This document shows, piece by piece, positions 1 to 64,000 of a DNA stretch of 64,000 bases. Both the position numbers and the translations under genes were made by a program. Every line of letters begins with the position of its first letter. Within the stretch, counting starts at the first letter, position 1. Below the pieces are notes generated by a model. It was not told the DNA's origin, searched no databases, and worked only from the letters and a program-made list of their open reading frames with translations. Where the stretch lies: contig JBBDJV010000020.1 in the NCBI GenBank assembly GCA_040879725.1, positions 9,086-73,085 of the forward strand, in the 5' to 3' direction. The stretch is from Minisyncoccota bacterium. Its GTDB lineage: Bacteria > Patescibacteriota > Minisyncoccia > Phycocordibacterales > GCA-2401445.

Positions 1-906
1 TCCGTCGAGAATACTGTTTGCAACATCACTCACTTCAGCACGAGTAGGAATTGGTGAGTTAATCATTGACTCAAGCATTTGTGTTGCTGTGATAACAAAT
101 TTTCCTGCAGTATTGCATCGCCAAATTAAATCTTTTTGAATCAGAGGCACCTTTGCAAACCCAACCTCTACCGCGAGATCTCCGCGTGCCACCATGATGC
201 CGTCAGACTTCTCTATTATTTCATCGAGATGTTGTAACACCTCAAGTGTTTCTATTTTTGCAACTATCTTCGCTGTGCTGTTGTTTTCTTTTAGAATTGC
301 TCGAAGCTCGTCTACATCCTCTGGCTTTCGCACAAATGAAAACGCAATATACTCAACTCCATTTTCAATTCCAAACAATACATCTTTCTTGTCTTTTTCT
401 GTTAGAGAGCGAATGGTCAAATTTGCCTCGGGAATATTTACCCCTCTTCGTCCTTTTGTTTCTCCTCCAACTTCGATAATAGTATGAACTTCGTTCCCTT
501 CAATGTGCGTTACTTTCAGTTTCTTTTTTCCATCATCAAGCAGAATCGCAGTGCCCACGGTTACTTCTTCGGGGAGCTTCGGATAGTTTATGTACGCGCG
601 ATGCTCATTCCCAATACACTCCTGTGTGGTAAGTACAAACATATCTCCTTCTTTAAGAACGACAACCGGCTGGTAGAAATCTCCAATGCGAATCTTCGGT
701 CCGCTTAAATCTTGGAGCATCTTTATTTCCTTTCCAGTGCCTTTTACTTCTTTAATTGCGTCTACAATTTTCTGATGTGTATCTAAATTACCGTGTGAAA
801 AATTCAACCGAGCGATAGTCATTCCTGCGTCGTACATCGCTTCAAGCATTTCTGGAGACTCTGATGCGGGACCGATAGTGGCTACTATATCTAATCTATG
901 TGACAT
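1..906 (-). CDS. pyk: Pyruvate kinase, N-terminal part; the gene continues past the window start
   Basis: Minus-strand translation from the ATG at 906 gives [39 protein letters not shown]...[10 protein letters not shown], the canonical pyruvate-kinase N-terminus. It is open to position 1, which is why no complete ORF appears in the track. Confidence 0.85.
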
Positions 907-955
907 AAATATTCTTAAACGTAAATAATTGAGCCAATTCTAACACAAAAGACTT

Positions 956-1729
956 TTAACGCACAGTGTAGGAACCGAGTGTGCTACGAGTAATTCTAAA
1001 AGCTATCGCCCCAACACCAAGCGCATCTCCAATATCACGAGCGAAGCCACGTACATACGTTCCACTCCCACACGTGACACAAACGCTTGCTCTGTAAAAA
1101 GTTTTATGTGCAATAACAGAAGAAAGGTTATCCCATGCTAATGAAATTTCATTTTGTCTAAAATCTCCACTAACAATCGAACATGCATGCTTCCCTGCTT
1201 TTATAATTTCATCTCCTCCAATAGTGTCGAGAGCAGTAAGTGTGTGCGAAAATACTGTAATGTCATGTGTTGGTAATTCATCGTAAGACACCGTTCCTTC
1301 TTTTGCATGCATAAAAAGTGGTTTCCCTTTGTACGGTTTTGAAGAAAATGCAGGATATGTTTGGGGGTGTGTTCCGATACTTTTTTCAAGAAATTGAACA
1401 ATATCTTTTTCTGTTACAGATTCAAGCGTGCCAACTGTCGGCATTCCTAAAACATCATGAGTATCTGTACGAATACCAAACACAATTTCATACTCATAGG
1501 TTTTTGGAAGCGCGACATACGTATCCCTCTCTTTATTCGCTTCACCAACGAGGATCAACAAAACACCCTCCGCAAGAGGATCAAGTCTTCCGGCATAGGA
1601 AAGTGGCACTTTTCCGTCTATCTGCTGTTTAGCTCGAAAACGCTCAAGAGCCTCCTTTGGGGTCTCTCCGTACCGCTTCCAAAATGGTTCTACCTTGTTC
1701 ATAGTTGTTATATTAGATAAAATGAGCAC
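956..1729 (-). CDS. truB: tRNA pseudouridine(55) synthase TruB, short form without a PUA domain
   Basis: The GRLDPLAEGVLLILVGEANK catalytic-Asp motif is typical of TruB. An alternative start at the MNKVEPF Met (1702) is possible. Confidence 0.7.
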   Translation of the reverse strand: MLILSNITTMNKVEPFWKRYGETPKEALERFRAKQQIDGKVPLSYAGRLDPLAEGVLLILVGEANKERDTYVALPKTYEYEIVFGIRTDTHDVLGMPTVGTLESVTEKDIVQFLEKSIGTHPQTYPAFSSKPYKGKPLFMHAKEGTVSYDELPTHDITVFSHTLTALDTIGGDEIIKAGKHACSIVSGDFRQNEISLAWDNLSSVIAHKTFYRASVCVTCGSGTYVRGFARDIGDALGVGAIAFRITRSTLGSYTVR

Positions 1730-1732
1730 ATT

Positions 1733-3010
1733 ATGGAAGAGAACAAAAAACTAAGCACCGAATCTTACAAAGGAGTACGAGACTTCTACCCCAAGGATAT
1801 GGCTGTACAGAAATACATATTTCAGATTATGCGAGAGACAGTTGAGTCATTCGGTTATGTTGAATACGGCGCTTCTATACTCGAACCCGCGGAGCTTTAT
1901 CGCTCTAAAACAAGCGATGAGATTGTAAACGAACAAACATACACTTTCACCGACCGCGGAGACAGAGAGGTCACGCTTCGCCCGGAAATGACACCCACTG
2001 TCGCTCGCATGGTTGCGCAAAAGCGCCGTGAGCTAGGTTTTCCTTTGCGTTGGTATTCTATCCCAAATGTATTTCGCTATGAGCGACCACAGCGAGGACG
2101 CCTTCGAGAGCACTGGCAGTTAAATGTAGATGTATTTGGAATGGATTCACTCGATGCGGATATTGAGCTTCTTACTATATCCCACACCTTGCTGAAAAAC
2201 TTTGGCCTATCACAAAATGATTTTGAAATACGTATAAATGACAGAGCGGCATTCGATACTTTTCTTAAGTCGCAAGGACTAACTGATGAAGAGGTGGCAA
2301 AAGCACGCAAACTTATCGACAAAAAAGATAAAGTAGAAAACTTTGATGCTCTCATGGAGGCAGAGCTCGGTAAAAAAATTAACCTTGAAATGCCTCAAAG
2401 TGAGGCCGTTGCCACAGTGATAAAAGAGCTATCTGATATAGGAATTACGAATGTCGTATTTACCCCGACACTTGTTCGTGGTTTTACGTACTATACCGGG
2501 ATAGTATTTGAGGTATTTGATACACATCCGGAAAACAACCGGTCCCTTTTTGGTGGCGGTAGATTTGATAACCTACTTTCACTCTTTGACAATGAACAAG
2601 TCCCGGCTGTTGGTTTCGGCATGGGAGATGTTACTATTCGAGACGCTCTTGATGCACGTGGAATACTCCAGAATACCGTAACTGGAGGAGTCGCGGATGT
2701 GGGAATTTTAACGCTCGATGATTGCAGTCGCTCATTTGTGCTCTCGCTTGCAAACGAGCTTCGTGCGAAAAACCTATCTGTTGAGACAGACTACACTAGT
2801 AGGAAAATTGGAGACAAAATCGCAAAAGCCGAGAAACGAGGAACGAAAACAATTATCTGTGTAGGAAAAACCGAGGAAGAAACAAACCTCTTTGCCTACT
2901 CATTCCTCTCTCCATCCGAAGGGTATGTAAAGAGTACCGAAAGTATGGACAGAGCGATGTTATTAGAATCAATTTCAAAAAAAGTTAGCGATGAAGAAAA
3001 TAACGTTTGA
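1733..3010 (+). CDS. hisS: Histidyl-tRNA synthetase
   Basis: Class II aaRS motifs (GVRDFYP, TLRPEMTPTVAR, RYERPQRGR, GGGRFD); 425 aa. Confidence 0.9.
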   Translation: MEENKKLSTESYKGVRDFYPKDMAVQKYIFQIMRETVESFGYVEYGASILEPAELYRSKTSDEIVNEQTYTFTDRGDREVTLRPEMTPTVARMVAQKRRELGFPLRWYSIPNVFRYERPQRGRLREHWQLNVDVFGMDSLDADIELLTISHTLLKNFGLSQNDFEIRINDRAAFDTFLKSQGLTDEEVAKARKLIDKKDKVENFDALMEAELGKKINLEMPQSEAVATVIKELSDIGITNVVFTPTLVRGFTYYTGIVFEVFDTHPENNRSLFGGGRFDNLLSLFDNEQVPAVGFGMGDVTIRDALDARGILQNTVTGGVADVGILTLDDCSRSFVLSLANELRAKNLSVETDYTSRKIGDKIAKAEKRGTKTIICVGKTEEETNLFAYSFLSPSEGYVKSTESMDRAMLLESISKKVSDEENNV

Positions 3011-3575
3011 TATAGAAACCTCCAACATATTCACTGAAGTTGGAAGTAACAACCCTGCAGATCTTGATATCTCAGTTGTGTGTATTCATGATTCTGAAAC
3101 TGACGAATACTCTTCTTACACAATAGAAGAGTTTCCGAAACTTTGGCCGATACTTGAAAAAGCAGACATGCTTATCGGTTTTAACTCAGACCACTTTGAT
3201 ATTCCTGTTCTTGATAAGTACTACCCTGGTGACCTTACCGCAATCAAAAGTCTTGATATTCTTAAAGAGGTTAAGAATTCTCTCGGTCGTAGAATTAAAC
3301 TCGACACCATAGCCGAAGCGACTTTGAAGAAAAAGAAAATAGGTAACGGACTTGAAGCGATTACCTGGTGGAGAAATGGCGAAAAAGAAAAAGTAATAAA
3401 GTATTGTTTGGAAGATGTTAAAATCACCAAACAGGTATACGACTATGCCAGAGAGCATAATTCACTGAAGTACGTAGACTTGGGTATTAAACGAAGTATT
3501 AAGTCTTTTCCTCTTGATACCAGTTCATGGGAGGAGCTTCATGACACAGCAATGACGCACACGCTACCCTTTTAG
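2991..3575 (+). CDS. DEDD-family 3'-5' exonuclease (DnaQ/RNase T-like fold)
   Basis: Exo I FDIETSN, Exo II GFNSDHFDIPVL and Exo III CLEDVKITKQVYDYA motifs. It overlaps the hisS 3' end by 20 bp. Confidence 0.6.
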   Translation: MKKITFDIETSNIFTEVGSNNPADLDISVVCIHDSETDEYSSYTIEEFPKLWPILEKADMLIGFNSDHFDIPVLDKYYPGDLTAIKSLDILKEVKNSLGRRIKLDTIAEATLKKKKIGNGLEAITWWRNGEKEKVIKYCLEDVKITKQVYDYAREHNSLKYVDLGIKRSIKSFPLDTSSWEELHDTAMTHTLPF

Positions 3576-3588
3576 CATAAACAAAAAG

Positions 3589-3626
3589 AGGCGCAGTCCA
3601 GAAGTGGACTGCGCCCGTTCTCTGCT
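3589..3626 (-). terminator. GC hairpin GGCGCAGTCC-loop-GGACTGCGCC followed by a T-run on the minus strand
   Basis: 10-bp stem. On the minus strand it is followed by CTCTTTTTGTTTATG. Same stem as the copy at 3755-3800. Confidence 0.4.
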
Positions 3627-3754
3627 ACCAGGGCGCGGAGGAACCATTATTGCGCCAGATACCAAAGAACACTACTAAATAGTAACCTTAACTATTAAAG
3701 ACAACAAACTACAGTGGTGATATAAAAACACCTATTCAAAAACTGGGTATAAAA

Positions 3755-3800
3755 AAGGCGCAGTCCGGCAAAGACAGAGGACTGCGCCCGATTTTGTGTT
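3755..3800 (-). terminator. Rho-independent terminator of rmuC, second copy of the GGCGCAGTCC/GGACTGCGCC hairpin
   Basis: 10-bp stem followed on the minus strand by CCTTTTTTATACCC. Lies 90 nt downstream of the rmuC stop. Confidence 0.55.
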
Positions 3801-3887
3801 ACTGTTAGAGTGTTGACCAGGGTGATTATCCTTTTCAGGAACTAATCTCCTTTATAAACAAACTACACAAAACCTACCCATAAAATA

Positions 3888-4958
3888 CTATTCCCTATCA
3901 ATTTTGTCAACTTCTATTACCTGCAACTGTGGAGTATCACCGGTAATGCGTGTTATATCCTTATCTATTTTTTTAAACTCCTTTCCTCCGAGATTATACT
4001 GATTTACCACTGTATCGAGCGCATTTCCCATCTTTGAATGATAATCCTCATACGTTTTTAAGTGTTTTGCGAGCTCACCTACTCGTTTTATGATTTCCGT
4101 CGCTCGTTCCTCAATTTGGAGGGCTTTTAGACCCTGTAGGACTGTCTGTAGGTACGCAAGAAATGACGTTGGGGAAACAATAATCACCTTATACTTACCC
4201 GCCGCTCTCTGTATTAAACTTTCAGTTTCTTCTCGCAGAGCGCCCACTTTATTTACGAGCAAGTCATAGTAAATAGCTTCATGCGGAATAAACATAAACG
4301 CAAAGTCCGTTGTTCCTCGTTCGGGTCGAATATACTTTGCCGTTTCGGTGATTCGGTTTTTTAGATCATTAACAAAAAGCTTCTCTAGCCGAACCCGCTC
4401 TCCATCATCTCTTGTTTCTGAAAGACGGTTATAGTTTTCAAGAGAAAACTTTGAATCAATAGGAATAATTTTATCTTTCACAAAGACAACTGCGTCTACA
4501 ATATCTCCTTCAGGGAAGGCATACTGCATTTTATAACTCTCGGGAGGAAGTACGTTTTTTAACAACGTTTCAAGATAGTACTCTCCCAGTATTCCTCTTT
4601 GCTTTGGGTTCTTTAGTAAGTCTTGCAAGTTTTGCAACTCTGAAGCAAAGCCAACCATTTGCTTTCCGGTTTCCTCTACCCGGGTTACTTTTTCTGTCAT
4701 AGATGACAACTCTTTAATGAAAGACTGAACGAGTTTCTGTGATTCACCAAACTGTAACCGCACCTCACTTTGCATTGCCCTGCTACTTTCATTCATTCGA
4801 GTATCCATTTGTCGAGAAAGTTCATTTACCTGATTGAGTAACAGCGTAACGGTCTGATCATCAGTACTTGTATTTTCCTTCTTTTTTATTTCACGCAGAA
4901 TAAGCGCTATTCCTCCTAAAATAACAATTATTCCTATTCCTATGAGTATTTCGGTCAT
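3888..4958 (-). CDS. rmuC: DNA recombination protein RmuC
   Basis: N-terminal TM helix, long coiled-coil and a C-terminal RmuC nuclease-like region (FAFMFIPHEAIYYDLL...VSPTSFLAYLQTV). Confidence 0.75.
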   Translation of the reverse strand: MTEILIGIGIIVILGGIALILREIKKKENTSTDDQTVTLLLNQVNELSRQMDTRMNESSRAMQSEVRLQFGESQKLVQSFIKELSSMTEKVTRVEETGKQMVGFASELQNLQDLLKNPKQRGILGEYYLETLLKNVLPPESYKMQYAFPEGDIVDAVVFVKDKIIPIDSKFSLENYNRLSETRDDGERVRLEKLFVNDLKNRITETAKYIRPERGTTDFAFMFIPHEAIYYDLLVNKVGALREETESLIQRAAGKYKVIIVSPTSFLAYLQTVLQGLKALQIEERATEIIKRVGELAKHLKTYEDYHSKMGNALDTVVNQYNLGGKEFKKIDKDITRITGDTPQLQVIEVDKIDRE

Positions 4959-4972
4959 ACAAGGCTATTGTA

Positions 4973-7627
4973 TCACTCAACATTCTTGCGCCCAAACAAA
5001 AGCGCTTTCATAATCTCAAGAACAGAAACAAAGAGCACCGTTGCTCCACCTATTACCATCCACGAGAATCCTGAAGGAACAGCGAGGTCAAGGAAAGAAC
5101 GAAGTGGTGGAACGTACAAAGTACATGCGAGTAGTACCGCGCTAAAGAGTACCGCCATAATCAAAAAGTGATTTGAGAAAAACCGTATCTTCCAAATTGG
5201 CAGTGACAAACTCTTAAGAGAGAAAACAAAGAAGAATGAGTTGGTAGAAAGCAAAATGAAGATAACTGTGTGTAATTCACTGATTGGTAATGTATTAGCG
5301 AGAAGTAGTAAGTACACTCCTATAAGAATAATTCCTGTTGTACATGCAGTAATGAGTGTTAATGCAATAAGTCGTTTTGAAAGTACTGATTTGCTTTCTT
5401 TATTGCGCGGACTACGCTTCATAATACCTTTTTCTTGTCCTTCAAACGCAAGTGCGACACTGATAAAGCTTCCACCAATAACATTTGTCCAGAGTATCTG
5501 AATTGGCAAAATAGGTAATGGCCCACCGATAATAAGTGCTCCACTTACAACAAACAGTTCACCAAATCCGGTAGTGAGAAGGAAGCTGACTATCTTTCGC
5601 AAATTATCGATAATCTTTCTCCCTTCCGCGATAGCAGACACAATAACTGAAAAACTATTATTTATAAGTACCAAGTCAGAAGCCTCTTTTGCCACTTCCG
5701 TTCCACTTCCAAGCGCAATACCGATATCAGCACTACGCAGTGCCGGAGCGTCATTCACGCCATCTCCGGTCATTGCAACCACCTCCCCTCTATTTTTCAG
5801 TATTCGAGAAATACGCAATTTCTGGTCAGGTAGCACACGCGCAAACACATCAGTATGTTCAATCATTTCACCCAGTTCAGCGTCAGTAAGTCCCACAGTG
5901 TCGTCCCCGGTATGTACAACACCCTCGGTGTCCTTTTTAATTATTCCAACCTCCTCGGCAATACTACGTGCCGTAGCAGGGTTATCACCTGTCACCATCA
6001 ACACTCGAGCTCCCGCACCACGTGCTGTTTCTATACTTTGAGACACATCTCCACGAATCGGATCAGAAAAGACAAACAGCGCCATAAAAATAGTTCCCTC
6101 GAGTAGTTCTGCGTCCTTTGCTGAGCCAAGAGAAAAATCTTTATCCTTAATCACCTTTCTGGCGATTGCGGTCATACGGTGTCCTACTGAGCTTTCCTTG
6201 AGCTGAAAATCAGTAAATATTTTTTTCACCTTCTCACTCATTTTCTTTACCGTTGTTCCGTCAACATACTGTGTTGCAGCTTCGAGCAAATGCTCCGGAG
6301 CTCCACTCAGGTACAGCACGAGCTCACCATCCTCCTCATGGACAGAAGCACCAAACCGTCGCTTTGATTCAAATTGTAAATAGTCTATGCGCTTAGACTT
6401 CTCTCGAAGTCTTTCTTGATTCAACTCCCTCGCAATTCCCGCATTTAAAATTGCACGTTCTATCGGTCTGCCATGTACGACAATATCTCCTTCCGGTGTG
6501 TGGTCTATAAAAGCGTCTGACGCAAGTATTCCCGCTCGCAGAGATGCCATTTCACCCTTTTCGTCTTCTTCTCCTTGTATTTTTTTATAGGTATTTACCC
6601 CACTGAGTGCCATATTTCCTTCCGTTAGCGTTCCTGTTTTATCTGTCATGATTACGGTGGTGCTTCCGAGCGTTTCCGCCGCAAGCAAATTTCTTACCAA
6701 TCCACCTTTTTTCAAAATGTTTTCCATTCCAACCGCAAGAACGACTGTTACCGCAGCAGGAAGCCCTTCAGGGACAAGCGCAACAGAAACAGCGATAATT
6801 ATCAAAAGAAGCTCAACGCCAGGAATACCTCTAAAGTAACCAATGATTGCTACGAGTGCTACAGAAATAGCGATAATTATCAAAAGTAAATTTGCCAAAG
6901 AGTGAATATATTTCTGAAGCGGTGTTGAACGCTGTCGAACACTTGCCAAACTCTCAGCGAGTTTACCGAACTCAGTGTCTGCGCCCGACGCAACCACCAC
7001 ACCCCGTCCGTATCCCTGCATCGCAAACGTTCCCATCCACGCCATGTTCCGTTGTTCAGCAAGCGGAAGCGCTCTCTCACTTCTGTCAGTTTCCTTTGAG
7101 ATGCCGACCCATTCTCCCGTAAGTGATGACTCATTTATTTCAAGGTTGTTTGCATCAAACAATCGAATATCAGCCGGCACATACGTACCGGACTCTAACC
7201 GAACCACGTCTCCTACCACCAAATCAGTCGAGGGAATAATTCTTTTCACTTCATCACGAATCACTGTTGCACTATGTGTTTGTGACTTAGAAAGTGTCGC
7301 GAAGGTGTTGTTCGCTCTTCCTTCTTGAAATGCTCCGATACCAACATTTACTAAAATAGTTATCAGAATAACAAGCGCATCGATATATTCTTTAATAAAA
7401 AAAGTAAGTATTCCGGCAAATATCAAAATGTAGATAATCGGACTTTTTAACTGCCGAAAGATAATTGAAAACAGCGTAACAACCTCCGGTGCGGGAAGTA
7501 CGTTTTTTCCTTGTATTTTGAGTCTGCGCTCTGCTTCTTTTGCTGATAATCCTTTGTGAATATCAACACCAAGATTTTGCGCAATTAACTCAACTTCTGT
7601 TGTATGCCATTCGGAGCGATTCATCAT
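4973..7627 (-). CDS. Cation-transporting P-type ATPase, P2-type (Ca2+-ATPase-like)
   Basis: DKTGTLT phosphorylation site, PEGLP, TGDN and GDGVNDAPAL motifs, and about 10 TM segments; 884 aa. Confidence 0.85.
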   Translation of the reverse strand: MMNRSEWHTTEVELIAQNLGVDIHKGLSAKEAERRLKIQGKNVLPAPEVVTLFSIIFRQLKSPIIYILIFAGILTFFIKEYIDALVILITILVNVGIGAFQEGRANNTFATLSKSQTHSATVIRDEVKRIIPSTDLVVGDVVRLESGTYVPADIRLFDANNLEINESSLTGEWVGISKETDRSERALPLAEQRNMAWMGTFAMQGYGRGVVVASGADTEFGKLAESLASVRQRSTPLQKYIHSLANLLLIIIAISVALVAIIGYFRGIPGVELLLIIIAVSVALVPEGLPAAVTVVLAVGMENILKKGGLVRNLLAAETLGSTTVIMTDKTGTLTEGNMALSGVNTYKKIQGEEDEKGEMASLRAGILASDAFIDHTPEGDIVVHGRPIERAILNAGIARELNQERLREKSKRIDYLQFESKRRFGASVHEEDGELVLYLSGAPEHLLEAATQYVDGTTVKKMSEKVKKIFTDFQLKESSVGHRMTAIARKVIKDKDFSLGSAKDAELLEGTIFMALFVFSDPIRGDVSQSIETARGAGARVLMVTGDNPATARSIAEEVGIIKKDTEGVVHTGDDTVGLTDAELGEMIEHTDVFARVLPDQKLRISRILKNRGEVVAMTGDGVNDAPALRSADIGIALGSGTEVAKEASDLVLINNSFSVIVSAIAEGRKIIDNLRKIVSFLLTTGFGELFVVSGALIIGGPLPILPIQILWTNVIGGSFISVALAFEGQEKGIMKRSPRNKESKSVLSKRLIALTLITACTTGIILIGVYLLLLANTLPISELHTVIFILLSTNSFFFVFSLKSLSLPIWKIRFFSNHFLIMAVLFSAVLLACTLYVPPLRSFLDLAVPSGFSWMVIGGATVLFVSVLEIMKALLFGRKNVE

Positions 7628-8331
7628 TCTTTTTTCTCAGCTTCAATTACTTTTTCTTGATACTGGTGTAAGCGAGCAAACCCAAACATCATAAATACAA
7701 TAATTGTTGCAAGGGTTATAGCAAAAAGATTACCGAAGAACAGCTCAAAACTGTTGAAAAACGTATCTGGGGAAATTCCCACGATCGCAATACCTACCGC
7801 GGATAGCGGTACTATCAACGCAACGGTTATTGCAATACTTGGAAGAGAAGCAGACATATTTTGCTTTACCCAAGTAAAAGCGGTTATTGTGCCGGCAAGA
7901 AATGCAACAACATACAGAAGAATATCGGGAGTTGAAGCAACTGAAAGTGAATTTGTTTCAACCGGACCAATAAAATATGCAGTAAAAGCAGAAATAAGTA
8001 CAACCACTCCAATAGATTCAATTATCGTAAATAGCGCACGGATTATTGCGGAAAGACTAAAGGTAACCATACCCATACCAAGAGCCATTATTGGAAATAG
8101 TAACGGAGCGAGAAGCATACCCGCAACAATAACTATGGCATTATCCCGAAGTAAGCCGATTGTAGTGATACATGTTGCGAATACTAGAAAAAGAAAAAAA
8201 TCAAAATCAGGTTTACTCTCTGCAGTGAGAGTTTCAATCGTTCTCCGCTGTCCAAAAACTGATGTACTTACATCCTTAAATAAAAATTCTGTTATTTTCA
8301 TTACCGTACAGTATAACATGTACAGCACCAC
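7624..8331 (-). CDS. Integral membrane protein of unknown function
   Basis: Six or more predicted TM helices. An alternative start at MKITEF (8301) is possible. Confidence 0.5.
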   Translation of the reverse strand: MVLYMLYCTVMKITEFLFKDVSTSVFGQRRTIETLTAESKPDFDFFLFLVFATCITTIGLLRDNAIVIVAGMLLAPLLFPIMALGMGMVTFSLSAIIRALFTIIESIGVVVLISAFTAYFIGPVETNSLSVASTPDILLYVVAFLAGTITAFTWVKQNMSASLPSIAITVALIVPLSAVGIAIVGISPDTFFNSFELFFGNLFAITLATIIVFMMFGFARLHQYQEKVIEAEKKE

Positions 8332-8369
8332 CCCTTCATGCTACTATGTGGTTAATAATACAAACATAT

Positions 8370-8822
8370 ATGACACTTCAAGAACAAATAAAAGCAGACA
8401 TGATTTCTGCAATGAAAGCAAAAAACCCAACCGCAACAACAGCACTTAAGAGTATGTTGTCTGCTTTTACAAACGAACTTGTGAATCTAAAACGAACTCC
8501 ACAGGACAAACTAACAGACGAAGAAGCTATTGTGGTAATAAAGCGTGGTATTAAGCAACGAAAAGATTCTGTTGCGCAGTATGAATCAGCAGGCAGACCG
8601 GAGTTAGCGGAAACAGAGAAGGTTGAAATTGAAGTACTTGAAAAATATCTTCCGGCTTCAATGAGTAAAGATGAAATAAAGAAAGTCGCTGTTGCGAAAA
8701 AAGAGGAACTCGGAGTAACCGATAAAGCGGGTATGGGAAAACTAATCGGCATTGTTATGAAGGAACTGCAAGGAAAAGCTGACGGTGGCGATGTAAAAGA
8801 AGTCGTAGAATCACTGTTCTAG
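8370..8822 (+). CDS. GatB/YqeY domain protein
   Basis: MTLQEQIKADMISAMKAK...KRG.KQRKDS...GKADGG is the characteristic YqeY pattern. The ORF is open from 8346, but 8370 is the likely start. Confidence 0.7.
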   Translation: MTLQEQIKADMISAMKAKNPTATTALKSMLSAFTNELVNLKRTPQDKLTDEEAIVVIKRGIKQRKDSVAQYESAGRPELAETEKVEIEVLEKYLPASMSKDEIKKVAVAKKEELGVTDKAGMGKLIGIVMKELQGKADGGDVKEVVESLF

Positions 8823-8825
8823 AAA

Positions 8826-8852
8826 ATCCGCCTTATAGGCGGTTTTTTATTT
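8826..8852 (+). terminator. Rho-independent terminator after the GatB/YqeY gene
   Basis: CCGCC-TTATA-GGCGG hairpin followed by TTTTTTATTT. Confidence 0.7.
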
Positions 8853-8895
8853 CTTAGTCTAATTTGGTATAGGTACAGAACGAACAATCTACCCA

Positions 8896-8916
8896 GTACA
8901 AGGGGTCCCCTTGTAC
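8896..8916. repeat. Perfect 10+1+10 palindrome GTACAAGGGG-T-CCCCTTGTAC
   Basis: Seen directly; lies 10 bp upstream of repeat copy 1. Confidence 0.8.
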
Positions 8917-8925
8917 TATGCAATT

Positions 8926-8955
8926 TAAGTGCGCACGCCGGCGTGCGCACTTAAA
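8926..8955. repeat. Interspersed GC-rich palindromic repeat, copy 1 (core GCGCACGCCGGCGTGCGC at 8931-8948)
   Basis: 30-bp perfect palindrome TTAAGTGCGCACGCCGGCGTGCGCACTTAA followed by ATGGCTT. The same core recurs at 24586-24603 and 59357-59374. Confidence 0.85.
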
Positions 8956-9032
8956 TGGCTTAAAATAAGGTTCAAAAAGAACCAATTAACCCCTTGAGAC
9001 ACATTTAGACCTCGAATAAAACACCAATAAAT

Positions 9033-9059
9033 TGACTTTTATACTAAAAATGATATAAT
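9033..9059 (+). promoter_or_regulatory. Sigma70-like promoter with an extended -10
   Basis: -35 TTGACT (9033-9038), 15-nt spacer, then TGaTATAAT (9051-9059). Predicted TSS is about 9066, some 60 nt upstream of the small ORF. Confidence 0.55.
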
Positions 9060-9129
9060 TATATTAGTGAATACCTTACAAAGACGAGTCTCCCTTCGAG
9101 ACAAAGTCCAAAGGGAGTGTTTCCAAATC

Positions 9130-9246
9130 ATGCATTCTGTGGTCGAAGGAAAGATTACAGAAGAACGGGCTGTGGAGCTCATTCGTAAGGCTCAACAGCG
9201 CAAGGAAAAATTTTTCGGAAAAAAAGAAAACCAACCAGTTTTCTGA
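9130..9246 (+). CDS. Small 38-aa protein (MHSVVEGKITEERAVELIRKAQQRKEKFFGKKENQPVF), function unknown
   Basis: AAGGGAG Shine-Dalgarno 12 nt upstream of the ATG, with a promoter upstream and an intrinsic terminator downstream. It is below the ORF-track size cutoff. Confidence 0.5.
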   Translation: MHSVVEGKITEERAVELIRKAQQRKEKFFGKKENQPVF

Positions 9247-9270
9247 CAATCCGAAAAACAAAAACAAGAA

Positions 9271-9296
9271 CGACCCAACAGTGGGTCGTTTTCTTT
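9271..9296 (+). terminator. Rho-independent terminator after the 38-aa ORF
   Basis: CGACCCA-ACAG-TGGGTCG hairpin followed by TTTTCTTT. Confidence 0.65.
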
Positions 9297-9541
9297 ACAC
9301 ACAAAACTGTCTCTGTTACACTTTATTTTGGAACCATTATGCTAAGCAACAACATCGTTCTCTCTCATTCGGACCAATCAGTTATACCGATTGGTATTCG
9401 CAGTGTTTACTGTGGTGGTATTGGAAAAGGTACTTCTACCCTTCCATTCAGACCATTCAAACAGGCACAAAGGAAAAACAAAGGGCGGAAGCGTTGGCCA
9501 TGTAAAACCCAACCCCAGAGTCAACACTGAGAAACTGAAGC

Positions 9542-9572
9542 AGTCCCGCGAGAAATCGCGGGACTTTTCTTA
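9542..9572 (+). terminator. Plus-strand intrinsic terminator overlapping the MYG1 stop codon
   Basis: AGTCCCGCGA-GAAA-TCGCGGGACT 10-bp stem followed by TTTTCTT. This implies a plus-strand transcript across 9297-9540. Confidence 0.5.
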
Positions 9573-10484
9573 TGCATCTAACGCAAGTTGTGCGAGAGCA
9601 AGCGCTCCTTCTTTTGTTTTTGTCGCCGCGATAAATAGCTTATTATGACAGAAGAATGCATCAGAAACTCCGGTTACTTCTGCCATCTCAGTATCACGCA
9701 GTCCTCCCCATGCTTCCGGTAGATTTTTTCTATTTTCAAAACCAGTATCATTTTTACGAACTGTATATACATGCCAGCCGTTTAGAGGGTTTCTGTCAGG
9801 AAGCACAACAAAAAGAATGTCCTTGTATTTTTCTGCCACTCTTTTCCATGGTATGAATTGATCAAGTACGAGCAGTCGTTTGTCTGACGCACTGGTGTAT
9901 GCGTCTTCTGCAATTCTATTCCCCTCAGACCTATCTTTACCAACAGAAATTTCTCGCTCAATCAAGCTCTCCGCAAAAGAAAGAAGTTCAAGAAATACGT
10001 CGTCCTCACTGTCTTCAACCTCTTTCCATGTGGGAACCTTAGAAGCAACATAGCTAGATATGGTATAGGGCGCAACACCACTGTACACCGAAGTGAAAAT
10101 ATCATCTCCGTTATCATCCGCATCTGTTGGAGCAACAAGTTTTTCATCTATCCTATTTGCAACCTCTTCAGATCCACAGAGTATTGTCCCGTATTCTTTC
10201 CATAGTAAACCAAACGAGGCGTAAGAAATACCGTTTTCTCTTTTACCCGCTCCACCGACTTGATGGTGGTCAAACCGTTTTCGCTTTGGATCATATTCAC
10301 CCCCGACATCAAGAACATAATCACCCTTCTCAATAACGCTCACGTCTCTGGTTCTTACTATATGTATCGCATCACGAGGTATTCCTTCACGTTTAAACGC
10401 AAGTAGTAGCACAGCTGTCCCGAATATATCGTCAGCATGGAACCCCCCGTTATGTGTCACTACTGTTATTGGTTTGTGTGTCAT
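9570..10484 (-). CDS. MYG1/UPF0160-family metal-dependent hydrolase
   Basis: N-terminal THNGGFHADD motif and the overall length are typical of the MYG1 family. Confidence 0.75.
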   Translation of the reverse strand: MTHKPITVVTHNGGFHADDIFGTAVLLLAFKREGIPRDAIHIVRTRDVSVIEKGDYVLDVGGEYDPKRKRFDHHQVGGAGKRENGISYASFGLLWKEYGTILCGSEEVANRIDEKLVAPTDADDNGDDIFTSVYSGVAPYTISSYVASKVPTWKEVEDSEDDVFLELLSFAESLIEREISVGKDRSEGNRIAEDAYTSASDKRLLVLDQFIPWKRVAEKYKDILFVVLPDRNPLNGWHVYTVRKNDTGFENRKNLPEAWGGLRDTEMAEVTGVSDAFFCHNKLFIAATKTKEGALALAQLALDA

Positions 10485-11175
10485 TTTTTCTTAAATATTT
10501 ATAGCTATAGAGCGTTATTCCAAATAGTAGCACACCTGCTAAAAGTACCACAACAAGGCCGGTAATGTCCCCTGAATAAGCGCTTTTTCCGGCATACGTA
10601 TATATAAACGAGAACGGTATAATTCCGATAAGCGTCGCGAGCATAAACTTCTTAAACGATATTGTACTTACTATACCGAGCGCGTAGGATAAAACATCGA
10701 CCGGTAGCATCATTCGAAGAAAAACAATTGCCCAGAATTCACCTTTTTCAGGAATTATCTTTTGGTACCACACAAGCAACTTATCAGACAAAAAATAGCG
10801 CACTGCCGGTCTTCCGTACTTTCGCGCGATAATAAACGCAATACCAGACCCTATTTCCCAAGCAATAATACTTGCTATACTGGCAACCAACGGACCAAAG
10901 ATTGCTCCCGCAACAGGAATTAGTGGCGCGAGGGTAATCGGCGCAACAACCGTCGCAACCACCATAAGAAACATATAAATCAGCAAACCTCCCCGAGTAT
11001 CATTCTCAACTAATGTTTTTAAGTAATTAAACGGCTCATGCCAGAACAATGGAATAACCATTATCCCTATAAGCAAAATTGAAAATAAACCGTATTTTAG
11101 AGATAGGAAATTTTTCGGCTGAGTATCCACAACTTCTCTATGAGTGGAGCTCTGGCTGTCGTCTTCCCGATTCAT
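10450..11175 (-). CDS. DedA/TVP38-family membrane protein
   Basis: Multi-pass membrane protein whose pattern resembles the TVP38/TMEM64 (SNARE-associated) domain. Confidence 0.45.
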   Translation of the reverse strand: MNREDDSQSSTHREVVDTQPKNFLSLKYGLFSILLIGIMVIPLFWHEPFNYLKTLVENDTRGGLLIYMFLMVVATVVAPITLAPLIPVAGAIFGPLVASIASIIAWEIGSGIAFIIARKYGRPAVRYFLSDKLLVWYQKIIPEKGEFWAIVFLRMMLPVDVLSYALGIVSTISFKKFMLATLIGIIPFSFIYTYAGKSAYSGDITGLVVVLLAGVLLFGITLYSYKYLRKNDTQTNNSSDT

Positions 11176-11518
11176 TCACTTTATCCAAAAACTTGTAAAG
11201 TAAGCCAGTTAGAAGAGAGAGGAGAAGCGACGCGACAAATGCGGAAAGGAATCCACTTACTGCGAACCCATCTACAAATGATGCAACGAACCAGAAAAGC
11301 AAGCCGTTTAGTACAAGCGAGAAAAGACCAAGGGTTACTATCGTTATTGGTAGCGTCAGAATAAAAAGAATCGGCTTTACCAATATGTTAATAACACCAA
11401 AAATAACAGACACTATTAGCGCGATGTAAAATGAACTAACCTCAAGACCGGGAAGAAACTCCGCCAATAGAAAGAGCGCGAGCGCTGAAAGTAGTAAACG
11501 TGCGACTAAATAAAACAT
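11138..11518 (-). CDS. DUF360 / phage-holin-family-4-like small membrane protein
   Basis: 126 aa with four TM segments and a hydrophobic-repeat pattern typical of PF04020. Confidence 0.4.
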   Translation of the reverse strand: MFYLVARLLLSALALFLLAEFLPGLEVSSFYIALIVSVIFGVINILVKPILFILTLPITIVTLGLFSLVLNGLLFWFVASFVDGFAVSGFLSAFVASLLLSLLTGLLYKFLDKVNESGRRQPELHS

Positions 11519-11556
11519 ATTTAGTTAGTATACCTAAAAATGATAAAAATACTACA

Positions 11557-13548
11557 CTACTCTTCCCTCACCGGATAACAAACACTACAAAAGCCCAGTT
11601 CCTCCATTTTTTCCAAATAGGCAATAATAGTAAGCACGTACTCAGCATGACTCCACGTAAGTGGAGCTACTGACATCGGATCACCGGTGTGTGGATTTAG
11701 CTGTTCAGAGAGCATTCCCGCAGATGTAGCACAAGACTTTGTCCATCCGAGCTTTTCTACTATTCTCTCCATATCCTCCTTATTTTTGGCACGAGCTATT
11801 TCATAGCGAACCATCCAAAGTGTGGTTACAAACCAAGGATTGCCCGGCGTGTCATCGCTTACTTTAAAATATTTATCACCTTCATATCGCACAATGCCTC
11901 CGATGCGAGTCTTGCATTGTAGTTTGTCATACACAATTGATGCTCCTTCTCTCATCTTCGGTTCATCAATATCGAGCACCCCAAAACGATACAAGCCGTA
12001 GAAACTACTTACATCGATAGTTGTGTCACGCTCTAACTCTCCGTTATCATTTACTCGAACTAGCTTATCAAAAAACTTTGTCTCAGGGTTATACAAATGC
12101 GTGAGTATTGCTTCTTTTAGTTCCCCTGCTCTATTTTCATACCGTAGTGCATCATCTTCTTTACCAAGCAGTCGTGCAAACTGCGCCGCTGAATTAAGGG
12201 CCCCGTATACCACACACGCAGTATATGTTGAGATACCATGCTTCTCTTCCCATAAATCATAGCTCGGTAACGGAAGACGCGTTTTCTCTTCTACGTACGT
12301 GCAGAAAAATTCTGTCGCATGTTTAATGAATGAATTATAGATTTCTTCTATAAACTCAAGGTCTTTACTCACGCGATAGTGGTCCCAGAGTGTTACAACC
12401 ACAAGCGCGGTTTCATCTTCCTGAATTGCCAACTGCTTTTTTCCATTTTTCCACCACGGATGCCAAGAGCTTCCCACAGAATGGTCTGGGCGATACTTAT
12501 GGAGTAAATATCCTTCAGGAGTAATTACCTTATTACAAAATTCATAAAACTTCTTAGCGGTGTAATTGTATCCCGCTTTATCAAGTGCGAGCGACACATA
12601 CGCTCCATCTCTTGGCCATGAGTACGCATACGCATCATGTCCATACTGCATAATGTCAGAATCTCCGGACGCAAGAATAGATCCTCTGTTATCTACGTGA
12701 GTACGGATAATAAACAAAGATTTTTTAAACAAATCAATCAAATCCGGGGTCAAACCTTCAAACGTGAAATTCCTTTTATGCGCCCACGCATACCAAAAAT
12801 CTATAGTTGTTTCTATGAGGTGTTGTGGTTTTTTATTAAGCACATACTCATTGAGTTCTATTGCTTCGTGAATAAGTTCTGTCGCGGTAAACCAATACAT
12901 TACCTCATCGGAAGCAAACCCTTCAATCTCGAGAGTAAAACCAACCGTTGAATCAACCGAACCATGCTCAATCGGGTTTTTGGTTAGTTCTCCATCTTCA
13001 GCATCTTTCCATGTTCCCTCTTTTCCGGAAACTCCGAGTAAACCAACGGTAAAATCATCGAACCCTTTTTCACCATGTCTTCCATTTACCAAAAACACTC
13101 TCCTTCCTTTGTAGTGAATAATCGCATGCGCGTCCGGGTCGTAATATGCGGTAGAGGCGTGGTTTACTTCAGAAATATTGAACTGCTGGTTAAAGAATAT
13201 TTTAACTGTTCTCTTTCTATCAAAGTTATTTTCAACACGGATATGACGAAGAAAAACATTTTTCTCATTATAAATAACATCTTCAAAGTAAAGCGTAATA
13301 CCTTCACGGGTGTTCTTTGCAACCATAGCTGATGCCATTGTGTCATGTTGATAATCAATGAAAATACTCCACGACTGGTCTGAGATCCACGACATGTGAC
13401 CATCAACAAAAATACCGAGCTTATGTACGTACTCTGCTCCGGTATGGTTTTCCAATCCAACGTAAGGGTAGTAGAAATCCTTTACTCTGCCGAACACATC
13501 AAGGCAGATGAGCATATTACCGTTTCCAAGTGCAAGTGACCGAGGCAT
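11557..13548 (-). CDS. GH15-family glycoside hydrolase (glucoamylase/glucodextranase/trehalase-like)
   Basis: YSWPRDGAY, DLWEEKHGISTYT (the GH15 catalytic WEE signature) and a C-terminal PLTWSHAEY; 663 aa. Confidence 0.75.
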   Translation of the reverse strand: MPRSLALGNGNMLICLDVFGRVKDFYYPYVGLENHTGAEYVHKLGIFVDGHMSWISDQSWSIFIDYQHDTMASAMVAKNTREGITLYFEDVIYNEKNVFLRHIRVENNFDRKRTVKIFFNQQFNISEVNHASTAYYDPDAHAIIHYKGRRVFLVNGRHGEKGFDDFTVGLLGVSGKEGTWKDAEDGELTKNPIEHGSVDSTVGFTLEIEGFASDEVMYWFTATELIHEAIELNEYVLNKKPQHLIETTIDFWYAWAHKRNFTFEGLTPDLIDLFKKSLFIIRTHVDNRGSILASGDSDIMQYGHDAYAYSWPRDGAYVSLALDKAGYNYTAKKFYEFCNKVITPEGYLLHKYRPDHSVGSSWHPWWKNGKKQLAIQEDETALVVVTLWDHYRVSKDLEFIEEIYNSFIKHATEFFCTYVEEKTRLPLPSYDLWEEKHGISTYTACVVYGALNSAAQFARLLGKEDDALRYENRAGELKEAILTHLYNPETKFFDKLVRVNDNGELERDTTIDVSSFYGLYRFGVLDIDEPKMREGASIVYDKLQCKTRIGGIVRYEGDKYFKVSDDTPGNPWFVTTLWMVRYEIARAKNKEDMERIVEKLGWTKSCATSAGMLSEQLNPHTGDPMSVAPLTWSHAEYVLTIIAYLEKMEELGFCSVCYPVREE

Positions 13549-14105
13549 TATTCTTCAATATGTTTACGCACAGCTTCAATCGCTTTTCCTCTATCGGTGA
13601 TATCGCAGAGACCATTTGCACACTCAGTATCCTCAAGGACTTCGTTTATCCATCTGACAAAGTCATTTCTCTTTCCCTCAACATGGTGATTAAACTGCTC
13701 ATCGCTGATTGCTTCAAGAGCATTTCTAAACTCCATAAGGTTTTTTACTGCTGGTCCGTTATTAAAATGAAACTTAGCTTCTTCTGGAGCTTCCTTGAGT
13801 GTTTTCTTTTTGCTTTTTGTGTGCTTTGAGTCCTTAGCAGGAGCATCGTCAGACTCTTCTCGTATTTTTAGTTTTACCGCCTCACTTTTTCCTTCCGTAT
13901 CTTTTGCATGGGTGTCTTTTGTTTCCGATTCGGTGTGTACGGCAACTTTTTTTGCGCGTGCACCAGCCTTTTCCACCACAGTTACGTGATGCATCATATC
14001 TTTTGTATGTGTTTCGGTTTCAGTGGATTCACTATTTTGCGCCTGTGTATTTCCTCCAACAATGCGCCCCGAAACTTTTATCGGTACAATTTTATATTTA
14101 CCCAT
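13548..14105 (-). CDS. Hypothetical protein with a charged Lys/Glu/Thr-rich N-terminus and a conserved-looking C-terminal domain
   Basis: No recognised motifs. Sits between the GH15 and GH57 genes with a 1-nt stop/start overlap. Confidence 0.4.
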   Translation of the reverse strand: MGKYKIVPIKVSGRIVGGNTQAQNSESTETETHTKDMMHHVTVVEKAGARAKKVAVHTESETKDTHAKDTEGKSEAVKLKIREESDDAPAKDSKHTKSKKKTLKEAPEEAKFHFNNGPAVKNLMEFRNALEAISDEQFNHHVEGKRNDFVRWINEVLEDTECANGLCDITDRGKAIEAVRKHIEE

Positions 14106-14123
14106 AGTATTTAGTATGTAAAA

Positions 14124-15404
14124 TTACGCTTCCGTAAACTGATTATATACTGCTTTGTAGTTTTCTCGAAGGCGACTTTTCCACTCTCGCACATCAAGTT
14201 GCTTTTCTTTTTTATCTCCAACTCTCAAACGCAAGTCTTTAAGTGCGTTCATGTACGCGATAAACGCTTCGTAGGGAGAATCATATGGACTAAAGTACGC
14301 ATGCACATCTCCATCAGCAAACCACTTTGTGCACATGTAATAAAAATGATCTGACGTGGTTAGTTTTCTCCATGTATCAAGTAGTGACATGTCTCCTGTG
14401 CTGTATACATCATCTCGCATTTCGTAAATTGCCTGAAGCGCGTCATGCTGAATTGAGTTTGATCTCCATGCGGAAAGGTCACGGTCTACGTCTGCCCACG
14501 AAACATAGTACGGAATATCAAGCTCGCCGACAGACTGATATCTCTCGATTGCCTCTGTTGGAGTAACGAAATTATTATCCGGATGTTTGTAAACTTCATT
14601 TGGAAGCGCGCGCAAGAAATTGAATATACCCGTATCCTCCCACTGATGTTCTCCGAATGTTTCGTAGTCCATGAAAAGATTTATCACATCACCCGATCCA
14701 TTGTGTCCCGCTACCCAATTTCCAAATTTTTCAGCAGTAAGAGGATACTCATCCCATTCCTTTGAACCGAATCGAAACGCAATATCATCAGACAGCTTAT
14801 AATTCTTAAGCATCAGTCCAAGTGACGTTGTTCCTTGTGGCCGATAGATAAAATTAGGACTTCTCCACCCAAGCACATGGTCCGCGCCTTCAGCGATAAT
14901 CCCTTTGTAACCCATTTTTTCAACTTCGTGCGCTATGTCATTGCGATATATTAGCTCGGTGTTTCTAAACACGGTTGGTGTAACTCCAAATACTTCACGC
15001 ACTTTATCACGGTGCATACGTACCTGTTCTCTAAACTCATCAAGAGAATATAAAAATGAAAGTGAATGGTAATACGTTTCTTGCAATATCTCAACCCGCC
15101 CTGTCGCAACAAGTTTTTTGAAAGATTCGAGAACCTCCGGATGATACTCTTCAAACTGCTCAAGTGCGGTACCTGAAATAGAGTAACTTATTTTAAACTC
15201 AGGATGCTCATTAAGAAGCTCAAGTAAAAGCTTATTTGTTGGCAGATAACATTTATCCGCAACCTTATGCATTATTTTTCTATTGTTTACTTTACTGTCT
15301 CCGTCATCATTAAAGTAATGAGGGTCACTACCAATATCAAATATACGATACCGCTTTACCCGGTATGGCTGGTGCACTTGAAAGTAGAAGCAGACTGATG
15401 TCAT
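14124..15404 (-). CDS. GH57-family alpha-amylase / 4-alpha-glucanotransferase-like
   Basis: N-terminal FQVHQPYR (the GH57 HQP motif), EGADHVLGWR, and a length appropriate for GH57. Confidence 0.7.
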   Translation of the reverse strand: MTSVCFYFQVHQPYRVKRYRIFDIGSDPHYFNDDGDSKVNNRKIMHKVADKCYLPTNKLLLELLNEHPEFKISYSISGTALEQFEEYHPEVLESFKKLVATGRVEILQETYYHSLSFLYSLDEFREQVRMHRDKVREVFGVTPTVFRNTELIYRNDIAHEVEKMGYKGIIAEGADHVLGWRSPNFIYRPQGTTSLGLMLKNYKLSDDIAFRFGSKEWDEYPLTAEKFGNWVAGHNGSGDVINLFMDYETFGEHQWEDTGIFNFLRALPNEVYKHPDNNFVTPTEAIERYQSVGELDIPYYVSWADVDRDLSAWRSNSIQHDALQAIYEMRDDVYSTGDMSLLDTWRKLTTSDHFYYMCTKWFADGDVHAYFSPYDSPYEAFIAYMNALKDLRLRVGDKKEKQLDVREWKSRLRENYKAVYNQFTEA

Positions 15405-16645
15405 ATTATTTGAATATTAGGGTGAGTAAGATTAGTATACACGTCTACACACTTTTTTGCCGCTCGCGACCACGAATACATGGCAACTTGCTTATTCCCA
15501 TGCTCCGCAAGTACTTCATGCAGTGACGGATGGTCAAGCAACGTAACGATTTTGTTTGTCATTTCATCAACATCCCAGAAATCAGCCTTAAGCGCGTGAG
15601 TAAGAATTTCTGAAACTCCGGATTGCTTTGATATAAGTACCGGTGTGCCATGAATAAGTGACTCGAGAGGCGTAATACCAAACGGTTCGGATACTGAAGG
15701 CATGACAAAGAGATCAGCGGATTTGTAGAGTGACTGAATTTCATTCGTATCTTTTACCCAACCGGTAAAAATAACTTTTTGTGAAATACCTCTGCGCGCC
15801 ACCTCTTGCATTATTTGTCCTTCCATATCTCCGGCTCCTGAAATAACAAAATAAGTATTCGGCCTAAACGCAAGTACACGCTCTGCAGTTTTTACAAAAT
15901 AATCAATTCCTTTTTGAAGTGTTATTCTCCCAAGTGAAAGTACAATTTTATTACCTTCCGCTTTTAGACGTGTCAGTGTTTCGTTTACCGTAACGCCGTG
16001 GTAGTCCTCCATATCAATTCCGTTATGAACCACTCGCACCTTTTCGGGTTGCGCTCCGTACTCTCGTTCAATAACTTGTTTCGTATATCCCGATACTGCG
16101 AGAACTACGTCGGCATTTTCAATACCTTTTTTCTCTATAGCGTACACTTTCTCATTTGCTCCATTACCACCTGATCTGTCGTACTCTGTTGCGTGTACGT
16201 GCAACACCAGTGGTTTATTTTTGAGTTTTGCCGCCACCATCCCAGCAGGAAATGAAAGCCAGTCATGCGCGTGTACGACATCGTACTCTTCTTTTTCTGC
16301 GAGTCTTTGAGCTCGGAGTGCGTACCTTTGAACTTCATCGAAAAGAGTCGCTCCGTAGAAATCTTTTTGCTCGCCACTTTCCTGAAGCATTTGCTGGTAC
16401 GATGCTGGGTTTGAATATCCGGAAAGCGCGGAATCGATTGTTCGTATTTTCAAATTTGGGAAATGGTCATCCGCAAAACGAAACTGCCAGTTACCCTGAG
16501 TACTCTCCATCCGTTTCGGCAATACAAAAGTTACTTCAGTCCCAGTTTGAGATAGAGCCCTAACAAGCCCGTGGCAAGCTACGCCAAGTCCACCATTTTT
16601 GTGTGGGGGAAACTCCCATCCAAACATGAGTACTTTCATGACCAA
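15401..16645 (-). CDS. Glycogen/alpha-glucan synthase-like GT-B glycosyltransferase (GT4/GT5, archaeal-type)
   Basis: N-terminal LMFGWEFPPHKNGGLG (the E-x-P...GGL motif of archaeal-type glycogen synthases) and a C-terminal GT-B motif PSVSEPFGITPLESL. Confidence 0.65.
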   Translation of the reverse strand: MVMKVLMFGWEFPPHKNGGLGVACHGLVRALSQTGTEVTFVLPKRMESTQGNWQFRFADDHFPNLKIRTIDSALSGYSNPASYQQMLQESGEQKDFYGATLFDEVQRYALRAQRLAEKEEYDVVHAHDWLSFPAGMVAAKLKNKPLVLHVHATEYDRSGGNGANEKVYAIEKKGIENADVVLAVSGYTKQVIEREYGAQPEKVRVVHNGIDMEDYHGVTVNETLTRLKAEGNKIVLSLGRITLQKGIDYFVKTAERVLAFRPNTYFVISGAGDMEGQIMQEVARRGISQKVIFTGWVKDTNEIQSLYKSADLFVMPSVSEPFGITPLESLIHGTPVLISKQSGVSEILTHALKADFWDVDEMTNKIVTLLDHPSLHEVLAEHGNKQVAMYSWSRAAKKCVDVYTNLTHPNIQII

Positions 16646-16688
16646 AAAAGTTTATTCACCACATAATTCACCTATATATTGTACAACG

Positions 16689-16725
16689 AAAAAACACACT
16701 GACCTGTGGAGAGTGTGTTTTTTCA
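16689..16725 (-). terminator. Bidirectional hairpin terminator downstream of secA
   Basis: AAAA-ACACACT-loop-AGTGTGT-TTTTTT. Confidence 0.6.
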
Positions 16726-16742
16726 AAGCTTCAAATAGAGAG

Positions 16743-19271
16743 CTACTTGGAGACAATAACCCACCCCTCGTTCTTGATGAGGTTTTCGGCTTTTTTATAC
16801 TTCATTGTTTCTTGTTTTCCGTCTTTTTCAATGGTCACAACATCATTTCGGCCATATTTTGAGTCACCTTTTTCAACCACACCACTGCGGGTTATCATCT
16901 TTGCATTTTTCACCACGCTATTGGCTACTTTTAACTCAAGTGAGTTTGGACCAGCTCCTCCGGGTGAAAAATGTTCAAGTACGCGCTCAATCTGCCCATC
17001 TACTGAGTCATTGAATTCTTTGAACAAGCGCAATCCTTCCTTTTTATACTCAACAAGAGGGTCTCTCTGTCCGTACGCACGCAAGTTTACACTACTTCGC
17101 ATATAATCCATTACCTCGAGGTGCTCAATCCAATACATGTCGATTGTCTGTAGGTAAAGCTGTCTAAATGCTGTCCAGAAACGTTCTGGCTCAATTTCTG
17201 CTTTTATTTTTTCAATGTGACTGCGTGCAATTTCATTTTGCTGAAGTCGCTCTTCGAGTAATTCTTCGAGCTTTTCCTGATCAGCTAACAATATAGTTCT
17301 TCGTTTCTCATACACACTTCTTCTTTGCTGATTCAATACGTCGTCGTACTGAAGTACGTGCTTTCTGCTATCAAAGTAATGTCCTTCGATTTTCGTTTGA
17401 GCACTTTCAAGCGTTCGAGTAATCATCTTGTTTTCAATCGGCTGATCCTCTGGAATACCGAAACTTCCCATTACGCGTTTGAGTGTATCAGACGCAAAAA
17501 CTCGCATTAGATGGTCCTCAAGTGATACAAAGAACTGCGTTTCGCCCGGGTCTCCCTGTCGTCCTGAGCGACCTCGAAGCTGGTTGTCTATTCTGCGCGC
17601 TTCGTGTCTCTCGGTTGCAATTACGAACAATCCTCCCAAACTTTTCACTTCCTCGTATTCTTCCTCCGACCCTGGGTTACCTCCCAGCTTAACGTCCACT
17701 CCTCGCCCTGCCATATTGGTAGCAATGGTAACTTTGCCTTTTGTTCCCGCCTGCGCGATGATCTCTCCTTCTCTTTCATGGTTTTTTGCGTTCAATACTT
17801 CATGCGGTACGCCTTCTTTAGTGAGGTACGCGGAAAGTAGTTCGTTCTTCTCGATTGAAACCGTTCCTATCAAAACAGGTTGTCCTTTTGAGTGGAGCTC
17901 TTTAACTTTTTTTGCTATAGCACTAAACTTCCCTTTTTCAGTTTGAAAAATGAGATCATTCCTATCAATACGAGCAACCGGCTTGTTTGTTGGAACAATA
18001 ATGGTAAGCAGGCCGTACACTTTAAGAAACTCTTCCGATGAAGTAACAGCAGTACCTGTCATACCCGCAAGCTTGTCGTACATACGGAAATAGTTTTGAT
18101 ACGTAATCGAAGCAAATGTTCGCGTCTCTTTTTGAATGGGAACATTTTCTTTTGCTTCTATTGCTTGGTGCAGACCCTCAGACCATCTTCGCCCTGGTTG
18201 CAAACGTCCGGTAAATGGATCAACAATTACCACTTCTCCATTACGCACTACATACTCGATATCCTTTTTGAAAAGTGCTTTCGCGCGAACTGCTGTCTCA
18301 AGATGATGAACATACTTTATTCCTTTATCAGTATAAATATTTTCAACTCCAAGACTCTTTTCTGCTTTCTCAATACCGGAATCAGTAAGAGTAATAGCCT
18401 TTAGCTTTTCATCCACTTCAAAATCTTCTCCCGTTTTAAGCGTACCGGCAATACGAGCGAATTGAGTGTAGAAATCTTCAGATTCTCCTGCTGGTGCTGA
18501 AATAATAAGCGGAGTTCTCGCTTCATCGATAAGAATGGAGTCTATTTCATCGACAATCGCAAGGTTGTGTCCTCTTTGGCGTATTTTATTTTTATCGTAT
18601 TCAATATTGTCACGCAGATAGTCAAAGCCAAACTGACTATTTGTTCCATATGTTATATCGGCAAGGTACGCTTCTTTTCGCGTACACGGACGAAGGTATT
18701 CATAGCGAACTTTAAACGATCCAAGTGTATCTCGAAGTTCATCTATCTCTTCTCCTTCAGGTATGGTGTGTTCCGGATCATAAATATATGATTCATCACC
18801 ACTGATTATTCCGACGCTTAATCCAAGGAAACTGTACACCTGGCCCATCCACACAGCGTCACGTCGAGCAAGGTAATCATTTACCGTTACCACATGCACA
18901 CCTTTTTCTGTTAGTGCGTTTAAGTATGCAGGAAGTGTTGCAACAAGAGTCTTACCTTCACCGGTTCGCATTTCTGCAATTCCTCTTTCATGCAAAATCA
19001 TTCCTCCAATAAGCTGAACATCGAAATGTCTCTGCTCAAGTGTTCGTTTGGAAGCTTCCCGGACAAGCGCAAACGCTTCCGCGAGAAGATCATCGAGTGT
19101 GCTTCCATCTTTAATCTTCTCCTTTAACTTCTCTGTTTCTTTTACAAAGTCCGCATCGGAAAGTGCACTAAAACGGCTTTCCAGAGCGTTAATTTGTTCC
19201 ACCTTTGGTTGAAGGCGTTTGAGAGCTTGTGAAGTTTCGTCACCAAATATTTTTGCGAATAAACCTGCCAT
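16743..19271 (-). CDS. secA: Preprotein translocase subunit SecA
   Basis: MAGLFAKIFGD...GEGKTLVATL...DEIDSILIDEARTPLIIS. The ATG at 19271 gives an 842-aa protein. The track's longer TTG-initiated ORF to 19460 runs through a terminator and another gene's repeats. Confidence 0.9.
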   Translation of the reverse strand: MAGLFAKIFGDETSQALKRLQPKVEQINALESRFSALSDADFVKETEKLKEKIKDGSTLDDLLAEAFALVREASKRTLEQRHFDVQLIGGMILHERGIAEMRTGEGKTLVATLPAYLNALTEKGVHVVTVNDYLARRDAVWMGQVYSFLGLSVGIISGDESYIYDPEHTIPEGEEIDELRDTLGSFKVRYEYLRPCTRKEAYLADITYGTNSQFGFDYLRDNIEYDKNKIRQRGHNLAIVDEIDSILIDEARTPLIISAPAGESEDFYTQFARIAGTLKTGEDFEVDEKLKAITLTDSGIEKAEKSLGVENIYTDKGIKYVHHLETAVRAKALFKKDIEYVVRNGEVVIVDPFTGRLQPGRRWSEGLHQAIEAKENVPIQKETRTFASITYQNYFRMYDKLAGMTGTAVTSSEEFLKVYGLLTIIVPTNKPVARIDRNDLIFQTEKGKFSAIAKKVKELHSKGQPVLIGTVSIEKNELLSAYLTKEGVPHEVLNAKNHEREGEIIAQAGTKGKVTIATNMAGRGVDVKLGGNPGSEEEYEEVKSLGGLFVIATERHEARRIDNQLRGRSGRQGDPGETQFFVSLEDHLMRVFASDTLKRVMGSFGIPEDQPIENKMITRTLESAQTKIEGHYFDSRKHVLQYDDVLNQQRRSVYEKRRTILLADQEKLEELLEERLQQNEIARSHIEKIKAEIEPERFWTAFRQLYLQTIDMYWIEHLEVMDYMRSSVNLRAYGQRDPLVEYKKEGLRLFKEFNDSVDGQIERVLEHFSPGGAGPNSLELKVANSVVKNAKMITRSGVVEKGDSKYGRNDVVTIEKDGKQETMKYKKAENLIKNEGWVIVSK

Positions 19272-19296
19272 AGAGCTGATATAGTAGCATAAATAT

Positions 19297-19334
19297 AAAA
19301 AACCTCCCAGACGTGAATCTGGGAGGTTTTTTTT
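19297..19334 (-). terminator. Hairpin terminator between the Lys-rich gene and secA
   Basis: AAAAAA-CCTCCCAG-ACGTGAAT-CTGGGAGG-TTTTTTTT: an 8-bp stem with A/T runs on both sides. Confidence 0.65.
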
Positions 19335-19341
19335 GAAAGAC

Positions 19342-19497
19342 CTATCGCTTCTTCTTAGCAGGCTTTCGCTTTGTTGTCTTCTTCGCAGCCTTCTTTTTTG
19401 CAGGCTTTCGCTTTGTTGTTTTCTTAGCCACCTTCTTCTTAGCTGGCTTTCGCTTAGCAACTTTCTTCTTAGTTGCCTTTTTCTTTTTTGCTGGCAT
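19342..19497 (-). CDS. Lys-rich histone-H1-like small basic protein (MPAKKKKATKKKVAKRKPAKKKVAKKTTKRKPAKKKAAKKTTKRKPAKKKR)
   Basis: ATG at 19497, stop at 19342-19344, and a terminator hairpin immediately downstream. It is built from about three imperfect tandem 45-bp DNA repeats encoding (T)KRKPAKKK units. It is in a different frame from the spurious SecA N-terminal extension. Confidence 0.5.
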   Translation of the reverse strand: MPAKKKKATKKKVAKRKPAKKKVAKKTTKRKPAKKKAAKKTTKRKPAKKKR

Positions 19498-19704
19498 GTT
19501 TATTTTTTATTATTGATAACGGAGTGTGTTTTTACTTGTCGACCCTCCTCACCTGAGAAGCCTAAAACGCAAGCAAGCACACTTCTGTATCCTTATTATC
19601 GTACACGGTTGTGTTTGCTTCAATACAAAAAAATATTTTTTTGTGGATAACTTTTTTTCAGAAAAAATTTTTAAAATATTTTTTTGTAAAAAATAAATTT
19701 AATT

Positions 19705-20733
19705 TTATTTTTTTTCTAAAATCACAACTTCTTTTTCAATGTGAATTCCAAAAGTTTCAAAAACTTTTTTCTCAACATGATCAATCAACTTTCGTACATC
19801 ACTTACGGGAGTATTTTTTTCTGCGACAATTACCAACGGTTGTCTTTCGTACAAACGAGCGCCACCAAATGAAAAACCTTTCATGCCAAGTACTTTATCA
19901 AGTAGCCACGCGAGCGACACTTTTACATCGCCATTTTCAAGTTTATATCCCACCATTTCAGGATACTTAGCTTTTAGTTTATTAAATACATCGCCAGAAA
20001 CTACTGGGTTTTTAAAGAAAGAACCAGCTGTACCAATAGTATTTACATCCGGTAGCTTATTTGTCCGAATTGCAATTACCGCATCACGAACCTCAGAGAG
20101 TGTTGGATTTTGTTTATTAAGAAAAAACTTTTCAAGATCAGGATAGGAAGTATTAACAACACCTTGTGAACTGAGTAAAAAAGTAACTTTTGTAACAATA
20201 TAATTTTTTCCTTCTTCTTTTTTAAAAATACTGCTTCGATATCCAAACTGACAATCACTGTTTTTTATTTTCTTTATTTTCTTATCACTTCTATCAAAAA
20301 CTTCAACACTTTCGATTACATCTTTTGCTTCAGCTCCATACGCACCAATGTTCTGCACCGGTGATGCTCCAACAGAACCCGGTATCAAGGAAAGAAGTTC
20401 AAGACCAAACAAATTTTGCTCTACCGTCATTGCTACAAGTGTGTCCCATTCGACACCCGCGCCGACAACTACTCTTTTTCTGTGTGTGTCGACATCTTCA
20501 AATTCAACACCTTGAATATCTATTTTTAAAACAAGCGCATTATATTCTCCATCATCAAAAAGTGTATTTGAACCTCCTCCAAGCAGAATGACCGGAACAC
20601 TCTTTTCTTCTGCAAAATCAAACACCTCCGACAACTCCTCTGTTTGGGTTACCGATACAAAAAAACGAGCAGTACCTCCCACCTTAAACGTAGTATATGT
20701 TGAGAGAGGGACATGCTCGTGTACGTGAATCAT
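19705..20733 (-). CDS. murB: UDP-N-acetylenolpyruvoylglucosamine reductase
   Basis: FAD-binding PCMH domain (FKVGGTARFF...LGGGSN), central SxxxG pattern and a MurB C-terminal domain; 342 aa. Confidence 0.8.
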   Translation of the reverse strand: MIHVHEHVPLSTYTTFKVGGTARFFVSVTQTEELSEVFDFAEEKSVPVILLGGGSNTLFDDGEYNALVLKIDIQGVEFEDVDTHRKRVVVGAGVEWDTLVAMTVEQNLFGLELLSLIPGSVGASPVQNIGAYGAEAKDVIESVEVFDRSDKKIKKIKNSDCQFGYRSSIFKKEEGKNYIVTKVTFLLSSQGVVNTSYPDLEKFFLNKQNPTLSEVRDAVIAIRTNKLPDVNTIGTAGSFFKNPVVSGDVFNKLKAKYPEMVGYKLENGDVKVSLAWLLDKVLGMKGFSFGGARLYERQPLVIVAEKNTPVSDVRKLIDHVEKKVFETFGIHIEKEVVILEKK

Positions 20734-20861
20734 AGTATGAGTATGTTACGTTGCGAAGCGGCCGACGAGGCAAACTCCAAAACAAATGTCTTATGTGAGC
20801 GCAGTCGCCGGCCACTTCGCAAAACAACGTAGATTTATAGTATCACAGCACTAGGAAACAC

Positions 20862-20886
20862 AAAACCCCGCTTGCGCGGGGGTTTA
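20862..20886 (-). terminator. Terminator of the upstream O-antigen-ligase-like gene
   Basis: CCCCGC-TTGC-GCGGGG hairpin followed by a minus-strand TTTTGTGTTT. Confidence 0.6.
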
Positions 20887-20991
20887 TGCAGACATTCGTT
20901 AAGTGTTTACTCTTTGTAAACGCTCACGAATGTATTATAGCAAATCAGATTTTTTTGTCAATAGAGCCGTATTCTCAGCGTTTACTCCCTA

Positions 20992-23232
20992 CTAACGCCG
21001 TAGTGGGTTTCGGCCAGCTTCGATTTCCTCGATGATAAACTCTCCTTCATTCTTGAAATTCGGGTTCAGCTCAACAGCTTTTCGAAGGTCAGCAATAGCG
21101 TTTTGGTTCTGGTCAGTTTCGAGATAACTTCCGGCACGGTACATGTACAACTGAGGGTTGTTAGGGTTCTTAGCAATCTCATTTTCCCAAATAGCAAATA
21201 CTTTGTCATACATTCCCTTCTGAGAATACGCGCGTATCAACCGCTGGTCATATACCAAGTCAGTACCGAAGTGTTCAGTAAGCACCTCTTCTGCTAGTGC
21301 AAACTCATCCGCATAGAGTGCTGAAACCGCATAAATTATTCGGGCAAGCTCATACTCTGGAGCTAGTTCGAATGCTTTTTTGAATTGCGCCAAAGCCTCA
21401 TCGTGCATTCCAGCATTGAGGTAGTTACTTCCCAACTCAAAGATCATTGTTTGCTTTCGTGGAGAGAGCTCAACTGCACGCTGTAGGTACCCGCGCGCTT
21501 CATCGAGAGACCCGAGTGTGTTTAGGTATGAACCGATGAAAATAAAATACCGTGCATCATTTGGTGTTCTCTCTGTTTGTTTTATAAGCTCATTTCGCGC
21601 GAGAGCAAGAAGATTGTTACGTGTATCTTCAGAAACTTGTGAAGACGAACGAACACGGAGCGCCGCTTGCGATATTTGTTCTCGTATCTCTGTTGTTCCG
21701 AAAGACTCATACGAAAGAGCTTTCTCAAAGTTCTCCAAACTTTCCTCTGCCGTGCCACTTTCTGGAGAAAGTGCATTGATAAGTGTCGCGCTCGCATTCA
21801 AAGCTGGAATATTCACAATGTAGAGTGTTGCAATACACGCGACACCGATAACACCCGTAAGTGCGTAGTATGTTTGGTTTTCTTTTATTTCCGGACTATC
21901 TACATGGACAAACTTTCGAGCCGATCCCGCATGTATAAATGCAAAGAGCCCAAAGAGCATCATGTAGCTCACCAAGTTATCAAACACAAAGAGGTTGTGG
22001 AAGAAGTATGCAGTGAGCAAGCCAGTTAGTATTGCACGCTCGTAGACATCGAAATAAAACGTCCTGTCTTCAAGATGTGCCAGTCGTGCAAATCGGTGAC
22101 GCAACCTTTCAAGAAAGTTTGCCGGGACCCATAAGTAGTAGAGCACCGCCACAAAAAGCGACAGGTACGCGAGGAGTCCGAGTATTCCTCCCGCGATCAA
22201 CCAATCAAGAAATACATTGTGTGTGCGGTCAAACCACTGCTCCTGAGCATACATTTGCGGGTGGTAGTATTTGTTGAATACATAATTAAAGTTTTCTTGT
22301 CCCCAGCCCAATACCGGTCGTTCGAGGAACCCTTGCCATGCCATGTTCCACACCAAGAAACGCGCCTTTGTAGTACTTTCTTCAAATGAAATATACGCAA
22401 ATCGGCTAAGTACCGGACTCTGACGTACAAAGTCTGTATTCTTTACCGCCAAAAATCCAAACACCAGCACCGCAGTTGCGACAATAGCACCTACCGAGAA
22501 GAGACGAATCTTTTTATTTGTCTGTCGTGAAATTGCCAAAAGTATAGCCGTCACTCCCACACCTCCTATTAAACCAAGTATCGAACCTCGTGTTGCTGTT
22601 TTGTACAAAATAAAACCTTGTGCAAGTATCGCAATACTATACGCAAAACGAGTCCATTTGACGTTCCAGTTTTGATACATTAAGTACCCGGCAACAAACA
22701 TGTGGAAGAGCATGTAGATAGCGAGATAGGTCGCATTTCCGAGTGTCGCGTCTAGTCGTACACCTCCTTGGTTTATTACGAACTCACCACCTAGCTGACC
22801 AAAGCCATAAAAAACAGTGATGATTGATGCCAAAAGCGACGTATGTAAAAACCTGTTCCACATCTTTTTGGTTTTAAGCATATTCCCCAATACTGTGAAG
22901 TATGCAAAAAGGTGAACAAGAGATACGAAGCCTTCCATACGTTCGTAGTTTGACCAAAAGCTCTTATACGGATATTCACCGAGCGCGTCCGCTACACCTA
23001 TTACCGCAATAAATACGCCAAACAGTACCCATATCCATGAAAACTTCGGTCGAACACTTTTGTCTGTCAGACACAGGATAAGCCAGAGAGCAAAAATAAT
23101 TTCGATTACAATTCTGAAAGTGAAATTCTTACCCGTAATGTACGGAAAGAAGTGCGACCCTGCGACAATTAAGGGAATAAACGGAAGAGCAAAGAGTCCA
23201 GTAAGAATAATAGGCCGAAGTGAATTTTTCAT
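20992..23232 (-). CDS. O-antigen ligase-like (Wzy_C/WaaL/PglL-type) polytopic membrane protein with a C-terminal TPR-repeat domain
   Basis: About 12 TM helices in the N-terminal 450 aa, then TPR-like repeats (AxxxYxxAGxY patterns); 746 aa. Confidence 0.6.
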   Translation of the reverse strand: MKNSLRPIILTGLFALPFIPLIVAGSHFFPYITGKNFTFRIVIEIIFALWLILCLTDKSVRPKFSWIWVLFGVFIAVIGVADALGEYPYKSFWSNYERMEGFVSLVHLFAYFTVLGNMLKTKKMWNRFLHTSLLASIITVFYGFGQLGGEFVINQGGVRLDATLGNATYLAIYMLFHMFVAGYLMYQNWNVKWTRFAYSIAILAQGFILYKTATRGSILGLIGGVGVTAILLAISRQTNKKIRLFSVGAIVATAVLVFGFLAVKNTDFVRQSPVLSRFAYISFEESTTKARFLVWNMAWQGFLERPVLGWGQENFNYVFNKYYHPQMYAQEQWFDRTHNVFLDWLIAGGILGLLAYLSLFVAVLYYLWVPANFLERLRHRFARLAHLEDRTFYFDVYERAILTGLLTAYFFHNLFVFDNLVSYMMLFGLFAFIHAGSARKFVHVDSPEIKENQTYYALTGVIGVACIATLYIVNIPALNASATLINALSPESGTAEESLENFEKALSYESFGTTEIREQISQAALRVRSSSQVSEDTRNNLLALARNELIKQTERTPNDARYFIFIGSYLNTLGSLDEARGYLQRAVELSPRKQTMIFELGSNYLNAGMHDEALAQFKKAFELAPEYELARIIYAVSALYADEFALAEEVLTEHFGTDLVYDQRLIRAYSQKGMYDKVFAIWENEIAKNPNNPQLYMYRAGSYLETDQNQNAIADLRKAVELNPNFKNEGEFIIEEIEAGRNPLRR

Positions 23233-23290
23233 AAAATACGTAAGAAATTAGTATGTGTACAATGGTACCAGAAAGTTTCCCGAAGGGAAA

Positions 23291-23330
23291 GAAATAACCC
23301 GCCAGTCATGTGACTGGCGGGTTATTTCTT
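23291..23330 (-). terminator. Terminator downstream of the neuB-type gene
   Basis: 13-bp stem AACCCGCCAGTCA-TG-TGACTGGCGGGTT followed by ATTTCTTTCC on the minus strand. Confidence 0.55.
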
Positions 23331-23349
23331 GATTAATAGTTTAGTTAAA

Positions 23350-24447
23350 CTACTTCTTCCACCCAAGAGCCTCAACAGGGACTATCACGTCTTCATCTAA
23401 ATCCTTTTCCGCAACCAAGCCATAAAGCTTTTCCATGTCTCGGGGCTTAATACCGGTCCCTGGACCTTTTATCGTAAACATATCTTTTGTGAGTACCTCT
23501 CCCTTTTTTATCACTCGCTTTGTCGCAACACTCTTTGCGAGCTTATCTCGTAGTGGCTTCAATTCTTCATGCATTGTTTTCCCTCCCTTTCCAAGAATTT
23601 TCTCAATACGGCGAATTGAATCAACGAGCTCTTTGAGTTCATGGGGTTCAAGAGACCCTGCATGGTCTGAACCTTTCATCTGCTTATCAAGCGTCAAATG
23701 TCGCTCCACTATAACCGCACCTCGTGATACCGCAGCAAGTGTCGGCAACAAATCTATTTCATGCCCGGAATACCCGACTGGCAGTGGATGAAAAGTCCTT
23801 TTCAGTGTATCCATAAATGCAAGCTCAATCATGTGCTCCGGAGACGGATAAAGTGAAAGACAGTGGAACACAACGACGCGGTTATTGTGCTTAAGTACGG
23901 TACTTACCGCATCTTGTATTTCGTCAAATGTATTCATCCCGGTAGAAATAAGTACCGGCTTATTCTTTTTGGCTATATATTCAAGAAGAGGAATATTTAT
24001 TGTATCGGCAGAAGGCACCTTGTAGGCATCTACATCAAATGACTCGAGAAAATCCGCGCTTCCCTTATCCCACGCACTTGCAAAAAAGAGTACTCCGTTT
24101 TTCTCAGCATACTTCTTCAATTCCCTGTACTGATCTTCATTAAACTCAAGTGCATCTCTGTGGGCTCCGTACGTAGGAGCAAATGCATTTGGAGATGTGT
24201 ATGGTTTATCGAGTCCTTCCTTGGTAAGAATTTCTTTCGTGGTACGCTTTTGAAACTTCACCGCGTCCGCGCCTGAATCACGCGCGACATCAATAAGTTT
24301 TTTTGCAATCTCCATATCGCCGTTGTGGTTAATACCCACTTCGGCAATAACAAACACGGGTTCCCCCGGTCCCACGTATTTTTTACCGATCTTTACTTTT
24401 TCAGGATGCCCGTTTAAAAACTGTTTAATTTTATCGAAAATATTCAT
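23350..24447 (-). CDS. neuB: NeuB-family nonulosonic acid synthase (Neu5Ac or KDN 9-phosphate synthase type) with a C-terminal SAF domain
   Basis: IAEVGINHNGD, KFQK and PSADTINIPLL motifs of the NeuB TIM barrel, plus a C-terminal antifreeze-like domain; 365 aa. Confidence 0.8.
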   Translation of the reverse strand: MNIFDKIKQFLNGHPEKVKIGKKYVGPGEPVFVIAEVGINHNGDMEIAKKLIDVARDSGADAVKFQKRTTKEILTKEGLDKPYTSPNAFAPTYGAHRDALEFNEDQYRELKKYAEKNGVLFFASAWDKGSADFLESFDVDAYKVPSADTINIPLLEYIAKKNKPVLISTGMNTFDEIQDAVSTVLKHNNRVVVFHCLSLYPSPEHMIELAFMDTLKRTFHPLPVGYSGHEIDLLPTLAAVSRGAVIVERHLTLDKQMKGSDHAGSLEPHELKELVDSIRRIEKILGKGGKTMHEELKPLRDKLAKSVATKRVIKKGEVLTKDMFTIKGPGTGIKPRDMEKLYGLVAEKDLDEDVIVPVEALGWKK

Positions 24448-24581
24448 GAATTTATACTACCAGAAACTACTTAAGTATGGAAGAAATATACATCCATACT
24501 CTCAAAATGAGTAGCAAATAATGCTTCTACACTGGAAATTTGAATACTACAGGGCAAATTCATGCCTTAACAAAGCCATTT

Positions 24582-24615
24582 AAATGCGCACGCCGGCGTG
24601 CGCATTTATTTTTAT
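24582..24615 (+). repeat. GC-rich palindromic repeat, copy 2 (core 24586-24603), with a T-run; terminator-like
   Basis: AAATGCGCACGCCGGCGTGCGCATTT followed by ATTTTTAT. The flanking 45 bp (24536-24581) match the flank of copy 3 in inverted orientation. Confidence 0.8.
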
Positions 24616-24703
24616 AGAGGTTTAACCTCGTTTGAAATAACTTAATTCAGAAGTCTTACTATATATCGTAAGAAATGCTTTTTGATCAAAGTAACTCAGT
24701 GGC

Positions 24704-25336
24704 TCAAAATAACCTTTGGTGTACCACTCTAAATTTTCTCCATAACCGATCGAAAAAAATGCGCACGTCCCACGTCCTACTGTTTAGCTTTTTAATGGAA
24801 AATTCTTTTGTCTCCGTATTGTATGTAAGGTGAGTAATTGAACACTCTTCCAATACCGGAAAATGATTTAACTGAAACTCGCGCTTCAAAAACGCACCGA
24901 ATGAAAGCGCGTGTCCGAAAATAATAACAGTCCCCTCTCCTTTTGAAATAGCATCAGCCAACACATTTCTAACTCTCATCCCCGCCATTTCCATTGACTC
25001 ACCAGATGGTGGAATAAAAACAAAGTCATCCATCACCTTCTTTTTCCACTCCTTAAACTCTTGCCCTGTATGACTTGTTGTAGGAGTATATTCGGAAAGC
25101 CTCTCATCTGTCTCAATACTCGCTTTTGGTAATGCAAAACGAGCAGTATCAAATGCGCGTGGAAACGGGCTACTTACTACTGTAGCCGGTAGAAGGTGTT
25201 TTATTCGTCTACCCACCACTTTCGCCTGATGCTTCCCAAGTGGGGACAAAGCTACCGCAGATGCTTCGGGGTACGGGAGATTTTCCCGAGACACTGTTTC
25301 TCCATGACGGATTAAATAGATATCAACTTTATTCAT
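24704..25336 (-). CDS. Histidine phosphatase family protein (phosphoglycerate-mutase-like)
   Basis: N-terminal IYLIRHGET catalytic motif. Confidence 0.65.
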   Translation of the reverse strand: MNKVDIYLIRHGETVSRENLPYPEASAVALSPLGKHQAKVVGRRIKHLLPATVVSSPFPRAFDTARFALPKASIETDERLSEYTPTTSHTGQEFKEWKKKVMDDFVFIPPSGESMEMAGMRVRNVLADAISKGEGTVIIFGHALSFGAFLKREFQLNHFPVLEECSITHLTYNTETKEFSIKKLNSRTWDVRIFFDRLWRKFRVVHQRLF

Positions 25337-25407
25337 ATCTATAGTATGAAGTAAAAATCAGAAAAAAACCACTTCGAATGAAGCTTAGCCCAGCAACACA
25401 AAACTCT

Positions 25408-25980
25408 TTACTTTCTAGAGAGGCTAAGTGGGTCTACGCCTTTTACCTCAAGAAGAATATTGCAAAAATCTCTTATCGCGCCGTCTCCGCCCCGCCTATC
25501 CGTAACAACATGCGCAATATCTTTAATTACCGTTTCCGCCTGCTGTGGAGCAACTGCTATGCCAACCTTTTTCATTATTTCCGCGTCACCCACATCGTCC
25601 CCCATGTACGCGCACTCATCCCAAGAAATACCATTTTCACTAAGCCACCCCTCTATCGCCTCTGTTTTGTTTTTTGCCTTGTCACCAGTAAATACGCCAA
25701 GCGGTTTCCAATCTCCATTAAGTACTGAAGGGAGGTTATTTAACTTCACCCCAAAAGAGTCCATGAGTCCGAGCTTCTCGGTACTTACCAATGCCACCAA
25801 AAGACCTGCGGATCGGATAAGTGAAATACCTTGTCCATCAATATGGCTTCGTGTTGCGGTATACTCTCCCTCCTTTGGTCGTATAGAAACAACTTCAGAA
25901 AAAAATACTCCGTAACTATCAAATACAACCGCTTTGAGGTTTTTGATCTTCTCTTTTACGCTAGGGACTACACTATCCAT
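25408..25980 (-). CDS. HAD-IIIA phosphatase of the KdsC type (candidate nonulosonate 9-phosphate phosphatase)
   Basis: VVFDSYGV (DxD-like motif I context), YMGDDVGD and GGDGAIRD are typical of KdsC/KDN-9-P phosphatases. It sits between the NeuB- and NeuA-type genes. Confidence 0.65.
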   Translation of the reverse strand: MDSVVPSVKEKIKNLKAVVFDSYGVFFSEVVSIRPKEGEYTATRSHIDGQGISLIRSAGLLVALVSTEKLGLMDSFGVKLNNLPSVLNGDWKPLGVFTGDKAKNKTEAIEGWLSENGISWDECAYMGDDVGDAEIMKKVGIAVAPQQAETVIKDIAHVVTDRRGGDGAIRDFCNILLEVKGVDPLSLSRK

Positions 25981-26701
25981 TGTTTTTCTTATTATGCTGA
26001 TCCATTAAATACTCATAGAGATCCCAGTCGTTTGGCTGGTTAATTCCGCTATATGCTTCATCCAACATCATCGGGACCATATTTCCACTCATAACTTTTT
26101 TCTCAAGAATTGTTTTTGCCCATATCGTATCAATGTAGCCAACATGCTTATACGCTTTTGGTAGTGACAACTCTTGTTTGTTATATGCTTCATCATTCCC
26201 TAGTTTTATTAATGGTTCAAGAAAGCCAGTTTCTTCATTTACAGTAAACATTTTATACGGGCTTTGCTCGGGACGAGTAACTGTCCGCACAGAGTCTGCT
26301 TCCGGATGCTTCACCAGTAATTCTATTGAGAGATCCACTTGAGCCACAGTTCTCATAGGAGAAGTCGGACGAAGCTGGACAATAATATCGGGCACATACC
26401 CTTCTCTCTCTTTTAGTTCAGTAAGTGCGTGAAAAAACGCATCGAAATCAGTCGAGCTATCCCCGGCTATTTCAGGTGGTCGCAAAAACGGAACTTCAGC
26501 ACCCAAAGTTTTTGATAATTCTGCAATCTCCTCTGAATCAGTAGAAACGATAGTTCGGTCTATATACTGCGAACCAAGCGCATGCTCTACTGAATACTGC
26601 ATAAGAGGCTTACCACAAAGTGGTTTAATATTTTTCTTCGGAATCCGCTTTGACCCCCCACGAGCGGGGATAATAGCGAGAACGTTTAATTCATTTATCA
26701 T
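25973..26701 (-). CDS. neuA: Acylneuraminate cytidylyltransferase (CMP-nonulosonate synthetase)
   Basis: The IPARGGSKRIPKKN motif is characteristic of the CMP-NeuAc/CMP-KDO synthetase family; 242 aa. Confidence 0.8.
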   Translation of the reverse strand: MINELNVLAIIPARGGSKRIPKKNIKPLCGKPLMQYSVEHALGSQYIDRTIVSTDSEEIAELSKTLGAEVPFLRPPEIAGDSSTDFDAFFHALTELKEREGYVPDIIVQLRPTSPMRTVAQVDLSIELLVKHPEADSVRTVTRPEQSPYKMFTVNEETGFLEPLIKLGNDEAYNKQELSLPKAYKHVGYIDTIWAKTILEKKVMSGNMVPMMLDEAYSGINQPNDWDLYEYLMDQHNKKNNG

Positions 26702-26737
26702 AGCATCACTATAGCATATGCAGTATAACCAAATAAT

Positions 26738-27964
26738 TTACCTATTTAATGCACTGATTTGATTCACAAGCTCTTGTCTACCTGCGTCAATCCGATCCTT
26801 ATCCCACACCTTCTCCTTAATTTCTTCTCGTTGTTTTTGGTACCCATCACTCCCCGCAAGAGTTTTTTCAAGCGCAACAAGTAATTCATCAAAAGTCATT
26901 ACCTTTTCCCCTGGTGTTATATCATCATACTCAAAATACATCTCGCGCATTTCACTCTTATACTTATCCAAATCATATGCAAAGAAAATTGTCGGCCTAT
27001 CCGCAAAAAGAAAATCAAAAAATACAGAAGAATAGTCGGTAATAAGAACATCTGTTTTTTTCATGATTGGGTAAGGATCTGTCGATGTATCCACGAAGTA
27101 AATTCGCTTAAATTCATGGTTACGTTTCTCCTCGTGGTGGAATTTAATAAATAAATAGGCATCGTTTGTTTCTAAAAAGTTTTCCAACTTGTCAAAATCA
27201 ATACCGCTGTCACGAAGTGGGTTTTGTGTACCATCTCTAAATGTCGGCATATAAAAAATAATCTTTGACCCTTTTTCTTTCAGAGAGACTGCCCGAGTAA
27301 GGTTCAACTCATCTGCCCCAACACTGTGCAAGGGATTATCTTCCAACCATATCGCATTTCTAGGGTAATCAGCTTTAATAATTCTATCCTCTGCAAGCCG
27401 TGACGCAGACATAAAGAGAGGATCCCATAACTTTCCTGGTGATAGGAAATAATTTCCAAAGAAAAACCTTTCTGGACTATAGAGAAAATAAATAAACCTT
27501 TTAAACCCTTTCGAAGCATATACAAAATTATCTTTCTTTGTTCTATGAGAGTCATACATAACCTTCTTGAGCATGATAGCATGCCAAAGATTAACTACCT
27601 TTGCGCCACCGGTAAGAAAATAATTTACACCCAATGGATGGCAGTCTGTAATTACAATTTCAGCGCGCATTGTTAACCACCAACCCTTAAGTGAATTCGC
27701 CTTTTCAGAATAAATGTTTAAATTTCGCAATTGAGATACAATTTTCTCTTCCCTACTCAACCATACAGCAGTAATACCTTCCTGTTCTTTAGCGTACAAA
27801 AAAAAGTATTTTGAGTTATCCGCAAACCGCACCCCTCTCCATGAATCAAATATCCATAATCCTTTTTTTCGAGGAATAAAGGTAAATACCCATCTCATTA
27901 TCAATAATGGAATATTGCGAATGGTAGACGGAATTGCTCTGGCCCAATTGATAATTTTTTTCAT
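26738..27964 (-). CDS. TagB/TagF-family CDP-alcohol (glycerol/ribitol)-phosphotransferase
   Basis: C-terminal signature VLITDYSSVFFDFLFADRPTIFFAYDLDKY matches the TagF catalytic region. Confidence 0.7.
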   Translation of the reverse strand: MKKIINWARAIPSTIRNIPLLIMRWVFTFIPRKKGLWIFDSWRGVRFADNSKYFFLYAKEQEGITAVWLSREEKIVSQLRNLNIYSEKANSLKGWWLTMRAEIVITDCHPLGVNYFLTGGAKVVNLWHAIMLKKVMYDSHRTKKDNFVYASKGFKRFIYFLYSPERFFFGNYFLSPGKLWDPLFMSASRLAEDRIIKADYPRNAIWLEDNPLHSVGADELNLTRAVSLKEKGSKIIFYMPTFRDGTQNPLRDSGIDFDKLENFLETNDAYLFIKFHHEEKRNHEFKRIYFVDTSTDPYPIMKKTDVLITDYSSVFFDFLFADRPTIFFAYDLDKYKSEMREMYFEYDDITPGEKVMTFDELLVALEKTLAGSDGYQKQREEIKEKVWDKDRIDAGRQELVNQISALNR

Positions 27965-28155
27965 GTCTACAGTGCAATGTTAACTCTTTTATATTCTCAA
28001 AACTATGGAGAATTGACACCCAATAAAGACTCTTCTGGACAATTATACTCTTGTGTTTGCTATTTGTATAATAAATGCTCGCAAGCAATTACCACCTCAT
28101 CCTATATTTTCAGCCCTTTTTCTACTTAAAAGTAAAGTGTCTCTTTTTATATTTT

Positions 28156-29535
28156 TTATAATCTCTCAACAAACAGTTGTGCTAATCGCTTTCCCGCATT
28201 TCCATCAAACGGCTCGATAAAACGCTCCACTATTTTCTTTCTCCCTTCAGCGTGTAGTTCTGGAGTTTCCATATACGCGCATACCGCCTTTCCTAATTCT
28301 TCCTGTGCATACGCTACCACCACCCCTTCTTGTTGTACCAGTTCCTCAAAGTGCGTGTATAAATCATAAAACCTCCTTACTGACTCCCAGTAGTTTACTT
28401 GTTCATAAGGAGTACTACCATCAAACGCAATACATACTATCGGACGATTAAGCACCGCTCCGTCTATGGCGATAGTGGAAGCACCTGTCAGCACTACATC
28501 ACTATAGTACAAAATGGAAACCAAATCTTCATTCTGATTCTTCTTTGATTGAGCTTCTTGTGTATTTACATACTTGCCTTTAGTATCCATGACAACGTGC
28601 TGAAGTCCGTCTGCAACATCGTCATTAATCATGAACTTCGGATGTGCACGATAAAGCACCTGGACATCTGGACCAAAGTCGCCTCGTGATACCATTCCTT
28701 CAAAGACTTCTGGGAGTTCAGCCTCGTGCATAAAAAGAAACGTACCCATTGCACCATACGAAAGTATTTTCTTTGCTGAATCTAGGCCTTTTCGTTTACA
28801 AAACTCATCTCGTGACTCCTGTGGTTTAGTAAATCCAAATAGTGCATCGTAGTGTGGTACGCCAAATAGTTCAATAGGTACTGACTCAGGAATAACTTGT
28901 ACTCCCCGCGCCATTTCCTTTAAAAAGGAGTTCTGGAGGAATAGTTTGTCAGGAAGGACGCGAAGCAATCCATGACTTGAGAGGTTGTCCCAGCTACGCA
29001 CACATCCGTATATTGGTATCTTTTTCTGCTTACACGTCTTTGCTATCGGCACATCAAATTCAAAATTAGTAAGTGATAAAGAAAGCAATGCGTCCGGTTT
29101 GTACTTATCAATCAACAGTAAAGCGTTTGTGTCGGAAGAGGTCTTTAGAATACTTTTTCGCAGAAGGTTCTTGTACCACCCAAACTGAGCAAGGGTTTTA
29201 GTATGAACTCTCTTGATATACGTATCGAAAAAACTTGAATCTCCGCGTTTGTATGAACGCATTTTAGACCACAAGTTTGTATGAGTATCCAGTCCACTCC
29301 GCGCAAGAGACATAAGCAGAGACTCAATTTTGGTCGCTCTGGAACGAGTAAAACCTTCCACAGATACATGTGAATATTCTTTATACTTTTCTTGGAAAAA
29401 AGAAACCTTATCGGGCTGAACCAAAAGCACTACTCTGTCATTAACAGTGGCACCGAAGAAAACAGATGCGAAGTCCGTATCAAGTATATTTCGCGCAACA
29501 ATATCTTCCCCGATGGTAACGAAAAAAGTGCTCAT
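28156..29535 (-). CDS. GT-B fold, TagF-like putative glycosyl-/glycerophosphotransferase
   Basis: C-terminal SDVVLTGASTIAIDGAVLNRPIVCIAFD resembles the TagF/GT-B donor-binding region. The assignment is tentative. Confidence 0.35.
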   Translation of the reverse strand: MSTFFVTIGEDIVARNILDTDFASVFFGATVNDRVVLLVQPDKVSFFQEKYKEYSHVSVEGFTRSRATKIESLLMSLARSGLDTHTNLWSKMRSYKRGDSSFFDTYIKRVHTKTLAQFGWYKNLLRKSILKTSSDTNALLLIDKYKPDALLSLSLTNFEFDVPIAKTCKQKKIPIYGCVRSWDNLSSHGLLRVLPDKLFLQNSFLKEMARGVQVIPESVPIELFGVPHYDALFGFTKPQESRDEFCKRKGLDSAKKILSYGAMGTFLFMHEAELPEVFEGMVSRGDFGPDVQVLYRAHPKFMINDDVADGLQHVVMDTKGKYVNTQEAQSKKNQNEDLVSILYYSDVVLTGASTIAIDGAVLNRPIVCIAFDGSTPYEQVNYWESVRRFYDLYTHFEELVQQEGVVVAYAQEELGKAVCAYMETPELHAEGRKKIVERFIEPFDGNAGKRLAQLFVERL

Positions 29536-30281
29536 TATTTATCCAATGGTTTTTCTACAACACCCAATATAGATACACCAAACGGAATGGAAACTATTCT
29601 CACAATATACTTCTCAAATGCAATCATGTTTCGCAAAATTACATTTAGCCACCCTGGTATTGGTACGAAGTCGTCTTTCTGTGTCTTAGTAAGACGTTTT
29701 AATTTTCTAAATATAAAGAGTGGAAAGAGAAATAGTGGTTCTATGTAGGTAATTTGTTTTGTAGTAAAACCAGCTTTCTCTAGTTTCCTTTTTATTTCTG
29801 TTTTTGTATAGCGTCGATAGTGGCCATACTGGTCATCGTGATGTCCCCACATGAACATATACGCAGGCAAGCTAAATACCAACTGCCCTCCTGGTTTTAG
29901 CACTCGATACGCCTCCTGTATAGACACAGCGTCATCCGGAGTGTGCTCAATAATATCAAGTACAATTATCGTATCAAACGTATTGTCAGGAAATGGAATA
30001 TTCTCAATTCCCGAAAGCTGTAGTGTGTTGTACCCCTTTCCTTTGGCAAGAGTCATTGCTTCGGGAGAAAAATCTATACCGTCTACCGTACCATACGGTT
30101 TAAGCAAATCTATCAAGTTACCCGGGCCACACCCCGCATCAAGAATTCTGCGTTCACCCTTTTTTGTTTTCATGTGAGCGCCATGTCGACGCATCAGGTC
30201 TATCACGATTGCATACTTGCCTCCGAGCCACCAATAGTCTGCTCCAAGCTCACCATAGTGCTCCTGCTCTTGTTTAAACAT
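29535..30281 (-). CDS. Class I SAM-dependent methyltransferase
   Basis: ILDAGCGPG motif I and a Methyltransf_11-like layout. Confidence 0.7.
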   Translation of the reverse strand: MFKQEQEHYGELGADYWWLGGKYAIVIDLMRRHGAHMKTKKGERRILDAGCGPGNLIDLLKPYGTVDGIDFSPEAMTLAKGKGYNTLQLSGIENIPFPDNTFDTIIVLDIIEHTPDDAVSIQEAYRVLKPGGQLVFSLPAYMFMWGHHDDQYGHYRRYTKTEIKRKLEKAGFTTKQITYIEPLFLFPLFIFRKLKRLTKTQKDDFVPIPGWLNVILRNMIAFEKYIVRIVSIPFGVSILGVVEKPLDK

Positions 30282-30283
30282 AA

Positions 30284-31216
30284 TTAAAATCCTTTCTTTT
30301 TACTAATAATATACGTGGGGCGTTGTTTCGTTTCGTCATAAATACGTCGTATATACTCCCCCACAACCCCCAAAGCAAGCAGTTGCGCACCTCCAAGACA
30401 GAGAACAAATATCGCAATTGATGCAAAACCGGGTATATCTTTTTCACCGAACAACTTGAAGTATAGCACAACAAATATACCAATGAATGCGACAACTGAA
30501 AAAAGAAAGCCTAGCATTGTTACAAGTAGTAACGGCATATACGAAAATGAGAATATTCCATCGTAGGCAAGCTTGAAGAGTTTCCAGTATGAATACTTAC
30601 TCTGCCCAGCAAACCTCTCTTGCCGTTCATACCGAATACCTGTTTGTTTAAAACCGGACCATGCACGCAACCCTCGCACATATCGGTTTCTCTCAGGAAG
30701 ACCTCGCAATACATCCGCAACATTTCTACCAATAAGCGCAAAATCCCCAGCATCATGTGGAAGTGATACCTCTGGAGTCATTCGAGTTATAAGTCTATAA
30801 AAGAGATAATAACTCAAACGTTTTATGATTGATTCTTTACGAGTGCCTCGCACCGCATACACAACATCAAAACCTTCTTCATATTTTTTTATAAAATCTG
30901 GAATTAATTCAGGTGGGTCTTGCAAGTCTGCATCCATCACCAAAACAGCATCGCCGGTAGCATGGTCTATGCCAGCAGTAACAGCGGACTGGTGACCAAA
31001 ATTTCTTGAAAAGTGAACCGCCCTTAAAGAAGAATTTTTCTCCAGAGCACGATCAAGAAGTTCTGCTGTTTTATCGGTTGAACCGTCATTAATAAAAATA
31101 ACCTCATACTGATACTTTACCCCAGATAGTACTGTAGTAAGGCGCTCCAAAAGCTCACCGAAAGTTTCTTCTTCATTATAAAGCGGTACGACGACGGATA
31201 TAGTAGGCATATACAT
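30284..31216 (-). CDS. GT2 polyprenyl-phosphate sugar transferase (ArnC/GtrB/DPM1-like)
   Basis: VVVPLYNEE, DGSTD and DADLQDPPE motifs with two C-terminal TM helices. Confidence 0.75.
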   Translation of the reverse strand: MYMPTISVVVPLYNEEETFGELLERLTTVLSGVKYQYEVIFINDGSTDKTAELLDRALEKNSSLRAVHFSRNFGHQSAVTAGIDHATGDAVLVMDADLQDPPELIPDFIKKYEEGFDVVYAVRGTRKESIIKRLSYYLFYRLITRMTPEVSLPHDAGDFALIGRNVADVLRGLPERNRYVRGLRAWSGFKQTGIRYERQERFAGQSKYSYWKLFKLAYDGIFSFSYMPLLLVTMLGFLFSVVAFIGIFVVLYFKLFGEKDIPGFASIAIFVLCLGGAQLLALGVVGEYIRRIYDETKQRPTYIISKKKGF

Positions 31217-32585
31217 AAGAGAGCATAGCAGAGAAATAAAGGAACAACAATGGATTAAGCGTGTAGCGGTGCCGCGCTTCTACTCCCATAGTGGTCTGAA
31301 GTAGAGTCGCACAAAAATAAAGAGTCACGATGCATGCCATAAAAGTAAACTCGTGTTTTCTAAATAACCACATGCCGATAAACGCGCCAACAGAAATTAA
31401 CACCCAGAATATCTTTCCGAACAAAGCAAGTCCGACATAAGGGGTAAATACGTGCTTTCCCAAGGTTTTAAGAACCGCAACAGGACCTTCATTTGAGAGA
31501 ATAAGTGAGAATGAGAGACCTCTCTGTGGTGCGTCAATAAGCCCGTGATGCTTTAATATTTGATGGTAATTACCGGAGAAGAAAAATGTATTGAGTCCTA
31601 TTAGGTACGCAGTAGTATAGGGAACAGGGTTATTAAGTATTACTTCTTTTGATACTGTATTGTAATATTCATTGTTCTTCATACTCCGGCGGTCGTTTTT
31701 GTCAGGCAATCCTCCCTCGTAACGAGTACGAAGCTCTTCAAGTGACTCATCGTATCCTATTCCCTTCGCAACTGCGTTTGTAAATGTCGCGCCATAGGTA
31801 AAGAAATTATACGCCCCGGCAGAGACAAAATCTGCAACACCAAAAACATTTAAGTTTCGTGCTTGCCAGGGCATCATAGCAAACATCATAACCACCACAA
31901 CAAACAAAAGTGCGCCGGTACGGATCCAGACTATTTTCCCCCTCCAATAATCGCGAAGCGTGTACGCCACCAACAAAAGCACACCGAGATAAAGAGCAAC
32001 GGGGCGAATATACAAACTGATTCCGAGTAACACTGCACCTATTCCTAAGTGCATCCAGTGTGTCTTTTCCAGAAATGAGAAAATATAGAGTAACCCTACA
32101 AGAAGTAGTACTGTGGTTAAAATATCAGGGAGCAATACAACACTGTAATACGCCTGCATTGGTTCAAGTACAGTAAGAAGTCCCGCAAAGGTGCTTGTCA
32201 GTACTCCAAAGTGAAGGTATTTACGTGCCAAGAAAAACACAAGCACGCCCACAAGTGTCGAGAGTAGTATTTGTGGAATAGACGCAACCCACAGAGGAAT
32301 GCCAAAATACACAAACGGCATTAGGTATGCAGGATATCCAGGAGGTCGGTATGCATTAGGAAGTCCATCAAACTTATCGTAGATATACCCATCACCCTCA
32401 ACTACATTTTGAGCTAAATTTAAATATTGTGCAGTGTCACCCCAGATAAGAGTATTAGTTCCTCCATATACCAAAAGAGATACCAACAATATTAGGCGAA
32501 TCCCTATTCCTAAACCAAGAATAATTAAAATTGCCTTTTTATTTTCTGTATAAAATTCTTTAATCGAGCTAACAATTTTTTTCAT
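31176..32585 (-). CDS. GT-C family glycosyltransferase (ArnT/PMT-like, GT39/GT83-type)
   Basis: About 11 TM helices and an N-terminal loop with a D-x-D-like YIYDKFDG motif. It is paired with the ArnC-like GT2 upstream, in the manner of GtrB/GtrC. Confidence 0.55.
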   Translation of the reverse strand: MKKIVSSIKEFYTENKKAILIILGLGIGIRLILLVSLLVYGGTNTLIWGDTAQYLNLAQNVVEGDGYIYDKFDGLPNAYRPPGYPAYLMPFVYFGIPLWVASIPQILLSTLVGVLVFFLARKYLHFGVLTSTFAGLLTVLEPMQAYYSVVLLPDILTTVLLLVGLLYIFSFLEKTHWMHLGIGAVLLGISLYIRPVALYLGVLLLVAYTLRDYWRGKIVWIRTGALLFVVVVMMFAMMPWQARNLNVFGVADFVSAGAYNFFTYGATFTNAVAKGIGYDESLEELRTRYEGGLPDKNDRRSMKNNEYYNTVSKEVILNNPVPYTTAYLIGLNTFFFSGNYHQILKHHGLIDAPQRGLSFSLILSNEGPVAVLKTLGKHVFTPYVGLALFGKIFWVLISVGAFIGMWLFRKHEFTFMACIVTLYFCATLLQTTMGVEARHRYTLNPLLFLYFSAMLSYVYAYYIRRRTAL

Positions 32586-32603
32586 ACCAAAGGATTTTTT
32601 GTT

Positions 32604-33302
32604 CTATCTTTTTCTCAATATAAACAGAACAGATCTTCCGAAGAATTTATTATTTGGTAAAAATCGATGCAAAAAAGAAAATTTTCCATATCCTAATTCA
32701 GGATCCATAAACCTGAGACCTTCTACCGAAAAATATTTCTTAATGGCATTTCTCATTAGTGCGTTATGTAAAAAAGTAATGTGATCATTACCTTCTAAAA
32801 AACGATAATATTCACCGTTTTTGAAAAAAGAAAATTTATTATATATATGATAAGGATTAGGAGTAGTAAATATCATTACCCCATCTTGCTTGAGAACTCT
32901 ATGACACTCTCTGAAAAAATGAAAAATATTTTCAAGATGCTCTATCACCTCCACAGAAGTAATTGCGTCTACTGAAGCATCTGGAAATGGAAACATATCC
33001 TTACTAAAATCAAACTCACTAAAACCCTCTTTTGGTTCTCCAACAGAGAGATATCGACTGATATCAGCCCCCATTGTATGGTTAAATCCAAGTGAATGTA
33101 GTAAATTAAAAATCTTTCCATTTGCTGAACCAAGGTCAAGAATATTCCTATCAGAAGAGAAAAAGGTTTTAAGAGTATCGCTAAACACGCTATGTTCTAG
33201 TATTTTAGTTGATGTACTTTTATACTTCTCAAAAATCTCCTGAGAGTGATCTTTCATTTCAGAAGGCGAAAAATACGGTATTGCTTTACTTTTTTTCTCC
33301 AT
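32604..33302 (-). CDS. Class I SAM-dependent methyltransferase
   Basis: ILDLGSANG motif I, an acidic motif II and VMIFTTPNP. Confidence 0.65.
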   Translation of the reverse strand: MEKKSKAIPYFSPSEMKDHSQEIFEKYKSTSTKILEHSVFSDTLKTFFSSDRNILDLGSANGKIFNLLHSLGFNHTMGADISRYLSVGEPKEGFSEFDFSKDMFPFPDASVDAITSVEVIEHLENIFHFFRECHRVLKQDGVMIFTTPNPYHIYNKFSFFKNGEYYRFLEGNDHITFLHNALMRNAIKKYFSVEGLRFMDPELGYGKFSFLHRFLPNNKFFGRSVLFILRKR

Positions 33303-33319
33303 ATGATTTAGGTTATGTC

Positions 33320-34678
33320 TTACTTATTCAAATAACCAATCAATTTTATCTTAATTCTATCGAGAATGACAGCATCCTCAGTGTCAAATTCAAAAAACCT
33401 TCTTATTCTTATTGAAAAACCAGGAAGTACCCTTTTCAACGCTCGATATCTCTCAAAAACAAATATCATTGTAGTAAGGAAAAATTCATACGCAACTCCC
33501 ATAATTCCAAAATAAAATAGTGAAACTGGAAGAAGTAGCAAAATCATGACAGTCTTAACAGAAATAGCCCAAAAGAGGCTTTTTTGAGCTTGTAGCGCGG
33601 CAAACATAGGAGTAAACACTGTGGCAAAGCCGAGAGATATAACCACAGGTAACATTGCTCTAAAAAGCGGAAGAGACTCCAGATAATTTGGAAACATCCA
33701 CGCTACAATAGGAACAAAGATAAAATACGCGACAATCGCCGTACAAACAAATGCGAATACTTGGTACTTAATTGCTTTCGTAGCAATACGAGCAAATCGT
33801 TCTTTGTCGTTTACATGTTGCGGTAAAATAGGACCTAACACCGAAGAAAGATTTACAAGAGACACAGTGTGCTGAAGTAAGCCGTTTGCAACAGCAAATA
33901 TCCCCACTGCCTCAGTACCAAGCATAACTTTTATAATCCATAGACGAATATTTTGCCCGAGACTATTGAAGTATGTTGCAAAAATACCCCACTTACCGTG
34001 ATCATAGAAAAGTGACCATGGAGCTTTTTTATTAACGAGTGTTACTGACCTAAAATAGCGCGTACATTTGAGCAGTGACAGTGCCATCGGTATCATTACC
34101 AAAAACTGTGACAATACCACTGACCAAATAACCGCAGAAACACGCAGTCCTACGAGATACAGTAATACCCATATTACAACCAACTTAAATATTTCTTCGA
34201 GCACTGAATACAGGGACCTATGAAAAAACTTTAGTTCAACACTGAACGCCACCATAAACAAACTACGAAACGGAGAAATAAGAAATGCAAAAGAAACTAT
34301 TTTAAAAAGCCCTCCAGCGTGCTCACTGAAATAATGCGCAATAATATCTGAGCCAAAAAACACAATCGCCCACGCTACAAAACCGAGTGAAATCTGAAGC
34401 AAAAAGAAATTAACAAACAGCTCTTTCATTGCTCGCAAATCCCTTTTTGCTTTCGCTATGCCCATGTCAGCTATAACAATCGGGCTTAAACCTGGGATTG
34501 AGAAGATACTCATTATACCCAAAATAGAAAGTACCAACTCCGCCAAACCATACTCATAGACATTGAGCTTGCGAAGCATGATAAAAATGGTTGCGAGTCC
34601 CACAACTTTTAATACAAGCGTACTCCCGCTAGTCCACGCCGTACCAACTCCTATTGTTCTTTTTAATGTTTCCGCCAC
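33320..34678 (-). CDS. Wzx-type oligosaccharide flippase (MOP superfamily polysaccharide biosynthesis protein)
   Basis: 452 aa with about 12-14 TM helices and a polysaccharide-biosynthesis-protein layout. Confidence 0.65.
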   Translation of the reverse strand: MAETLKRTIGVGTAWTSGSTLVLKVVGLATIFIMLRKLNVYEYGLAELVLSILGIMSIFSIPGLSPIVIADMGIAKAKRDLRAMKELFVNFFLLQISLGFVAWAIVFFGSDIIAHYFSEHAGGLFKIVSFAFLISPFRSLFMVAFSVELKFFHRSLYSVLEEIFKLVVIWVLLYLVGLRVSAVIWSVVLSQFLVMIPMALSLLKCTRYFRSVTLVNKKAPWSLFYDHGKWGIFATYFNSLGQNIRLWIIKVMLGTEAVGIFAVANGLLQHTVSLVNLSSVLGPILPQHVNDKERFARIATKAIKYQVFAFVCTAIVAYFIFVPIVAWMFPNYLESLPLFRAMLPVVISLGFATVFTPMFAALQAQKSLFWAISVKTVMILLLLPVSLFYFGIMGVAYEFFLTTMIFVFERYRALKRVLPGFSIRIRRFFEFDTEDAVILDRIKIKLIGYLNK

Positions 34679-34713
34679 GCTGTTGAGTATATACTATGCT
34701 AATGAAAAAAATA

Positions 34714-35580
34714 CTAGAATTCACTATTCTTAGCATGAATCATGAAATGACTGATCTTTGGTACGGAAGAATAGTATACACTCGAGTCGTTAGTATACAT
34801 ACTGAATCTAAATTTACTTTTTTCAAATATAGATACTATGGAAGATAAATTATTCTTTAGGTTTTTTTCATTATAATGATACTCAAATATAATAGTATTA
34901 ATTGAACCAATCTTTTTTGTTGAGTACAGATGTTCAATAACCACCCCTTCTGACCCTTCAATATCTATCTTCAGTACAGAAACTCTCCGAGTGATAAATG
35001 TGTCTAATGTAACTACAGGAACGGTAACTTCTCTATAATTCGCCATATGTTTTGATTCATATACCTCCCTTTCTCCAGTAGAACCTCCGGGGTAGAGTGT
35101 GTTCTCCCAAAATTTCATCACTCCTTCTCTACTCCCAACAGCAGACTCGACAATTCTTACTCCTGTAAGAGTATTATCAGAGACGTTCTTCTTAAGGTAA
35201 GATACATTCATTGGAGAAGGCTCGAACACAACAACCTCTGCATTAGGATAGAAATACTTCCAATATAAGACAGTAACCCCAACATTTCCTCCGCAATCAA
35301 TGATGAAAGGGGTTTTTTCATCAAGAGAAACCATATAGTCCTCGTAAATGAATACTTCCCTTATTATTGTTATAACGTTATTAATTGATGGTGCAGAGAT
35401 AACAAAACCAAGAAATGAAATTTCCTTTCTGCCCCAACGAGCCTGTATCTTTATCCATAGGTAAGAAAATAGTAATCTTATTCTATATGAAAGAGGATGA
35501 CGTTGGCCTATTATACGAATACTATCATCGAGAAATCTTAACATTTGCCGTAAATAACAATTTCTTGCAGTAATGTGCAA
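34714..35580 (-). CDS. FkbM-family methyltransferase
   Basis: IDCGGNVG and LKIDIEGSE motifs. Confidence 0.7.
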   Translation of the reverse strand: MHITARNCYLRQMLRFLDDSIRIIGQRHPLSYRIRLLFSYLWIKIQARWGRKEISFLGFVISAPSINNVITIIREVFIYEDYMVSLDEKTPFIIDCGGNVGVTVLYWKYFYPNAEVVVFEPSPMNVSYLKKNVSDNTLTGVRIVESAVGSREGVMKFWENTLYPGGSTGEREVYESKHMANYREVTVPVVTLDTFITRRVSVLKIDIEGSEGVVIEHLYSTKKIGSINTIIFEYHYNEKNLKNNLSSIVSIFEKSKFRFSMYTNDSSVYYSSVPKISHFMIHAKNSEF

Positions 35581-35652
35581 GAATCACTGAAACTATAAAC
35601 ATCAACATTATATCCCTTTGTTTACTATAAGTAAAAGCACCCTCATACTTAA

Positions 35653-36798
35653 TCAGGCAAACAAAAAAGAAAGTACTTTCTTCGCTCTTTCCTCCCAATC
35701 AAACTGCAAGGAGTGCTGTAATGCATTACGCGCCCTTATTTCCGCCTCCTCTCTATGAGAAAGTACGTAGGTAATTACATTCCTAAATGAATCCGGGTCA
35801 TCTGGGTGAGCAAAAAACACATCCTCTTCAGTTACTACCTCTTCGATAGAAGGAATGCGTGAAGCTATAACCGGCGTTCCACTTGCTATATATTCAAACA
35901 ACTTCATAGGAGAAGTATAGTGGGTGGAAATCTTTTCTTTCGCGGTATTTGGTAATACCAGAACATCACAAGCTTTCTGCCAAAGTGGCATACTATCGTG
36001 AGGTTGATGCCCTACAAAATGAATATTTTTGTATGAGGAAAAATTACTCTGATATTCCGACACATCCTCAGGGGTTCCTCCTACAAAATATCCGAGTACT
36101 GACGGTGTGGCAGTCAGAGCTTGTGCAAGAGTAGCTACTCCCTTCCATGAATACAAATGTCCTGTGTAGCACACAATGTTAGTATCGAGCGGAAGATTAA
36201 GTTTCTTTCGTGCTTCAGTGCGAGAAAGTACCGTGGTGTATTTCTCCCTATGAACACCATTTCGAACAAGGTGAACATGTTCTCTCTTAACACCAAATTT
36301 ATTTACAAGCTCATCTCGTTTCCATTCAGTGATAATGAGTACATGACGCACACGCAACAATACTTGCGTATAAAACCATTTTTTATTTTCTGGAAAATCG
36401 TGCACTTGGTACAACGTATTTTCTCTAAAGAAAGTCGCAAGTAGTATTGGTAGTGATTCGTTGGAGTAGATAACATCATTCTCTTTCGATTCCTTAAGAA
36501 GATAAAGTAGTGTAAAAAAACTAAACACCACAAAACTAATATGAAATGCAATTTTTTTCATGAACGGAACCTTGAACACATCAAGAGTTGGAAGGTACAC
36601 CACCTTAAAATTTTGAGGAACGGCGTAGTACTCTGTAATACTCTTTTCAGAACGACCTAGCCTACGAGGCGCAATGAGTACTACATCGCATCCGTGTTTT
36701 GCAAATGAGTGAGCTTCCTCCACAGCAAACAATGAACCCGCCTTCTCTGAAGGTAGTCTACCGTGAAATATCATGAATATACGTTTTTTATTCACCAT
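35653..36798 (-). CDS. GT4 glycosyltransferase
   Basis: C-terminal GT-B E-x7-E region (VLPNTAKEKISTHYTSPMKLFEYIASGTPVIAS). Start chosen at MVNKKR; the longer track ORF would overlap the upstream gene. Confidence 0.7.
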   Translation of the reverse strand: MVNKKRIFMIFHGRLPSEKAGSLFAVEEAHSFAKHGCDVVLIAPRRLGRSEKSITEYYAVPQNFKVVYLPTLDVFKVPFMKKIAFHISFVVFSFFTLLYLLKESKENDVIYSNESLPILLATFFRENTLYQVHDFPENKKWFYTQVLLRVRHVLIITEWKRDELVNKFGVKREHVHLVRNGVHREKYTTVLSRTEARKKLNLPLDTNIVCYTGHLYSWKGVATLAQALTATPSVLGYFVGGTPEDVSEYQSNFSSYKNIHFVGHQPHDSMPLWQKACDVLVLPNTAKEKISTHYTSPMKLFEYIASGTPVIASRIPSIEEVVTEEDVFFAHPDDPDSFRNVITYVLSHREEAEIRARNALQHSLQFDWEERAKKVLSFLFA

Positions 36799-37603
36799 CA
36801 ATAAGCAGTCTACCGTATCGTTTGCTTGTATGCCAGATAAGAACACAAGGAACATACAAACGGAACAATTCGTACTTAAGGGGAACATGAAATGCAAAAG
36901 GGTGAAATATGCGAGCAAGTAGAGGTTTAAGGATTCCTTTTACTATACGGACCACATTACCCACTATCACTCGATAGAAAAAGAGAAAAGGATTCCGCGA
37001 GCTCCATTTGCGGGCGAGTATTGGAAAACGAGCCTGTACCTTTCCTTTGTACACATGCCATGACAATTGTGAATCAAGTGGAACAAGCCACGGTGCATGA
37101 ATAATTCCAACTCTGTCTTTAGGTACTTCAAAGGATAACTTCTCATGCATCGGCTTTATAAAACGTGCACCTGTTTTCTTAATATTACAAAGTCTCACCT
37201 GATATACCGGTTTTAATTGGTAATACTCTCGCAGAGTTTCAGGATGCACTAGTGCATACCGTACACGGTATGCATCACAATGTTGCTGTGTCACCGCTGT
37301 TCGTGTTTCTTGCACTAATTCAGGCGTTGCCACCTCATCTGAATCTATGTAGAAAAACCAATCTTCATGTGCTGAATCAAGTAATATATTTCGTTCACGA
37401 GAAAAATTACTGATTGGATGCCCTGGGTTGCTCTGTGTTAGCACGCGCGCGCCGTAGGCGCGCGCTATAGCAAGTGTCCCATCACTACTCCCACCGTCCG
37501 CCACAACAATGTCGCTAAACTCTTTGACACTTTCAAGACACCGCGCAAGCGTTTGTTCTGAATTGTACGTCAATATTCCTATAGTACAGGGTATTTTTTC
37601 CAT
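36788..37603 (-). CDS. GT2 glycosyltransferase
   Basis: GILTYNSE, ADGGSSDGT and DSDE motifs. Confidence 0.7.
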   Translation of the reverse strand: MEKIPCTIGILTYNSEQTLARCLESVKEFSDIVVADGGSSDGTLAIARAYGARVLTQSNPGHPISNFSRERNILLDSAHEDWFFYIDSDEVATPELVQETRTAVTQQHCDAYRVRYALVHPETLREYYQLKPVYQVRLCNIKKTGARFIKPMHEKLSFEVPKDRVGIIHAPWLVPLDSQLSWHVYKGKVQARFPILARKWSSRNPFLFFYRVIVGNVVRIVKGILKPLLARIFHPFAFHVPLKYELFRLYVPCVLIWHTSKRYGRLLIDGE

Positions 37604-37604
37604 A

Positions 37605-38159
37605 TTATTTCTGTGCGAATTGCTTCCAATTTTTCACATATGTAAGTGCTGACTGGTACCCAAGTGCTAAGTGTGGATTATCACGCACATAATAATGCTT
37701 AAATAGCCCCTTATTATATAGTGATTGGACAGTAAACTTTGGATCATTCACTGCAACTATTATTTTTTTAGGTTTAAGTTCCTTTCTCAAATCTAGAATT
37801 CCATGAGAAAAATATGGACTATAAACAAGTGCCACATCGCCTCTTTTCCAATCCTCTACAATACCCTTCTTTATCAATTTAATAATTCCACTTGTATCAA
37901 TAGGCAAGTTGTAAAAACAAACATAGCGGTAAAATGATTCAGCTTCAAAGAAACGTTCAGTTACGCCAGTAGCATTCTGATGTGCATCAAAAATATCACA
38001 AAGCCACATAGTGCCTGAACGAGCAACAAGAGTACCTAGAATGAGCGTTTTGCCGTTCTGCAATCCTCTTTCATACTCATCATCAACCCTATCTAATTCA
38101 TCAGCGGTATACTTATGGCGCGAATCCCACGATAAGCAAAGTTTTCCAATTTTTCTCAT
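37605..38159 (-). CDS. Sulfotransferase-like protein (tentative)
   Basis: ILGTLVARSGTMWL resembles the 5'-PSB loop (PKSGTTW/RSGTxxL) of PAPS-dependent sulfotransferases. At 184 aa it is short for the family. Confidence 0.3.
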   Translation of the reverse strand: MRKIGKLCLSWDSRHKYTADELDRVDDEYERGLQNGKTLILGTLVARSGTMWLCDIFDAHQNATGVTERFFEAESFYRYVCFYNLPIDTSGIIKLIKKGIVEDWKRGDVALVYSPYFSHGILDLRKELKPKKIIVAVNDPKFTVQSLYNKGLFKHYYVRDNPHLALGYQSALTYVKNWKQFAQK

Positions 38160-38161
38160 AT

Positions 38162-39295
38162 CTATGCAATTTTATGTATTATCTCAACAATATCTTCAAC
38201 TGTTGCTAATCGAGGATTATTCATTGCTCTTTCTGCAGAATATTCATCCAGTATAGCATTTTTCGCATCAGCGATAGAAATACCATAATCACGCAAACGT
38301 GTTGAAACCTGAATTGATTCGAAAAACGATTTAAGGGAATCAGCATAGAGAGCATTTTTGCTTCCTGTTATAAAAGAACCCATCTGCTCTACTAAATTAC
38401 GGACATACAAATAACCCCTTGGGTCACTACATGAATTAAGGGTAACTCCTAGATTAAACATAAAAACCTCGGGAAGAAATAGCGCGACAGCTTTTCCGTG
38501 CGGAATTTTATATCGAGATGTTAAGGGATATGACAGTGCATGAGCTAATGTTGTTTTCGTAATATTGATCGCCTTTCCTGCACTATGTGAACCTTGTGCA
38601 ATATTTACTAAAGCATCTTTATCTCCACCACACGCAAGGTAAAGATTTTTATACAAAAGTTTAAACGCATTTTCTGACAACAAAAGAGATTCCTTACTAG
38701 AATTCACCGACCACCACGACTCAATAGACTGACAAAAAGCGTCCACTCCGCTAGCTGCAGTCACTTCCCACGGAGATGAAAAAAGAAACTGAGGATCAAC
38801 AATTGCGTACTCCGGCAACATTTTTTTATCTGCACAAGAGTATTTTTTACCTTTAATATATAAAACGGCAAAATGGGTTGATTCGCTACCCGAACCGGCT
38901 GTTGTTGGGACCGCAATAACTGGCACAGCACTTGTTTTTTCTATACTAGCACCATAACTCACCTCTGAGATTTGCTCTGGCTTATCAGCAAACAAACTAA
39001 TCAATTTCGCCACATCAATCACACTCCCCCCACCAACTGCAATAATTACAGACGAGGTATGTTCACGATATTTCATAACACCTTTCAAGAGATCATCTTC
39101 GGAAGGGTTGATTGAAAAATCATTAAATACTTCAACTTTATAAGGAGCTACGAGCGACATGATTATTTTACGTGCACCCGATGTCTCAAAAGAATTTTTG
39201 CTCGTGACTAAAAAAATATTTTTTACCTTCTGATCTAAAAGAATTTGCGATAAGTGTTCTGTTGAATTTACACCAAAATAACTTTTTTGATTCAT
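38162..39295 (-). CDS. Group III iron-containing alcohol dehydrogenase (candidate phosphonoacetaldehyde reductase)
   Basis: GGGSVIDVAK NAD motif and the Fe-ADH His/Asp pattern. It lies adjacent to ppd and ppm. Confidence 0.6.
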   Translation of the reverse strand: MNQKSYFGVNSTEHLSQILLDQKVKNIFLVTSKNSFETSGARKIIMSLVAPYKVEVFNDFSINPSEDDLLKGVMKYREHTSSVIIAVGGGSVIDVAKLISLFADKPEQISEVSYGASIEKTSAVPVIAVPTTAGSGSESTHFAVLYIKGKKYSCADKKMLPEYAIVDPQFLFSSPWEVTAASGVDAFCQSIESWWSVNSSKESLLLSENAFKLLYKNLYLACGGDKDALVNIAQGSHSAGKAINITKTTLAHALSYPLTSRYKIPHGKAVALFLPEVFMFNLGVTLNSCSDPRGYLYVRNLVEQMGSFITGSKNALYADSLKSFFESIQVSTRLRDYGISIADAKNAILDEYSAERAMNNPRLATVEDIVEIIHKIA

Positions 39296-39306
39296 CTTTT
39301 CAATAC

Positions 39307-40440
39307 TTATTTTTTATTGAGAAATTCCATCAAATCTTTCTTATTTTGATTGGGAGGAATTGTAGGACGACCTAAATCAGATCGTGCTCCTTTTTTAGTT
39401 CGTATTTCAATAAAAATAGGACCTGTGTTTGGTTTACTATCCTTAAAGATTTGTGAAATAGCACTATCAGTATCTGCGTAATATACTTCTTTATAACCAC
39501 ACGCTCTCGCAATTTCACAAAAATTTACAAAAAATCCAGCTGTTTTTTGACCCCCTACTGATTCATGCGCACCATTATTGAACACAATATGTACAAAATT
39601 ACTTGGATGAAATTGACCTATAGTTGCCATTCCACCCAAATGCATAATTGCAGCACCGTCACCATCAAAACAGTAAATATTTTTATTTGGCTTACTTAGT
39701 GCTAAGCCCAATGCGATTTGGGAAGCATGACCCATTGATCCAATAGTCAGAAAATCACAGGCATGACCCATAGATTTCGCATGTCGTATCTCAAACAATT
39801 CACGGGAAAGTTTTCCTGTTGTTGAAACAATCACAGAATTTTTTGGAATTTCCTCTACCACTGAAGTGAGAGCTTGTTCACGTGTAAGTGTGTATTTCTC
39901 CTCTGACTTTGGCTTTGCATGTTTCTCAGCTGAAAATGTGCCTTTGCGAACAAGCAAAGCATGAGGTCTGCATGTTTTCTTTATAGAATCCAACACAGCA
40001 AGTAACTCTTTCGCTGCTTTTTTTTCATCTGACGATAAAACGGTATGAGGTACATTAATTGCATTAAGCACTGCGGGAGTTACTTCACCCATAGTTATAT
40101 GTTGAGGTTCATCACTCACCCCAGGTTCTCCTCTCCAACCAATAAGTAGCAGTGCTGGCATACAATATACCTTCTCGTCCAGAAGCGAGGTTAGAGGGTT
40201 AACTGCATTTCCTAAACCAGAATTCTGCATATATATGAGAGGAACTTTCCCGGTCGCCAAATGATGTCCAGCAGCGATACCAAGTGCAGAGCCTTCATTC
40301 GCGGCTATGATATGTTGGGATGGGTCCAATGTTACATCTATATGCTCACAGAAATCCTTTAAGAGTGAATCCGGAACTCCGGTAAAAAGGTTTACATCAT
40401 TCTCCAAAAGCAATTTTAGAAAAAAATGGGAAGAAATCAT
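39307..40440 (-). CDS. ppd: Phosphonopyruvate decarboxylase (ThDP-dependent)
   Basis: N-terminal FTGVPDSLLKDFC is the Ppd/AepY signature, with a ThDP-binding GDGAA...NNG region; 377 aa. Confidence 0.75.
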   Translation of the reverse strand: MISSHFFLKLLLENDVNLFTGVPDSLLKDFCEHIDVTLDPSQHIIAANEGSALGIAAGHHLATGKVPLIYMQNSGLGNAVNPLTSLLDEKVYCMPALLLIGWRGEPGVSDEPQHITMGEVTPAVLNAINVPHTVLSSDEKKAAKELLAVLDSIKKTCRPHALLVRKGTFSAEKHAKPKSEEKYTLTREQALTSVVEEIPKNSVIVSTTGKLSRELFEIRHAKSMGHACDFLTIGSMGHASQIALGLALSKPNKNIYCFDGDGAAIMHLGGMATIGQFHPSNFVHIVFNNGAHESVGGQKTAGFFVNFCEIARACGYKEVYYADTDSAISQIFKDSKPNTGPIFIEIRTKKGARSDLGRPTIPPNQNKKDLMEFLNKK

Positions 40441-40445
40441 ACAAA

Positions 40446-41783
40446 TTATTTATTCTTTTCATGATTACCTTCAATCAAGGTCAATATTTCTTTGATAGAC
40501 ATGCAATATTTTTCTGAAGCCTCCTTTGACCTTCCATTTTCTAAAATAGCACGTGCGGTGTTAACCATTGCGGGGTAAGCACTTCGAAGTAAATGATTCG
40601 CATAAATAACTATCCTGAAGCCCATTTTCTCTAAATCTGTCTCGTTAAGATGGTTATATGTTGTAGGGACCGCAACAAGTGGAGTGTTGCTTCCAAACTC
40701 CTTATATTTCTTACAAAACTCTTCTATTTCATCAATTTTTTTATCTTTACTATGTATCATTATTCCATCAGCTCCAGCAGCTATATACGCCTTCGCACGC
40801 TTAAGAGCATCATCTACACCTTTACCTAAAATCAAACTTTCAATACGAGCAATGATCATGAAATCTTCAGAAATACGAGCATTCCGACCCACAGCGAGCT
40901 TCTCACAGAAATTTTTTATACTTTCCAATTCCTGTTTAACAGCAGTACCAAACAAGGAATTTCTCTTCAAACCTTTTTTATCTTCAATAATAACCGCAGA
41001 CACGCCCAGCCGTTCAAGTGTTTTTACTGTATAAGGAAAATGCTCAACTAAGCCACCTGTATCGCCATCGTAAATTACAGGCTTGGTAGTAATTTCCAAA
41101 ATATCATGCAGTGTACCAATACGAGATGTTAGATCTACCAATTCAATATCAGGCTTGCCTTTCATAGTCGAATCAGTAAGGCTACTTAACCACATAAAAT
41201 CAAATTCTCTCACAACACCCTTTTTCTCAATCTGCGTATGTTCAGCTATAAGTGCCGATAAACCACTATGAGCTTCAATACCTTTTACTATTGCCTTTGC
41301 GTCTAACAACCGTCTCAATCTTGATATCCTAACACTTGGTGTAACACCAACTTCTTTTAATGCCTTATTGAGCAATGATGACGAAATACCTTCAGTATAA
41401 TTTGGCTCAACCAATACCCCACCCCATTCTTTTAGTAACTTAACAACCTGTGCACGCACCTCTTTTTGAATCCCCTTTTTCCAATCATCACCATGCACAA
41501 CAACATCAGGTTTAACCTTTCTTAAATTTGAAGAATAGTCGAGTGTTTCTTGAGGGATCACTTCACTGACACCAACTATACTCGAAACAATCTCCTTCCT
41601 CTGTTCATATGATAAAAAAGGTAGTCTTTTGTAGCTTGCGATAGCTTTGTCTGTAAGTAGGCCGACAATAACTCTCCCATGTTTTGCACCCTCACGAATA
41701 ATTTTTAAATGGCCAGGATGTATTAAATCAGCACTCATTCCTATGTATACTATCTTTTCTCCCTTTTGTTTTATTTTATTCAT
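40446..41783 (-). CDS. ppm: Bifunctional cytidylyltransferase / phosphoenolpyruvate mutase fusion
   Basis: N-terminal cytidylyltransferase fold ([15 protein letters not shown] HxGH motif). The C-terminal PEP-mutase/ICL-superfamily barrel carries the PEP-mutase-specific [11 protein letters not shown] motif. Confidence 0.75.
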
Positions 41784-41877
41784 ATAATAGTATAGAATAC
41801 TTGTTTGTAAAGCTTGTACTAGAAACTAAGCATATCATTTACATGAAAATTATACAAAAACCAGTCACAGACCGCAG

Positions 41878-42657
41878 TTAGGCCATAATGTTTTTTAGTT
41901 TTTTCACATATGTAAGTGCTGAAGTCATGCGAAATATGAATTGAAAAAATGTGATACTTCTGTCTACTTGTATTCGTGGAATACGATAGACATTTGCGCC
42001 ACTGGTAACCAGCGCTTCAGTTATACAACACGCGCCACGAAAATGCCTTGCGATAACAGACTCCACTCGCTTATCCACCCTCCCAGCAGGATACGCGCAG
42101 AGTGTTGAGGTAGTTCCAGTCAATTGTGTGATGCGTTGTTTGGATGACTCAATCTCACGTACTAACTCCGAGTCAGACAATTCCGTAAAATTAGTATGAC
42201 TTTCACCGTGAACTTCAAATGTAACTACTCCTTCCTTTGCAATGCGTTGTACTCCCTCTTCTGTCGGTCGGGAAAGGTTTCCTAATTTCTCCATAGGAGC
42301 GAGATTGGTCGTGAGAAAAACAGTTGCGGGAATGCCATATTTTTTTAGCAGTGGAGCAACAAATGAAATGGTATCTTCATATCCATCATCTATTGTTATC
42401 GCCACACTCCTACGCGGAAGAATGCTCTTTCCTTCAATATGATTTACTACATCATGAAGCGAAACAGGATTCATATTACTTTTTATGTATTTCAGTTGCT
42501 GCTCGAAAGCTTTTTCTGAAACACCATATTTCCACGAAGTATTCTCGACCGAATGGTACATAAGCACCGCTATTTCTGGCCGTGCATCAAAAATACGAAA
42601 CAAACATCGTACAAGGAATGCAAAAAAATATACTATTGTTTTTATTAGTGACTGCAT
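41878..42657 (-). CDS. Polysaccharide deacetylase (CE4/NodB homology domain)
   Basis: AITIDDGYEDT and FEVHGESH motifs with an N-terminal TM helix. Confidence 0.7.
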   Translation of the reverse strand: MQSLIKTIVYFFAFLVRCLFRIFDARPEIAVLMYHSVENTSWKYGVSEKAFEQQLKYIKSNMNPVSLHDVVNHIEGKSILPRRSVAITIDDGYEDTISFVAPLLKKYGIPATVFLTTNLAPMEKLGNLSRPTEEGVQRIAKEGVVTFEVHGESHTNFTELSDSELVREIESSKQRITQLTGTTSTLCAYPAGRVDKRVESVIARHFRGACCITEALVTSGANVYRIPRIQVDRSITFFQFIFRMTSALTYVKKLKNIMA

Positions 42658-43253
42658 ACCATTTCAAGTATTCGCTCCTCATCTTCTCCTCCTTTGATAA
42701 AGTAACAGTTCTTATACACCTCTCTACTTTCATTCATAATAATTGAATGTACTTCCAAAACCACCTTTCTCCATTGTACTTCATATTGACTTCCCATAAA
42801 TGAACGCATTCCACGTGCGCGCTTTTTTTGTCTATAAAGCACAGTTTCCCACGGAAGATCAAACATAATATGCATATCAGCTTGAGGCGCAAGCATGAGC
42901 AATTTGCGTATACGCTCGGCAGAGGGAGTACGTTCAAATAATCCTATAATCTGCTGGAGCATACCTTCATCCAACACAATATTTCCCATATTTCTACGAG
43001 CCTCTTGCCACCGTGCAATTCTATTAAACAGCACCCTTAATTTCCACTGAATAAGAAAAAGACCTCTTCCTTCAGTAAGGCAAATCCAGACACAGGTGAT
43101 TGTAAATCTACTATGATTACACAAAAAATAAAAAAAATACCAACAGCGCATAAGGATGTTCTGGTGTCGAGGCGGAGCATACCCACACGCTTCTATTGCG
43201 CGTGCAAATGTGCTTTTCCCCGAGCCCGGTAGACCATACAACTCTATAATCAT
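42645..43253 (-). CDS. P-loop NTPase / small kinase-like protein
   Basis: Walker A YGLPGSGKST within the first 15 residues. Its specific family is unclear. Confidence 0.45.
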   Translation of the reverse strand: MIIELYGLPGSGKSTFARAIEACGYAPPRHQNILMRCWYFFYFLCNHSRFTITCVWICLTEGRGLFLIQWKLRVLFNRIARWQEARRNMGNIVLDEGMLQQIIGLFERTPSAERIRKLLMLAPQADMHIMFDLPWETVLYRQKKRARGMRSFMGSQYEVQWRKVVLEVHSIIMNESREVYKNCYFIKGGEDEERILEMVCSH

Positions 43254-44014
43254 CCTTTAAACGTTATTTTATACGACTCTGAAAAGAAACGAGTAATGAT
43301 ATTCATCTGCATCCACCCGAGTACAAAAAAAAGGAAACGGTCGGCAAAGGCAGAATGTAATCCTGGAAATACAAATGTTACCGGTCGCACCGAAAGTACA
43401 GAAAACCCAACCTCAGACAGTAACAACACAAAGTGTCTGTCATCAATCTGTAATGAGTGAAATTCACTCACATTCTTTTGTCTATTCCATGGACGGCGAT
43501 ACTGTGGTGTTTTGGTAATAATTGATCCTAACGAAGTGGTGTCCATTACTTCACGAACTTTTTTAACCAATGCTTCCTTGTCAGAGAAATATTCAACTGC
43601 ACGAGATGAGAAAAATACAGAAGCTTTTCTTGTTGCGGTATACTCAAGAAAATCAGAGACAATGTATTCAATACCACTTGCTCCCGACAAATTGTCTTTT
43701 GCAAGTTTTATCATCTCATCTGAAATATCAACCACCTGATAGTTCATATCGGGAAACTCATTCAAAAACTCTCTTGTCCAAGTGCCTGGACCTGGACCTA
43801 ACTCAAGATATGATTTAGGCACAGGATTTTTCTTTAGCTCAGAAATAAAATTACACACCGCATGACGAGTCATATCATAACCAGCCTTTCTCTGTGGAGT
43901 AGAAAACCAACGCTCCCTCTCGTACTCTCCTCTATACGTTCCAGGAATCATTGTATTGTATTTCCCTCGCACATCCTCATTTTTCATCACTCTATTGTAT
44001 GCGAAAGACACCAC
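43250..44014 (-). CDS. Class I SAM-dependent methyltransferase
   Basis: LELGPGPGTWT motif I. Confidence 0.65.
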   Translation of the reverse strand: MVSFAYNRVMKNEDVRGKYNTMIPGTYRGEYERERWFSTPQRKAGYDMTRHAVCNFISELKKNPVPKSYLELGPGPGTWTREFLNEFPDMNYQVVDISDEMIKLAKDNLSGASGIEYIVSDFLEYTATRKASVFFSSRAVEYFSDKEALVKKVREVMDTTSLGSIITKTPQYRRPWNRQKNVSEFHSLQIDDRHFVLLLSEVGFSVLSVRPVTFVFPGLHSAFADRFLFFVLGWMQMNIITRFFSESYKITFKG

Positions 44015-44184
44015 TCTCGCAATTTATTCGAGTACAATGTTTATATTATTCTTTGTGCACAGTTTATTAACTTTTAACTTCAGTATTACCTGTCGATTTG
44101 ATGTTATGATTTTATTATAAGATTTGTACCTTAATAGAGTTTATTAACAAGGTTTTTGTTCTATTATCATTTAGTGAAAAATTT

Positions 44185-46649
44185 ATGTATCCAAGTATTA
44201 ACAAACTTTTTTTATTTTCTTTTTGTTACTTACCATTCCGGGAAATCAAATTTATGCAGATAACACCCACTCAATTGAATTTGATGGTAGTAATGATTAC
44301 CTATACACTGCAGACAGCTCATCTCTATCAATCACCCAAGATTTAACAGCTGAAATGTGGGTTAATTTTGACTCCTTTAATACAGATCAAGGAATACTTA
44401 TTTCAAAATATGGGGGCGGTACAAATGAAAGAGCATATCAATTTGGATACTTTAAAAATACTTCTGATGGTAAACAATACTTTGAGAGTAGGATATCTGA
44501 TGATGGTACAGGAATAAACACTACAGTTGTTACACTAGAATATGATCTTGCCACAAGCACCTGGTACCACGTTTCCTTCATTTATAAATCAGCATCAGGG
44601 ACTGTTGATGTGTATCTTGCAACCACAAGTGCTGAGTCACACATACATGCAGGAACAATGTCTGGACATAAGAATTCAATTAAAGACAGCATTTCTCAAT
44701 TTAGAATTGCTTCATCTCACGGCGCAGGTAATGTGAATTATTTTGACGGAAAGATAGATGATGTAAGAATATGGAATAAAGCAAGAGAAGTGAGTAATAT
44801 TAATACCGACTTCAAATCTGAATTAGTTGGTACAGAAGCAAATCTGAAAGGATACTGGCGATTTAACGATACGCTAACTGACCAGACTGCTAATGGAAAT
44901 ACGCTTTCTGATTATGGTGGAACTATTTTTTCTGAATCAAAACCATTTCCAAACCCTCCCTCAGCAGCTACATCACCATACCCCTCTCACTCCTCAACAA
45001 CAGTTGCCACATCAACTAGCCTGTCTTGGAATCCCGGTTCAAATCTTACTCAACAAGGAATCTTTTTTGGCACATCATCTACTATTACAATAAATGACTA
45101 CCAAGGTACATACGGGACATCTACCACAAATTTTGATCCTGGAACATTATCTGCGTCTACTACCTATTACTGGAGAATTGATAGCAATAATCTAGAAGCA
45201 ACAACTACAGGAACTGTATGGGATTTTACAACTACGGCTGAACCAGAAAATACACATTCGATTGCTCTTGACGGTGTAGATGATTATCTTTCTGCACCAG
45301 ATAGCAACTCATTGTCAATAACTGGTGACCTTACTATTGAATTCTGGGTAAAATTCGACTCATTTAATATTGATGATCAAGGAATTCTTGTATCAAAGTG
45401 GGGAGATTATGGGGGAGGAAATAATCAACGTGCATATCAGTTTGGATACTACAAAACATCAGGTGGTATAGGATACTTTGACACCCTCACATCTGCAGAT
45501 GGAACCACTGTTGGCTCGGGGACTGTACAGTACGATCTGTCGACCGAAAAGTGGTACCATCTGGCATTTGTTTACACCGCCGCAAGTGGCACAGTAGACG
45601 TATATGTTGCAACCACGTCTGATTCTAACCATATATTAGCAGGAACTGTAAGTGGACACACAACATCTCTAAAGGATACTGTCTCTGATTTTCAAATTGG
45701 ATCTTCTGACGGATCTGGAAATATTGTTTATTTTGATGGCAACATGGATGAAATACGTGTATGGAATACTGCCAAATCAAAGGAGGAAATTGACTCTGAC
45801 TTTGACACAGAGTTCTTCGAAAGTATGTCTAACTTGCAAGCATACTGGAAACTGAATAATCATTACAGTGACCAGACATCAAACGATAATACGTTGTCCC
45901 AAAATAATGGAGCAAACTTCTCGACAATTGTCCCCTTTCCTGTCTCACCTAATTCCCATGCAATATCACTCAATGGAATTGACCAGTATCTTTCCGCTGT
46001 AGACAGTCACTCGCTTTCTATAACAAGTGACTTAACAGCAGAACTGTGGGTCAAATTCAATTCTTTTAACGAAGACAATCAAGGAGTACTGATATCAAAA
46101 TATGGAAACTATGGTGGTACCGACAACCAAAGATCGTATCAATTTGGTTACTACAAGGATACTTCGAAACTTGACTACAACTTCTTTAATACAAGGACAT
46201 CAACAGATGGAACCGACACAAGTGATCTAAACAGAGCGTATCCTATGGCAACGGGTACATGGTACCATCTTGCTTTTGTATATGATGCATCAGAAGGATG
46301 TGTAGATATATATCTTGCCAATGTTAATGACACTGAACATAGCTTTGTTGGTGCTGAATGCAGACATAAGACTTTACTGAAAGATACAGTGTCTTCATTC
46401 GAGATTGGTTCTTCTGATGGATCTGGCAATGTAGTATACCTTGATGGAGTTGTTGATGAAGTAAGAATATGGTCCAAAACTAGAAGTAAATCAGAGATGG
46501 ATGCTGATTATACTCTCGAATTGACGGGATCAGAAACAGATCTTGAAGCATATTGGAATTTCAACAACACACTCAGTGACATGACATCAAACGGAAATAC
46601 CTTAACAAACAATAACAGTGCAACGTTTATAACCTCTACACCATTCTAG
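44185..46649 (+). CDS. Secreted protein with three tandem LamG/concanavalin-A-like lectin domains; apparent frameshift in a T7 run near the 5' end
   Basis: Three approximately 270-aa repeats each carry the Laminin_G_3 pattern (DG.DDYL...SLS...T.E.WV.FDSF...YQFGY...WYH...D(D/E)VRIWN). The ATG at 44185, preceded by AGTGA, lies in frame +1 relative to the main ORF, which the track starts at TTG 44223. One extra T in the T7 run (44207-44213) would fuse them and create a canonical signal peptide MYPSINKLFFIFFLLLTIPGNQIYA|DNTHS. Confidence 0.6.
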
Positions 46650-46681
46650 TGCAGTTGAACAGAAAATACCCTGAGAAAAGG

Positions 46682-47344
46682 TTAGAAAAACTTGGTGGGA
46701 ACTTTTACAATGCCTTTTTCTCTATCTTCATATGTCGTATATAGTTTTGGCTCACCAGTCTTTCGAAGTACATAAATAATTTCATACGCAAATCCTGGAT
46801 ACTTTAGAGGATGAAAAGCAAACTTAGTCTTCACTAATCTAAAAGAAACACCAACCTCGTTTTCAAGAGTAAAACCAACCCTATCAGCAAGAGTACGGAC
46901 ATTGTACCGTGTGAAGCTTTGAAAATGTTCTACCCATTTTGCCTTACATACACGATGCTTGAAATGATGGAAAAAGATATTCAAAACATTCTCCCAGTAG
47001 TAATTAGGATTTGGAGTAGAAAAAACAAGTACTCCGTTAGGTTTCAATACTCTATAAAGCTCAGAGAGTAGTTGAATCGGATTGGCAACATGTGCAAGAA
47101 CACACCCCATAGTTACCGCATCAAAAAAACCATCATCATACGGAATATGTCCATCATTGAGATCAACCTGTCGCACCTCTTTATAACTAGCAGGATGGTT
47201 ATCTGTAACAATATCTATTCCATATATTTCCCCTCCCTTCAAATATAGACTTGGATTCTGTGCATACCCAACATCAAGAACCTTTTCGGCATCTGGATAT
47301 ACGGCATATAATGTTTCAGCAATTAACTGACCTTTGCTTTTCAT
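46682..47344 (-). CDS. Class I SAM-dependent methyltransferase
   Basis: VLDVGYAQN motif I and VLVFSTPNP. Confidence 0.6.
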   Translation of the reverse strand: MKSKGQLIAETLYAVYPDAEKVLDVGYAQNPSLYLKGGEIYGIDIVTDNHPASYKEVRQVDLNDGHIPYDDGFFDAVTMGCVLAHVANPIQLLSELYRVLKPNGVLVFSTPNPNYYWENVLNIFFHHFKHRVCKAKWVEHFQSFTRYNVRTLADRVGFTLENEVGVSFRLVKTKFAFHPLKYPGFAYEIIYVLRKTGEPKLYTTYEDREKGIVKVPTKFF

Positions 47345-47356
47345 GTGACAAGTATA

Positions 47357-47977
47357 CTACTTCTTCTCCAAAACAAAAAAGTGATGGTACTGATACCCAA
47401 ACGGCACAAAATGTTTTTTGATTGCTCCGTATTTTTTTAAGAGTGTTAGCAAGCGTTCTACTGAATACCCTTTCTTTCCTAATTCCCAGTAATGTTCACC
47501 ATTAAATGTGTGCTCTTTCGGATGTGGTATACGGAATGCAACAGCTATCTCTTTTACTAGTGGTATTTTGAGTAAAAACTTCAGTGGATGACTGAAGTGC
47601 GGAACACTCACTACAATACCCTTTTTTGATACACGCACCATCTCCCGAATAGCACCTTCCACCTGCTCAAATGGAATATGCTCCAGCACCTCAAATGCAC
47701 AGACTACATCAAATGTAGTATCGCCAAATGGAAGTGGCTTCGTAATATCTCCGACTATATCCGGGTGTAAGTCCTCCGCAGTATCGAAAGAAGTGTAGGA
47801 AATCGTTGTGTTATTTTTTATGTATGAACCAAATACCTTATCACCAACGCCTATTTCAAGAATTGAAGAAGGATTGCATAGAAGTACTTCTTTGAGCTGG
47901 TGATGATAACTCACCCACCTACCGACGTGTCCATACTTTTCAAAATTATAATGCTCCTTTTCAACCTGTGTTGTCAT
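47357..47977 (-). CDS. Class I SAM-dependent methyltransferase
   Basis: ILEIGVGDK motif I and AFEVLEHIP. Confidence 0.6.
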   Translation of the reverse strand: MTTQVEKEHYNFEKYGHVGRWVSYHHQLKEVLLCNPSSILEIGVGDKVFGSYIKNNTTISYTSFDTAEDLHPDIVGDITKPLPFGDTTFDVVCAFEVLEHIPFEQVEGAIREMVRVSKKGIVVSVPHFSHPLKFLLKIPLVKEIAVAFRIPHPKEHTFNGEHYWELGKKGYSVERLLTLLKKYGAIKKHFVPFGYQYHHFFVLEKK

Positions 47978-49011
47978 ATGCTCTTTAGTATACGCGGAAT
48001 AAGTGTGGAAAGCTCGTGTTTACGTACCACACTCATGTGTAGCGCCGTTTGTAATTCACGAATGTTGCTAACACCACGTACCCGCTCAAGCGCCTCCACT
48101 AATGACAGAGCGTTTCCTTCCATAAAACTGAGTAGTGATTGATACTCTCCTAATACCTCTCCGCACGCATTATTTGAGGTTATTGGTACCACGCCAACCG
48201 CAAGTGCTTCCAATACCACCTTGTCCAGACTACCGGTAGTACTTGCATGCAGTAGTATATCCATACCCGGAAGAAAATCCGCAAGCTTATTCTGGCTTTT
48301 ACTCCCAACAAAAGAAACTACTGAATGTAGCGCATTTTTCTCCACATACACTTCAAGCGCTTTCTGATATGTATAGTCACGAGGAGTAAGTGGTAAACCA
48401 ACAATAAAGAGATGAACGGGAATTTTTTTTTCTTTGCAGAGCGCCATAGCTTTGAGCAGTAAGAGCTGATCTTTTGCCGGTGAAATCCTGCCAACCGCTA
48501 CGAGATGAAGTGGTGTTGAAAAATCGTGTGGGTTAAAAGAAAAAAGAGTGGTGTCTATACCATGACCTGTTACCACGATTTTTTTACTTGGTATTCTAAA
48601 GCTCTCTTTTGATGCGGTAGTAATAGAGTGTGCGAGAAATGTCGCAACCCGGAGTGAAACAGTTACCGACTTGTGCGTATACCAGAGTACTATTTTCTTC
48701 CCAAGCAACCTCCACAACAGCCCGCCCAATACCACATACTCGGGGTTCATATGCACAAATACCACGTCGTATTCCTTTCGGAGTGTCCATGCGTATGCAT
48801 AGAAATTAAAAATCCTACGGAGTTTTCCCACACCACTTTCTTTTCCTAAACTTTTAACCACAACATTTTCAGGAAATGAATACTCTCCCACACCGAGCGC
48901 CACGACAGAAACTTGCTCCGCGTTCTTTGCGAATTCTTCAATCCACCTATGAAAGAACCCGAGGACAGAATCCTGTCTATTAACGGTTTGTGTCAGTATA
49001 AGAATGCGCAT
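47974..49011 (-). CDS. GT4 glycosyltransferase
   Basis: GT-B C-terminal domain with the E-x7-E region (GSLDKVVLEALAVGVVPI). Confidence 0.65.
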   Translation of the reverse strand: MRILILTQTVNRQDSVLGFFHRWIEEFAKNAEQVSVVALGVGEYSFPENVVVKSLGKESGVGKLRRIFNFYAYAWTLRKEYDVVFVHMNPEYVVLGGLLWRLLGKKIVLWYTHKSVTVSLRVATFLAHSITTASKESFRIPSKKIVVTGHGIDTTLFSFNPHDFSTPLHLVAVGRISPAKDQLLLLKAMALCKEKKIPVHLFIVGLPLTPRDYTYQKALEVYVEKNALHSVVSFVGSKSQNKLADFLPGMDILLHASTTGSLDKVVLEALAVGVVPITSNNACGEVLGEYQSLLSFMEGNALSLVEALERVRGVSNIRELQTALHMSVVRKHELSTLIPRILKSI

Positions 49012-49414
49012 GGTTTTTAAAGGTATGGTTTTTATTCAAAAGGAAGTTTATAACTGAAACAATACAAACCGCGATGGCTTGTGATATAAGTGGTACGAGG
49101 TGTATGCGTTCAATAAACACATGCAGAAGTGCTATGTTTGCAACCAAACCAAAAATAGCAACTCCGGTATACCACACGAACTCTCTTTTTATTTCACCAA
49201 GTATTTTGTGACCGAATGTCCAAAATTTCTGCATCAAAAAATTAACAAAAAGGGCTACAACAAACGCTCCTGTCGCGGCGAGCGGATACCACATTCCTGT
49301 TCGCTCCAACAACCAAAAAATTACAATGCTTAAAAACGCTCCAGTAAGACCCGAAATTCCGTAGCGAAAGAGCAACCTGCGATCTTTAAAATTATCTAAA
49401 AATTTACTGAGCAC
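48980..49414 (-). CDS. GtrA-family small membrane protein
   Basis: Four TM helices and a GtrA-like WTF motif (QKFWTFGHK). Confidence 0.55.
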   Translation of the reverse strand: MLSKFLDNFKDRRLLFRYGISGLTGAFLSIVIFWLLERTGMWYPLAATGAFVVALFVNFLMQKFWTFGHKILGEIKREFVWYTGVAIFGLVANIALLHVFIERIHLVPLISQAIAVCIVSVINFLLNKNHTFKNHAHSYTDTNR

Positions 49415-50273
49415 GTTTCTTTTGTCTTATATAATCCTCGCCGTATACGCCTGACAACTTTTCAATATCTTTGTTGCTCTTCAGAAGAAGCTCGATATTT
49501 TTATCGCGAAGTTCTTCAAGTAATTTCACCCCATGTTCATCTCCCACAAGTGAGCGATACATTTCAGAAAACGCAGAGAAATCTTTTATAAAACAGTTTC
49601 CGCCCGCGCCGCGTCCATTTTTATGAATAGGCGAAAGATGTGTATTGCCGATGCGAGGATCTGCTGAAAGTGCCTGTTCGAGCACCTCCCACTCAAGTCC
49701 TAGCGTAGCAGAAAGGTCGTAGAGCATATTCACAAAAACAACTTTCACAAAAAACCAATTATTTCCCGCGTATTTTATCATCTCCGCGGTTCGTGAATTT
49801 GTAACAAGAACGTACGGAGCATACGGAAGTGCGTCCATAATAGCTTCTGCACGTTCTTTAAATTCACCATTCTCAATCGCCATACCAACAATATTTCTGT
49901 CCGGATGTCCGGCATCGTATTCAGCTGTTGCTTCAGTAAGAAACTCAGGTGAGTGGAATAAAAAATATTCAGAGAATTTTGTTTGGAGTGTTTCGGTAGT
50001 TTTTGGCAACACGGTTGATTTAATAACCACAGATGCACCACGCCCTACGAGAGACAACACTTCTTCAACTGTACTGTAGTCAAAGCCATCCGGAGTACTT
50101 GGGGTAGGAACCGCTATAAAAACCAAGTCGCAGTGCTTTATTCTCTCTCTATTTCCTGCAAATTCAGGATCAAGTCCATAGCGAATAACTTCAAATCCTC
50201 TACTCTCAAAATCATCAGCGTAATTTTTTCCAATATACCCTTGTCCAATGAACCCAATTTTTTTGAATTTCAT
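49404..50273 (-). CDS. Nucleotide-sugar dehydrogenase family protein (UDP-glucose/GDP-mannose 6-dehydrogenase-like, short)
   Basis: N-terminal Rossmann motif IGFIGQGYIGK and the central FSPEFLTEATAEYD...DR motif. At 290 aa from MKFKK it is shorter than canonical UDP-glucose 6-dehydrogenases. Confidence 0.5.
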   Translation of the reverse strand: MKFKKIGFIGQGYIGKNYADDFESRGFEVIRYGLDPEFAGNRERIKHCDLVFIAVPTPSTPDGFDYSTVEEVLSLVGRGASVVIKSTVLPKTTETLQTKFSEYFLFHSPEFLTEATAEYDAGHPDRNIVGMAIENGEFKERAEAIMDALPYAPYVLVTNSRTAEMIKYAGNNWFFVKVVFVNMLYDLSATLGLEWEVLEQALSADPRIGNTHLSPIHKNGRGAGGNCFIKDFSAFSEMYRSLVGDEHGVKLLEELRDKNIELLLKSNKDIEKLSGVYGEDYIRQKKRAQ

Positions 50274-50299
50274 ATGTTTGTATATGAATAGTACTCGAT

Positions 50300-51451
50300 T
50301 TATGACATTTCTGCACGCACACTTTTCCACGCATCACGTGTTTTAAGCACCGCTTGTTCAAATGTTTCCGTTCGAGCAAGAGCCTCTCTTCCTCCCACGC
50401 CATACTTCCTACGAGCCTCAGAATCAGAAAGAGTTTCAACGAGCGCTTCCGCGAGAGCCTCTGCATCATGGCGGGGCACCACCCTGCCGTTTTCTCTGTC
50501 AGTTACCACCTCACCAGCGCATCCCACATCAGTCATAACTACCGACAGTCCACTTGCCAGAGCCTCGACAACCACCCGTGCCCAACCTTCATAGTTAGAA
50601 GAAAGCGCGTATACATCTGCTGTTTTATACAAAGAAGCAACATCGTCACTCCACGCATGCATAACTACGTATTCAGAAACACCAAGCTCTTTAGCACACC
50701 TGCTAATATTTTCTTTTTCATTTCCACTTCCCACGAGCACCAAACGCGCTTCGGGTATTTTTTTCCTAACTTCAACAAATGCCTTTAGAAGCAAAGGTAG
50801 ATTTTTCTGCTTCACCATGCGTCCCACCCACAGAATAAAAGGTCCTGATAAACCCGTCTGTTCACTGAGAGTTGTTTTAGGAGTAGTATTTTTAAAATCA
50901 TCAATATGTGTCACTACCGGAAACCGAACAATCTTTTCAGCCGGTACACCCATTGTCTTTACCGTTCCCTCAATCCTCTTGGAAACAACACGCACCTGGT
51001 TTGCTCGCGGAATAACCAATGTTCCCAGAAAATACCGCACGCGATTAAGCAGTGACTCACACTTCCAGTCTTGTGTGCTAAAGAAATCACCATGCTCCTG
51101 AACCTGAAGAGGAACTCGATACAACCGTGAAAGTAAAAGACCGAGCACACCCGCCTCAAAAGGATCTTGCGTGCTGATAACCCATTCTTTTTCCTTCTGC
51201 TCTTTCAGTATTCTTCGTGAAATTAAAAATGCTTTGAGTAGATGCGTAAACGGTGTTCGCGCATTTGTTGGATACACCACAAGAGAGTCGCTTATGCGCG
51301 TCTTTTGGTGTTTTAGTTTGGCATGAGAAAAAACAACAATATGCTGTTCGAATTCACTCCCTGCGTACGCAACCTGCCTGCGCGCAGAAACAGAATAAGA
51401 AGTAAATAAATCTTTATCGTTTCCTATAACAAGAATTCCTATTCTACTCAT
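50300..51451 (-). CDS. GT4 glycosyltransferase
   Basis: GT-B E-x7-E region (SSNYEGWARVVVEALASGLSVVMTDVG). Start at MSRIGIL gives an ATGA overlap with the upstream gene. Confidence 0.65.
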   Translation of the reverse strand: MSRIGILVIGNDKDLFTSYSVSARRQVAYAGSEFEQHIVVFSHAKLKHQKTRISDSLVVYPTNARTPFTHLLKAFLISRRILKEQKEKEWVISTQDPFEAGVLGLLLSRLYRVPLQVQEHGDFFSTQDWKCESLLNRVRYFLGTLVIPRANQVRVVSKRIEGTVKTMGVPAEKIVRFPVVTHIDDFKNTTPKTTLSEQTGLSGPFILWVGRMVKQKNLPLLLKAFVEVRKKIPEARLVLVGSGNEKENISRCAKELGVSEYVVMHAWSDDVASLYKTADVYALSSNYEGWARVVVEALASGLSVVMTDVGCAGEVVTDRENGRVVPRHDAEALAEALVETLSDSEARRKYGVGGREALARTETFEQAVLKTRDAWKSVRAEMS

Positions 51452-52446
51452 AGTAATGAAAGATATTCTGATAACACCATGTCCCATTCGCGAACTTTCT
51501 TAAATCCTCCCGCTTTCGCAACGTATGATTCATAGTATGCCGGGTAAGACAGAGAACGCATTGCCTCAGCAAGTGAGTCGGTATCAAATGGATCAATAAA
51601 AACACCAACGTCCTTTAGCTCTTCATACAAACCGCAATCTTGAGTTAGGATAAAGGGTTTGTTATAGCGCAAACCCTCAAGAACAATATTGGGAGCTACC
51701 TCTGAAAAAGAAGCAACCACTATCACTCCACATGATGCAATCTTTTTTTCGAGCACGTCAGGAGTAAACGTGCCGGTTACAAGCTCAATTCCACCTTTGG
51801 TTTGAGCTACATCAGTAAATGCGTGCTCGACCCTCTCTATATTTTTAAGAGCAATATTTCGCCCAACTGCAAGAAATGTCTTTTTTGCCTCCGGTTCAGA
51901 AGTTACCGGTATCTTTTCCCCGAAATAGTTTTCAATTACCGTAAATCGCTCGTGGTCAATGTTGTATGCAGGAACGGTAAAATCTCTTTGCCACTCCGTG
52001 GTAAATGCAACAACATCCGCTCTTTTATAGAGCATTTTAGTAAAAAATCGAATTGCTTTTTCTTTAAAAGTAAACTCTCTTTTAACAGAGTAAAAATCAC
52101 TCAGATGAACCATCTGCTTTATCCTCTCAACCCATGCCTCCCATAGAAAGTCACCGCCCACGCGGACAATTATTTTCTTGCGCATTACTTTCGCAGCTAA
52201 AAGCGAAGGTAGTCCCACACTCATAGTATCGAGCGCAATCACTCCCTTTGTTCCGATAAGCTTAAAACACATTTTTAGAAAGAAATAAAAATGACGTATT
52301 CCGCTTGGAAGTTTTCGCTCAAGCGTAAAGGTTGCCACTCGCGCGTGGTGTCCTTTTTCGTGCGCAGTGTGGGTAAGCATCGCGGCATATTTAGCGGGGC
52401 CTCCCACTTGTGGCGGATATACTCCTGTAGCTATTACAAATTTCAT
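51448..52446 (-). CDS. GT4 glycosyltransferase
   Basis: GT-B fold. Start at MKFVIATG gives an ATGA overlap with the upstream gene. Confidence 0.55.
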   Translation of the reverse strand: MKFVIATGVYPPQVGGPAKYAAMLTHTAHEKGHHARVATFTLERKLPSGIRHFYFFLKMCFKLIGTKGVIALDTMSVGLPSLLAAKVMRKKIIVRVGGDFLWEAWVERIKQMVHLSDFYSVKREFTFKEKAIRFFTKMLYKRADVVAFTTEWQRDFTVPAYNIDHERFTVIENYFGEKIPVTSEPEAKKTFLAVGRNIALKNIERVEHAFTDVAQTKGGIELVTGTFTPDVLEKKIASCGVIVVASFSEVAPNIVLEGLRYNKPFILTQDCGLYEELKDVGVFIDPFDTDSLAEAMRSLSYPAYYESYVAKAGGFKKVREWDMVLSEYLSLL

Positions 52447-53609
52447 ATTTTTTTGATTGAAAGACATAGTTCCATAAAATCTCCAGCAAGTCTATCCCAG
52501 CTATATGTTTCAACCGCAAGTCGTCTCCCTGCTTCGGTAATACTCTTTGCGTGTTCAGGTATTTGCATAAGTTCACTTACCGCGTGAGCAAGCGCCCCGG
52601 GATTATCCGGTTCCACCAAAATACCGGTAACTCGGTCCTCTATAAAATCAACTATCCCACCTACTGGTGTTCCGATAACCGGCAGTCCCGCAGACATTGC
52701 TTCAACAAAAGAATTTCCAAACCCTTCAGACCGGGACGTACGCACAAAAACATCGCTTGCGTGAAGATACTTTGGCAACTCATCTTGCGGAATAGTTGGC
52801 ACAAAATGAACCCTATCAAGTACACGCAACTCTCGCGCTAGCTGTGAAAGCGAGGTTCCCAACGGTCCACTTCCAACAATAAGTACGTGTACTTTTTTAT
52901 TCAGCAGAGGAAGAGTACGTACTAATGTATCAAGTCCGTTTTTATACACCAAACGCGACGTACTCACGAGCACATACGCGGAAGTGGGAATATGAAACTT
53001 CTGACGCAATGCATGCTTTTCCACCTCTGAAGCTCGCGCGGTAAACAGAGAAACATCAACTCCGTTTGGAAGTAGTGTAATAGGCGCTTTGGTGTCAGTC
53101 GCTTCCGCGCGCTTTTTTAAGTAGTTACTGATAACAGTAATGTGTGTTGCGGACCGTATAGGAAAATAGTGGAGCGGTCGAACTAAAAAGCGAAAAAGCA
53201 AATCATTGTTGAATACGTACCGTTTGAGATGTACTTCATCATCTCCCTCTTGCAGTGTGAGAATAAAACTTTTTTTATTTCTCATCCTGTGGAAAAGCGC
53301 TCCCGCAAGTCCTCCGAAACTTGCCATAATACCCCAAACACAATCATATGAAATGTGTCGCGAACGAATGAGAGCAACAAAAAAACCAGTCACCGGAAAT
53401 AGGTATTTATCGATAGGGTGTCCAATACCAACCCTTCGTACAGATACGGAACCGATTTGTTCATGCTTTGAGAGTGCTCGAGAATAGCGCGGAGTAAGCA
53501 TGTCAAAAGCAATACGTTCTTCGGGGATACGTTTTGTTAATTCATGAACCGCAATTTCCGCCCCACCTATGTGGGGAAGATAGTCCGTACTAAAAATTAA
53601 GATTTTCAT
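52443..53609 (-). CDS. GT4 glycosyltransferase
   Basis: N-terminal STDYLPHIGGAE and C-terminal RSEGFGNSFVEAMSAGLPVIGT. Confidence 0.7.
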   Translation of the reverse strand: MKILIFSTDYLPHIGGAEIAVHELTKRIPEERIAFDMLTPRYSRALSKHEQIGSVSVRRVGIGHPIDKYLFPVTGFFVALIRSRHISYDCVWGIMASFGGLAGALFHRMRNKKSFILTLQEGDDEVHLKRYVFNNDLLFRFLVRPLHYFPIRSATHITVISNYLKKRAEATDTKAPITLLPNGVDVSLFTARASEVEKHALRQKFHIPTSAYVLVSTSRLVYKNGLDTLVRTLPLLNKKVHVLIVGSGPLGTSLSQLARELRVLDRVHFVPTIPQDELPKYLHASDVFVRTSRSEGFGNSFVEAMSAGLPVIGTPVGGIVDFIEDRVTGILVEPDNPGALAHAVSELMQIPEHAKSITEAGRRLAVETYSWDRLAGDFMELCLSIKKI

Positions 53610-55117
53610 TCCTCTTCTATAATATCGTACTCTTCGGCTTCTTTCACCTCCTTATGTTTACTAAGTTGTAATGCAAAAACAGGAATAACCGACAGCGCCA
53701 CGAGTCCGATAATCCACCAGACTATACCACCCTCTCTACCCTCTGTCATACTATATGGAACTCCCGCAGTAAGAGTGCTCGTGGAGCCTGTATTTGTCTC
53801 TTCATCGGTTTCACTTATCTCACTATCAGTGTCTTCCTCTGCTTCTGTATTTTGGGGCGCAGGCGCGGAGCCTGCCTCCGCGCCCGCGCTTGGATCAACC
53901 ATTTTCGCAACTGCAACTTTTCTTTGAGTAGGAGCGCTTGCCTGAGGTCTGGAAGATATAGGAACTTCTTTTACCGCTCTGTATTCCGCAACAGGAACAC
54001 CTAGCGTGTCATGAAGCTGTACTGTTTTTCCTTGTGTTATCGGAAAACCAAAAACATATGAACCGAAAGGAGTTGATTGGTATGAAGAAAGAATACTCCT
54101 GGGAGGAAATGCGAACATTTGTTCACCTACATGAATACTCCATGAAGTAATGTCTATTGGATGCTGTGATTCGTTTTTCAACGTAACATACCCGTTAGTG
54201 CCGTACGTAACATCTTCAATAACAATCGTAGGACGCACTACTGTGACAATTACCTGATCCACAGCGTTGTATTCACCGGATGAAACAGAGAGAACGGCGG
54301 TATACTGACCAGGGTAGTGGTAGCGATACAGAATATTTTGTCCCTCAACAAACGTCCCATCTCCCAAATTCCATGTGTACCTAGCAGTTGTAAGTGCTTC
54401 ATTCTGAAACCCGTATCCACGTCCGTGAAAAGTTACCTCGCTTCCCACAAAAACTGTTTTTGAGCTTCCCGCATCTGCGGTTAATCTTTTATTTCCCGGT
54501 TGAAGCAGAGGAACGGAACCATTCCCTTCTCCAGAGTTTTCCTGTGAGCTGTTTTGATTTGTACTTCCTGAATTAGTCTCTTCGTCTGACTCTGTTGTTT
54601 CTTCCGGAAGAGCATGATGGCTATTTGCACTTCCAGGTGTCGGAGCACCCACTCCCCAAGTGCCTTGTAGCATCTGTAGTGTATTACCATCTCCATTTTC
54701 TCCAAGATTTGTGTCATACGTAACCTCGAAGAGAACTGTTTTATCGCCGTCTGCAAGTGAAAGAGTCTCTCCATCATTTTTTAATGAAAACGAACTATCG
54801 AACAACACACCACTCCACCCAGGATTATCACTAAGAAATGTTTGTGCGTCATCCGCAATAACAGCGTAGCTACCTGCTTCCATCTGTGTTCCACCTTGGA
54901 ATTCATGTATACCGTGATACACACCTCCTTCAAGAAAGGTGTACTCGGTAAGTGTGAGTGGTTCTGTTGTGTATACCTCTATCCATTCATGCTTCCCATC
55001 TCCTCCGGGGAAATCATACATAATTTCTGTTATCGAAAGAGACGCGTGAGAAAAAAGCGGAACGATGTACAGTGCGAAACTAAAAATTATTATAAAACTA
55101 TTGCGAGTCCTCACCAT
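53606..55117 (-). CDS. Cell-surface protein: signal peptide, lamin-tail domain, acidic linker, PKD domain, second LTD-like domain, C-terminal TM anchor
   Basis: SITEIMYDFPGGDGKHEWIEVYTTE is the lamin-tail-domain signature. YTWNLGDGT...YPGQYTAVLSVS is a classic PKD motif. The C-terminal WWIIGLVALSVIPVFAL helix is followed by a KHKE basic stop-transfer. Confidence 0.6.
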   Translation of the reverse strand: MVRTRNSFIIIFSFALYIVPLFSHASLSITEIMYDFPGGDGKHEWIEVYTTEPLTLTEYTFLEGGVYHGIHEFQGGTQMEAGSYAVIADDAQTFLSDNPGWSGVLFDSSFSLKNDGETLSLADGDKTVLFEVTYDTNLGENGDGNTLQMLQGTWGVGAPTPGSANSHHALPEETTESDEETNSGSTNQNSSQENSGEGNGSVPLLQPGNKRLTADAGSSKTVFVGSEVTFHGRGYGFQNEALTTARYTWNLGDGTFVEGQNILYRYHYPGQYTAVLSVSSGEYNAVDQVIVTVVRPTIVIEDVTYGTNGYVTLKNESQHPIDITSWSIHVGEQMFAFPPRSILSSYQSTPFGSYVFGFPITQGKTVQLHDTLGVPVAEYRAVKEVPISSRPQASAPTQRKVAVAKMVDPSAGAEAGSAPAPQNTEAEEDTDSEISETDEETNTGSTSTLTAGVPYSMTEGREGGIVWWIIGLVALSVIPVFALQLSKHKEVKEAEEYDIIEEE

Positions 55118-56993
55118 TGATCACTTTTTTCAAAGTTTCTTCTGATATTTCTCTCTTGGTAGTAGACGCTTCTTTATCTGATTCTTTTTTCCCTTGTTCT
55201 TTACCTATTTGTTCCGTTTGATTTGGTTCTTCACTGTTCTGTTCATTTGGAGTATTTTTTAGCAGTGACGCCAAAGCACTTCTTAACTCATTCTTCTTTT
55301 CTTCACTTGGACCTTTAGTGTCTTGGAAGACACGCTGTTTCTCTTTCTTCTGAAGAATTGTAAGCGACAAAGGTTTGTCTTGTTGCTCTGGTGTGGCAAC
55401 ATTTTCTTGTGTGTGCTCGGTGGTATTTTGATTTGAAGAATGTTCTGAAAAATGTTGCGAAGAGTGTTCTGGATCCTGCGCAAACGTCAGTGGTGTTGCG
55501 GGAGTTTTGGGCATATTTTGCTTGCGAATGAAGTTGTTTTTACTCCCAGTATCTTTTTGATCATATCGAGGGCGAGCGGTGTTTGGTGCACTCTCGCTAC
55601 CGTGCTGTCGGTTATTTCTGTCGTTTTGTACTCGACGGTCCTGGCCATTTCCTTGCGAAGATTTTGCGGGAGCGGACGTAGGAGCAAGAAGTACTCGAAC
55701 CTCATTTTCAACAATCGCTCGAGGTCGAGAAAACGCTTTTCGCGATATCTCAATTATTTCTTCTTTCTGGCTTATTTCAGGTCGAGGGATCGGAGGAATG
55801 GTTCGCGCTGAAAATGGCTGAGAACCCACACCGTCAATCATGAGTTTTAGATATATTTGAGCAAAATTGAGATTTACCAAATCTTCTGCGAGGAACGTAG
55901 GTGAAAATTCTTTTTCGAGTGTTTCCGCATCGTATGCACCCACACGAAAGGTTATCATTGTACCCACGTTTCCAAAAACCGCAGCGCGAACCTCTTCGGA
56001 CATCTGCTCAATGTACTGATGCGCCATTGTGAGATTGAGTTTATATTTTCGAGCTTCAGATAGAATGTCTGCAAATGACTCGTTTGCAAAAGACTGAAAC
56101 TCATCCACGTAGAGATAGAAATTAGGAAGATCTTTTTTCAGCACACCTTCATCAATATCCGCTCGAGACATTGCTGCTAGGTATATTTTAGTAATAAGCA
56201 TTGAGCCAATAAGGTTTGCATTCGCTTCACCCACTCGCCCCTTTGAAAGGTTTACGATAATTATTTTTTTCTCGTCCATCATTTTTCTCAGATCAAATGA
56301 TGACTTTGGCTGTCCGATAATATTCCTGATAAGCGGGTTTGAGGTAAACTGTCCTACTTTGTTTTGGATAGCAGGTGTTGCTTCCGCAGTAAAACGGTCA
56401 GTATAGTTTGCAAACTCATCTACCCAAAAAGCTCGGACAGACGCGTCTTGTATATTATCTACCACTTTTTTTCTAAAGTGTTTATCCGAGAGCATCCTGT
56501 TTACCGAAAGAAGAGTGGCGTTTGGATATTCCAGAAGTGCTAAGAGCGTATTGTTTAAAATGTATTCCATGCGGGCGCTCCACGCATCAGCCCAAATCTT
56601 CTTAAACGTTGACATAAGACCAGAGACAACCAAATGGCGCTTGTCATACCCTACGTCTTCCATAATGTTAAATGAAATAGGGTTTTCCAAATCAAAAGGA
56701 GCGAAATACATAACATCCTGTCTTCGCTCTTGCGGAACATAGTCGAGTAAAAGATCAGCAGTCTGACCGTGCGGGTCGATAAATGCCATACCTTCACCAT
56801 TTTTCATGTCCTGCACTGCCATGTTTTCAAGCAGTGTGGATTTACCCATGCCCGTTTTCCCTATCACATAGACATGACGGGTTCGGTCTTTTGCTTTAAT
56901 GCCAAAGGGAATGCATTTGTTACGTGCATCTGTCTCGGCAAAATAGGTTACTCGCTCTTCGTTATACATTAGGTTTAGTATATCACTATACAA
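55098..56993 (-). CDS. VirD4/TraD/TraG-type (type IV coupling protein-like) P-loop ATPase, soluble, with a 220-aa disordered polar C-terminal tail
   Basis: Walker A VIGKTGMGKST and Walker B FYLYVDEFQSF. The LTMAHQYIEQM...FGNVGTMITFRVG block matches the T4CP C-terminal (TraG-D_C-like) pattern. TTG start at 56993, with an alternative ATG at 56969. Confidence 0.5.
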   Translation of the reverse strand: MYSDILNLMYNEERVTYFAETDARNKCIPFGIKAKDRTRHVYVIGKTGMGKSTLLENMAVQDMKNGEGMAFIDPHGQTADLLLDYVPQERRQDVMYFAPFDLENPISFNIMEDVGYDKRHLVVSGLMSTFKKIWADAWSARMEYILNNTLLALLEYPNATLLSVNRMLSDKHFRKKVVDNIQDASVRAFWVDEFANYTDRFTAEATPAIQNKVGQFTSNPLIRNIIGQPKSSFDLRKMMDEKKIIIVNLSKGRVGEANANLIGSMLITKIYLAAMSRADIDEGVLKKDLPNFYLYVDEFQSFANESFADILSEARKYKLNLTMAHQYIEQMSEEVRAAVFGNVGTMITFRVGAYDAETLEKEFSPTFLAEDLVNLNFAQIYLKLMIDGVGSQPFSARTIPPIPRPEISQKEEIIEISRKAFSRPRAIVENEVRVLLAPTSAPAKSSQGNGQDRRVQNDRNNRQHGSESAPNTARPRYDQKDTGSKNNFIRKQNMPKTPATPLTFAQDPEHSSQHFSEHSSNQNTTEHTQENVATPEQQDKPLSLTILQKKEKQRVFQDTKGPSEEKKNELRSALASLLKNTPNEQNSEEPNQTEQIGKEQGKKESDKEASTTKREISEETLKKVINGEDSQ

Positions 56994-57010
56994 ATATTAT
57001 TTTTGTGTAC

Positions 57011-57036
57011 AAAAACCCCCCGCATGCGCGAGGGGC
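57011..57036 (-). terminator. GC-rich hairpin terminator (minus orientation)
   Basis: CCCCCCGC-ATGC-GCGAGGGG with an A-run upstream on the plus strand, which reads as a T-run after the hairpin on the minus strand. Confidence 0.5.
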
Positions 57037-57054
57037 TTCGAGGAAGGTTAGGAG

Positions 57055-57237
57055 TTACGAAGGTTTTTCGATTTGAGAGTGCTGGACCAGCACATCCAGG
57101 TGACGAAAATCAATTCGTCTTGGATAGGGATCACTCGCAGTGGTCATTGTGGGTGGGTTCTGAGATCCCCAACCGAGAATTTGGGCCACCGTTGCAGGTC
57201 CGCGCACTTTTTTTGCTGCCTTTGCTGTCTTTGCCAT
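57055..57237 (-). CDS. Small basic hypothetical protein, 60 aa (MAKTAKAAKKVRGPATVAQILGWG...)
   Basis: AGGAAG Shine-Dalgarno 12 nt upstream of the ATG at 57237, with a terminator hairpin downstream. The segment is noticeably GC-richer than its flanks. No family recognised. Confidence 0.3.
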   Translation of the reverse strand: MAKTAKAAKKVRGPATVAQILGWGSQNPPTMTTASDPYPRRIDFRHLDVLVQHSQIEKPS

Positions 57238-57329
57238 AACACTGACTTTCTTCCTAACGTTTGGTTTCCGAGTAGAACCGTGAGTACGCACCAACGCACT
57301 CTTTACTCTGAGAAAAAGTATACACAATA

Positions 57330-58505
57330 CTATTGTACATAGTCAAGAGCACTGGTGGTATAGCGGTTAGATGGTGACCAGATATAGTAGCTTGTAAGTC
57401 CCACATCCTCAACAGCCTTTATCTGTGCACGTATTTTCGCTTCATCGTACGTTGCTCCCAAATTAAAATCTTGTATCCACGGGCGAAGTTTAAGCGGGGT
57501 TGTAGATGCCCTCTCTACTGCTTTAGTCATTGAATAGTGAATAACCTCGTACGGATGCTCTGCCGGGTTTGCTAAGCCGATAAATGTTGGTGGGTAGTGA
57601 GACGGGTAAATCATAGGTGCGATGTAATCAACAAAAGGTAGTGCGTCTTCAAGTACTTGTCCGATGTTCAAATCGTCAGTGTTGGTTGTAGTCATACCAA
57701 AGAGATCGACCGATACCGCCGGACCACTTGTGCCATATGCCCCGCCGATGTATTCAAAGAAAGACCGCATCACTTCACGCTTTACCTTTCCTTCACTAAA
57801 CGGATACACAATGTCTCTCATATTTCCGTCTGACGGAAAACGAACATAGTCAAAATTAAGTTCATCAAAACCAATAGCTCGCGCATGTACTCCCAAGTCA
57901 TAGATATACTCCCATGCTTCTCTGCTTCCCGCGTCTATCCAGCTAATTCCTTTTCTGTCTTTCCATATTTCTCCATCACTCTCTCTGCGTACTGCCCACT
58001 CGGGATGAGTCTTAACCAAATGAGGATCTTGGAATACCGGTATACGCCCTATTACATAAATACCTTTATCATGGAGTGTGCCTATAAACTCCTTTAAGTC
58101 AGAAACAAAACAGTCGTGGTTTGTCGCTTTATCAAAACGCTCCTCGCCCGTTTCGAAGGAAATTTTCCCGTACTCATCTTTTACATTAATAATAATTGCA
58201 TTGAGTGTTGTTTGTTCAACTAGCTCTACCAACTGTGCTCGGAAAGACGGAGTAGCTGCGACACATGCTGTCATGTAAATAGCTCTCATCGGCTCAGGTG
58301 TTTCTATATAGGTTACGATGAACTGCGGTTCCTCTGGTTCCTCATTTATCAAAGCTACTTCTTTCTCCTTTACTTCTTCATCTAGTTCATCAGTGTATAC
58401 CACCGACGCTTGCTCTGGCAGAAAAAAGAAAAATGCGTACACGAGAGCGAGAACGACCAAAAAGCCTGTGAGTGCGTGAGTAAGTTTGCGAGAGCGACCG
58501 GACAT
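57330..58505 (-). CDS. Membrane-anchored TIM-barrel glycoside-hydrolase-like protein (GHL/DUF4015-type, tentative)
   Basis: N-terminal TM helix followed by an acidic linker. The GFDELNFDYVRFP pattern resembles the putative-glycosyl-hydrolase DUF4015/GHL families. Confidence 0.4.
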   Translation of the reverse strand: MSGRSRKLTHALTGFLVVLALVYAFFFFLPEQASVVYTDELDEEVKEKEVALINEEPEEPQFIVTYIETPEPMRAIYMTACVAATPSFRAQLVELVEQTTLNAIIINVKDEYGKISFETGEERFDKATNHDCFVSDLKEFIGTLHDKGIYVIGRIPVFQDPHLVKTHPEWAVRRESDGEIWKDRKGISWIDAGSREAWEYIYDLGVHARAIGFDELNFDYVRFPSDGNMRDIVYPFSEGKVKREVMRSFFEYIGGAYGTSGPAVSVDLFGMTTTNTDDLNIGQVLEDALPFVDYIAPMIYPSHYPPTFIGLANPAEHPYEVIHYSMTKAVERASTTPLKLRPWIQDFNLGATYDEAKIRAQIKAVEDVGLTSYYIWSPSNRYTTSALDYVQ

Positions 58506-58518
58506 AATCTATGTGTTA

Positions 58519-58794
58519 CTAGAGCGATGAAGAGGTATCATCAGATAAATGTGTTTTCTCTTCTTCATACTCTTCCTCAGGTTCGGGAGAAGTATCTTTT
58601 GTGTCAGTATCTTGTGAATTTTCTACTTCATAAAACTCTTCAAAGTCATTTTTAAGTGAGAAAGAAAGAATTACGATAAGTGCACCAATTACTACAAAGG
58701 CAATTGTTTTCCATTCACTATACACCCCAAGCAATGGGATCAGTACCACAAAAATTCCAAGCCAAATAAGTATAGTGAGTTTTTTCATACGCAA
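58519..58794 (-). CDS. Small membrane protein with two TM helices and an acidic C-terminal tail
   Basis: ORF only; hydrophobic N-terminal half followed by a D/E-rich C-terminus. Confidence 0.35.
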   Translation of the reverse strand: MRMKKLTILIWLGIFVVLIPLLGVYSEWKTIAFVVIGALIVILSFSLKNDFEEFYEVENSQDTDTKDTSPEPEEEYEEEKTHLSDDTSSSL

Positions 58795-58878
58795 ATATTA
58801 TATCGAAAATAGTTAGAAGAACCTAATATTGACCTGAATGCTATCTAGGGTAAAGTATAGGAGGAAGGAAAATTAGTT

Positions 58879-59154
58879 ATGACAAAACCACTAGCACTAA
58901 GCGAGGACATGTTCGTCCCTCTCGTCGACTGGTGGTTTGAGCTCAAATCACCAGTCGCGGGAACATTCCGCGGCAAAGTAACAAAGTATGAACTTCTCTC
59001 ACCTCACCAGGTTAATATCTCTTGGGTTGAAGAAGGAAACTCAAAAATCGTTACCCTTACGTTTTCCGTTTGGAAGGAGGAAGTTGGAAAAATCACCTTC
59101 AAAACGGACATGTTCGGAGAAACCGGAATTTTTACAAAGACCCTGATCGCGTAA
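58879..59154 (+). CDS. Hypothetical 91-aa protein
   Basis: Strong Shine-Dalgarno AGGAGGAAGGAAA 10 nt upstream of the ATG at 58879. Confidence 0.5.
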   Translation: MTKPLALSEDMFVPLVDWWFELKSPVAGTFRGKVTKYELLSPHQVNISWVEEGNSKIVTLTFSVWKEEVGKITFKTDMFGETGIFTKTLIA

Positions 59155-59575
59155 TGCGGTTGGGGTTTCTTTTTTAAAAAATTAAATAAGTTTTTAAACG
59201 AGATTTTCTGAACGAAATTTAACCTCGTTCAAAAAAATCCTGAGGTTTAACCTCAGGAAAAAAACCTCATGAGAAAAGTAACAGATATGACAACCACCAT
59301 AGATGCAAAAAACCCCAGGTGTACCGATATATCGGTACACCTTTATAAAAATAAATGCGCACGCCGGCGTGCGCATTTAAATGGCTTTGTTTAGCCATGT
59401 ATTTACCCTGTAGTATTCAATTTCCTACTGAACGAGATTAAACCTCGTTCAGAATTAGCTATATATAGCAACGTATTTTTCTCCCGAGGTTTAACCTCGC
59501 TGAAAAGTTTAACCTCGCTGAAAAGTTTCCTGAGGTTTAACCTCAGGAGAGAACCTTGGAGAATACGTATTCGTA
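59155..59575. repeat. Repeat- and hairpin-dense convergent intergenic region, including GC-palindrome repeat copy 3 (core 59357-59374)
   Basis: Contains several GAGGTTTAACCTC-type inverted repeats: 59209-59231, 59239-59257, 59428-59452, 59486-59498 and 59539-59557. Also contains tandem 18-mers GTTTAACCTCGCTGAAAA (59489-59524), the palindromes CTCATGAG and GAATACGTATTC, and two stacked minus-strand terminators (59357-59374 with a T-run; 59317-59342 followed by GGGGTTTTTT). Confidence 0.8.
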
Positions 59576-60253
59576 TTACGGTGCGATGATTACCGCAAAC
59601 TCTCCACGAAGCTTGTCTGTATTGTTTGCAAAGTATTCTATAACCTTCGCGGGTGTGCCCGACACTATTTCCTCATAAATTTTTGTTAGCTCTCTTGCTA
59701 TTGCGATAGTCCTCTCTGGAACGTATTCATTCAAAGACGCTAAAGTCTTTTCTATTCTGTGTGGAGATTCGTAAAACACAACAGTTCGTTTTGTCTCGGC
59801 TATCTCTTTAAAAAGTGTTTCTCTCCCCTTTTTATGGGGAATAAATCCAAAAAAAGTAAACTCATGCGCGGGCAATCCGGCAATCGAAAGTGCGGCAACA
59901 AGAGCTGAAGGTCCAGGAACCGCAACTATGTTTGCAGTTGGTAGTTTGGTGCGTATGTGGGACACAAGTACAACCCCGGGATCTGAAATACCAGGAGTTC
60001 CCGCATCTGACACAAGCGCAAGATTCTTCCCTTCGGAAAGCATTGCTACAATACTGTCTTCTTTGCCTTCCGTGCTGTGTGTGTGGTACGACATTGTTCG
60101 TGTCGGCACTCCGTATGTATCAAGAAGCCGTTTTGTCATACGCGTATCCTCACAAAGAATAATATCCACTTCCTTGAGCACTCGTAGTGCACGAAGTGTA
60201 ATATCCTCTAAGTTTCCTATAGGTGTACCTATAACATGTAATGTTCCGGTCAT
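59576..60253 (-). CDS. rsmI: 16S rRNA (cytidine1402-2'-O)-methyltransferase
   Basis: N-terminal LHVIGTPIGNLEDIT, GEFAVII and the tetrapyrrole-methylase fold; 225 aa. Confidence 0.8.
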   Translation of the reverse strand: MTGTLHVIGTPIGNLEDITLRALRVLKEVDIILCEDTRMTKRLLDTYGVPTRTMSYHTHSTEGKEDSIVAMLSEGKNLALVSDAGTPGISDPGVVLVSHIRTKLPTANIVAVPGPSALVAALSIAGLPAHEFTFFGFIPHKKGRETLFKEIAETKRTVVFYESPHRIEKTLASLNEYVPERTIAIARELTKIYEEIVSGTPAKVIEYFANNTDKLRGEFAVIIAP

Positions 60254-61539
60254 AGCTCTGTGTGTTGAGTTAGTAAATGTGCAAGTTGATATATCGTTCC
60301 AGCACCAAGTGTTAAAATAACGCAGTCATCACCTTTCTCTTTAAGACATTCTTGCGCTTCAGGAAAAGAAACAATACTTTTTGTCTGCTGAACTGTTACC
60401 CCTATCTCCTTTGCTAACATAGATGAAGTGATACTTCCGTCATCTTTTTCTCGAGCAGGATAAATAGGAAGCAGGTATACCTCATCTGCTCCTTGAAGCG
60501 CTTCCACAAAACCATCGAAAAGCTGTTTTGTTCGAGAAAACAAATGTGGTTCAAAGACCACAATAATTTTTTTATCCGGGAATAGCTCACGAGCACCCTG
60601 AAGTGTTGCGGATATTTCAGTTGGATGGTGCGCATAGTCATCATACACCTTCGCGCCACCTAAGGAGAGACCTTTGTATTCAAACCTACGCCACGTTCCC
60701 GAAAATGTTTCTAATTCTTTTTCAATATCACTCTGCGAAAACCCAAGTTTTGTAAGTAATGCAACTACAGCCCCCGCGTTTTTTCGATTATGGTCACCTG
60801 GTGAACGAAGCGAAACATCCGCACTACGGTACGGAACAACTGTCGCAGAAACGCTCTCAAGTATTTTCTTTACCTGATCATCTGTTGTATCCGCAACCAC
60901 GAACCCCTCTTTGGGCACGCGATTGGCGAGTTCAGAAAATGCATTTGAAATATCATCAATATCTTTATAGTAATCAAGGTGATCCGGCTCAATGTTCGTA
61001 ATAATCAAATGATTTGGGTTAAGTGCGAGAAAAGAACGTTTGTATTCGCACGCCTCAAGAACGACATATTTTCCATTTCCGTGAATATAGTTTGTTCCTG
61101 TTTCAGACAGTAGCGACCCCACTACAACAGTCGGAGAGGCACCGAGCCCTTTGAGCACGTGCCCTACCATAGCGGTTGTTGTTGTCTTTCCGTGAGTTCC
61201 TGATATCGCGATGACCTCTTTTCCTTCAGTCACATTTGCAAGAGCTTCAGAATACGTAAACAAAGGTACCTCCATTTTTTTTGCTTCTTGGTATTCCGGA
61301 TTTGTATCAGACAGTGCAACAGTATAAACAACTGCATCAATATTTTCAGGAAGTACTCCTTCATTTTGGGTATAGGAAATAGGAATACCTAACGCCTCAA
61401 GATCCAGAGTTATTCTGCTCGTGCTTATATCAGAGCCACTTACTAGAACACCCTCTTCAAGCAATAGCCGAGCAACAGCGGACATTCCGATCCCACCTAT
61501 GCCGATAAAGTGAACATGCTTTGCCTCTTTTAGTTTCAT
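60250..61539 (-). CDS. murC: UDP-N-acetylmuramate--L-alanine ligase
   Basis: HFIGIGGIGMSAVA, ISGTHGKTTTTAM and a Mur ligase C-terminal domain. ATG at 61539; the track ORF extends to 61620. Confidence 0.85.
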   Translation of the reverse strand: MKLKEAKHVHFIGIGGIGMSAVARLLLEEGVLVSGSDISTSRITLDLEALGIPISYTQNEGVLPENIDAVVYTVALSDTNPEYQEAKKMEVPLFTYSEALANVTEGKEVIAISGTHGKTTTTAMVGHVLKGLGASPTVVVGSLLSETGTNYIHGNGKYVVLEACEYKRSFLALNPNHLIITNIEPDHLDYYKDIDDISNAFSELANRVPKEGFVVADTTDDQVKKILESVSATVVPYRSADVSLRSPGDHNRKNAGAVVALLTKLGFSQSDIEKELETFSGTWRRFEYKGLSLGGAKVYDDYAHHPTEISATLQGARELFPDKKIIVVFEPHLFSRTKQLFDGFVEALQGADEVYLLPIYPAREKDDGSITSSMLAKEIGVTVQQTKSIVSFPEAQECLKEKGDDCVILTLGAGTIYQLAHLLTQHTEL

Positions 61540-61628
61540 TTGAACAGCATACCATGCAATACAAAATATTGACAATACAGAAAAATACGACATAATAGCG
61601 ACAGTTCTGAACCTCAACAACTGAATAC

Positions 61629-62546
61629 ATGATAACCTTCACTGATACTAGCTATCTGACTCACAAGTATATTTTACCGAACAGATTCAAACCTCAAGTA
61701 ACAGTTCTATTGTATAGTGGACCTCATGACTGGAGACTGCGGAAAAATCCGCGGAATGATTGTAAATTTGATAGCGAAAACACGACTTACATCTGTAATC
61801 GCATCATGGAAAAGTACCAAATTCATGATCTCTACATACCCTGCACAAGGGAGTGCGGAAGCAAGAGTGCTCCTCAAGAAGATTTCATCACCAGAGAAAC
61901 TTATCCATCTCCCAAGAATGAATCCGCCACGGAAAAGTTTCCCTTTTTTGTTAATCTCAAGCTATCTCGCGGACCAGCAGATGCATTCTTGCTACCACCG
62001 AAATCAGCCGGGGTAATATTCCCCGCTGATTGTAGAACAGTTGTTCTCATGAACCGTGCGACTGGCGAAGTTGCAATGGCACACGCATCCCTCTCCGGAC
62101 TACTTGAAGAAAGCAAGCTGTGTGAGGATACAAGTAAACACTACCCTTTGGGGCGAGAAGTGGTAGAAGAAGAGAGTGTCGTGCTTGAAGCGCTTCGTAT
62201 CATTCTCCAAAAAGGCGGAACCCCAAAAGATGTTCACGCATATTCATTCCTCGGTATTTCACCGAAAGGGATGAAGTACCCGATAGACCACCCCACATTC
62301 GGGGACAAAAACAGACGGGTACTCAAGTACCTCCGCTGGCTGGAAAGTGATGCTGGACGTGTTGGAAGTTGTGTAGTTGACGACTGTAATATCAACCTAA
62401 GAGGTATCATCTATGCACAACTATCACTCGCCGGTGTTACTGAGTTTTTCCAGGATGAAATCCACACAGACTTTGATAGTCACTGGCATAGCTTTCGTCG
62501 AAACCGGACCAAGGAGCGCAACATGGTGCTAGTGGCACATCACTGA
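61629..62546 (+). CDS. PgeF/YfiH-like (DUF152, laccase-domain) protein, candidate peptidoglycan editing factor
   Basis: VIFPADCRTVVLMNRATGEVAMAHASLSG aligns with YfiH [26 protein letters not shown]. An alternative start at MEKYQ (61806) would give a more typical 246-aa length. Lies in a murC/murD context. Confidence 0.5.
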   Translation: MITFTDTSYLTHKYILPNRFKPQVTVLLYSGPHDWRLRKNPRNDCKFDSENTTYICNRIMEKYQIHDLYIPCTRECGSKSAPQEDFITRETYPSPKNESATEKFPFFVNLKLSRGPADAFLLPPKSAGVIFPADCRTVVLMNRATGEVAMAHASLSGLLEESKLCEDTSKHYPLGREVVEEESVVLEALRIILQKGGTPKDVHAYSFLGISPKGMKYPIDHPTFGDKNRRVLKYLRWLESDAGRVGSCVVDDCNINLRGIIYAQLSLAGVTEFFQDEIHTDFDSHWHSFRRNRTKERNMVLVAHH

Positions 62547-62573
62547 GTCATTTGTCGGTAAGGAGTTTCAACG

Positions 62574-62605
62574 GCGGTCTGAACGAAGTTCAGACCGCTT
62601 TTTTT
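62574..62605 (+). terminator. Rho-independent terminator after the PgeF-like gene; the murD stop codon lies within the hairpin
   Basis: GCGGTCTGAACGAAGTTCAGACCGC followed by TTTTTTTATT. Confidence 0.7.
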
Positions 62606-63915
62606 ATTGCCTCAACCTCAGAAACAAATACATCATTTCGTTCATACTCATTTTTAAACTCATGACTAAATGAAGCAAATCCCGGACTAAAAAGTATAGC
62701 CCCTCCCTTCTCTGTCTGTCTGAATGCTTCTGCAATACATTCTGAAAGTGTTTTGTATTCTGAATAAGGAATAGAAATGCCAACTTTTAAACGCTCTGTT
62801 CCTGTACCAGATAATAGAGTAAGTTTGGAAACTTTATTTTGAATCTCATCAAAAAGTTTATCAAGAGAAAGTCCTTTGTCAGTCCCTCCTATGATAAGAG
62901 TAACAGAGCTATTTTGAATGGCTTTCAACCCCGCAATAACCGCATCGGGTGTCGTGGAATTATTATCATTTATAACCAACACACCGGAAACCTCCCCCAT
63001 CACCTCAAGCCTTCCTGGCACACCAGCAAATGTTTGTATATGTTTGAGCGCATTCTCTTTTTCAATACCAAATGCAAGCAAGCTGGAAAGCGCACACGCT
63101 ACATTCTGTTTGTTGTGATCCCCGATAAGTTTTACAGGTATATTCAAAACATCCTCTTTTTTTGCAACAACCGCTCTTTGTTTCGCGTCTTCATATGTAC
63201 CGGTAAGAAATGTAGCTACTTGAGGAGAAATAACCAACGTATCTGAACTAGATTGATAAGCAAAAATTGCAGACTTATCATGTAAATACGTTTGCATGTC
63301 GTTCTGGTAATAGTTCATATGATCCGGCATAAAACTGGTAAAGACTGCAATGTGCGGACTTATCTTCTCTTCATGAAAACCTTGCAATTGCCACGAATCA
63401 AGCTCCAGCACTGCGCAATCATACTGTGAAATATCAGACAATAACCTCAGTGTAGATACTCCACGAACGTTACCACCAAGCAGTGGCTTTTTCCCAACTC
63501 CCGTAAGTACATGATGTATGATATGCGTCACGGTTGATTTTCCTCTTGTTCCTGTTACTCCGATAATAGGAATACCTGCGAACCGAGCAAACAGCGCGGT
63601 ACTCATTGATACCGGAATATTGTTTTTCTTAGCTTCAGTTATAAATACAGAATCTAGAGGTACATTTGCACCTTTTATTATTAAATCCCTCCCTATAAAA
63701 TCTTCTACCCTATGTCCTCCCAGGTGAAGCGTGATATTTTTCTTCTCTTTCAACTGCTTCACGGAAGATTCAAGCTCAGCTTCTGTTTTTGTATCAGTCA
63801 CGATAACCTCCGCTCCACACTCAGAAAGAAAAAGTGCGTCACCAACTCCACGACCAAGAACACCCAGTCCCATGAGTGTTATTTTTTTCCCTTTAAAGTA
63901 ATCCCGCCAATCCAT
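62590..63915 (-). CDS. murD: UDP-N-acetylmuramoylalanine--D-glutamate ligase
   Basis: N-terminal KITLMGLGVLGRG Rossmann motif, GTRGKSTVTHII P-loop and a Mur ligase C-terminus; 441 aa. Confidence 0.85.
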   Translation of the reverse strand: MDWRDYFKGKKITLMGLGVLGRGVGDALFLSECGAEVIVTDTKTEAELESSVKQLKEKKNITLHLGGHRVEDFIGRDLIIKGANVPLDSVFITEAKKNNIPVSMSTALFARFAGIPIIGVTGTRGKSTVTHIIHHVLTGVGKKPLLGGNVRGVSTLRLLSDISQYDCAVLELDSWQLQGFHEEKISPHIAVFTSFMPDHMNYYQNDMQTYLHDKSAIFAYQSSSDTLVISPQVATFLTGTYEDAKQRAVVAKKEDVLNIPVKLIGDHNKQNVACALSSLLAFGIEKENALKHIQTFAGVPGRLEVMGEVSGVLVINDNNSTTPDAVIAGLKAIQNSSVTLIIGGTDKGLSLDKLFDEIQNKVSKLTLLSGTGTERLKVGISIPYSEYKTLSECIAEAFRQTEKGGAILFSPGFASFSHEFKNEYERNDVFVSEVEAIKKAV

Positions 63916-63944
63916 ATATGATAATACTAGCGTATTTTAGAAAA

Positions 63945-63978
63945 TAAAAAAGCGCGACAACCTGTCAGTTGTCGCGCT
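63945..63978 (-). terminator. Terminator for a minus-strand gene lying beyond the window end
   Basis: AGCGCGACAAC-CTGTC-AGTTGTCGCGCT hairpin with a plus-strand A-run upstream, which reads as TTTTTTATTTT after the hairpin on the minus strand. Confidence 0.55.
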
Positions 63979-64000
63979 TGCCAAATGTACCAATCCTCAA

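Follow-up and report, generated by a model that had tools for sequence, protein, structure and literature searches.

A probably recent one-nucleotide frame break within the signal-peptide sequence of a multi-LamG protein gene in a Paceibacterota glycan locus

The LamG gene at positions 44223..46649 (plus strand) of the 64,000-nucleotide stretch of DNA analysed here, called the window and belonging to a Candidatus Paceibacterota MAG, is annotated from a TTG start as a protein of 808 aa (MEX0931930.1, 'LamG domain-containing protein'). The explanation that best accounts for the data as a whole, and which we consider probable, is that the gene is orthologous to genes for a Sec-exported, unanchored multi-LamG (lectin-type) protein that belongs, as a conserved component, to a Paceibacterota cell-surface glycan locus; the sequenced copy is probably a genuine, ordinary and recent OFF or strongly hypomorphic allele of it. 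For the frame break itself, an ordinary mutation of recent date is the likeliest cause; no observation shows it to be a designed genetic switch. The result is mainly a correction of the annotation: MEX0931930.1 is to be read as the 5'-frameshifted allele of a gene for a secreted protein, not as a cytoplasmic 808-aa LamG protein.

Re-reading of the sequence placed the upstream ATG (44185-44187), the run of seven T (T7, 44207..44213) and the TTG-initiated ORF, all on the plus strand, where an earlier note on this DNA had located them. The frame opened by the ATG closes after 53 codons at a TAA (44344-44346) and is offset by 1 nt from the LamG frame, so that the signal peptide is not in frame with the mature protein. 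The LamG frame (frame 0) runs for 808 codons without internal stop up to 46649, and its plus-strand TAA at 44199-44201 means that no start codon preceding the T run can be in frame with it. The signal-peptide coding region (44185..44258, plus strand) is divided between two frames, frame 1 encoding the ATG and the n-region MYPSINK, and frame 0 the hydrophobic core and the cleavage site, which ends in FFLLLTIPGNQIYA before a D. One T more (T8) would join the two frames and gives the predicted N-terminus MYPSINKLFFIFFLLLTIPGNQIYA, with cleavage before DNTHS. The gene is the only plus-strand ORF over about 52 kb (9570-61620), when ORFs of at least 120 aa are counted and those nested antisense inside a minus-strand gene are excluded; its description as a lone plus-strand gene was correct, but the 30 kb originally given for its isolation has to be extended.

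Judged by simple signal-peptide metrics, the N-terminus obtained with the additional T has an n-region charge of +1, an 11-residue hydrophobic run and I/A at positions -3/-1, and by such metrics a tripartite n-h-c signal peptide directly before the mature domain fits this sequence only. The protein search gave five homologues with intact signal peptides (P0002, P0003, P0006, P0008 and P0009), all of them single-frame genes, which align with the corrected sequence of the region 44185..44258. Every sequence of this alignment has Ala at -1 and Asn at +2, and in the close homologues N-[ST]-H/K-S follows directly after the cleavage site. The syntenic orthologue in L001 (70% identity) is one of the close homologues with an intact signal peptide, and a more distant Saccharibacteria relative, in L024, carries one as well. 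Since the close homologues all have an intact signal peptide, the window allele is 1 nt short of the ancestral frame. The alignment of these five signal peptides supports the proposal of a secreted multi-LamG protein that regains its signal peptide by one additional T, and the comparison of orthologues, which might have revealed relatives without a signal peptide, gave homologues that carry one. The dN value relative to L001 was 0.21-0.24 with saturated dS, which indicates long-term purifying selection. In a repeat-alignment search for related loci, the matches listed all had at most 38% identity and came from many phyla.

Three stretches of the protein matched Laminin_G_3 (PF13385) in Pfam (E 6.7e-60, 202 bits versus a cut-off of 27.6). 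Together with the repeat boundaries they define unit 1 (44259..44951, residues 13-243), unit 2 (45246..45941, residues 342-573) and unit 3 (45948..46646, residues 576-808), all on the plus strand and with pairwise identities of 50-57%; unit 3 is missing in the L001 orthologue. The three LamG domains postulated earlier are present, but they comprise 231-233 aa each and not about 270, and the tandem is split between units 1 and 2 by an Ig/FN3-like, Ser/Thr-rich module of ~98 aa (44952..45245, plus strand, residues 244-341). This module shows 40% identity (E 1e-16) to the repeated unit of P0018, the repeats of which gave weak Pfam matches to Ig_Rha78A_N and Pur_ac_phosph_N; scanned directly against Pfam, the insert matched no family. 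The AlphaFold2 model of unit 1 was all-beta with a pLDDT of 94.6, and Foldseek related it with a probability of 1.00 to LamG and pentraxin structures, the jelly-roll matching the PAPP-A LamG-like domain, BACOVA_03559 (PDB 4dqa) and pentraxins with TM-scores of 0.6-0.74. The anticipated LamG jelly-roll is thus predicted, as a beta-sandwich, by the model of this one repeat. Glycan binding as the function of the protein is suggested by the genomic context.

The best-conserved neighbour of the LamG gene is the methyltransferase convergent with it (46682..47344, minus strand), which is 87% identical in L001 and 63% identical in L002. A second methyltransferase (43250..44014, minus strand) is divergent from the LamG gene and shares with it an intergenic region of 170 nt with 24% GC. 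The linkage of the LamG gene to the glycan locus is kept in three Paceibacterota genomes, including L001 and L002, and recurs in Saccharibacteria, where one MAG contains the operon GT2-PMT_2-LamG-YfhO-GtrA-Wzy_C. The functional link between gene and locus proposed in the earlier note is supported by this conserved linkage and by the Saccharibacteria operon, and LamG-repeat proteins with signal peptides emerge as recurrent and conserved in extracytoplasmic glycosylation loci of the Candidate Phyla Radiation (CPR; Paceibacterota and Saccharibacteria). The cell surface of CPR bacteria and their attachment to the host are poorly understood, and the LamG-repeat family is a candidate glycan-bound surface lectin or glycosylation substrate for both. 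Secreted LamG or concanavalin-like surface proteins occur in CPR and DPANN (PMC11310336), and the present protein resembles them in its PF13385 domains, its signal peptide and its CPR host lineage. It differs from such proteins in general by a specific 232-aa unit, which starts with N-[ST]-H-S and ends with PF(P), and by the position of its gene inside a glycan, phosphonate and teichoic-acid-type locus.

The T7 run was likewise present in the Logan assembly of the SRA run SRR27977663, in which ~12.7 kb of the window is matched exactly. The contig SRR27977663_1705904 (12,691 nt) showed 100% identity without gaps over 8,818 nt, T7 included (match L084), and a second Logan contig was identical to the window over 3,897 nt. 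These contigs were retrieved via the 202-aa neighbour and the convergent methyltransferase; exact look-up of the divergent methyltransferase with two alternative starts (254 aa and 245 aa) and of P0001 in the contig index gave no record. The population was found in a single run, and a literature search for the number of this run gave no hit. Exact-pattern scans allowing T6-T9 gave 0 matches in both genome_contigs and metagenome_contigs, where no T8 allele of this population was thus found, and an exact-pattern scan with a 26-mer of the mature region also gave 0; the empty scans leave no independent population for a comparison of T7 with T8. Megablast of the region against plasmids gave no match.

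The 19 syntenic genes compared with L001 are in single frames, the sole break being that of the LamG gene. None of the ~50 other window genes is frame-broken, the other ORFs mostly cover all or nearly all of their Pfam profile, and no family is split over adjacent ORFs. The window contains 67 A/T runs of at least 7 nt (59 with exactly 7 nt, 8 with at least 8 nt), and the other 66 are accompanied by no visible gene disruption; seven of the eight longer ones lie in frame within intact ORFs, among them secA (run at 19327-19334), a Mur ligase (61275-61282), a TPP-enzyme (Ppd-like) and a GT4 with T9 (48423-48431). Because the same T7 occurs in the second assembly, made by another assembler from the raw run, because no other gene is broken and because runs of 8-9 are in frame, the assembler artefact considered in the earlier note is unlikely. 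Two further candidates were rejected: systematic homopolymer under-calling in a long-read assembly, as no other frameshift occurs in about 50 genes, and a second frameshift in the overlapping ORFs 9570-11518 (C6 run 10443-10448), whose three domains (MYG1, VTT and a holin) are each complete and have no relationship to one another.

It is unlikely that the organism truly carries T8 with an intact signal peptide and that T7 is an under-called homopolymer. A shortfall of 1 nt in a homopolymer is a classic type of error, the remainder of the LamG ORF is perfect and the population is known from one run only; both T7 assemblies probably go back to one set of reads, which keeps a systematic read error at the tract conceivable. 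On the other hand, two different assemblers gave T7 and are otherwise identical over 12.7 kb, an exact k-mer-based contig of 12.7 kb would imply accurate reads, and the remaining A/T runs disrupt no gene, those of 8-9 nt being in frame in essential genes. An evolved contingency switch, in which slipped-strand T7/T8 changes toggle the export of a surface lectin within the population, appears quite unlikely. The gene does encode a surface protein within a glycan locus and has the tract in its signal-peptide part, the OFF allele keeps an otherwise intact ORF, the orthologue in L001 has in its signal-peptide DNA, at the corresponding site, T8 and T7 tracts that are in the ON phase, and CPR bacteria are episymbionts whose LamG/ConA-like proteins have been proposed as adhesins (PMC11310336). 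The tract is, however, not longer than the genomic background of 67 such runs per 64 kb, T runs are expected in a Phe/Leu-rich hydrophobic core at 41% GC, such a tract is missing from L002 and L024, and no heterogeneity of its length was observed in the two assemblies of one run. The phase variation envisaged in the earlier note gained no positive evidence; longer tracts lie in frame in secA and the Mur ligase, neither of which can be a contingency gene. The literature search found no homopolymer phase variation in CPR, and a true T7/T8 heterogeneity would be the first such phase variation, or contingency locus, described in this radiation. In Neisseria, pilC (a G tract of about 11-13 G) and opa (CTCTT, many pentamers) have hypermutable tracts with documented heterogeneity in the signal-peptide coding region, and the contingency genes of Campylobacter jejuni and Helicobacter pylori in capsule, LOS and glycosylation loci have mostly poly-G/C tracts of at least 8, which are enriched there. 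The present gene is like those of Neisseria in that a frame change at a simple-sequence tract in leader-peptide DNA would switch an exportable surface protein on or off, but its T7/T8 tract is at background level and without observed heterogeneity; it is like those of C. jejuni and H. pylori in having a homopolymer frameshift within a surface-glycan locus, but in this window some housekeeping genes contain A/T tracts longer than this one. It is tempting to speculate that T7/T8 is a working slipped-strand ON/OFF export switch for a lectin-like protein in the glycan locus of a Paceibacterota episymbiont, and that the pentraxin/LamG-type units bind the phosphonate- or teichoic-acid-type glycan of the locus itself and hold the protein on the cell, but the chances of this picture as a whole are slim.

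Production of the protein as annotated, from TTG-44223 and without export, or from ATT-44214 with the short uncharged signal peptide MFFLLLTIPGNQIYA, is very improbable. The ATT-44214 peptide has an 8-residue hydrophobic run and P0006 demonstrates that signal peptides without a charged n-region exist among the homologues, but AUU initiation is rare, neither start has a Shine-Dalgarno-like sequence or promoter support, TTG-44223 leaves a hydrophobic run of merely 5 residues, and the homologue alignments put the start upstream. Programmed recoding that routinely yields the exported protein, either by -1 ribosomal frameshifting on U_UUU_UUA or by transcriptional slippage adding a U, is extremely improbable. 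The heptamer T_TTT_TTA (44208..44214, plus strand) has the phase that tandem -1 slippage out of the ATG frame requires and is identical to the U_UUU_UUA of HIV-1 gag-pol, likewise in the right phase (PMC4066793, PMC5009743); the -1 product MYPSINKLFLIFFLLLTIPGNQIYA would still be a good signal peptide by simple metrics, and cases of 'savior indel plus low-level compensatory frameshifting' form an established category (PMC5009743). As in HIV-1 gag-pol, bacterial dnaX and IS911/IS3, the outcome of a shift would be the fusion of a short ORF with a long one downstream of it. Unlike in these systems, there is here no pseudoknot, hairpin or upstream SD stimulator and no useful zero-frame product: the downstream sequence gave z -0.79, with 44/200 shuffles folding equally well, and z +0.96 in a second fold test, no Rfam element was found at the heptamer (E <=1), the 53-aa zero-frame product is not conserved, and the two-frame layout is not shared by the orthologues, which have one frame. 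Heptamers without a stimulator reach in E. coli just 2-10 times the background of 0.055% (PMC4066793). Bacterial transcriptional slippage is described at runs of 9 A or T (PMC5009743), compared with 7 here. In Buchnera and Blochmannia, according to work cited in PMC5009743, poly(A/T) slippage rescues frameshifted genes; the present case is similar in the reduced-genome, AT-leaning symbiont-type organism and in a 1-nt A/T-run indel in an otherwise intact gene, but differs in its run of 7 from the runs of 9 or more described there. The heptamer in phase is probably incidental, and the programmed frameshifting suggested earlier is not supported, as a stimulatory structure and conservation in orthologues are both lacking.

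For the ordinary loss-of-frame allele, which we prefer, a T8 to T7 change by replication slippage would be the simplest route to the 1-nt shortfall, the nucleotide presumably having been lost from this run and not from the adjacent T4 or T5 run. The shortfall would leave the start codon and n-region in another frame than the hydrophobic core and mature protein, and export would be lost, the sequenced allele being OFF or strongly hypomorphic for secretion. Since the 808 downstream codons are still open, the lesion should be evolutionarily very recent. Non-programmed slippage might supply at most a trace of exportable protein, and reversion could occur at the same tract. A sequencing error or a reversible switch would likewise leave an intact 2.4-kb ORF behind the frameshift.

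A promoter scan of the plus strand upstream of the ATG at 44185 gave no sigma-70-like site, Rfam searches of the whole window and by a sensitive local scan (E <=1) gave no match, and no tRNAs were found in the window. The 11-mer AGTTTATTAAC noted earlier as a possible regulator site occurs exactly twice in the window, at the positions reported for it on the plus strand (44061..44071 and 44138..44148). The proposal of a regulator site is weak; the block conserved with L001 (44052-44071) contains the first copy only, the second lying in a stretch missing from L001. A direct repeat of 11 nt arose by chance in 4-5% of simulations of a 170-nt region with 24% GC, and the repeat is marginally above chance expectation.

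The LamG ORF (808 codons, 44223-46649, plus strand) opens on a TTG, and a TAA at 44199-44201 in the same frame rules out a longer in-frame start. From the ATG at 44185-44187, on the same strand, the upstream frame is translated as MYPSINKLFLFSF... and comprises 53 codons before a stop at 44344-44346. Extension of the plus-strand T7 run at 44207-44213 to T8 yields the signal peptide MYPSINKLFFIFFLLLTIPGNQIYA followed by the mature start DNTHS; by simple metrics this N-terminus carries a +1 charge in its n-region, I/A at -3/-1 and 11 hydrophobic residues in a row, against only 5 from the annotated TTG. The positions given in an earlier note for the ATG, the T7 run, the TTG and the ORF end were all correct when read from the sequence, and its claim that one extra T regains a signal peptide holds, the corrected peptide fitting these metrics and aligning with the signal peptides of homologues. 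A good signal peptide is also restored by an insertion in either of the adjoining T4 and T5 runs, so that, on sequence grounds, the T7 run is most likely the lesion site, though not the sole candidate.

A signal peptide alignable with the corrected sequence opens all the nearest homologues (P0002, 70% identity; P0003, 46%; P0006, P0008 and P0009), and three positions never vary: -1 (Ala), +2 (Asn) and +5 (Ser). The LamG relative in L024, a locus of a Saccharibacteria MAG, likewise bears a signal peptide. Therefore the ancestral state was a single frame, of which the window is 1 nt short, and the prospect that orthologues also lack an N-terminal signal peptide fails. Judged by a dN of 0.21-0.24 with saturated dS, the gene has evidently been under long-term purifying selection. 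The signal-peptide DNA of the orthologue in the syntenic locus L001 holds T8 and T7 runs, both in frame; T runs here are a by-product of a Phe/Leu-rich hydrophobic core at 41% GC.

The best explanation is probably a genuine 1-nt deletion, by which one T would have been lost recently from the T run, cutting the signal peptide off from a conserved secreted LamG protein. Since the 2.4-kb ORF is otherwise intact, the lesion should be very recent or reversible. The homopolymer assembly error considered in the earlier note is unlikely, as is a polishing artefact, above all because Logan contigs, made by a different assembler run directly on SRA run SRR27977663, match the window without gaps at 100% identity over 8,818 and 3,897 nt and also have T7, because the neighbouring genes are unbroken and because long A/T runs are in frame. 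The gene caller picks the TTG on these contigs too. The window is collinear with L001 over 35659-55102, where 19 genes gave single-frame HSPs and a break was confined to the LamG gene. Pfam scanning of about 48 window ORFs gave mostly full or near-full profile coverage and no family divided between adjacent ORFs, and all but one of the eight A/T runs with a length of 8 or more lie in frame within intact ORFs (secA, a Mur ligase, the Ppd-like TPP-enzyme gene, a GT4 with T9 and others). A second frameshift, at a C6 run (9570-11518), was rejected, as three complete unrelated proteins are encoded there. The two Logan contigs break at 46448-46462, with an overlap of only 15 nt, at the conserved DGxxDEVRIW motif of LamG unit 3; strain variation, low coverage or a branch induced in the graph by the repeats could be the cause.

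A misread T7 would require a systematic read error, which both assemblies, probably built from the same reads, could share; an exact k-mer contig of 12.7 kb suggests that the reads are accurate, and such an error is unlikely. An evolved phase switch is rather improbable. The tract does sit in the signal-peptide DNA of a surface-protein gene within a glycan locus, the 2.4-kb ORF bears no lesion beyond the 1 nt, and the position of the tract recalls the known phase-variable Neisseria pilC/opa and Campylobacter contingency genes. However, the tract is unremarkable in itself: the 64 kb contain 67 A/T runs of at least 7, the longer ones within essential genes, the tract is missing in L024 and in L002 (a further Paceibacterota locus), and the assemblies compared showed no tract-length heterogeneity. 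No second population was present in searchable sequence collections, and a literature search turned up no description of homopolymer phase variation in CPR; it did turn up a hypervariable repeat gene in a Gracilibacterium.

Use of an alternative start codon is very improbable, given the short hydrophobic run left by the TTG. Least probable is programmed recoding: T_TTT_TTA at 44208-44214 is correctly phased for tandem -1 slippage and the -1 product is still a good signal peptide by simple metrics, but the downstream RNA is no better folded than shuffles (z -0.79), a wider fold is worse than shuffles, no Rfam family matched and the LamG orthologues are encoded in a single frame, which tells against the programmed frameshifting once suggested. 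In E. coli, a heptamer that lacks a stimulator attains no more than 2-10x a background of about 0.055% (PMC4066793), and transcriptional slippage in bacteria has been described where 9 A or T follow one another (PMC5009743). From the T7 allele a compensatory product is expected in trace amounts at most. The original observation is confirmed, and a recent T-run deletion is the preferred reading of it.

The annotated product (MEX0931930.1, from a MAG labelled Candidatus Paceibacterota, 75,467-nt contig) matched Laminin_G_3 in three stretches (Pfam, E 6.7e-60). Repeat comparison placed the plus-strand units at residues 13-243, 342-573 and 576-808, with pairwise identities of 50-57%, each having N-[ST]-H-[SA] at its start and PF(P) at its end; the three repeats proposed earlier stand, at 231-233 aa instead of about 270. 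Units 1 and 2 are separated by a Ser/Thr-rich module of about 98 aa, which matched no family when searched directly against Pfam and is similar (40% identity, E 1e-16) to a repeated unit of another protein, P0018, whose repeats weakly match the Ig/FN3-like Ig_Rha78A_N and Pur_ac_phosph_N. Unit 1, modelled with AlphaFold2 from an alignment of 30 repeat-unit sequences, gave a confident structure (pLDDT 94.6), and the expected LamG-like fold was recovered, the top PDB matches being the PAPP-A LamG-like domain (TM 0.74), the putative carbohydrate-binding protein BACOVA_03559 (4dqa) and pentraxins. Inspection of the 808-aa sequence revealed no lipobox, C-terminal transmembrane segment or sortase motif.

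The glycan island extends over about 20992-55117. By Pfam it contains, on the minus strand, a Wzy_C-TPR protein and, at 23350-29535, NeuB, a HAD phosphatase and a CMP-type cytidylyltransferase, which constitute a nonulosonic-acid pathway, then two TagF-like glycerophosphotransferases for teichoic-acid-type polymer synthesis. Many methyltransferases, a GT2 and PMT_2 pair, a Wzx-type flippase, GT4s, a polysaccharide deacetylase and GtrA are also present. A PEP-mutase/cytidylyltransferase fusion (40446-41783), a phosphonopyruvate-decarboxylase-like TPP enzyme (39307-40440) and an Fe-ADH (38162-39295) form a phosphonate cassette, syntenic in L001 and missing from L002, which suggests that the surface glycan of this CPR bacterium is decorated with hydroxyethyl- or aminoethyl-phosphonate. 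A UDP-glucose/GDP-mannose dehydrogenase-like ORF (49404-50330, 308 aa) covers only profile positions 72-180 of the N-terminal domain along with the central domain, and has no C-terminal one; its L001 copy (305 aa) is equally truncated. The ORF at 37605-38159 (184 aa) aligns with its 302-aa L001 counterpart over residues 1-178 only, and no leftover sequence follows because only 2 nt separate it from the next gene; the two loci thus truly differ in the architecture of this gene, and a frameshift is not the cause. At 53606-56993, directly upstream of GT4 genes, a lamin-tail-domain and PKD protein precedes a VirD4/TrwB-like coupling ATPase, a pair kept in L001 (18750-21767).

The functional link to the glycan locus suggested earlier is supported by the neighbourhood. 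The methyltransferases and the deacetylase beside the LamG gene are its neighbours in L001 too, where it has the orientation seen in the window, and again in the rearranged locus of L002, where it runs in the direction of the genes around it; in L024 (3456-12201) a LamG gene whose product bears a signal peptide lies in a tight co-directional array, GT2-PMT_2-LamG-YfhO-like-GtrA-Wzy_C-TPR. Gene kinds of this array are dispersed in the window island (30284-32585, 48980-49414 and 20992-23232). Among the matches listed, grouped by record title, a homologue of an island protein was encoded no more than 6 kb from the LamG gene in five of six loci whose titles name a CPR group, one of eight titled unclassified 'bacterium' and 1/66 of other phyla, a CPR contrast that is confounded by phylogenetic distance. 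The mature protein would be a secreted lectin-type surface component that may either bind the glycan of the locus or be glycosylated by its GT-C enzymes; LamG/ConA-like proteins of CPR are generally proposed to be adhesins (PMC11310336).

The 11-mer upstream of the gene (44061-44071 and 44138-44148) does occur exactly twice in the whole window, as previously noted. Its proposed role as a regulator binding site is weak on sequence evidence: direct repeats as long as this arose in 4-5% of simulations of a region of 170 nt and 24% GC and are present in 1.5% of window tiles, and only the first copy falls within a block conserved with L001, TTTGTrCACAGTTTAyyAmC (window 44052-44071, L001 9917-9936). 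This intergenic block heads the divergent methyltransferase gene; the GTG start called in L001 overlaps it, so that this call may be wrong.

Follow-up and report, generated by a model that had tools for sequence, protein, structure and literature searches.

The 421-bp spacer at positions 59155-59575, which lies between two convergent genes and extends from the stop of a 91-aa gene to the stop of rsmI, is probably a lineage-specific mosaic of two short palindromic repeat families that resemble REP/BIME or NIME elements and double as terminators. One family is a 95-nt interspersed repeat with a GC palindrome (family 1), the other a set of hairpin units centred on GAGGTTWAACCTC (family 2, GAGG units). 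All positions refer to the window, i.e. the whole 64-kb stretch of DNA that was analysed. The pile-up of repeats in the spacer is recent and species-specific, and it is an ordinary kind of feature. Neutral sites between convergent genes are a typical sink for REP/BIME-, NIME- or BOX-like elements.

Repeat content of the spacer

The left neighbour of the spacer is the plus-strand 91-aa ORF (58879-59154). To the right of the spacer, a methyltransferase gene of the rsmI type lies on the minus strand (59576-60253; Pfam TP_methylase), and its product is 100% identical to RsmI of a Candidatus Paceibacterota MAG. The window is a core region of compact build and encodes, besides Mur ligases, SecA and a P-type ATPase, a long cluster for glycan/phosphonate biosynthesis. 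Its gaps are mostly shorter than 100 bp, and three of its largest non-coding gaps are sites of repeat copies. Within the spacer, the only ORFs comprise 60, 43 and 41 aa, all of which cross palindromes, and peptides translated from their repeat part had no relatives in the protein search. Small protein genes were therefore rejected, in agreement with a previous sequence-only reading of this DNA, which had seen no credible ORF here. An AT-rich stretch is located at 59171-59203. The remaining features are the following, apart from the family-1 copy at 59336-59430, which is listed further below.

59138-59168, plus strand: terminator-like hairpin followed by CTTTTTT, overlapping the stop of the 91-aa gene (terminator scan)
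59204-59236, unstranded: unit Ua, TTTTCTGAACGAAATTTAACCTCGTTCAAAAAA, a degenerate (imperfect) GAGG-type hairpin with the hairpin proper at 59208-59231; starts the left repeat block
59238-59258, minus strand: unit Ub, TCCTGAGGTTTAACCTCAGGA, with 10-bp arms; TTTTTTT comes next on the minus strand, terminator-like
59262-59280, minus strand: half-unit AACCTCATGAGAAAA with the palindrome CTCATGAG (59266-59273); 14-nt period, 2.1 copies
59317-59342, minus strand: perfect palindrome AGGTGTACCGATATATCGGTACACCT with 13-bp arms, then GGGGTTTTTT on the minus strand; second consecutive terminator
59428-59452, unstranded: unit Ua', CTGAACGAGATTAAACCTCGTTCAG, with a 9-bp stem and a 7-nt loop; starts the right repeat block
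59455-59470, unstranded: AT-centred palindrome TAGCTATATATAGCAA between units, read in the sequence; folds as a small hairpin
59485-59499, unstranded: unit Uc, CGAGGTTTAACCTCG, with 7-bp arms
59489-59528, plus strand: 18-mer GTTTAACCTCGCTGAAAA in tandem, 2.2 copies with 100% identity
59528-59548, unstranded: unit Ub', identical to Ub, with 10-bp arms; ends the right repeat block
59561-59572, unstranded: palindrome GAATACGTATTC right after the rsmI stop, read in the sequence

The GAGG units share the invariant core GAGGTT(T/A)AACCTC. Their motif GAGGTTTAACCTC is found exactly at 59242, 59486 and 59532, with one mismatch at 59434 and with two mismatches at 59214, and the window holds 9 strand-matches to it compared to 0.05 expected. 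On the minus strand the half-unit at 59262-59280 is CCTCATGAGG-like and is followed by TTTTTTT. Four of the five GAGG-type inverted repeats described previously are present at 59208-59231, 59238-59258, 59428-59452 and 59485-59499. The fifth exists as well, but its reported position (59539-59557) was a coordinate slip and its true place is 59528-59548. The tandem duplication of the 18-mer proved to be exact, and the two small palindromes at 59266-59273 and 59561-59572 are also there.

The GAGG units are arranged in two direct-repeat blocks, 59196-59282 and 59416-59553, on either side of the family-1 copy. Since the alignment shows the left block to be a compacted copy of the right one, the 18-mer is repeated exactly and all six TTAACCTCR half-sites lie on the plus strand, repeated local duplication is indicated, and the tandem itself shows that such duplication is still in progress. 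When the six GAGG units are aligned on their centres, the inner six pairs are invariant, while the outer stem pairs vary by unit class and are still complementary (CTGAACGAG...CTCGTTCAG vs TCCTGAGG...CCTCAGGA). Five pairs with ten cells are changed on both sides, a cell count matched by none of 500 shuffles; because only about three unit classes are independent, this covariation is suggestive, not strong.

Perfect hairpins with a stem of at least 8 bp are strongly enriched in the spacer (5 vs a mean of 0.105 and a maximum of 3 in 1000 dinucleotide shuffles), which harbours 5 of the 34 such hairpins of the whole window. The terminator scan found 8 terminator-like sites in the region 58700-59700, compared to 1.0 in shuffles. 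On the minus strand, downstream of rsmI, the spacer contains four to five hairpin-plus-T-run sites, the first of which begins 196 nt past the rsmI stop. The scan thus recovered the stacked terminators that the sequence-only reading had placed about 200 nt past this stop. Minus-strand stem-loops with a T-run at 59379-59352, 59342-59317 and 59258-59238 are predicted intrinsic terminators; for the second of these, place and T-run had been described correctly, whereas its arms comprise 13 bp and not 10 bp. Among the spacer repeats, T-runs follow the hairpins on the minus strand only; the plus-strand side of the GC palindrome at 59352-59379 is T-rich too. Judged from these predicted activities, the palindromes of the spacer probably double as stacked terminators. 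The rsmI transcript has a hairpin-rich tail of about 200 nt before the first strong predicted terminator.

Copies of the repeats, relatives and sequence collections

Family 1 recurs outside the spacer at two loci, one of which also carries a GAGG unit. The features concerned are given below.

59336-59430, plus strand: 95-nt interspersed repeat ('E element') composed of an A-rich leader, the GC palindrome and the tail AATGGCTTTGTTTAGCCATGTATTTACCCTGTAGTATTCAATTTCC
59352-59379, unstranded: GC-rich perfect palindrome TAAATGCGCACGCC|GGCGTGCGCATTTA with 14-bp arms; TTTTTAT comes next on the minus strand, first terminator after rsmI
59382-59399, unstranded: small hairpin ATGGCT-TTGTTT-AGCCAT in the repeat tail; in the copy at 24530-24624 it has lost one pair, with no compensating change
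24530-24624, minus strand: second 95-nt copy, inverted, between a histidine-phosphatase gene (stop 24704) and neuB (start 24447), both on the minus strand
24617-24637, plus strand: GAGGTTTAACCTCGTTTGAAA, the sole GAGG unit outside the spacer, 8 nt off the GC palindrome at 24581-24608
8923-8961, plus strand: third copy, core only, consisting of the palindrome ATTTAAGTGCGCACGCC|GGCGTGCGCACTTAAAT with 17-bp arms plus GGCTT, without a T-run
8895-8917, unstranded: unrelated perfect hairpin AGTACAAGGGGTCCCCTTGTACT, 5 nt off the third palindrome

The core of the GC palindrome, GCGCACGCCGGCGTGCGC at 59357-59374, consists of 18 nt that are all G/C in a genome of 41% GC. It had been recognized previously at this position, and the full perfect palindrome is longer (59352-59379). 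Three matches to the core exist in the window (8931, 24586 and 59357) compared to 0 expected, all of them intergenic, and the palindrome has a length of 28-34 bp across the copies. The repeat at 59336-59430 and the reverse complement of 24530-24624 show 89-94% identity, depending on the stretch counted (95 nt, 89%; 82 nt, 93.9%, E 2e-30; 91 nt, 92.3%), and share an exact run of 48 nt (59344-59391). The third copy shares only the palindrome and the following AATGGCTT with the others, and one of its arm pairs is changed on both sides, from A-T to G-C. Taken with the outer pairs of the GAGG units, this change is suggestive of palindromy being retained despite sequence change.

A common layout is found at the three loci, i.e. 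a variable hairpin, 5-9 nt, the GC palindrome and AATGGCTT. The second hairpin is unrelated at each locus and is placed on the side of the palindrome opposite AATGGCTT. The flanking genes are unrelated as well (YqeY/MYG1, His_Phos/NeuB and 91-aa gene/RsmI), and relative to them the repeat occurs in either orientation. In total, the window shows family 1 in two to three copies and, for family 2, a single copy outside the spacer. Whether motif and GC palindrome co-occur elsewhere had been raised as a question by the sequence-only reading, and they do: GAGGTTTAACCTC at 24617 lies 8 nt from the palindrome at 24581-24608. Since this only outside GAGG unit adjoins the second GC palindrome, the two repeat families are associated. 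Sequences that mark the families are TAARTGCGCACGCCGGCGTGCGCAYTTA, GAGGTTWAACCTC and the 95-nt repeat.

The nearest relative (GCA_964436015.1; RsmI 78% and NeuB 89% identical) has the same gene order as the window, comprising rsmI, then in convergent orientation a homologue of the 91-aa gene (E 9e-22 at 40% identity), the small membrane protein (51% identity) and DUF4015. Because homologue and gene order are kept in the relative, the 91-aa ORF is a real gene. The convergent spacer of the relative comprises 63 bp with one hairpin that has A- and T-runs (L120 about 10733-10762), and none of the spacer motifs was present in 38 kb of its genome or in three more distant loci. As the relative's spacer is this short and free of motifs, about 360 bp of the spacer are a lineage-specific accretion. 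The plus-strand hairpin at 59138-59168 is likely the ancestral convergent terminator, with one hairpin at the equivalent place in the relative. Where the repeat copy lies at neuB, the relative has no empty site; the two genomes differ there by a complete gene of 369 aa, and therefore a clean insertion polymorphism is seen at one locus only. The neuB promoter is conserved, directly beside the ATG, in the window genome and the relative.

Metagenome scans with GGCGTGCGCAYTTAAATGGCTT and with the palindrome plus its AT flanks yielded no match. Scans of viral collections gave no relevant copy, the two matches being high-GC chance matches, and phage and plasmid sequences gave no match to the spacer in a distant blastn search either. 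A scan of the genome collection with the loose bare 18-mer GCGCACGCCGGCGTGCGC returned, among the matches listed, only high-GC chance ones; the lowest-GC locus among these had 51% GC and none had AT-rich flanks. Peptides translated from the palindrome, which would catch spurious ORFs at other copies, had no protein match, and no description of such interspersed palindromic repeats was found in the literature for Patescibacteria. As far as shown within the collections searched, both repeat families are confined to this organism.

Logan contigs of the short-read data set SRR27977663, which is independent, match the window exactly. Two of them end at 59373 and 24598, as expected for a k=31 assembler at the shared run of 48 nt. 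The contig L118 ends at 59398, 36 nt before the point predicted by the two known copies, which is a weak hint of a further copy or a strain variant, bearing in mind that Logan contigs also break elsewhere for unrelated reasons. If the full genome has many copies, the repeats would explain breaks of short-read assemblies at these sites.

Alternative readings of the spacer

The stable folding of the minus strand (-108 kcal/mol for 286 nt, z -9.7; whole spacer z -13.5) would be expected if it were a functional structured RNA. Such an RNA would be a 3'UTR with which rsmI is regulated, or else an sRNA of its own of about 250 nt that ends at the double terminator, and its stem-loops would have a role in RNA stability or protein binding. 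The restriction of T-runs to the 3' side of hairpins on this strand and the covariation of the outer stems of the GAGG units point in the same direction. However, the plus strand folds almost equally (z -10.5), and since DNA palindromes behave in this way, no RNA strand is singled out. The Rfam 15 scan of the window, a check named by the sequence-only reading, found no family at the gathering threshold and none that reached half of its gathering score; the best sub-threshold matches scored 24 bits vs 47-369 needed and fell mostly on palindromic or terminator-like hairpins. The promoter scan found no promoter-like site in the spacer, while it does detect a near-consensus promoter elsewhere in the window (9032-9059). 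Moreover, the other copies stand in either orientation to their neighbouring genes, and the sole non-palindromic hairpin (59382-59399) loses a pair in the second copy that is not compensated. The comparison with relatives, on which the case for a conserved RNA had been made to depend, also speaks against it, as the nearest relative keeps the gene pair with its 63-bp spacer and has none of the motifs, i.e. the whole region is absent. We therefore regard a functional minus-strand RNA as unlikely; neither the transcript of about 250 nt put forward by the sequence-only reading nor a dedicated or conserved structured ncRNA is supported. For annotation this means that the spacer is not to be called an ncRNA gene, the simplest description being a terminator stack built from repeats.

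Two further readings see the palindromes as DNA elements. The GAGGTTWAACCTC palindromes, and perhaps the GC palindrome, might be binding sites of a dimeric protein in an operator, centromere-like or iteron array, laid out as two site clusters on either side of a central region. Such an array would account for the invariant core with variable flanks, the short central gaps of 1 nt that are typical of operator half-sites, the presence of 5-7 sites in 350 bp with the half-site TTAACCTCR always on the same strand, and the AT-rich stretch at 59171-59203. It is quite improbable nevertheless, as there is no promoter to regulate between two convergent 3' ends, and genes for a regulator, a partition protein or a replication initiator are missing both next to the spacer and in the rest of the window. 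Neither a GC-skew switch nor DnaA boxes mark the spacer, the relative has both flanking genes without the sites, and a protein that reads only the core leaves the complementary, sequence-divergent outer stems unexplained. The other reading, a single decayed classical MITE of about 311 bp (59238-59548) with inverted repeats of 21-23 bp at its ends (TCCTGAGGTTTAACCTCAGGA), is in line with the 96% complementarity of the arms 59238-59260 and 59526-59548 and with the lack of the region in the relative. But these 'terminal repeats' are themselves palindromes and hence equally direct repeats, and no target-site duplication is present (CAAAAAAA on one side vs GAGAGAAC on the other). As a whole the 311-bp unit occurs once in the window; what recurs there is its inner 95 nt and individual small units, and no copies were found in the other collections searched. 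The 95-nt repeat begins and ends with sequences that show no complementarity (TATAAAAATAAA... and ...TTCAATTTCC), so it has no terminal inverted repeats, and the flanks of both 95-nt copies and of the 59238-59548 unit have no duplicated bases. A Pfam search of the approximately 58 window genes identified no transposase, integrase, recombinase or RAYT. We thus consider one decayed MITE highly improbable. From the miniature mobile element that had been suggested earlier, an interspersed repeat remains as the best-supported part, whereas the classical MITE form, lacking terminal inverted repeats, a target-site duplication and a recurring 311-bp unit, does not.

Several other candidates were rejected. 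Throughout the window the cumulative GC skew changes monotonically, a DnaA box with up to one mismatch is missing from the spacer and no initiator gene is nearby, which speaks against a replication origin or terminus. GTTTAAC and GTTAAAC formally fit the RYYYAAC/GTTRRRY pattern of integron attC sites, but they overlap as one 7-mer instead of forming two core sites apart from each other, in a window without an integrase. An Xer/dif-like site would be based only on the 8-nt GTGCGCAT, which we take to resemble the XerC arm of E. coli, and the 11-6-11 layout is absent. NrdR boxes were considered for the ATATAT-centred palindromes at 59323-59336, 59455-59470 and 24665-24680 and dismissed, as AT-rich DNA commonly contains such palindromes and there are no nrd genes in the vicinity. 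In the repeat tail, the promoter candidate TTGTTT-18-TAGTAT was too weak to be picked up by the scan.

Known repeat systems and proposed origin of the mosaic

Proteobacteria, Neisseria and streptococci are well-known hosts of interspersed palindromic repeats. Our comparisons with REP/BIME, NIME/Correia, BOX and GC-cluster elements rest on established knowledge and not on database matches. REP/BIME elements are RAYT-associated repetitive extragenic palindromes of enterobacteria and pseudomonads. The repeats described here are like them in being short (about 20-40 nt) extragenic palindromes with copies dispersed in either orientation, in forming mosaics with other short motifs at gene 3' ends or between convergent genes, in being lineage-specific and in being able to serve as terminators or mRNA stabilisers. 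In contrast to REPs, which are typically imperfect, the palindrome is perfect here, the window has no RAYT gene and three copies in 64 kb, and the host has a small Paceibacteria (CPR) genome. The REP-type tetranucleotide GTAG/GTGG is absent beside the palindrome of the spacer: on both strands, the 0-3 nt next to the GC palindrome are free of GTAG, and CTAC adjoins a single GAGG unit, Ua'.

NIMEs are intergenic mosaic elements of Neisseria, in which RS repeat units are flanked by 20-bp dRS3 palindromes. As in NIME and Correia elements, small palindromic units (here GAGG) flank a longer interspersed repeat (here the 95-nt repeat) in intergenic DNA, and such elements can provide terminators. However, there is no sequence similarity to NIMEs and no sign of a dRS3-linked recombinase or phage integration, while the terminal inverted repeats and the TA duplication of Correia elements are missing from the 95-nt repeat. 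BOX elements of Streptococcus pneumoniae have the modular structure boxA-boxB(n)-boxC, and as modular intergenic repeats they have a tandemly variable middle module to which the 18-mer tandem may be compared; the mobile GC clusters of yeast mitochondria, being dispersed GC-rich palindromic clusters in AT-richer intergenic DNA, are reminiscent of the 18-nt all-G/C core. Both differ from the present repeats in host and presumed spread and have no sequence relationship to them. With ordinary Rho-independent terminators the repeats share the GC-rich stem with a T-run right after gene 3' ends, and at the corresponding position of the relative there is one hairpin of this kind. The other terminators of the window, though, are unique sequences, whereas here the same 28-nt stem is found at three unrelated loci, once without a T-run, and four or five terminators are stacked in one spacer. 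The repeats should be seen as working like REP or MITE elements but as belonging under neither, since the tested defining features of both fail.

We propose that the mosaic arose from an ancestral terminator spacer of about 60 bp between the convergent genes by accretion of the two repeat families, which would have accumulated through insertion and local duplication at a neutral site. Their spread may be that of selfish or duplicative palindromic elements, as for REP/BIME, NIME or organellar GC clusters, and could be mediated by a trans-acting enzyme or by hairpin-promoted template switching or recombination. As a passive effect, the murC-rsmI transcript would gain a hairpin-rich 3' tail of about 200 nt that ends in up to four successive predicted Rho-independent terminators, and this stack may insulate the convergent 91-aa gene.

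More tentatively, it is conceivable, though rather doubtful, that the GC palindrome and the GAGGTTWAACCTC hairpins are the first described actively spreading palindromic family in Paceibacteria/CPR, which would be moved by an enzyme that is not recognizable in the window, create terminators wherever its members insert and mark sites of gene gain or loss. A marking of gene gain or loss is suggested because a whole gene distinguishes the window from the relative at neuB, exactly where the repeat copy lies. Patescibacteria have small, streamlined genomes and are thought to be a repeat-poor lineage. If the full genome has many copies, the repeats would be useful for tracing recent genome dynamics in this supposedly repeat-poor lineage.

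The gene convergent with rsmI and neighbouring clusters

The spacer at 59155-59575 of the window, which is filled with palindromic repeats, separates rsmI from a 91-aa ORF that has a counterpart in the nearest relative (GCA_964436015.1), at the locus L120 carrying that genome's rsmI.

58879-59154, plus strand: 91-aa ORF, convergent with rsmI
L120 10742-11026, minus strand: its counterpart in the nearest relative

The relative's gene at the equivalent position shares 40% identity with the 91-aa ORF (E 9e-22), and no Pfam family, NCBIfam family or PDB relative was found for the latter. The 91-aa ORF is a genuine conserved orphan gene. A TrwB/VirD4-like coupling ATPase adjoins a secreted LTD/PKD-domain protein at 53606-56993, and this pair is kept in the relative (L120 12931-16237).

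The interval 25973-54000 is taken up by a long cluster of minus-strand genes for making surface glycans, including

40446-41783, minus strand: PEP mutase fused to a cytidylyltransferase

together with a TPP enzyme, an Fe-ADH, glycerophosphotransferases and many glycosyl- and methyltransferases. Such a set of genes suggests a surface polymer decorated with phosphonate.

A possible small gene and further repeats

The third GC palindrome, a core-only repeat copy, shares its 747-bp gap with a near-consensus promoter (TTGACT-16-TATAAT with TG, 11 of 12 matches), a possible 38-aa ORF downstream of it (9131-9247) and a hairpin after this ORF (9269-9290), whose scan score is terminator-like on the minus strand only. 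The segment 9032-9290 may be an unannotated small gene.

Other repeats lie within or near genes. A 23-nt exact direct repeat, TTTTTCACATATGTAAGTGCTGA, occurs at 37630-37652 and 41900-41922, each copy near the 3′ end of a different minus-strand gene. Three tandem 42-nt units with 75-86% identity (19348-19482) are found in the 5′ portion of the ORF for SecA (16743-19460, minus strand). Read from the sequence, these units would give SecA a repetitive N-terminal extension that looks rich in lysine and alanine, and translation may in fact begin at a start codon further downstream.

The neuB region in two genomes

The surroundings of neuB were compared with the neuB locus of the relative (L124).

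24448-24475; L124 9975-10003: segment upstream of neuB
24448-24703; L124 8589-10000: interval between the histidine-phosphatase gene and neuB

Both genomes share a conserved stretch of about 45 nt directly 5′ of the start codon of neuB, and this stretch finishes with a -10-like TAGTATAAAT/TACTATATAT only a few bases 5′ of the ATG, which suggests a neuB mRNA that is leaderless or has a very short leader. Between the histidine-phosphatase gene and neuB, the relative carries a 369-aa gene on the opposite strand, for which a Pfam match is absent, whereas the window lacks this gene and its 256-bp gap contains the second copy of the 95-nt interspersed repeat. Genomes of this clade therefore vary in intergenic repeat content, since the relative's spacer 3′ of the histidine-phosphatase gene (L124 8590-8730) carries simple repeats consisting of (AAAGGAAAAAGG)n together with GAGATTAGAGAT units.
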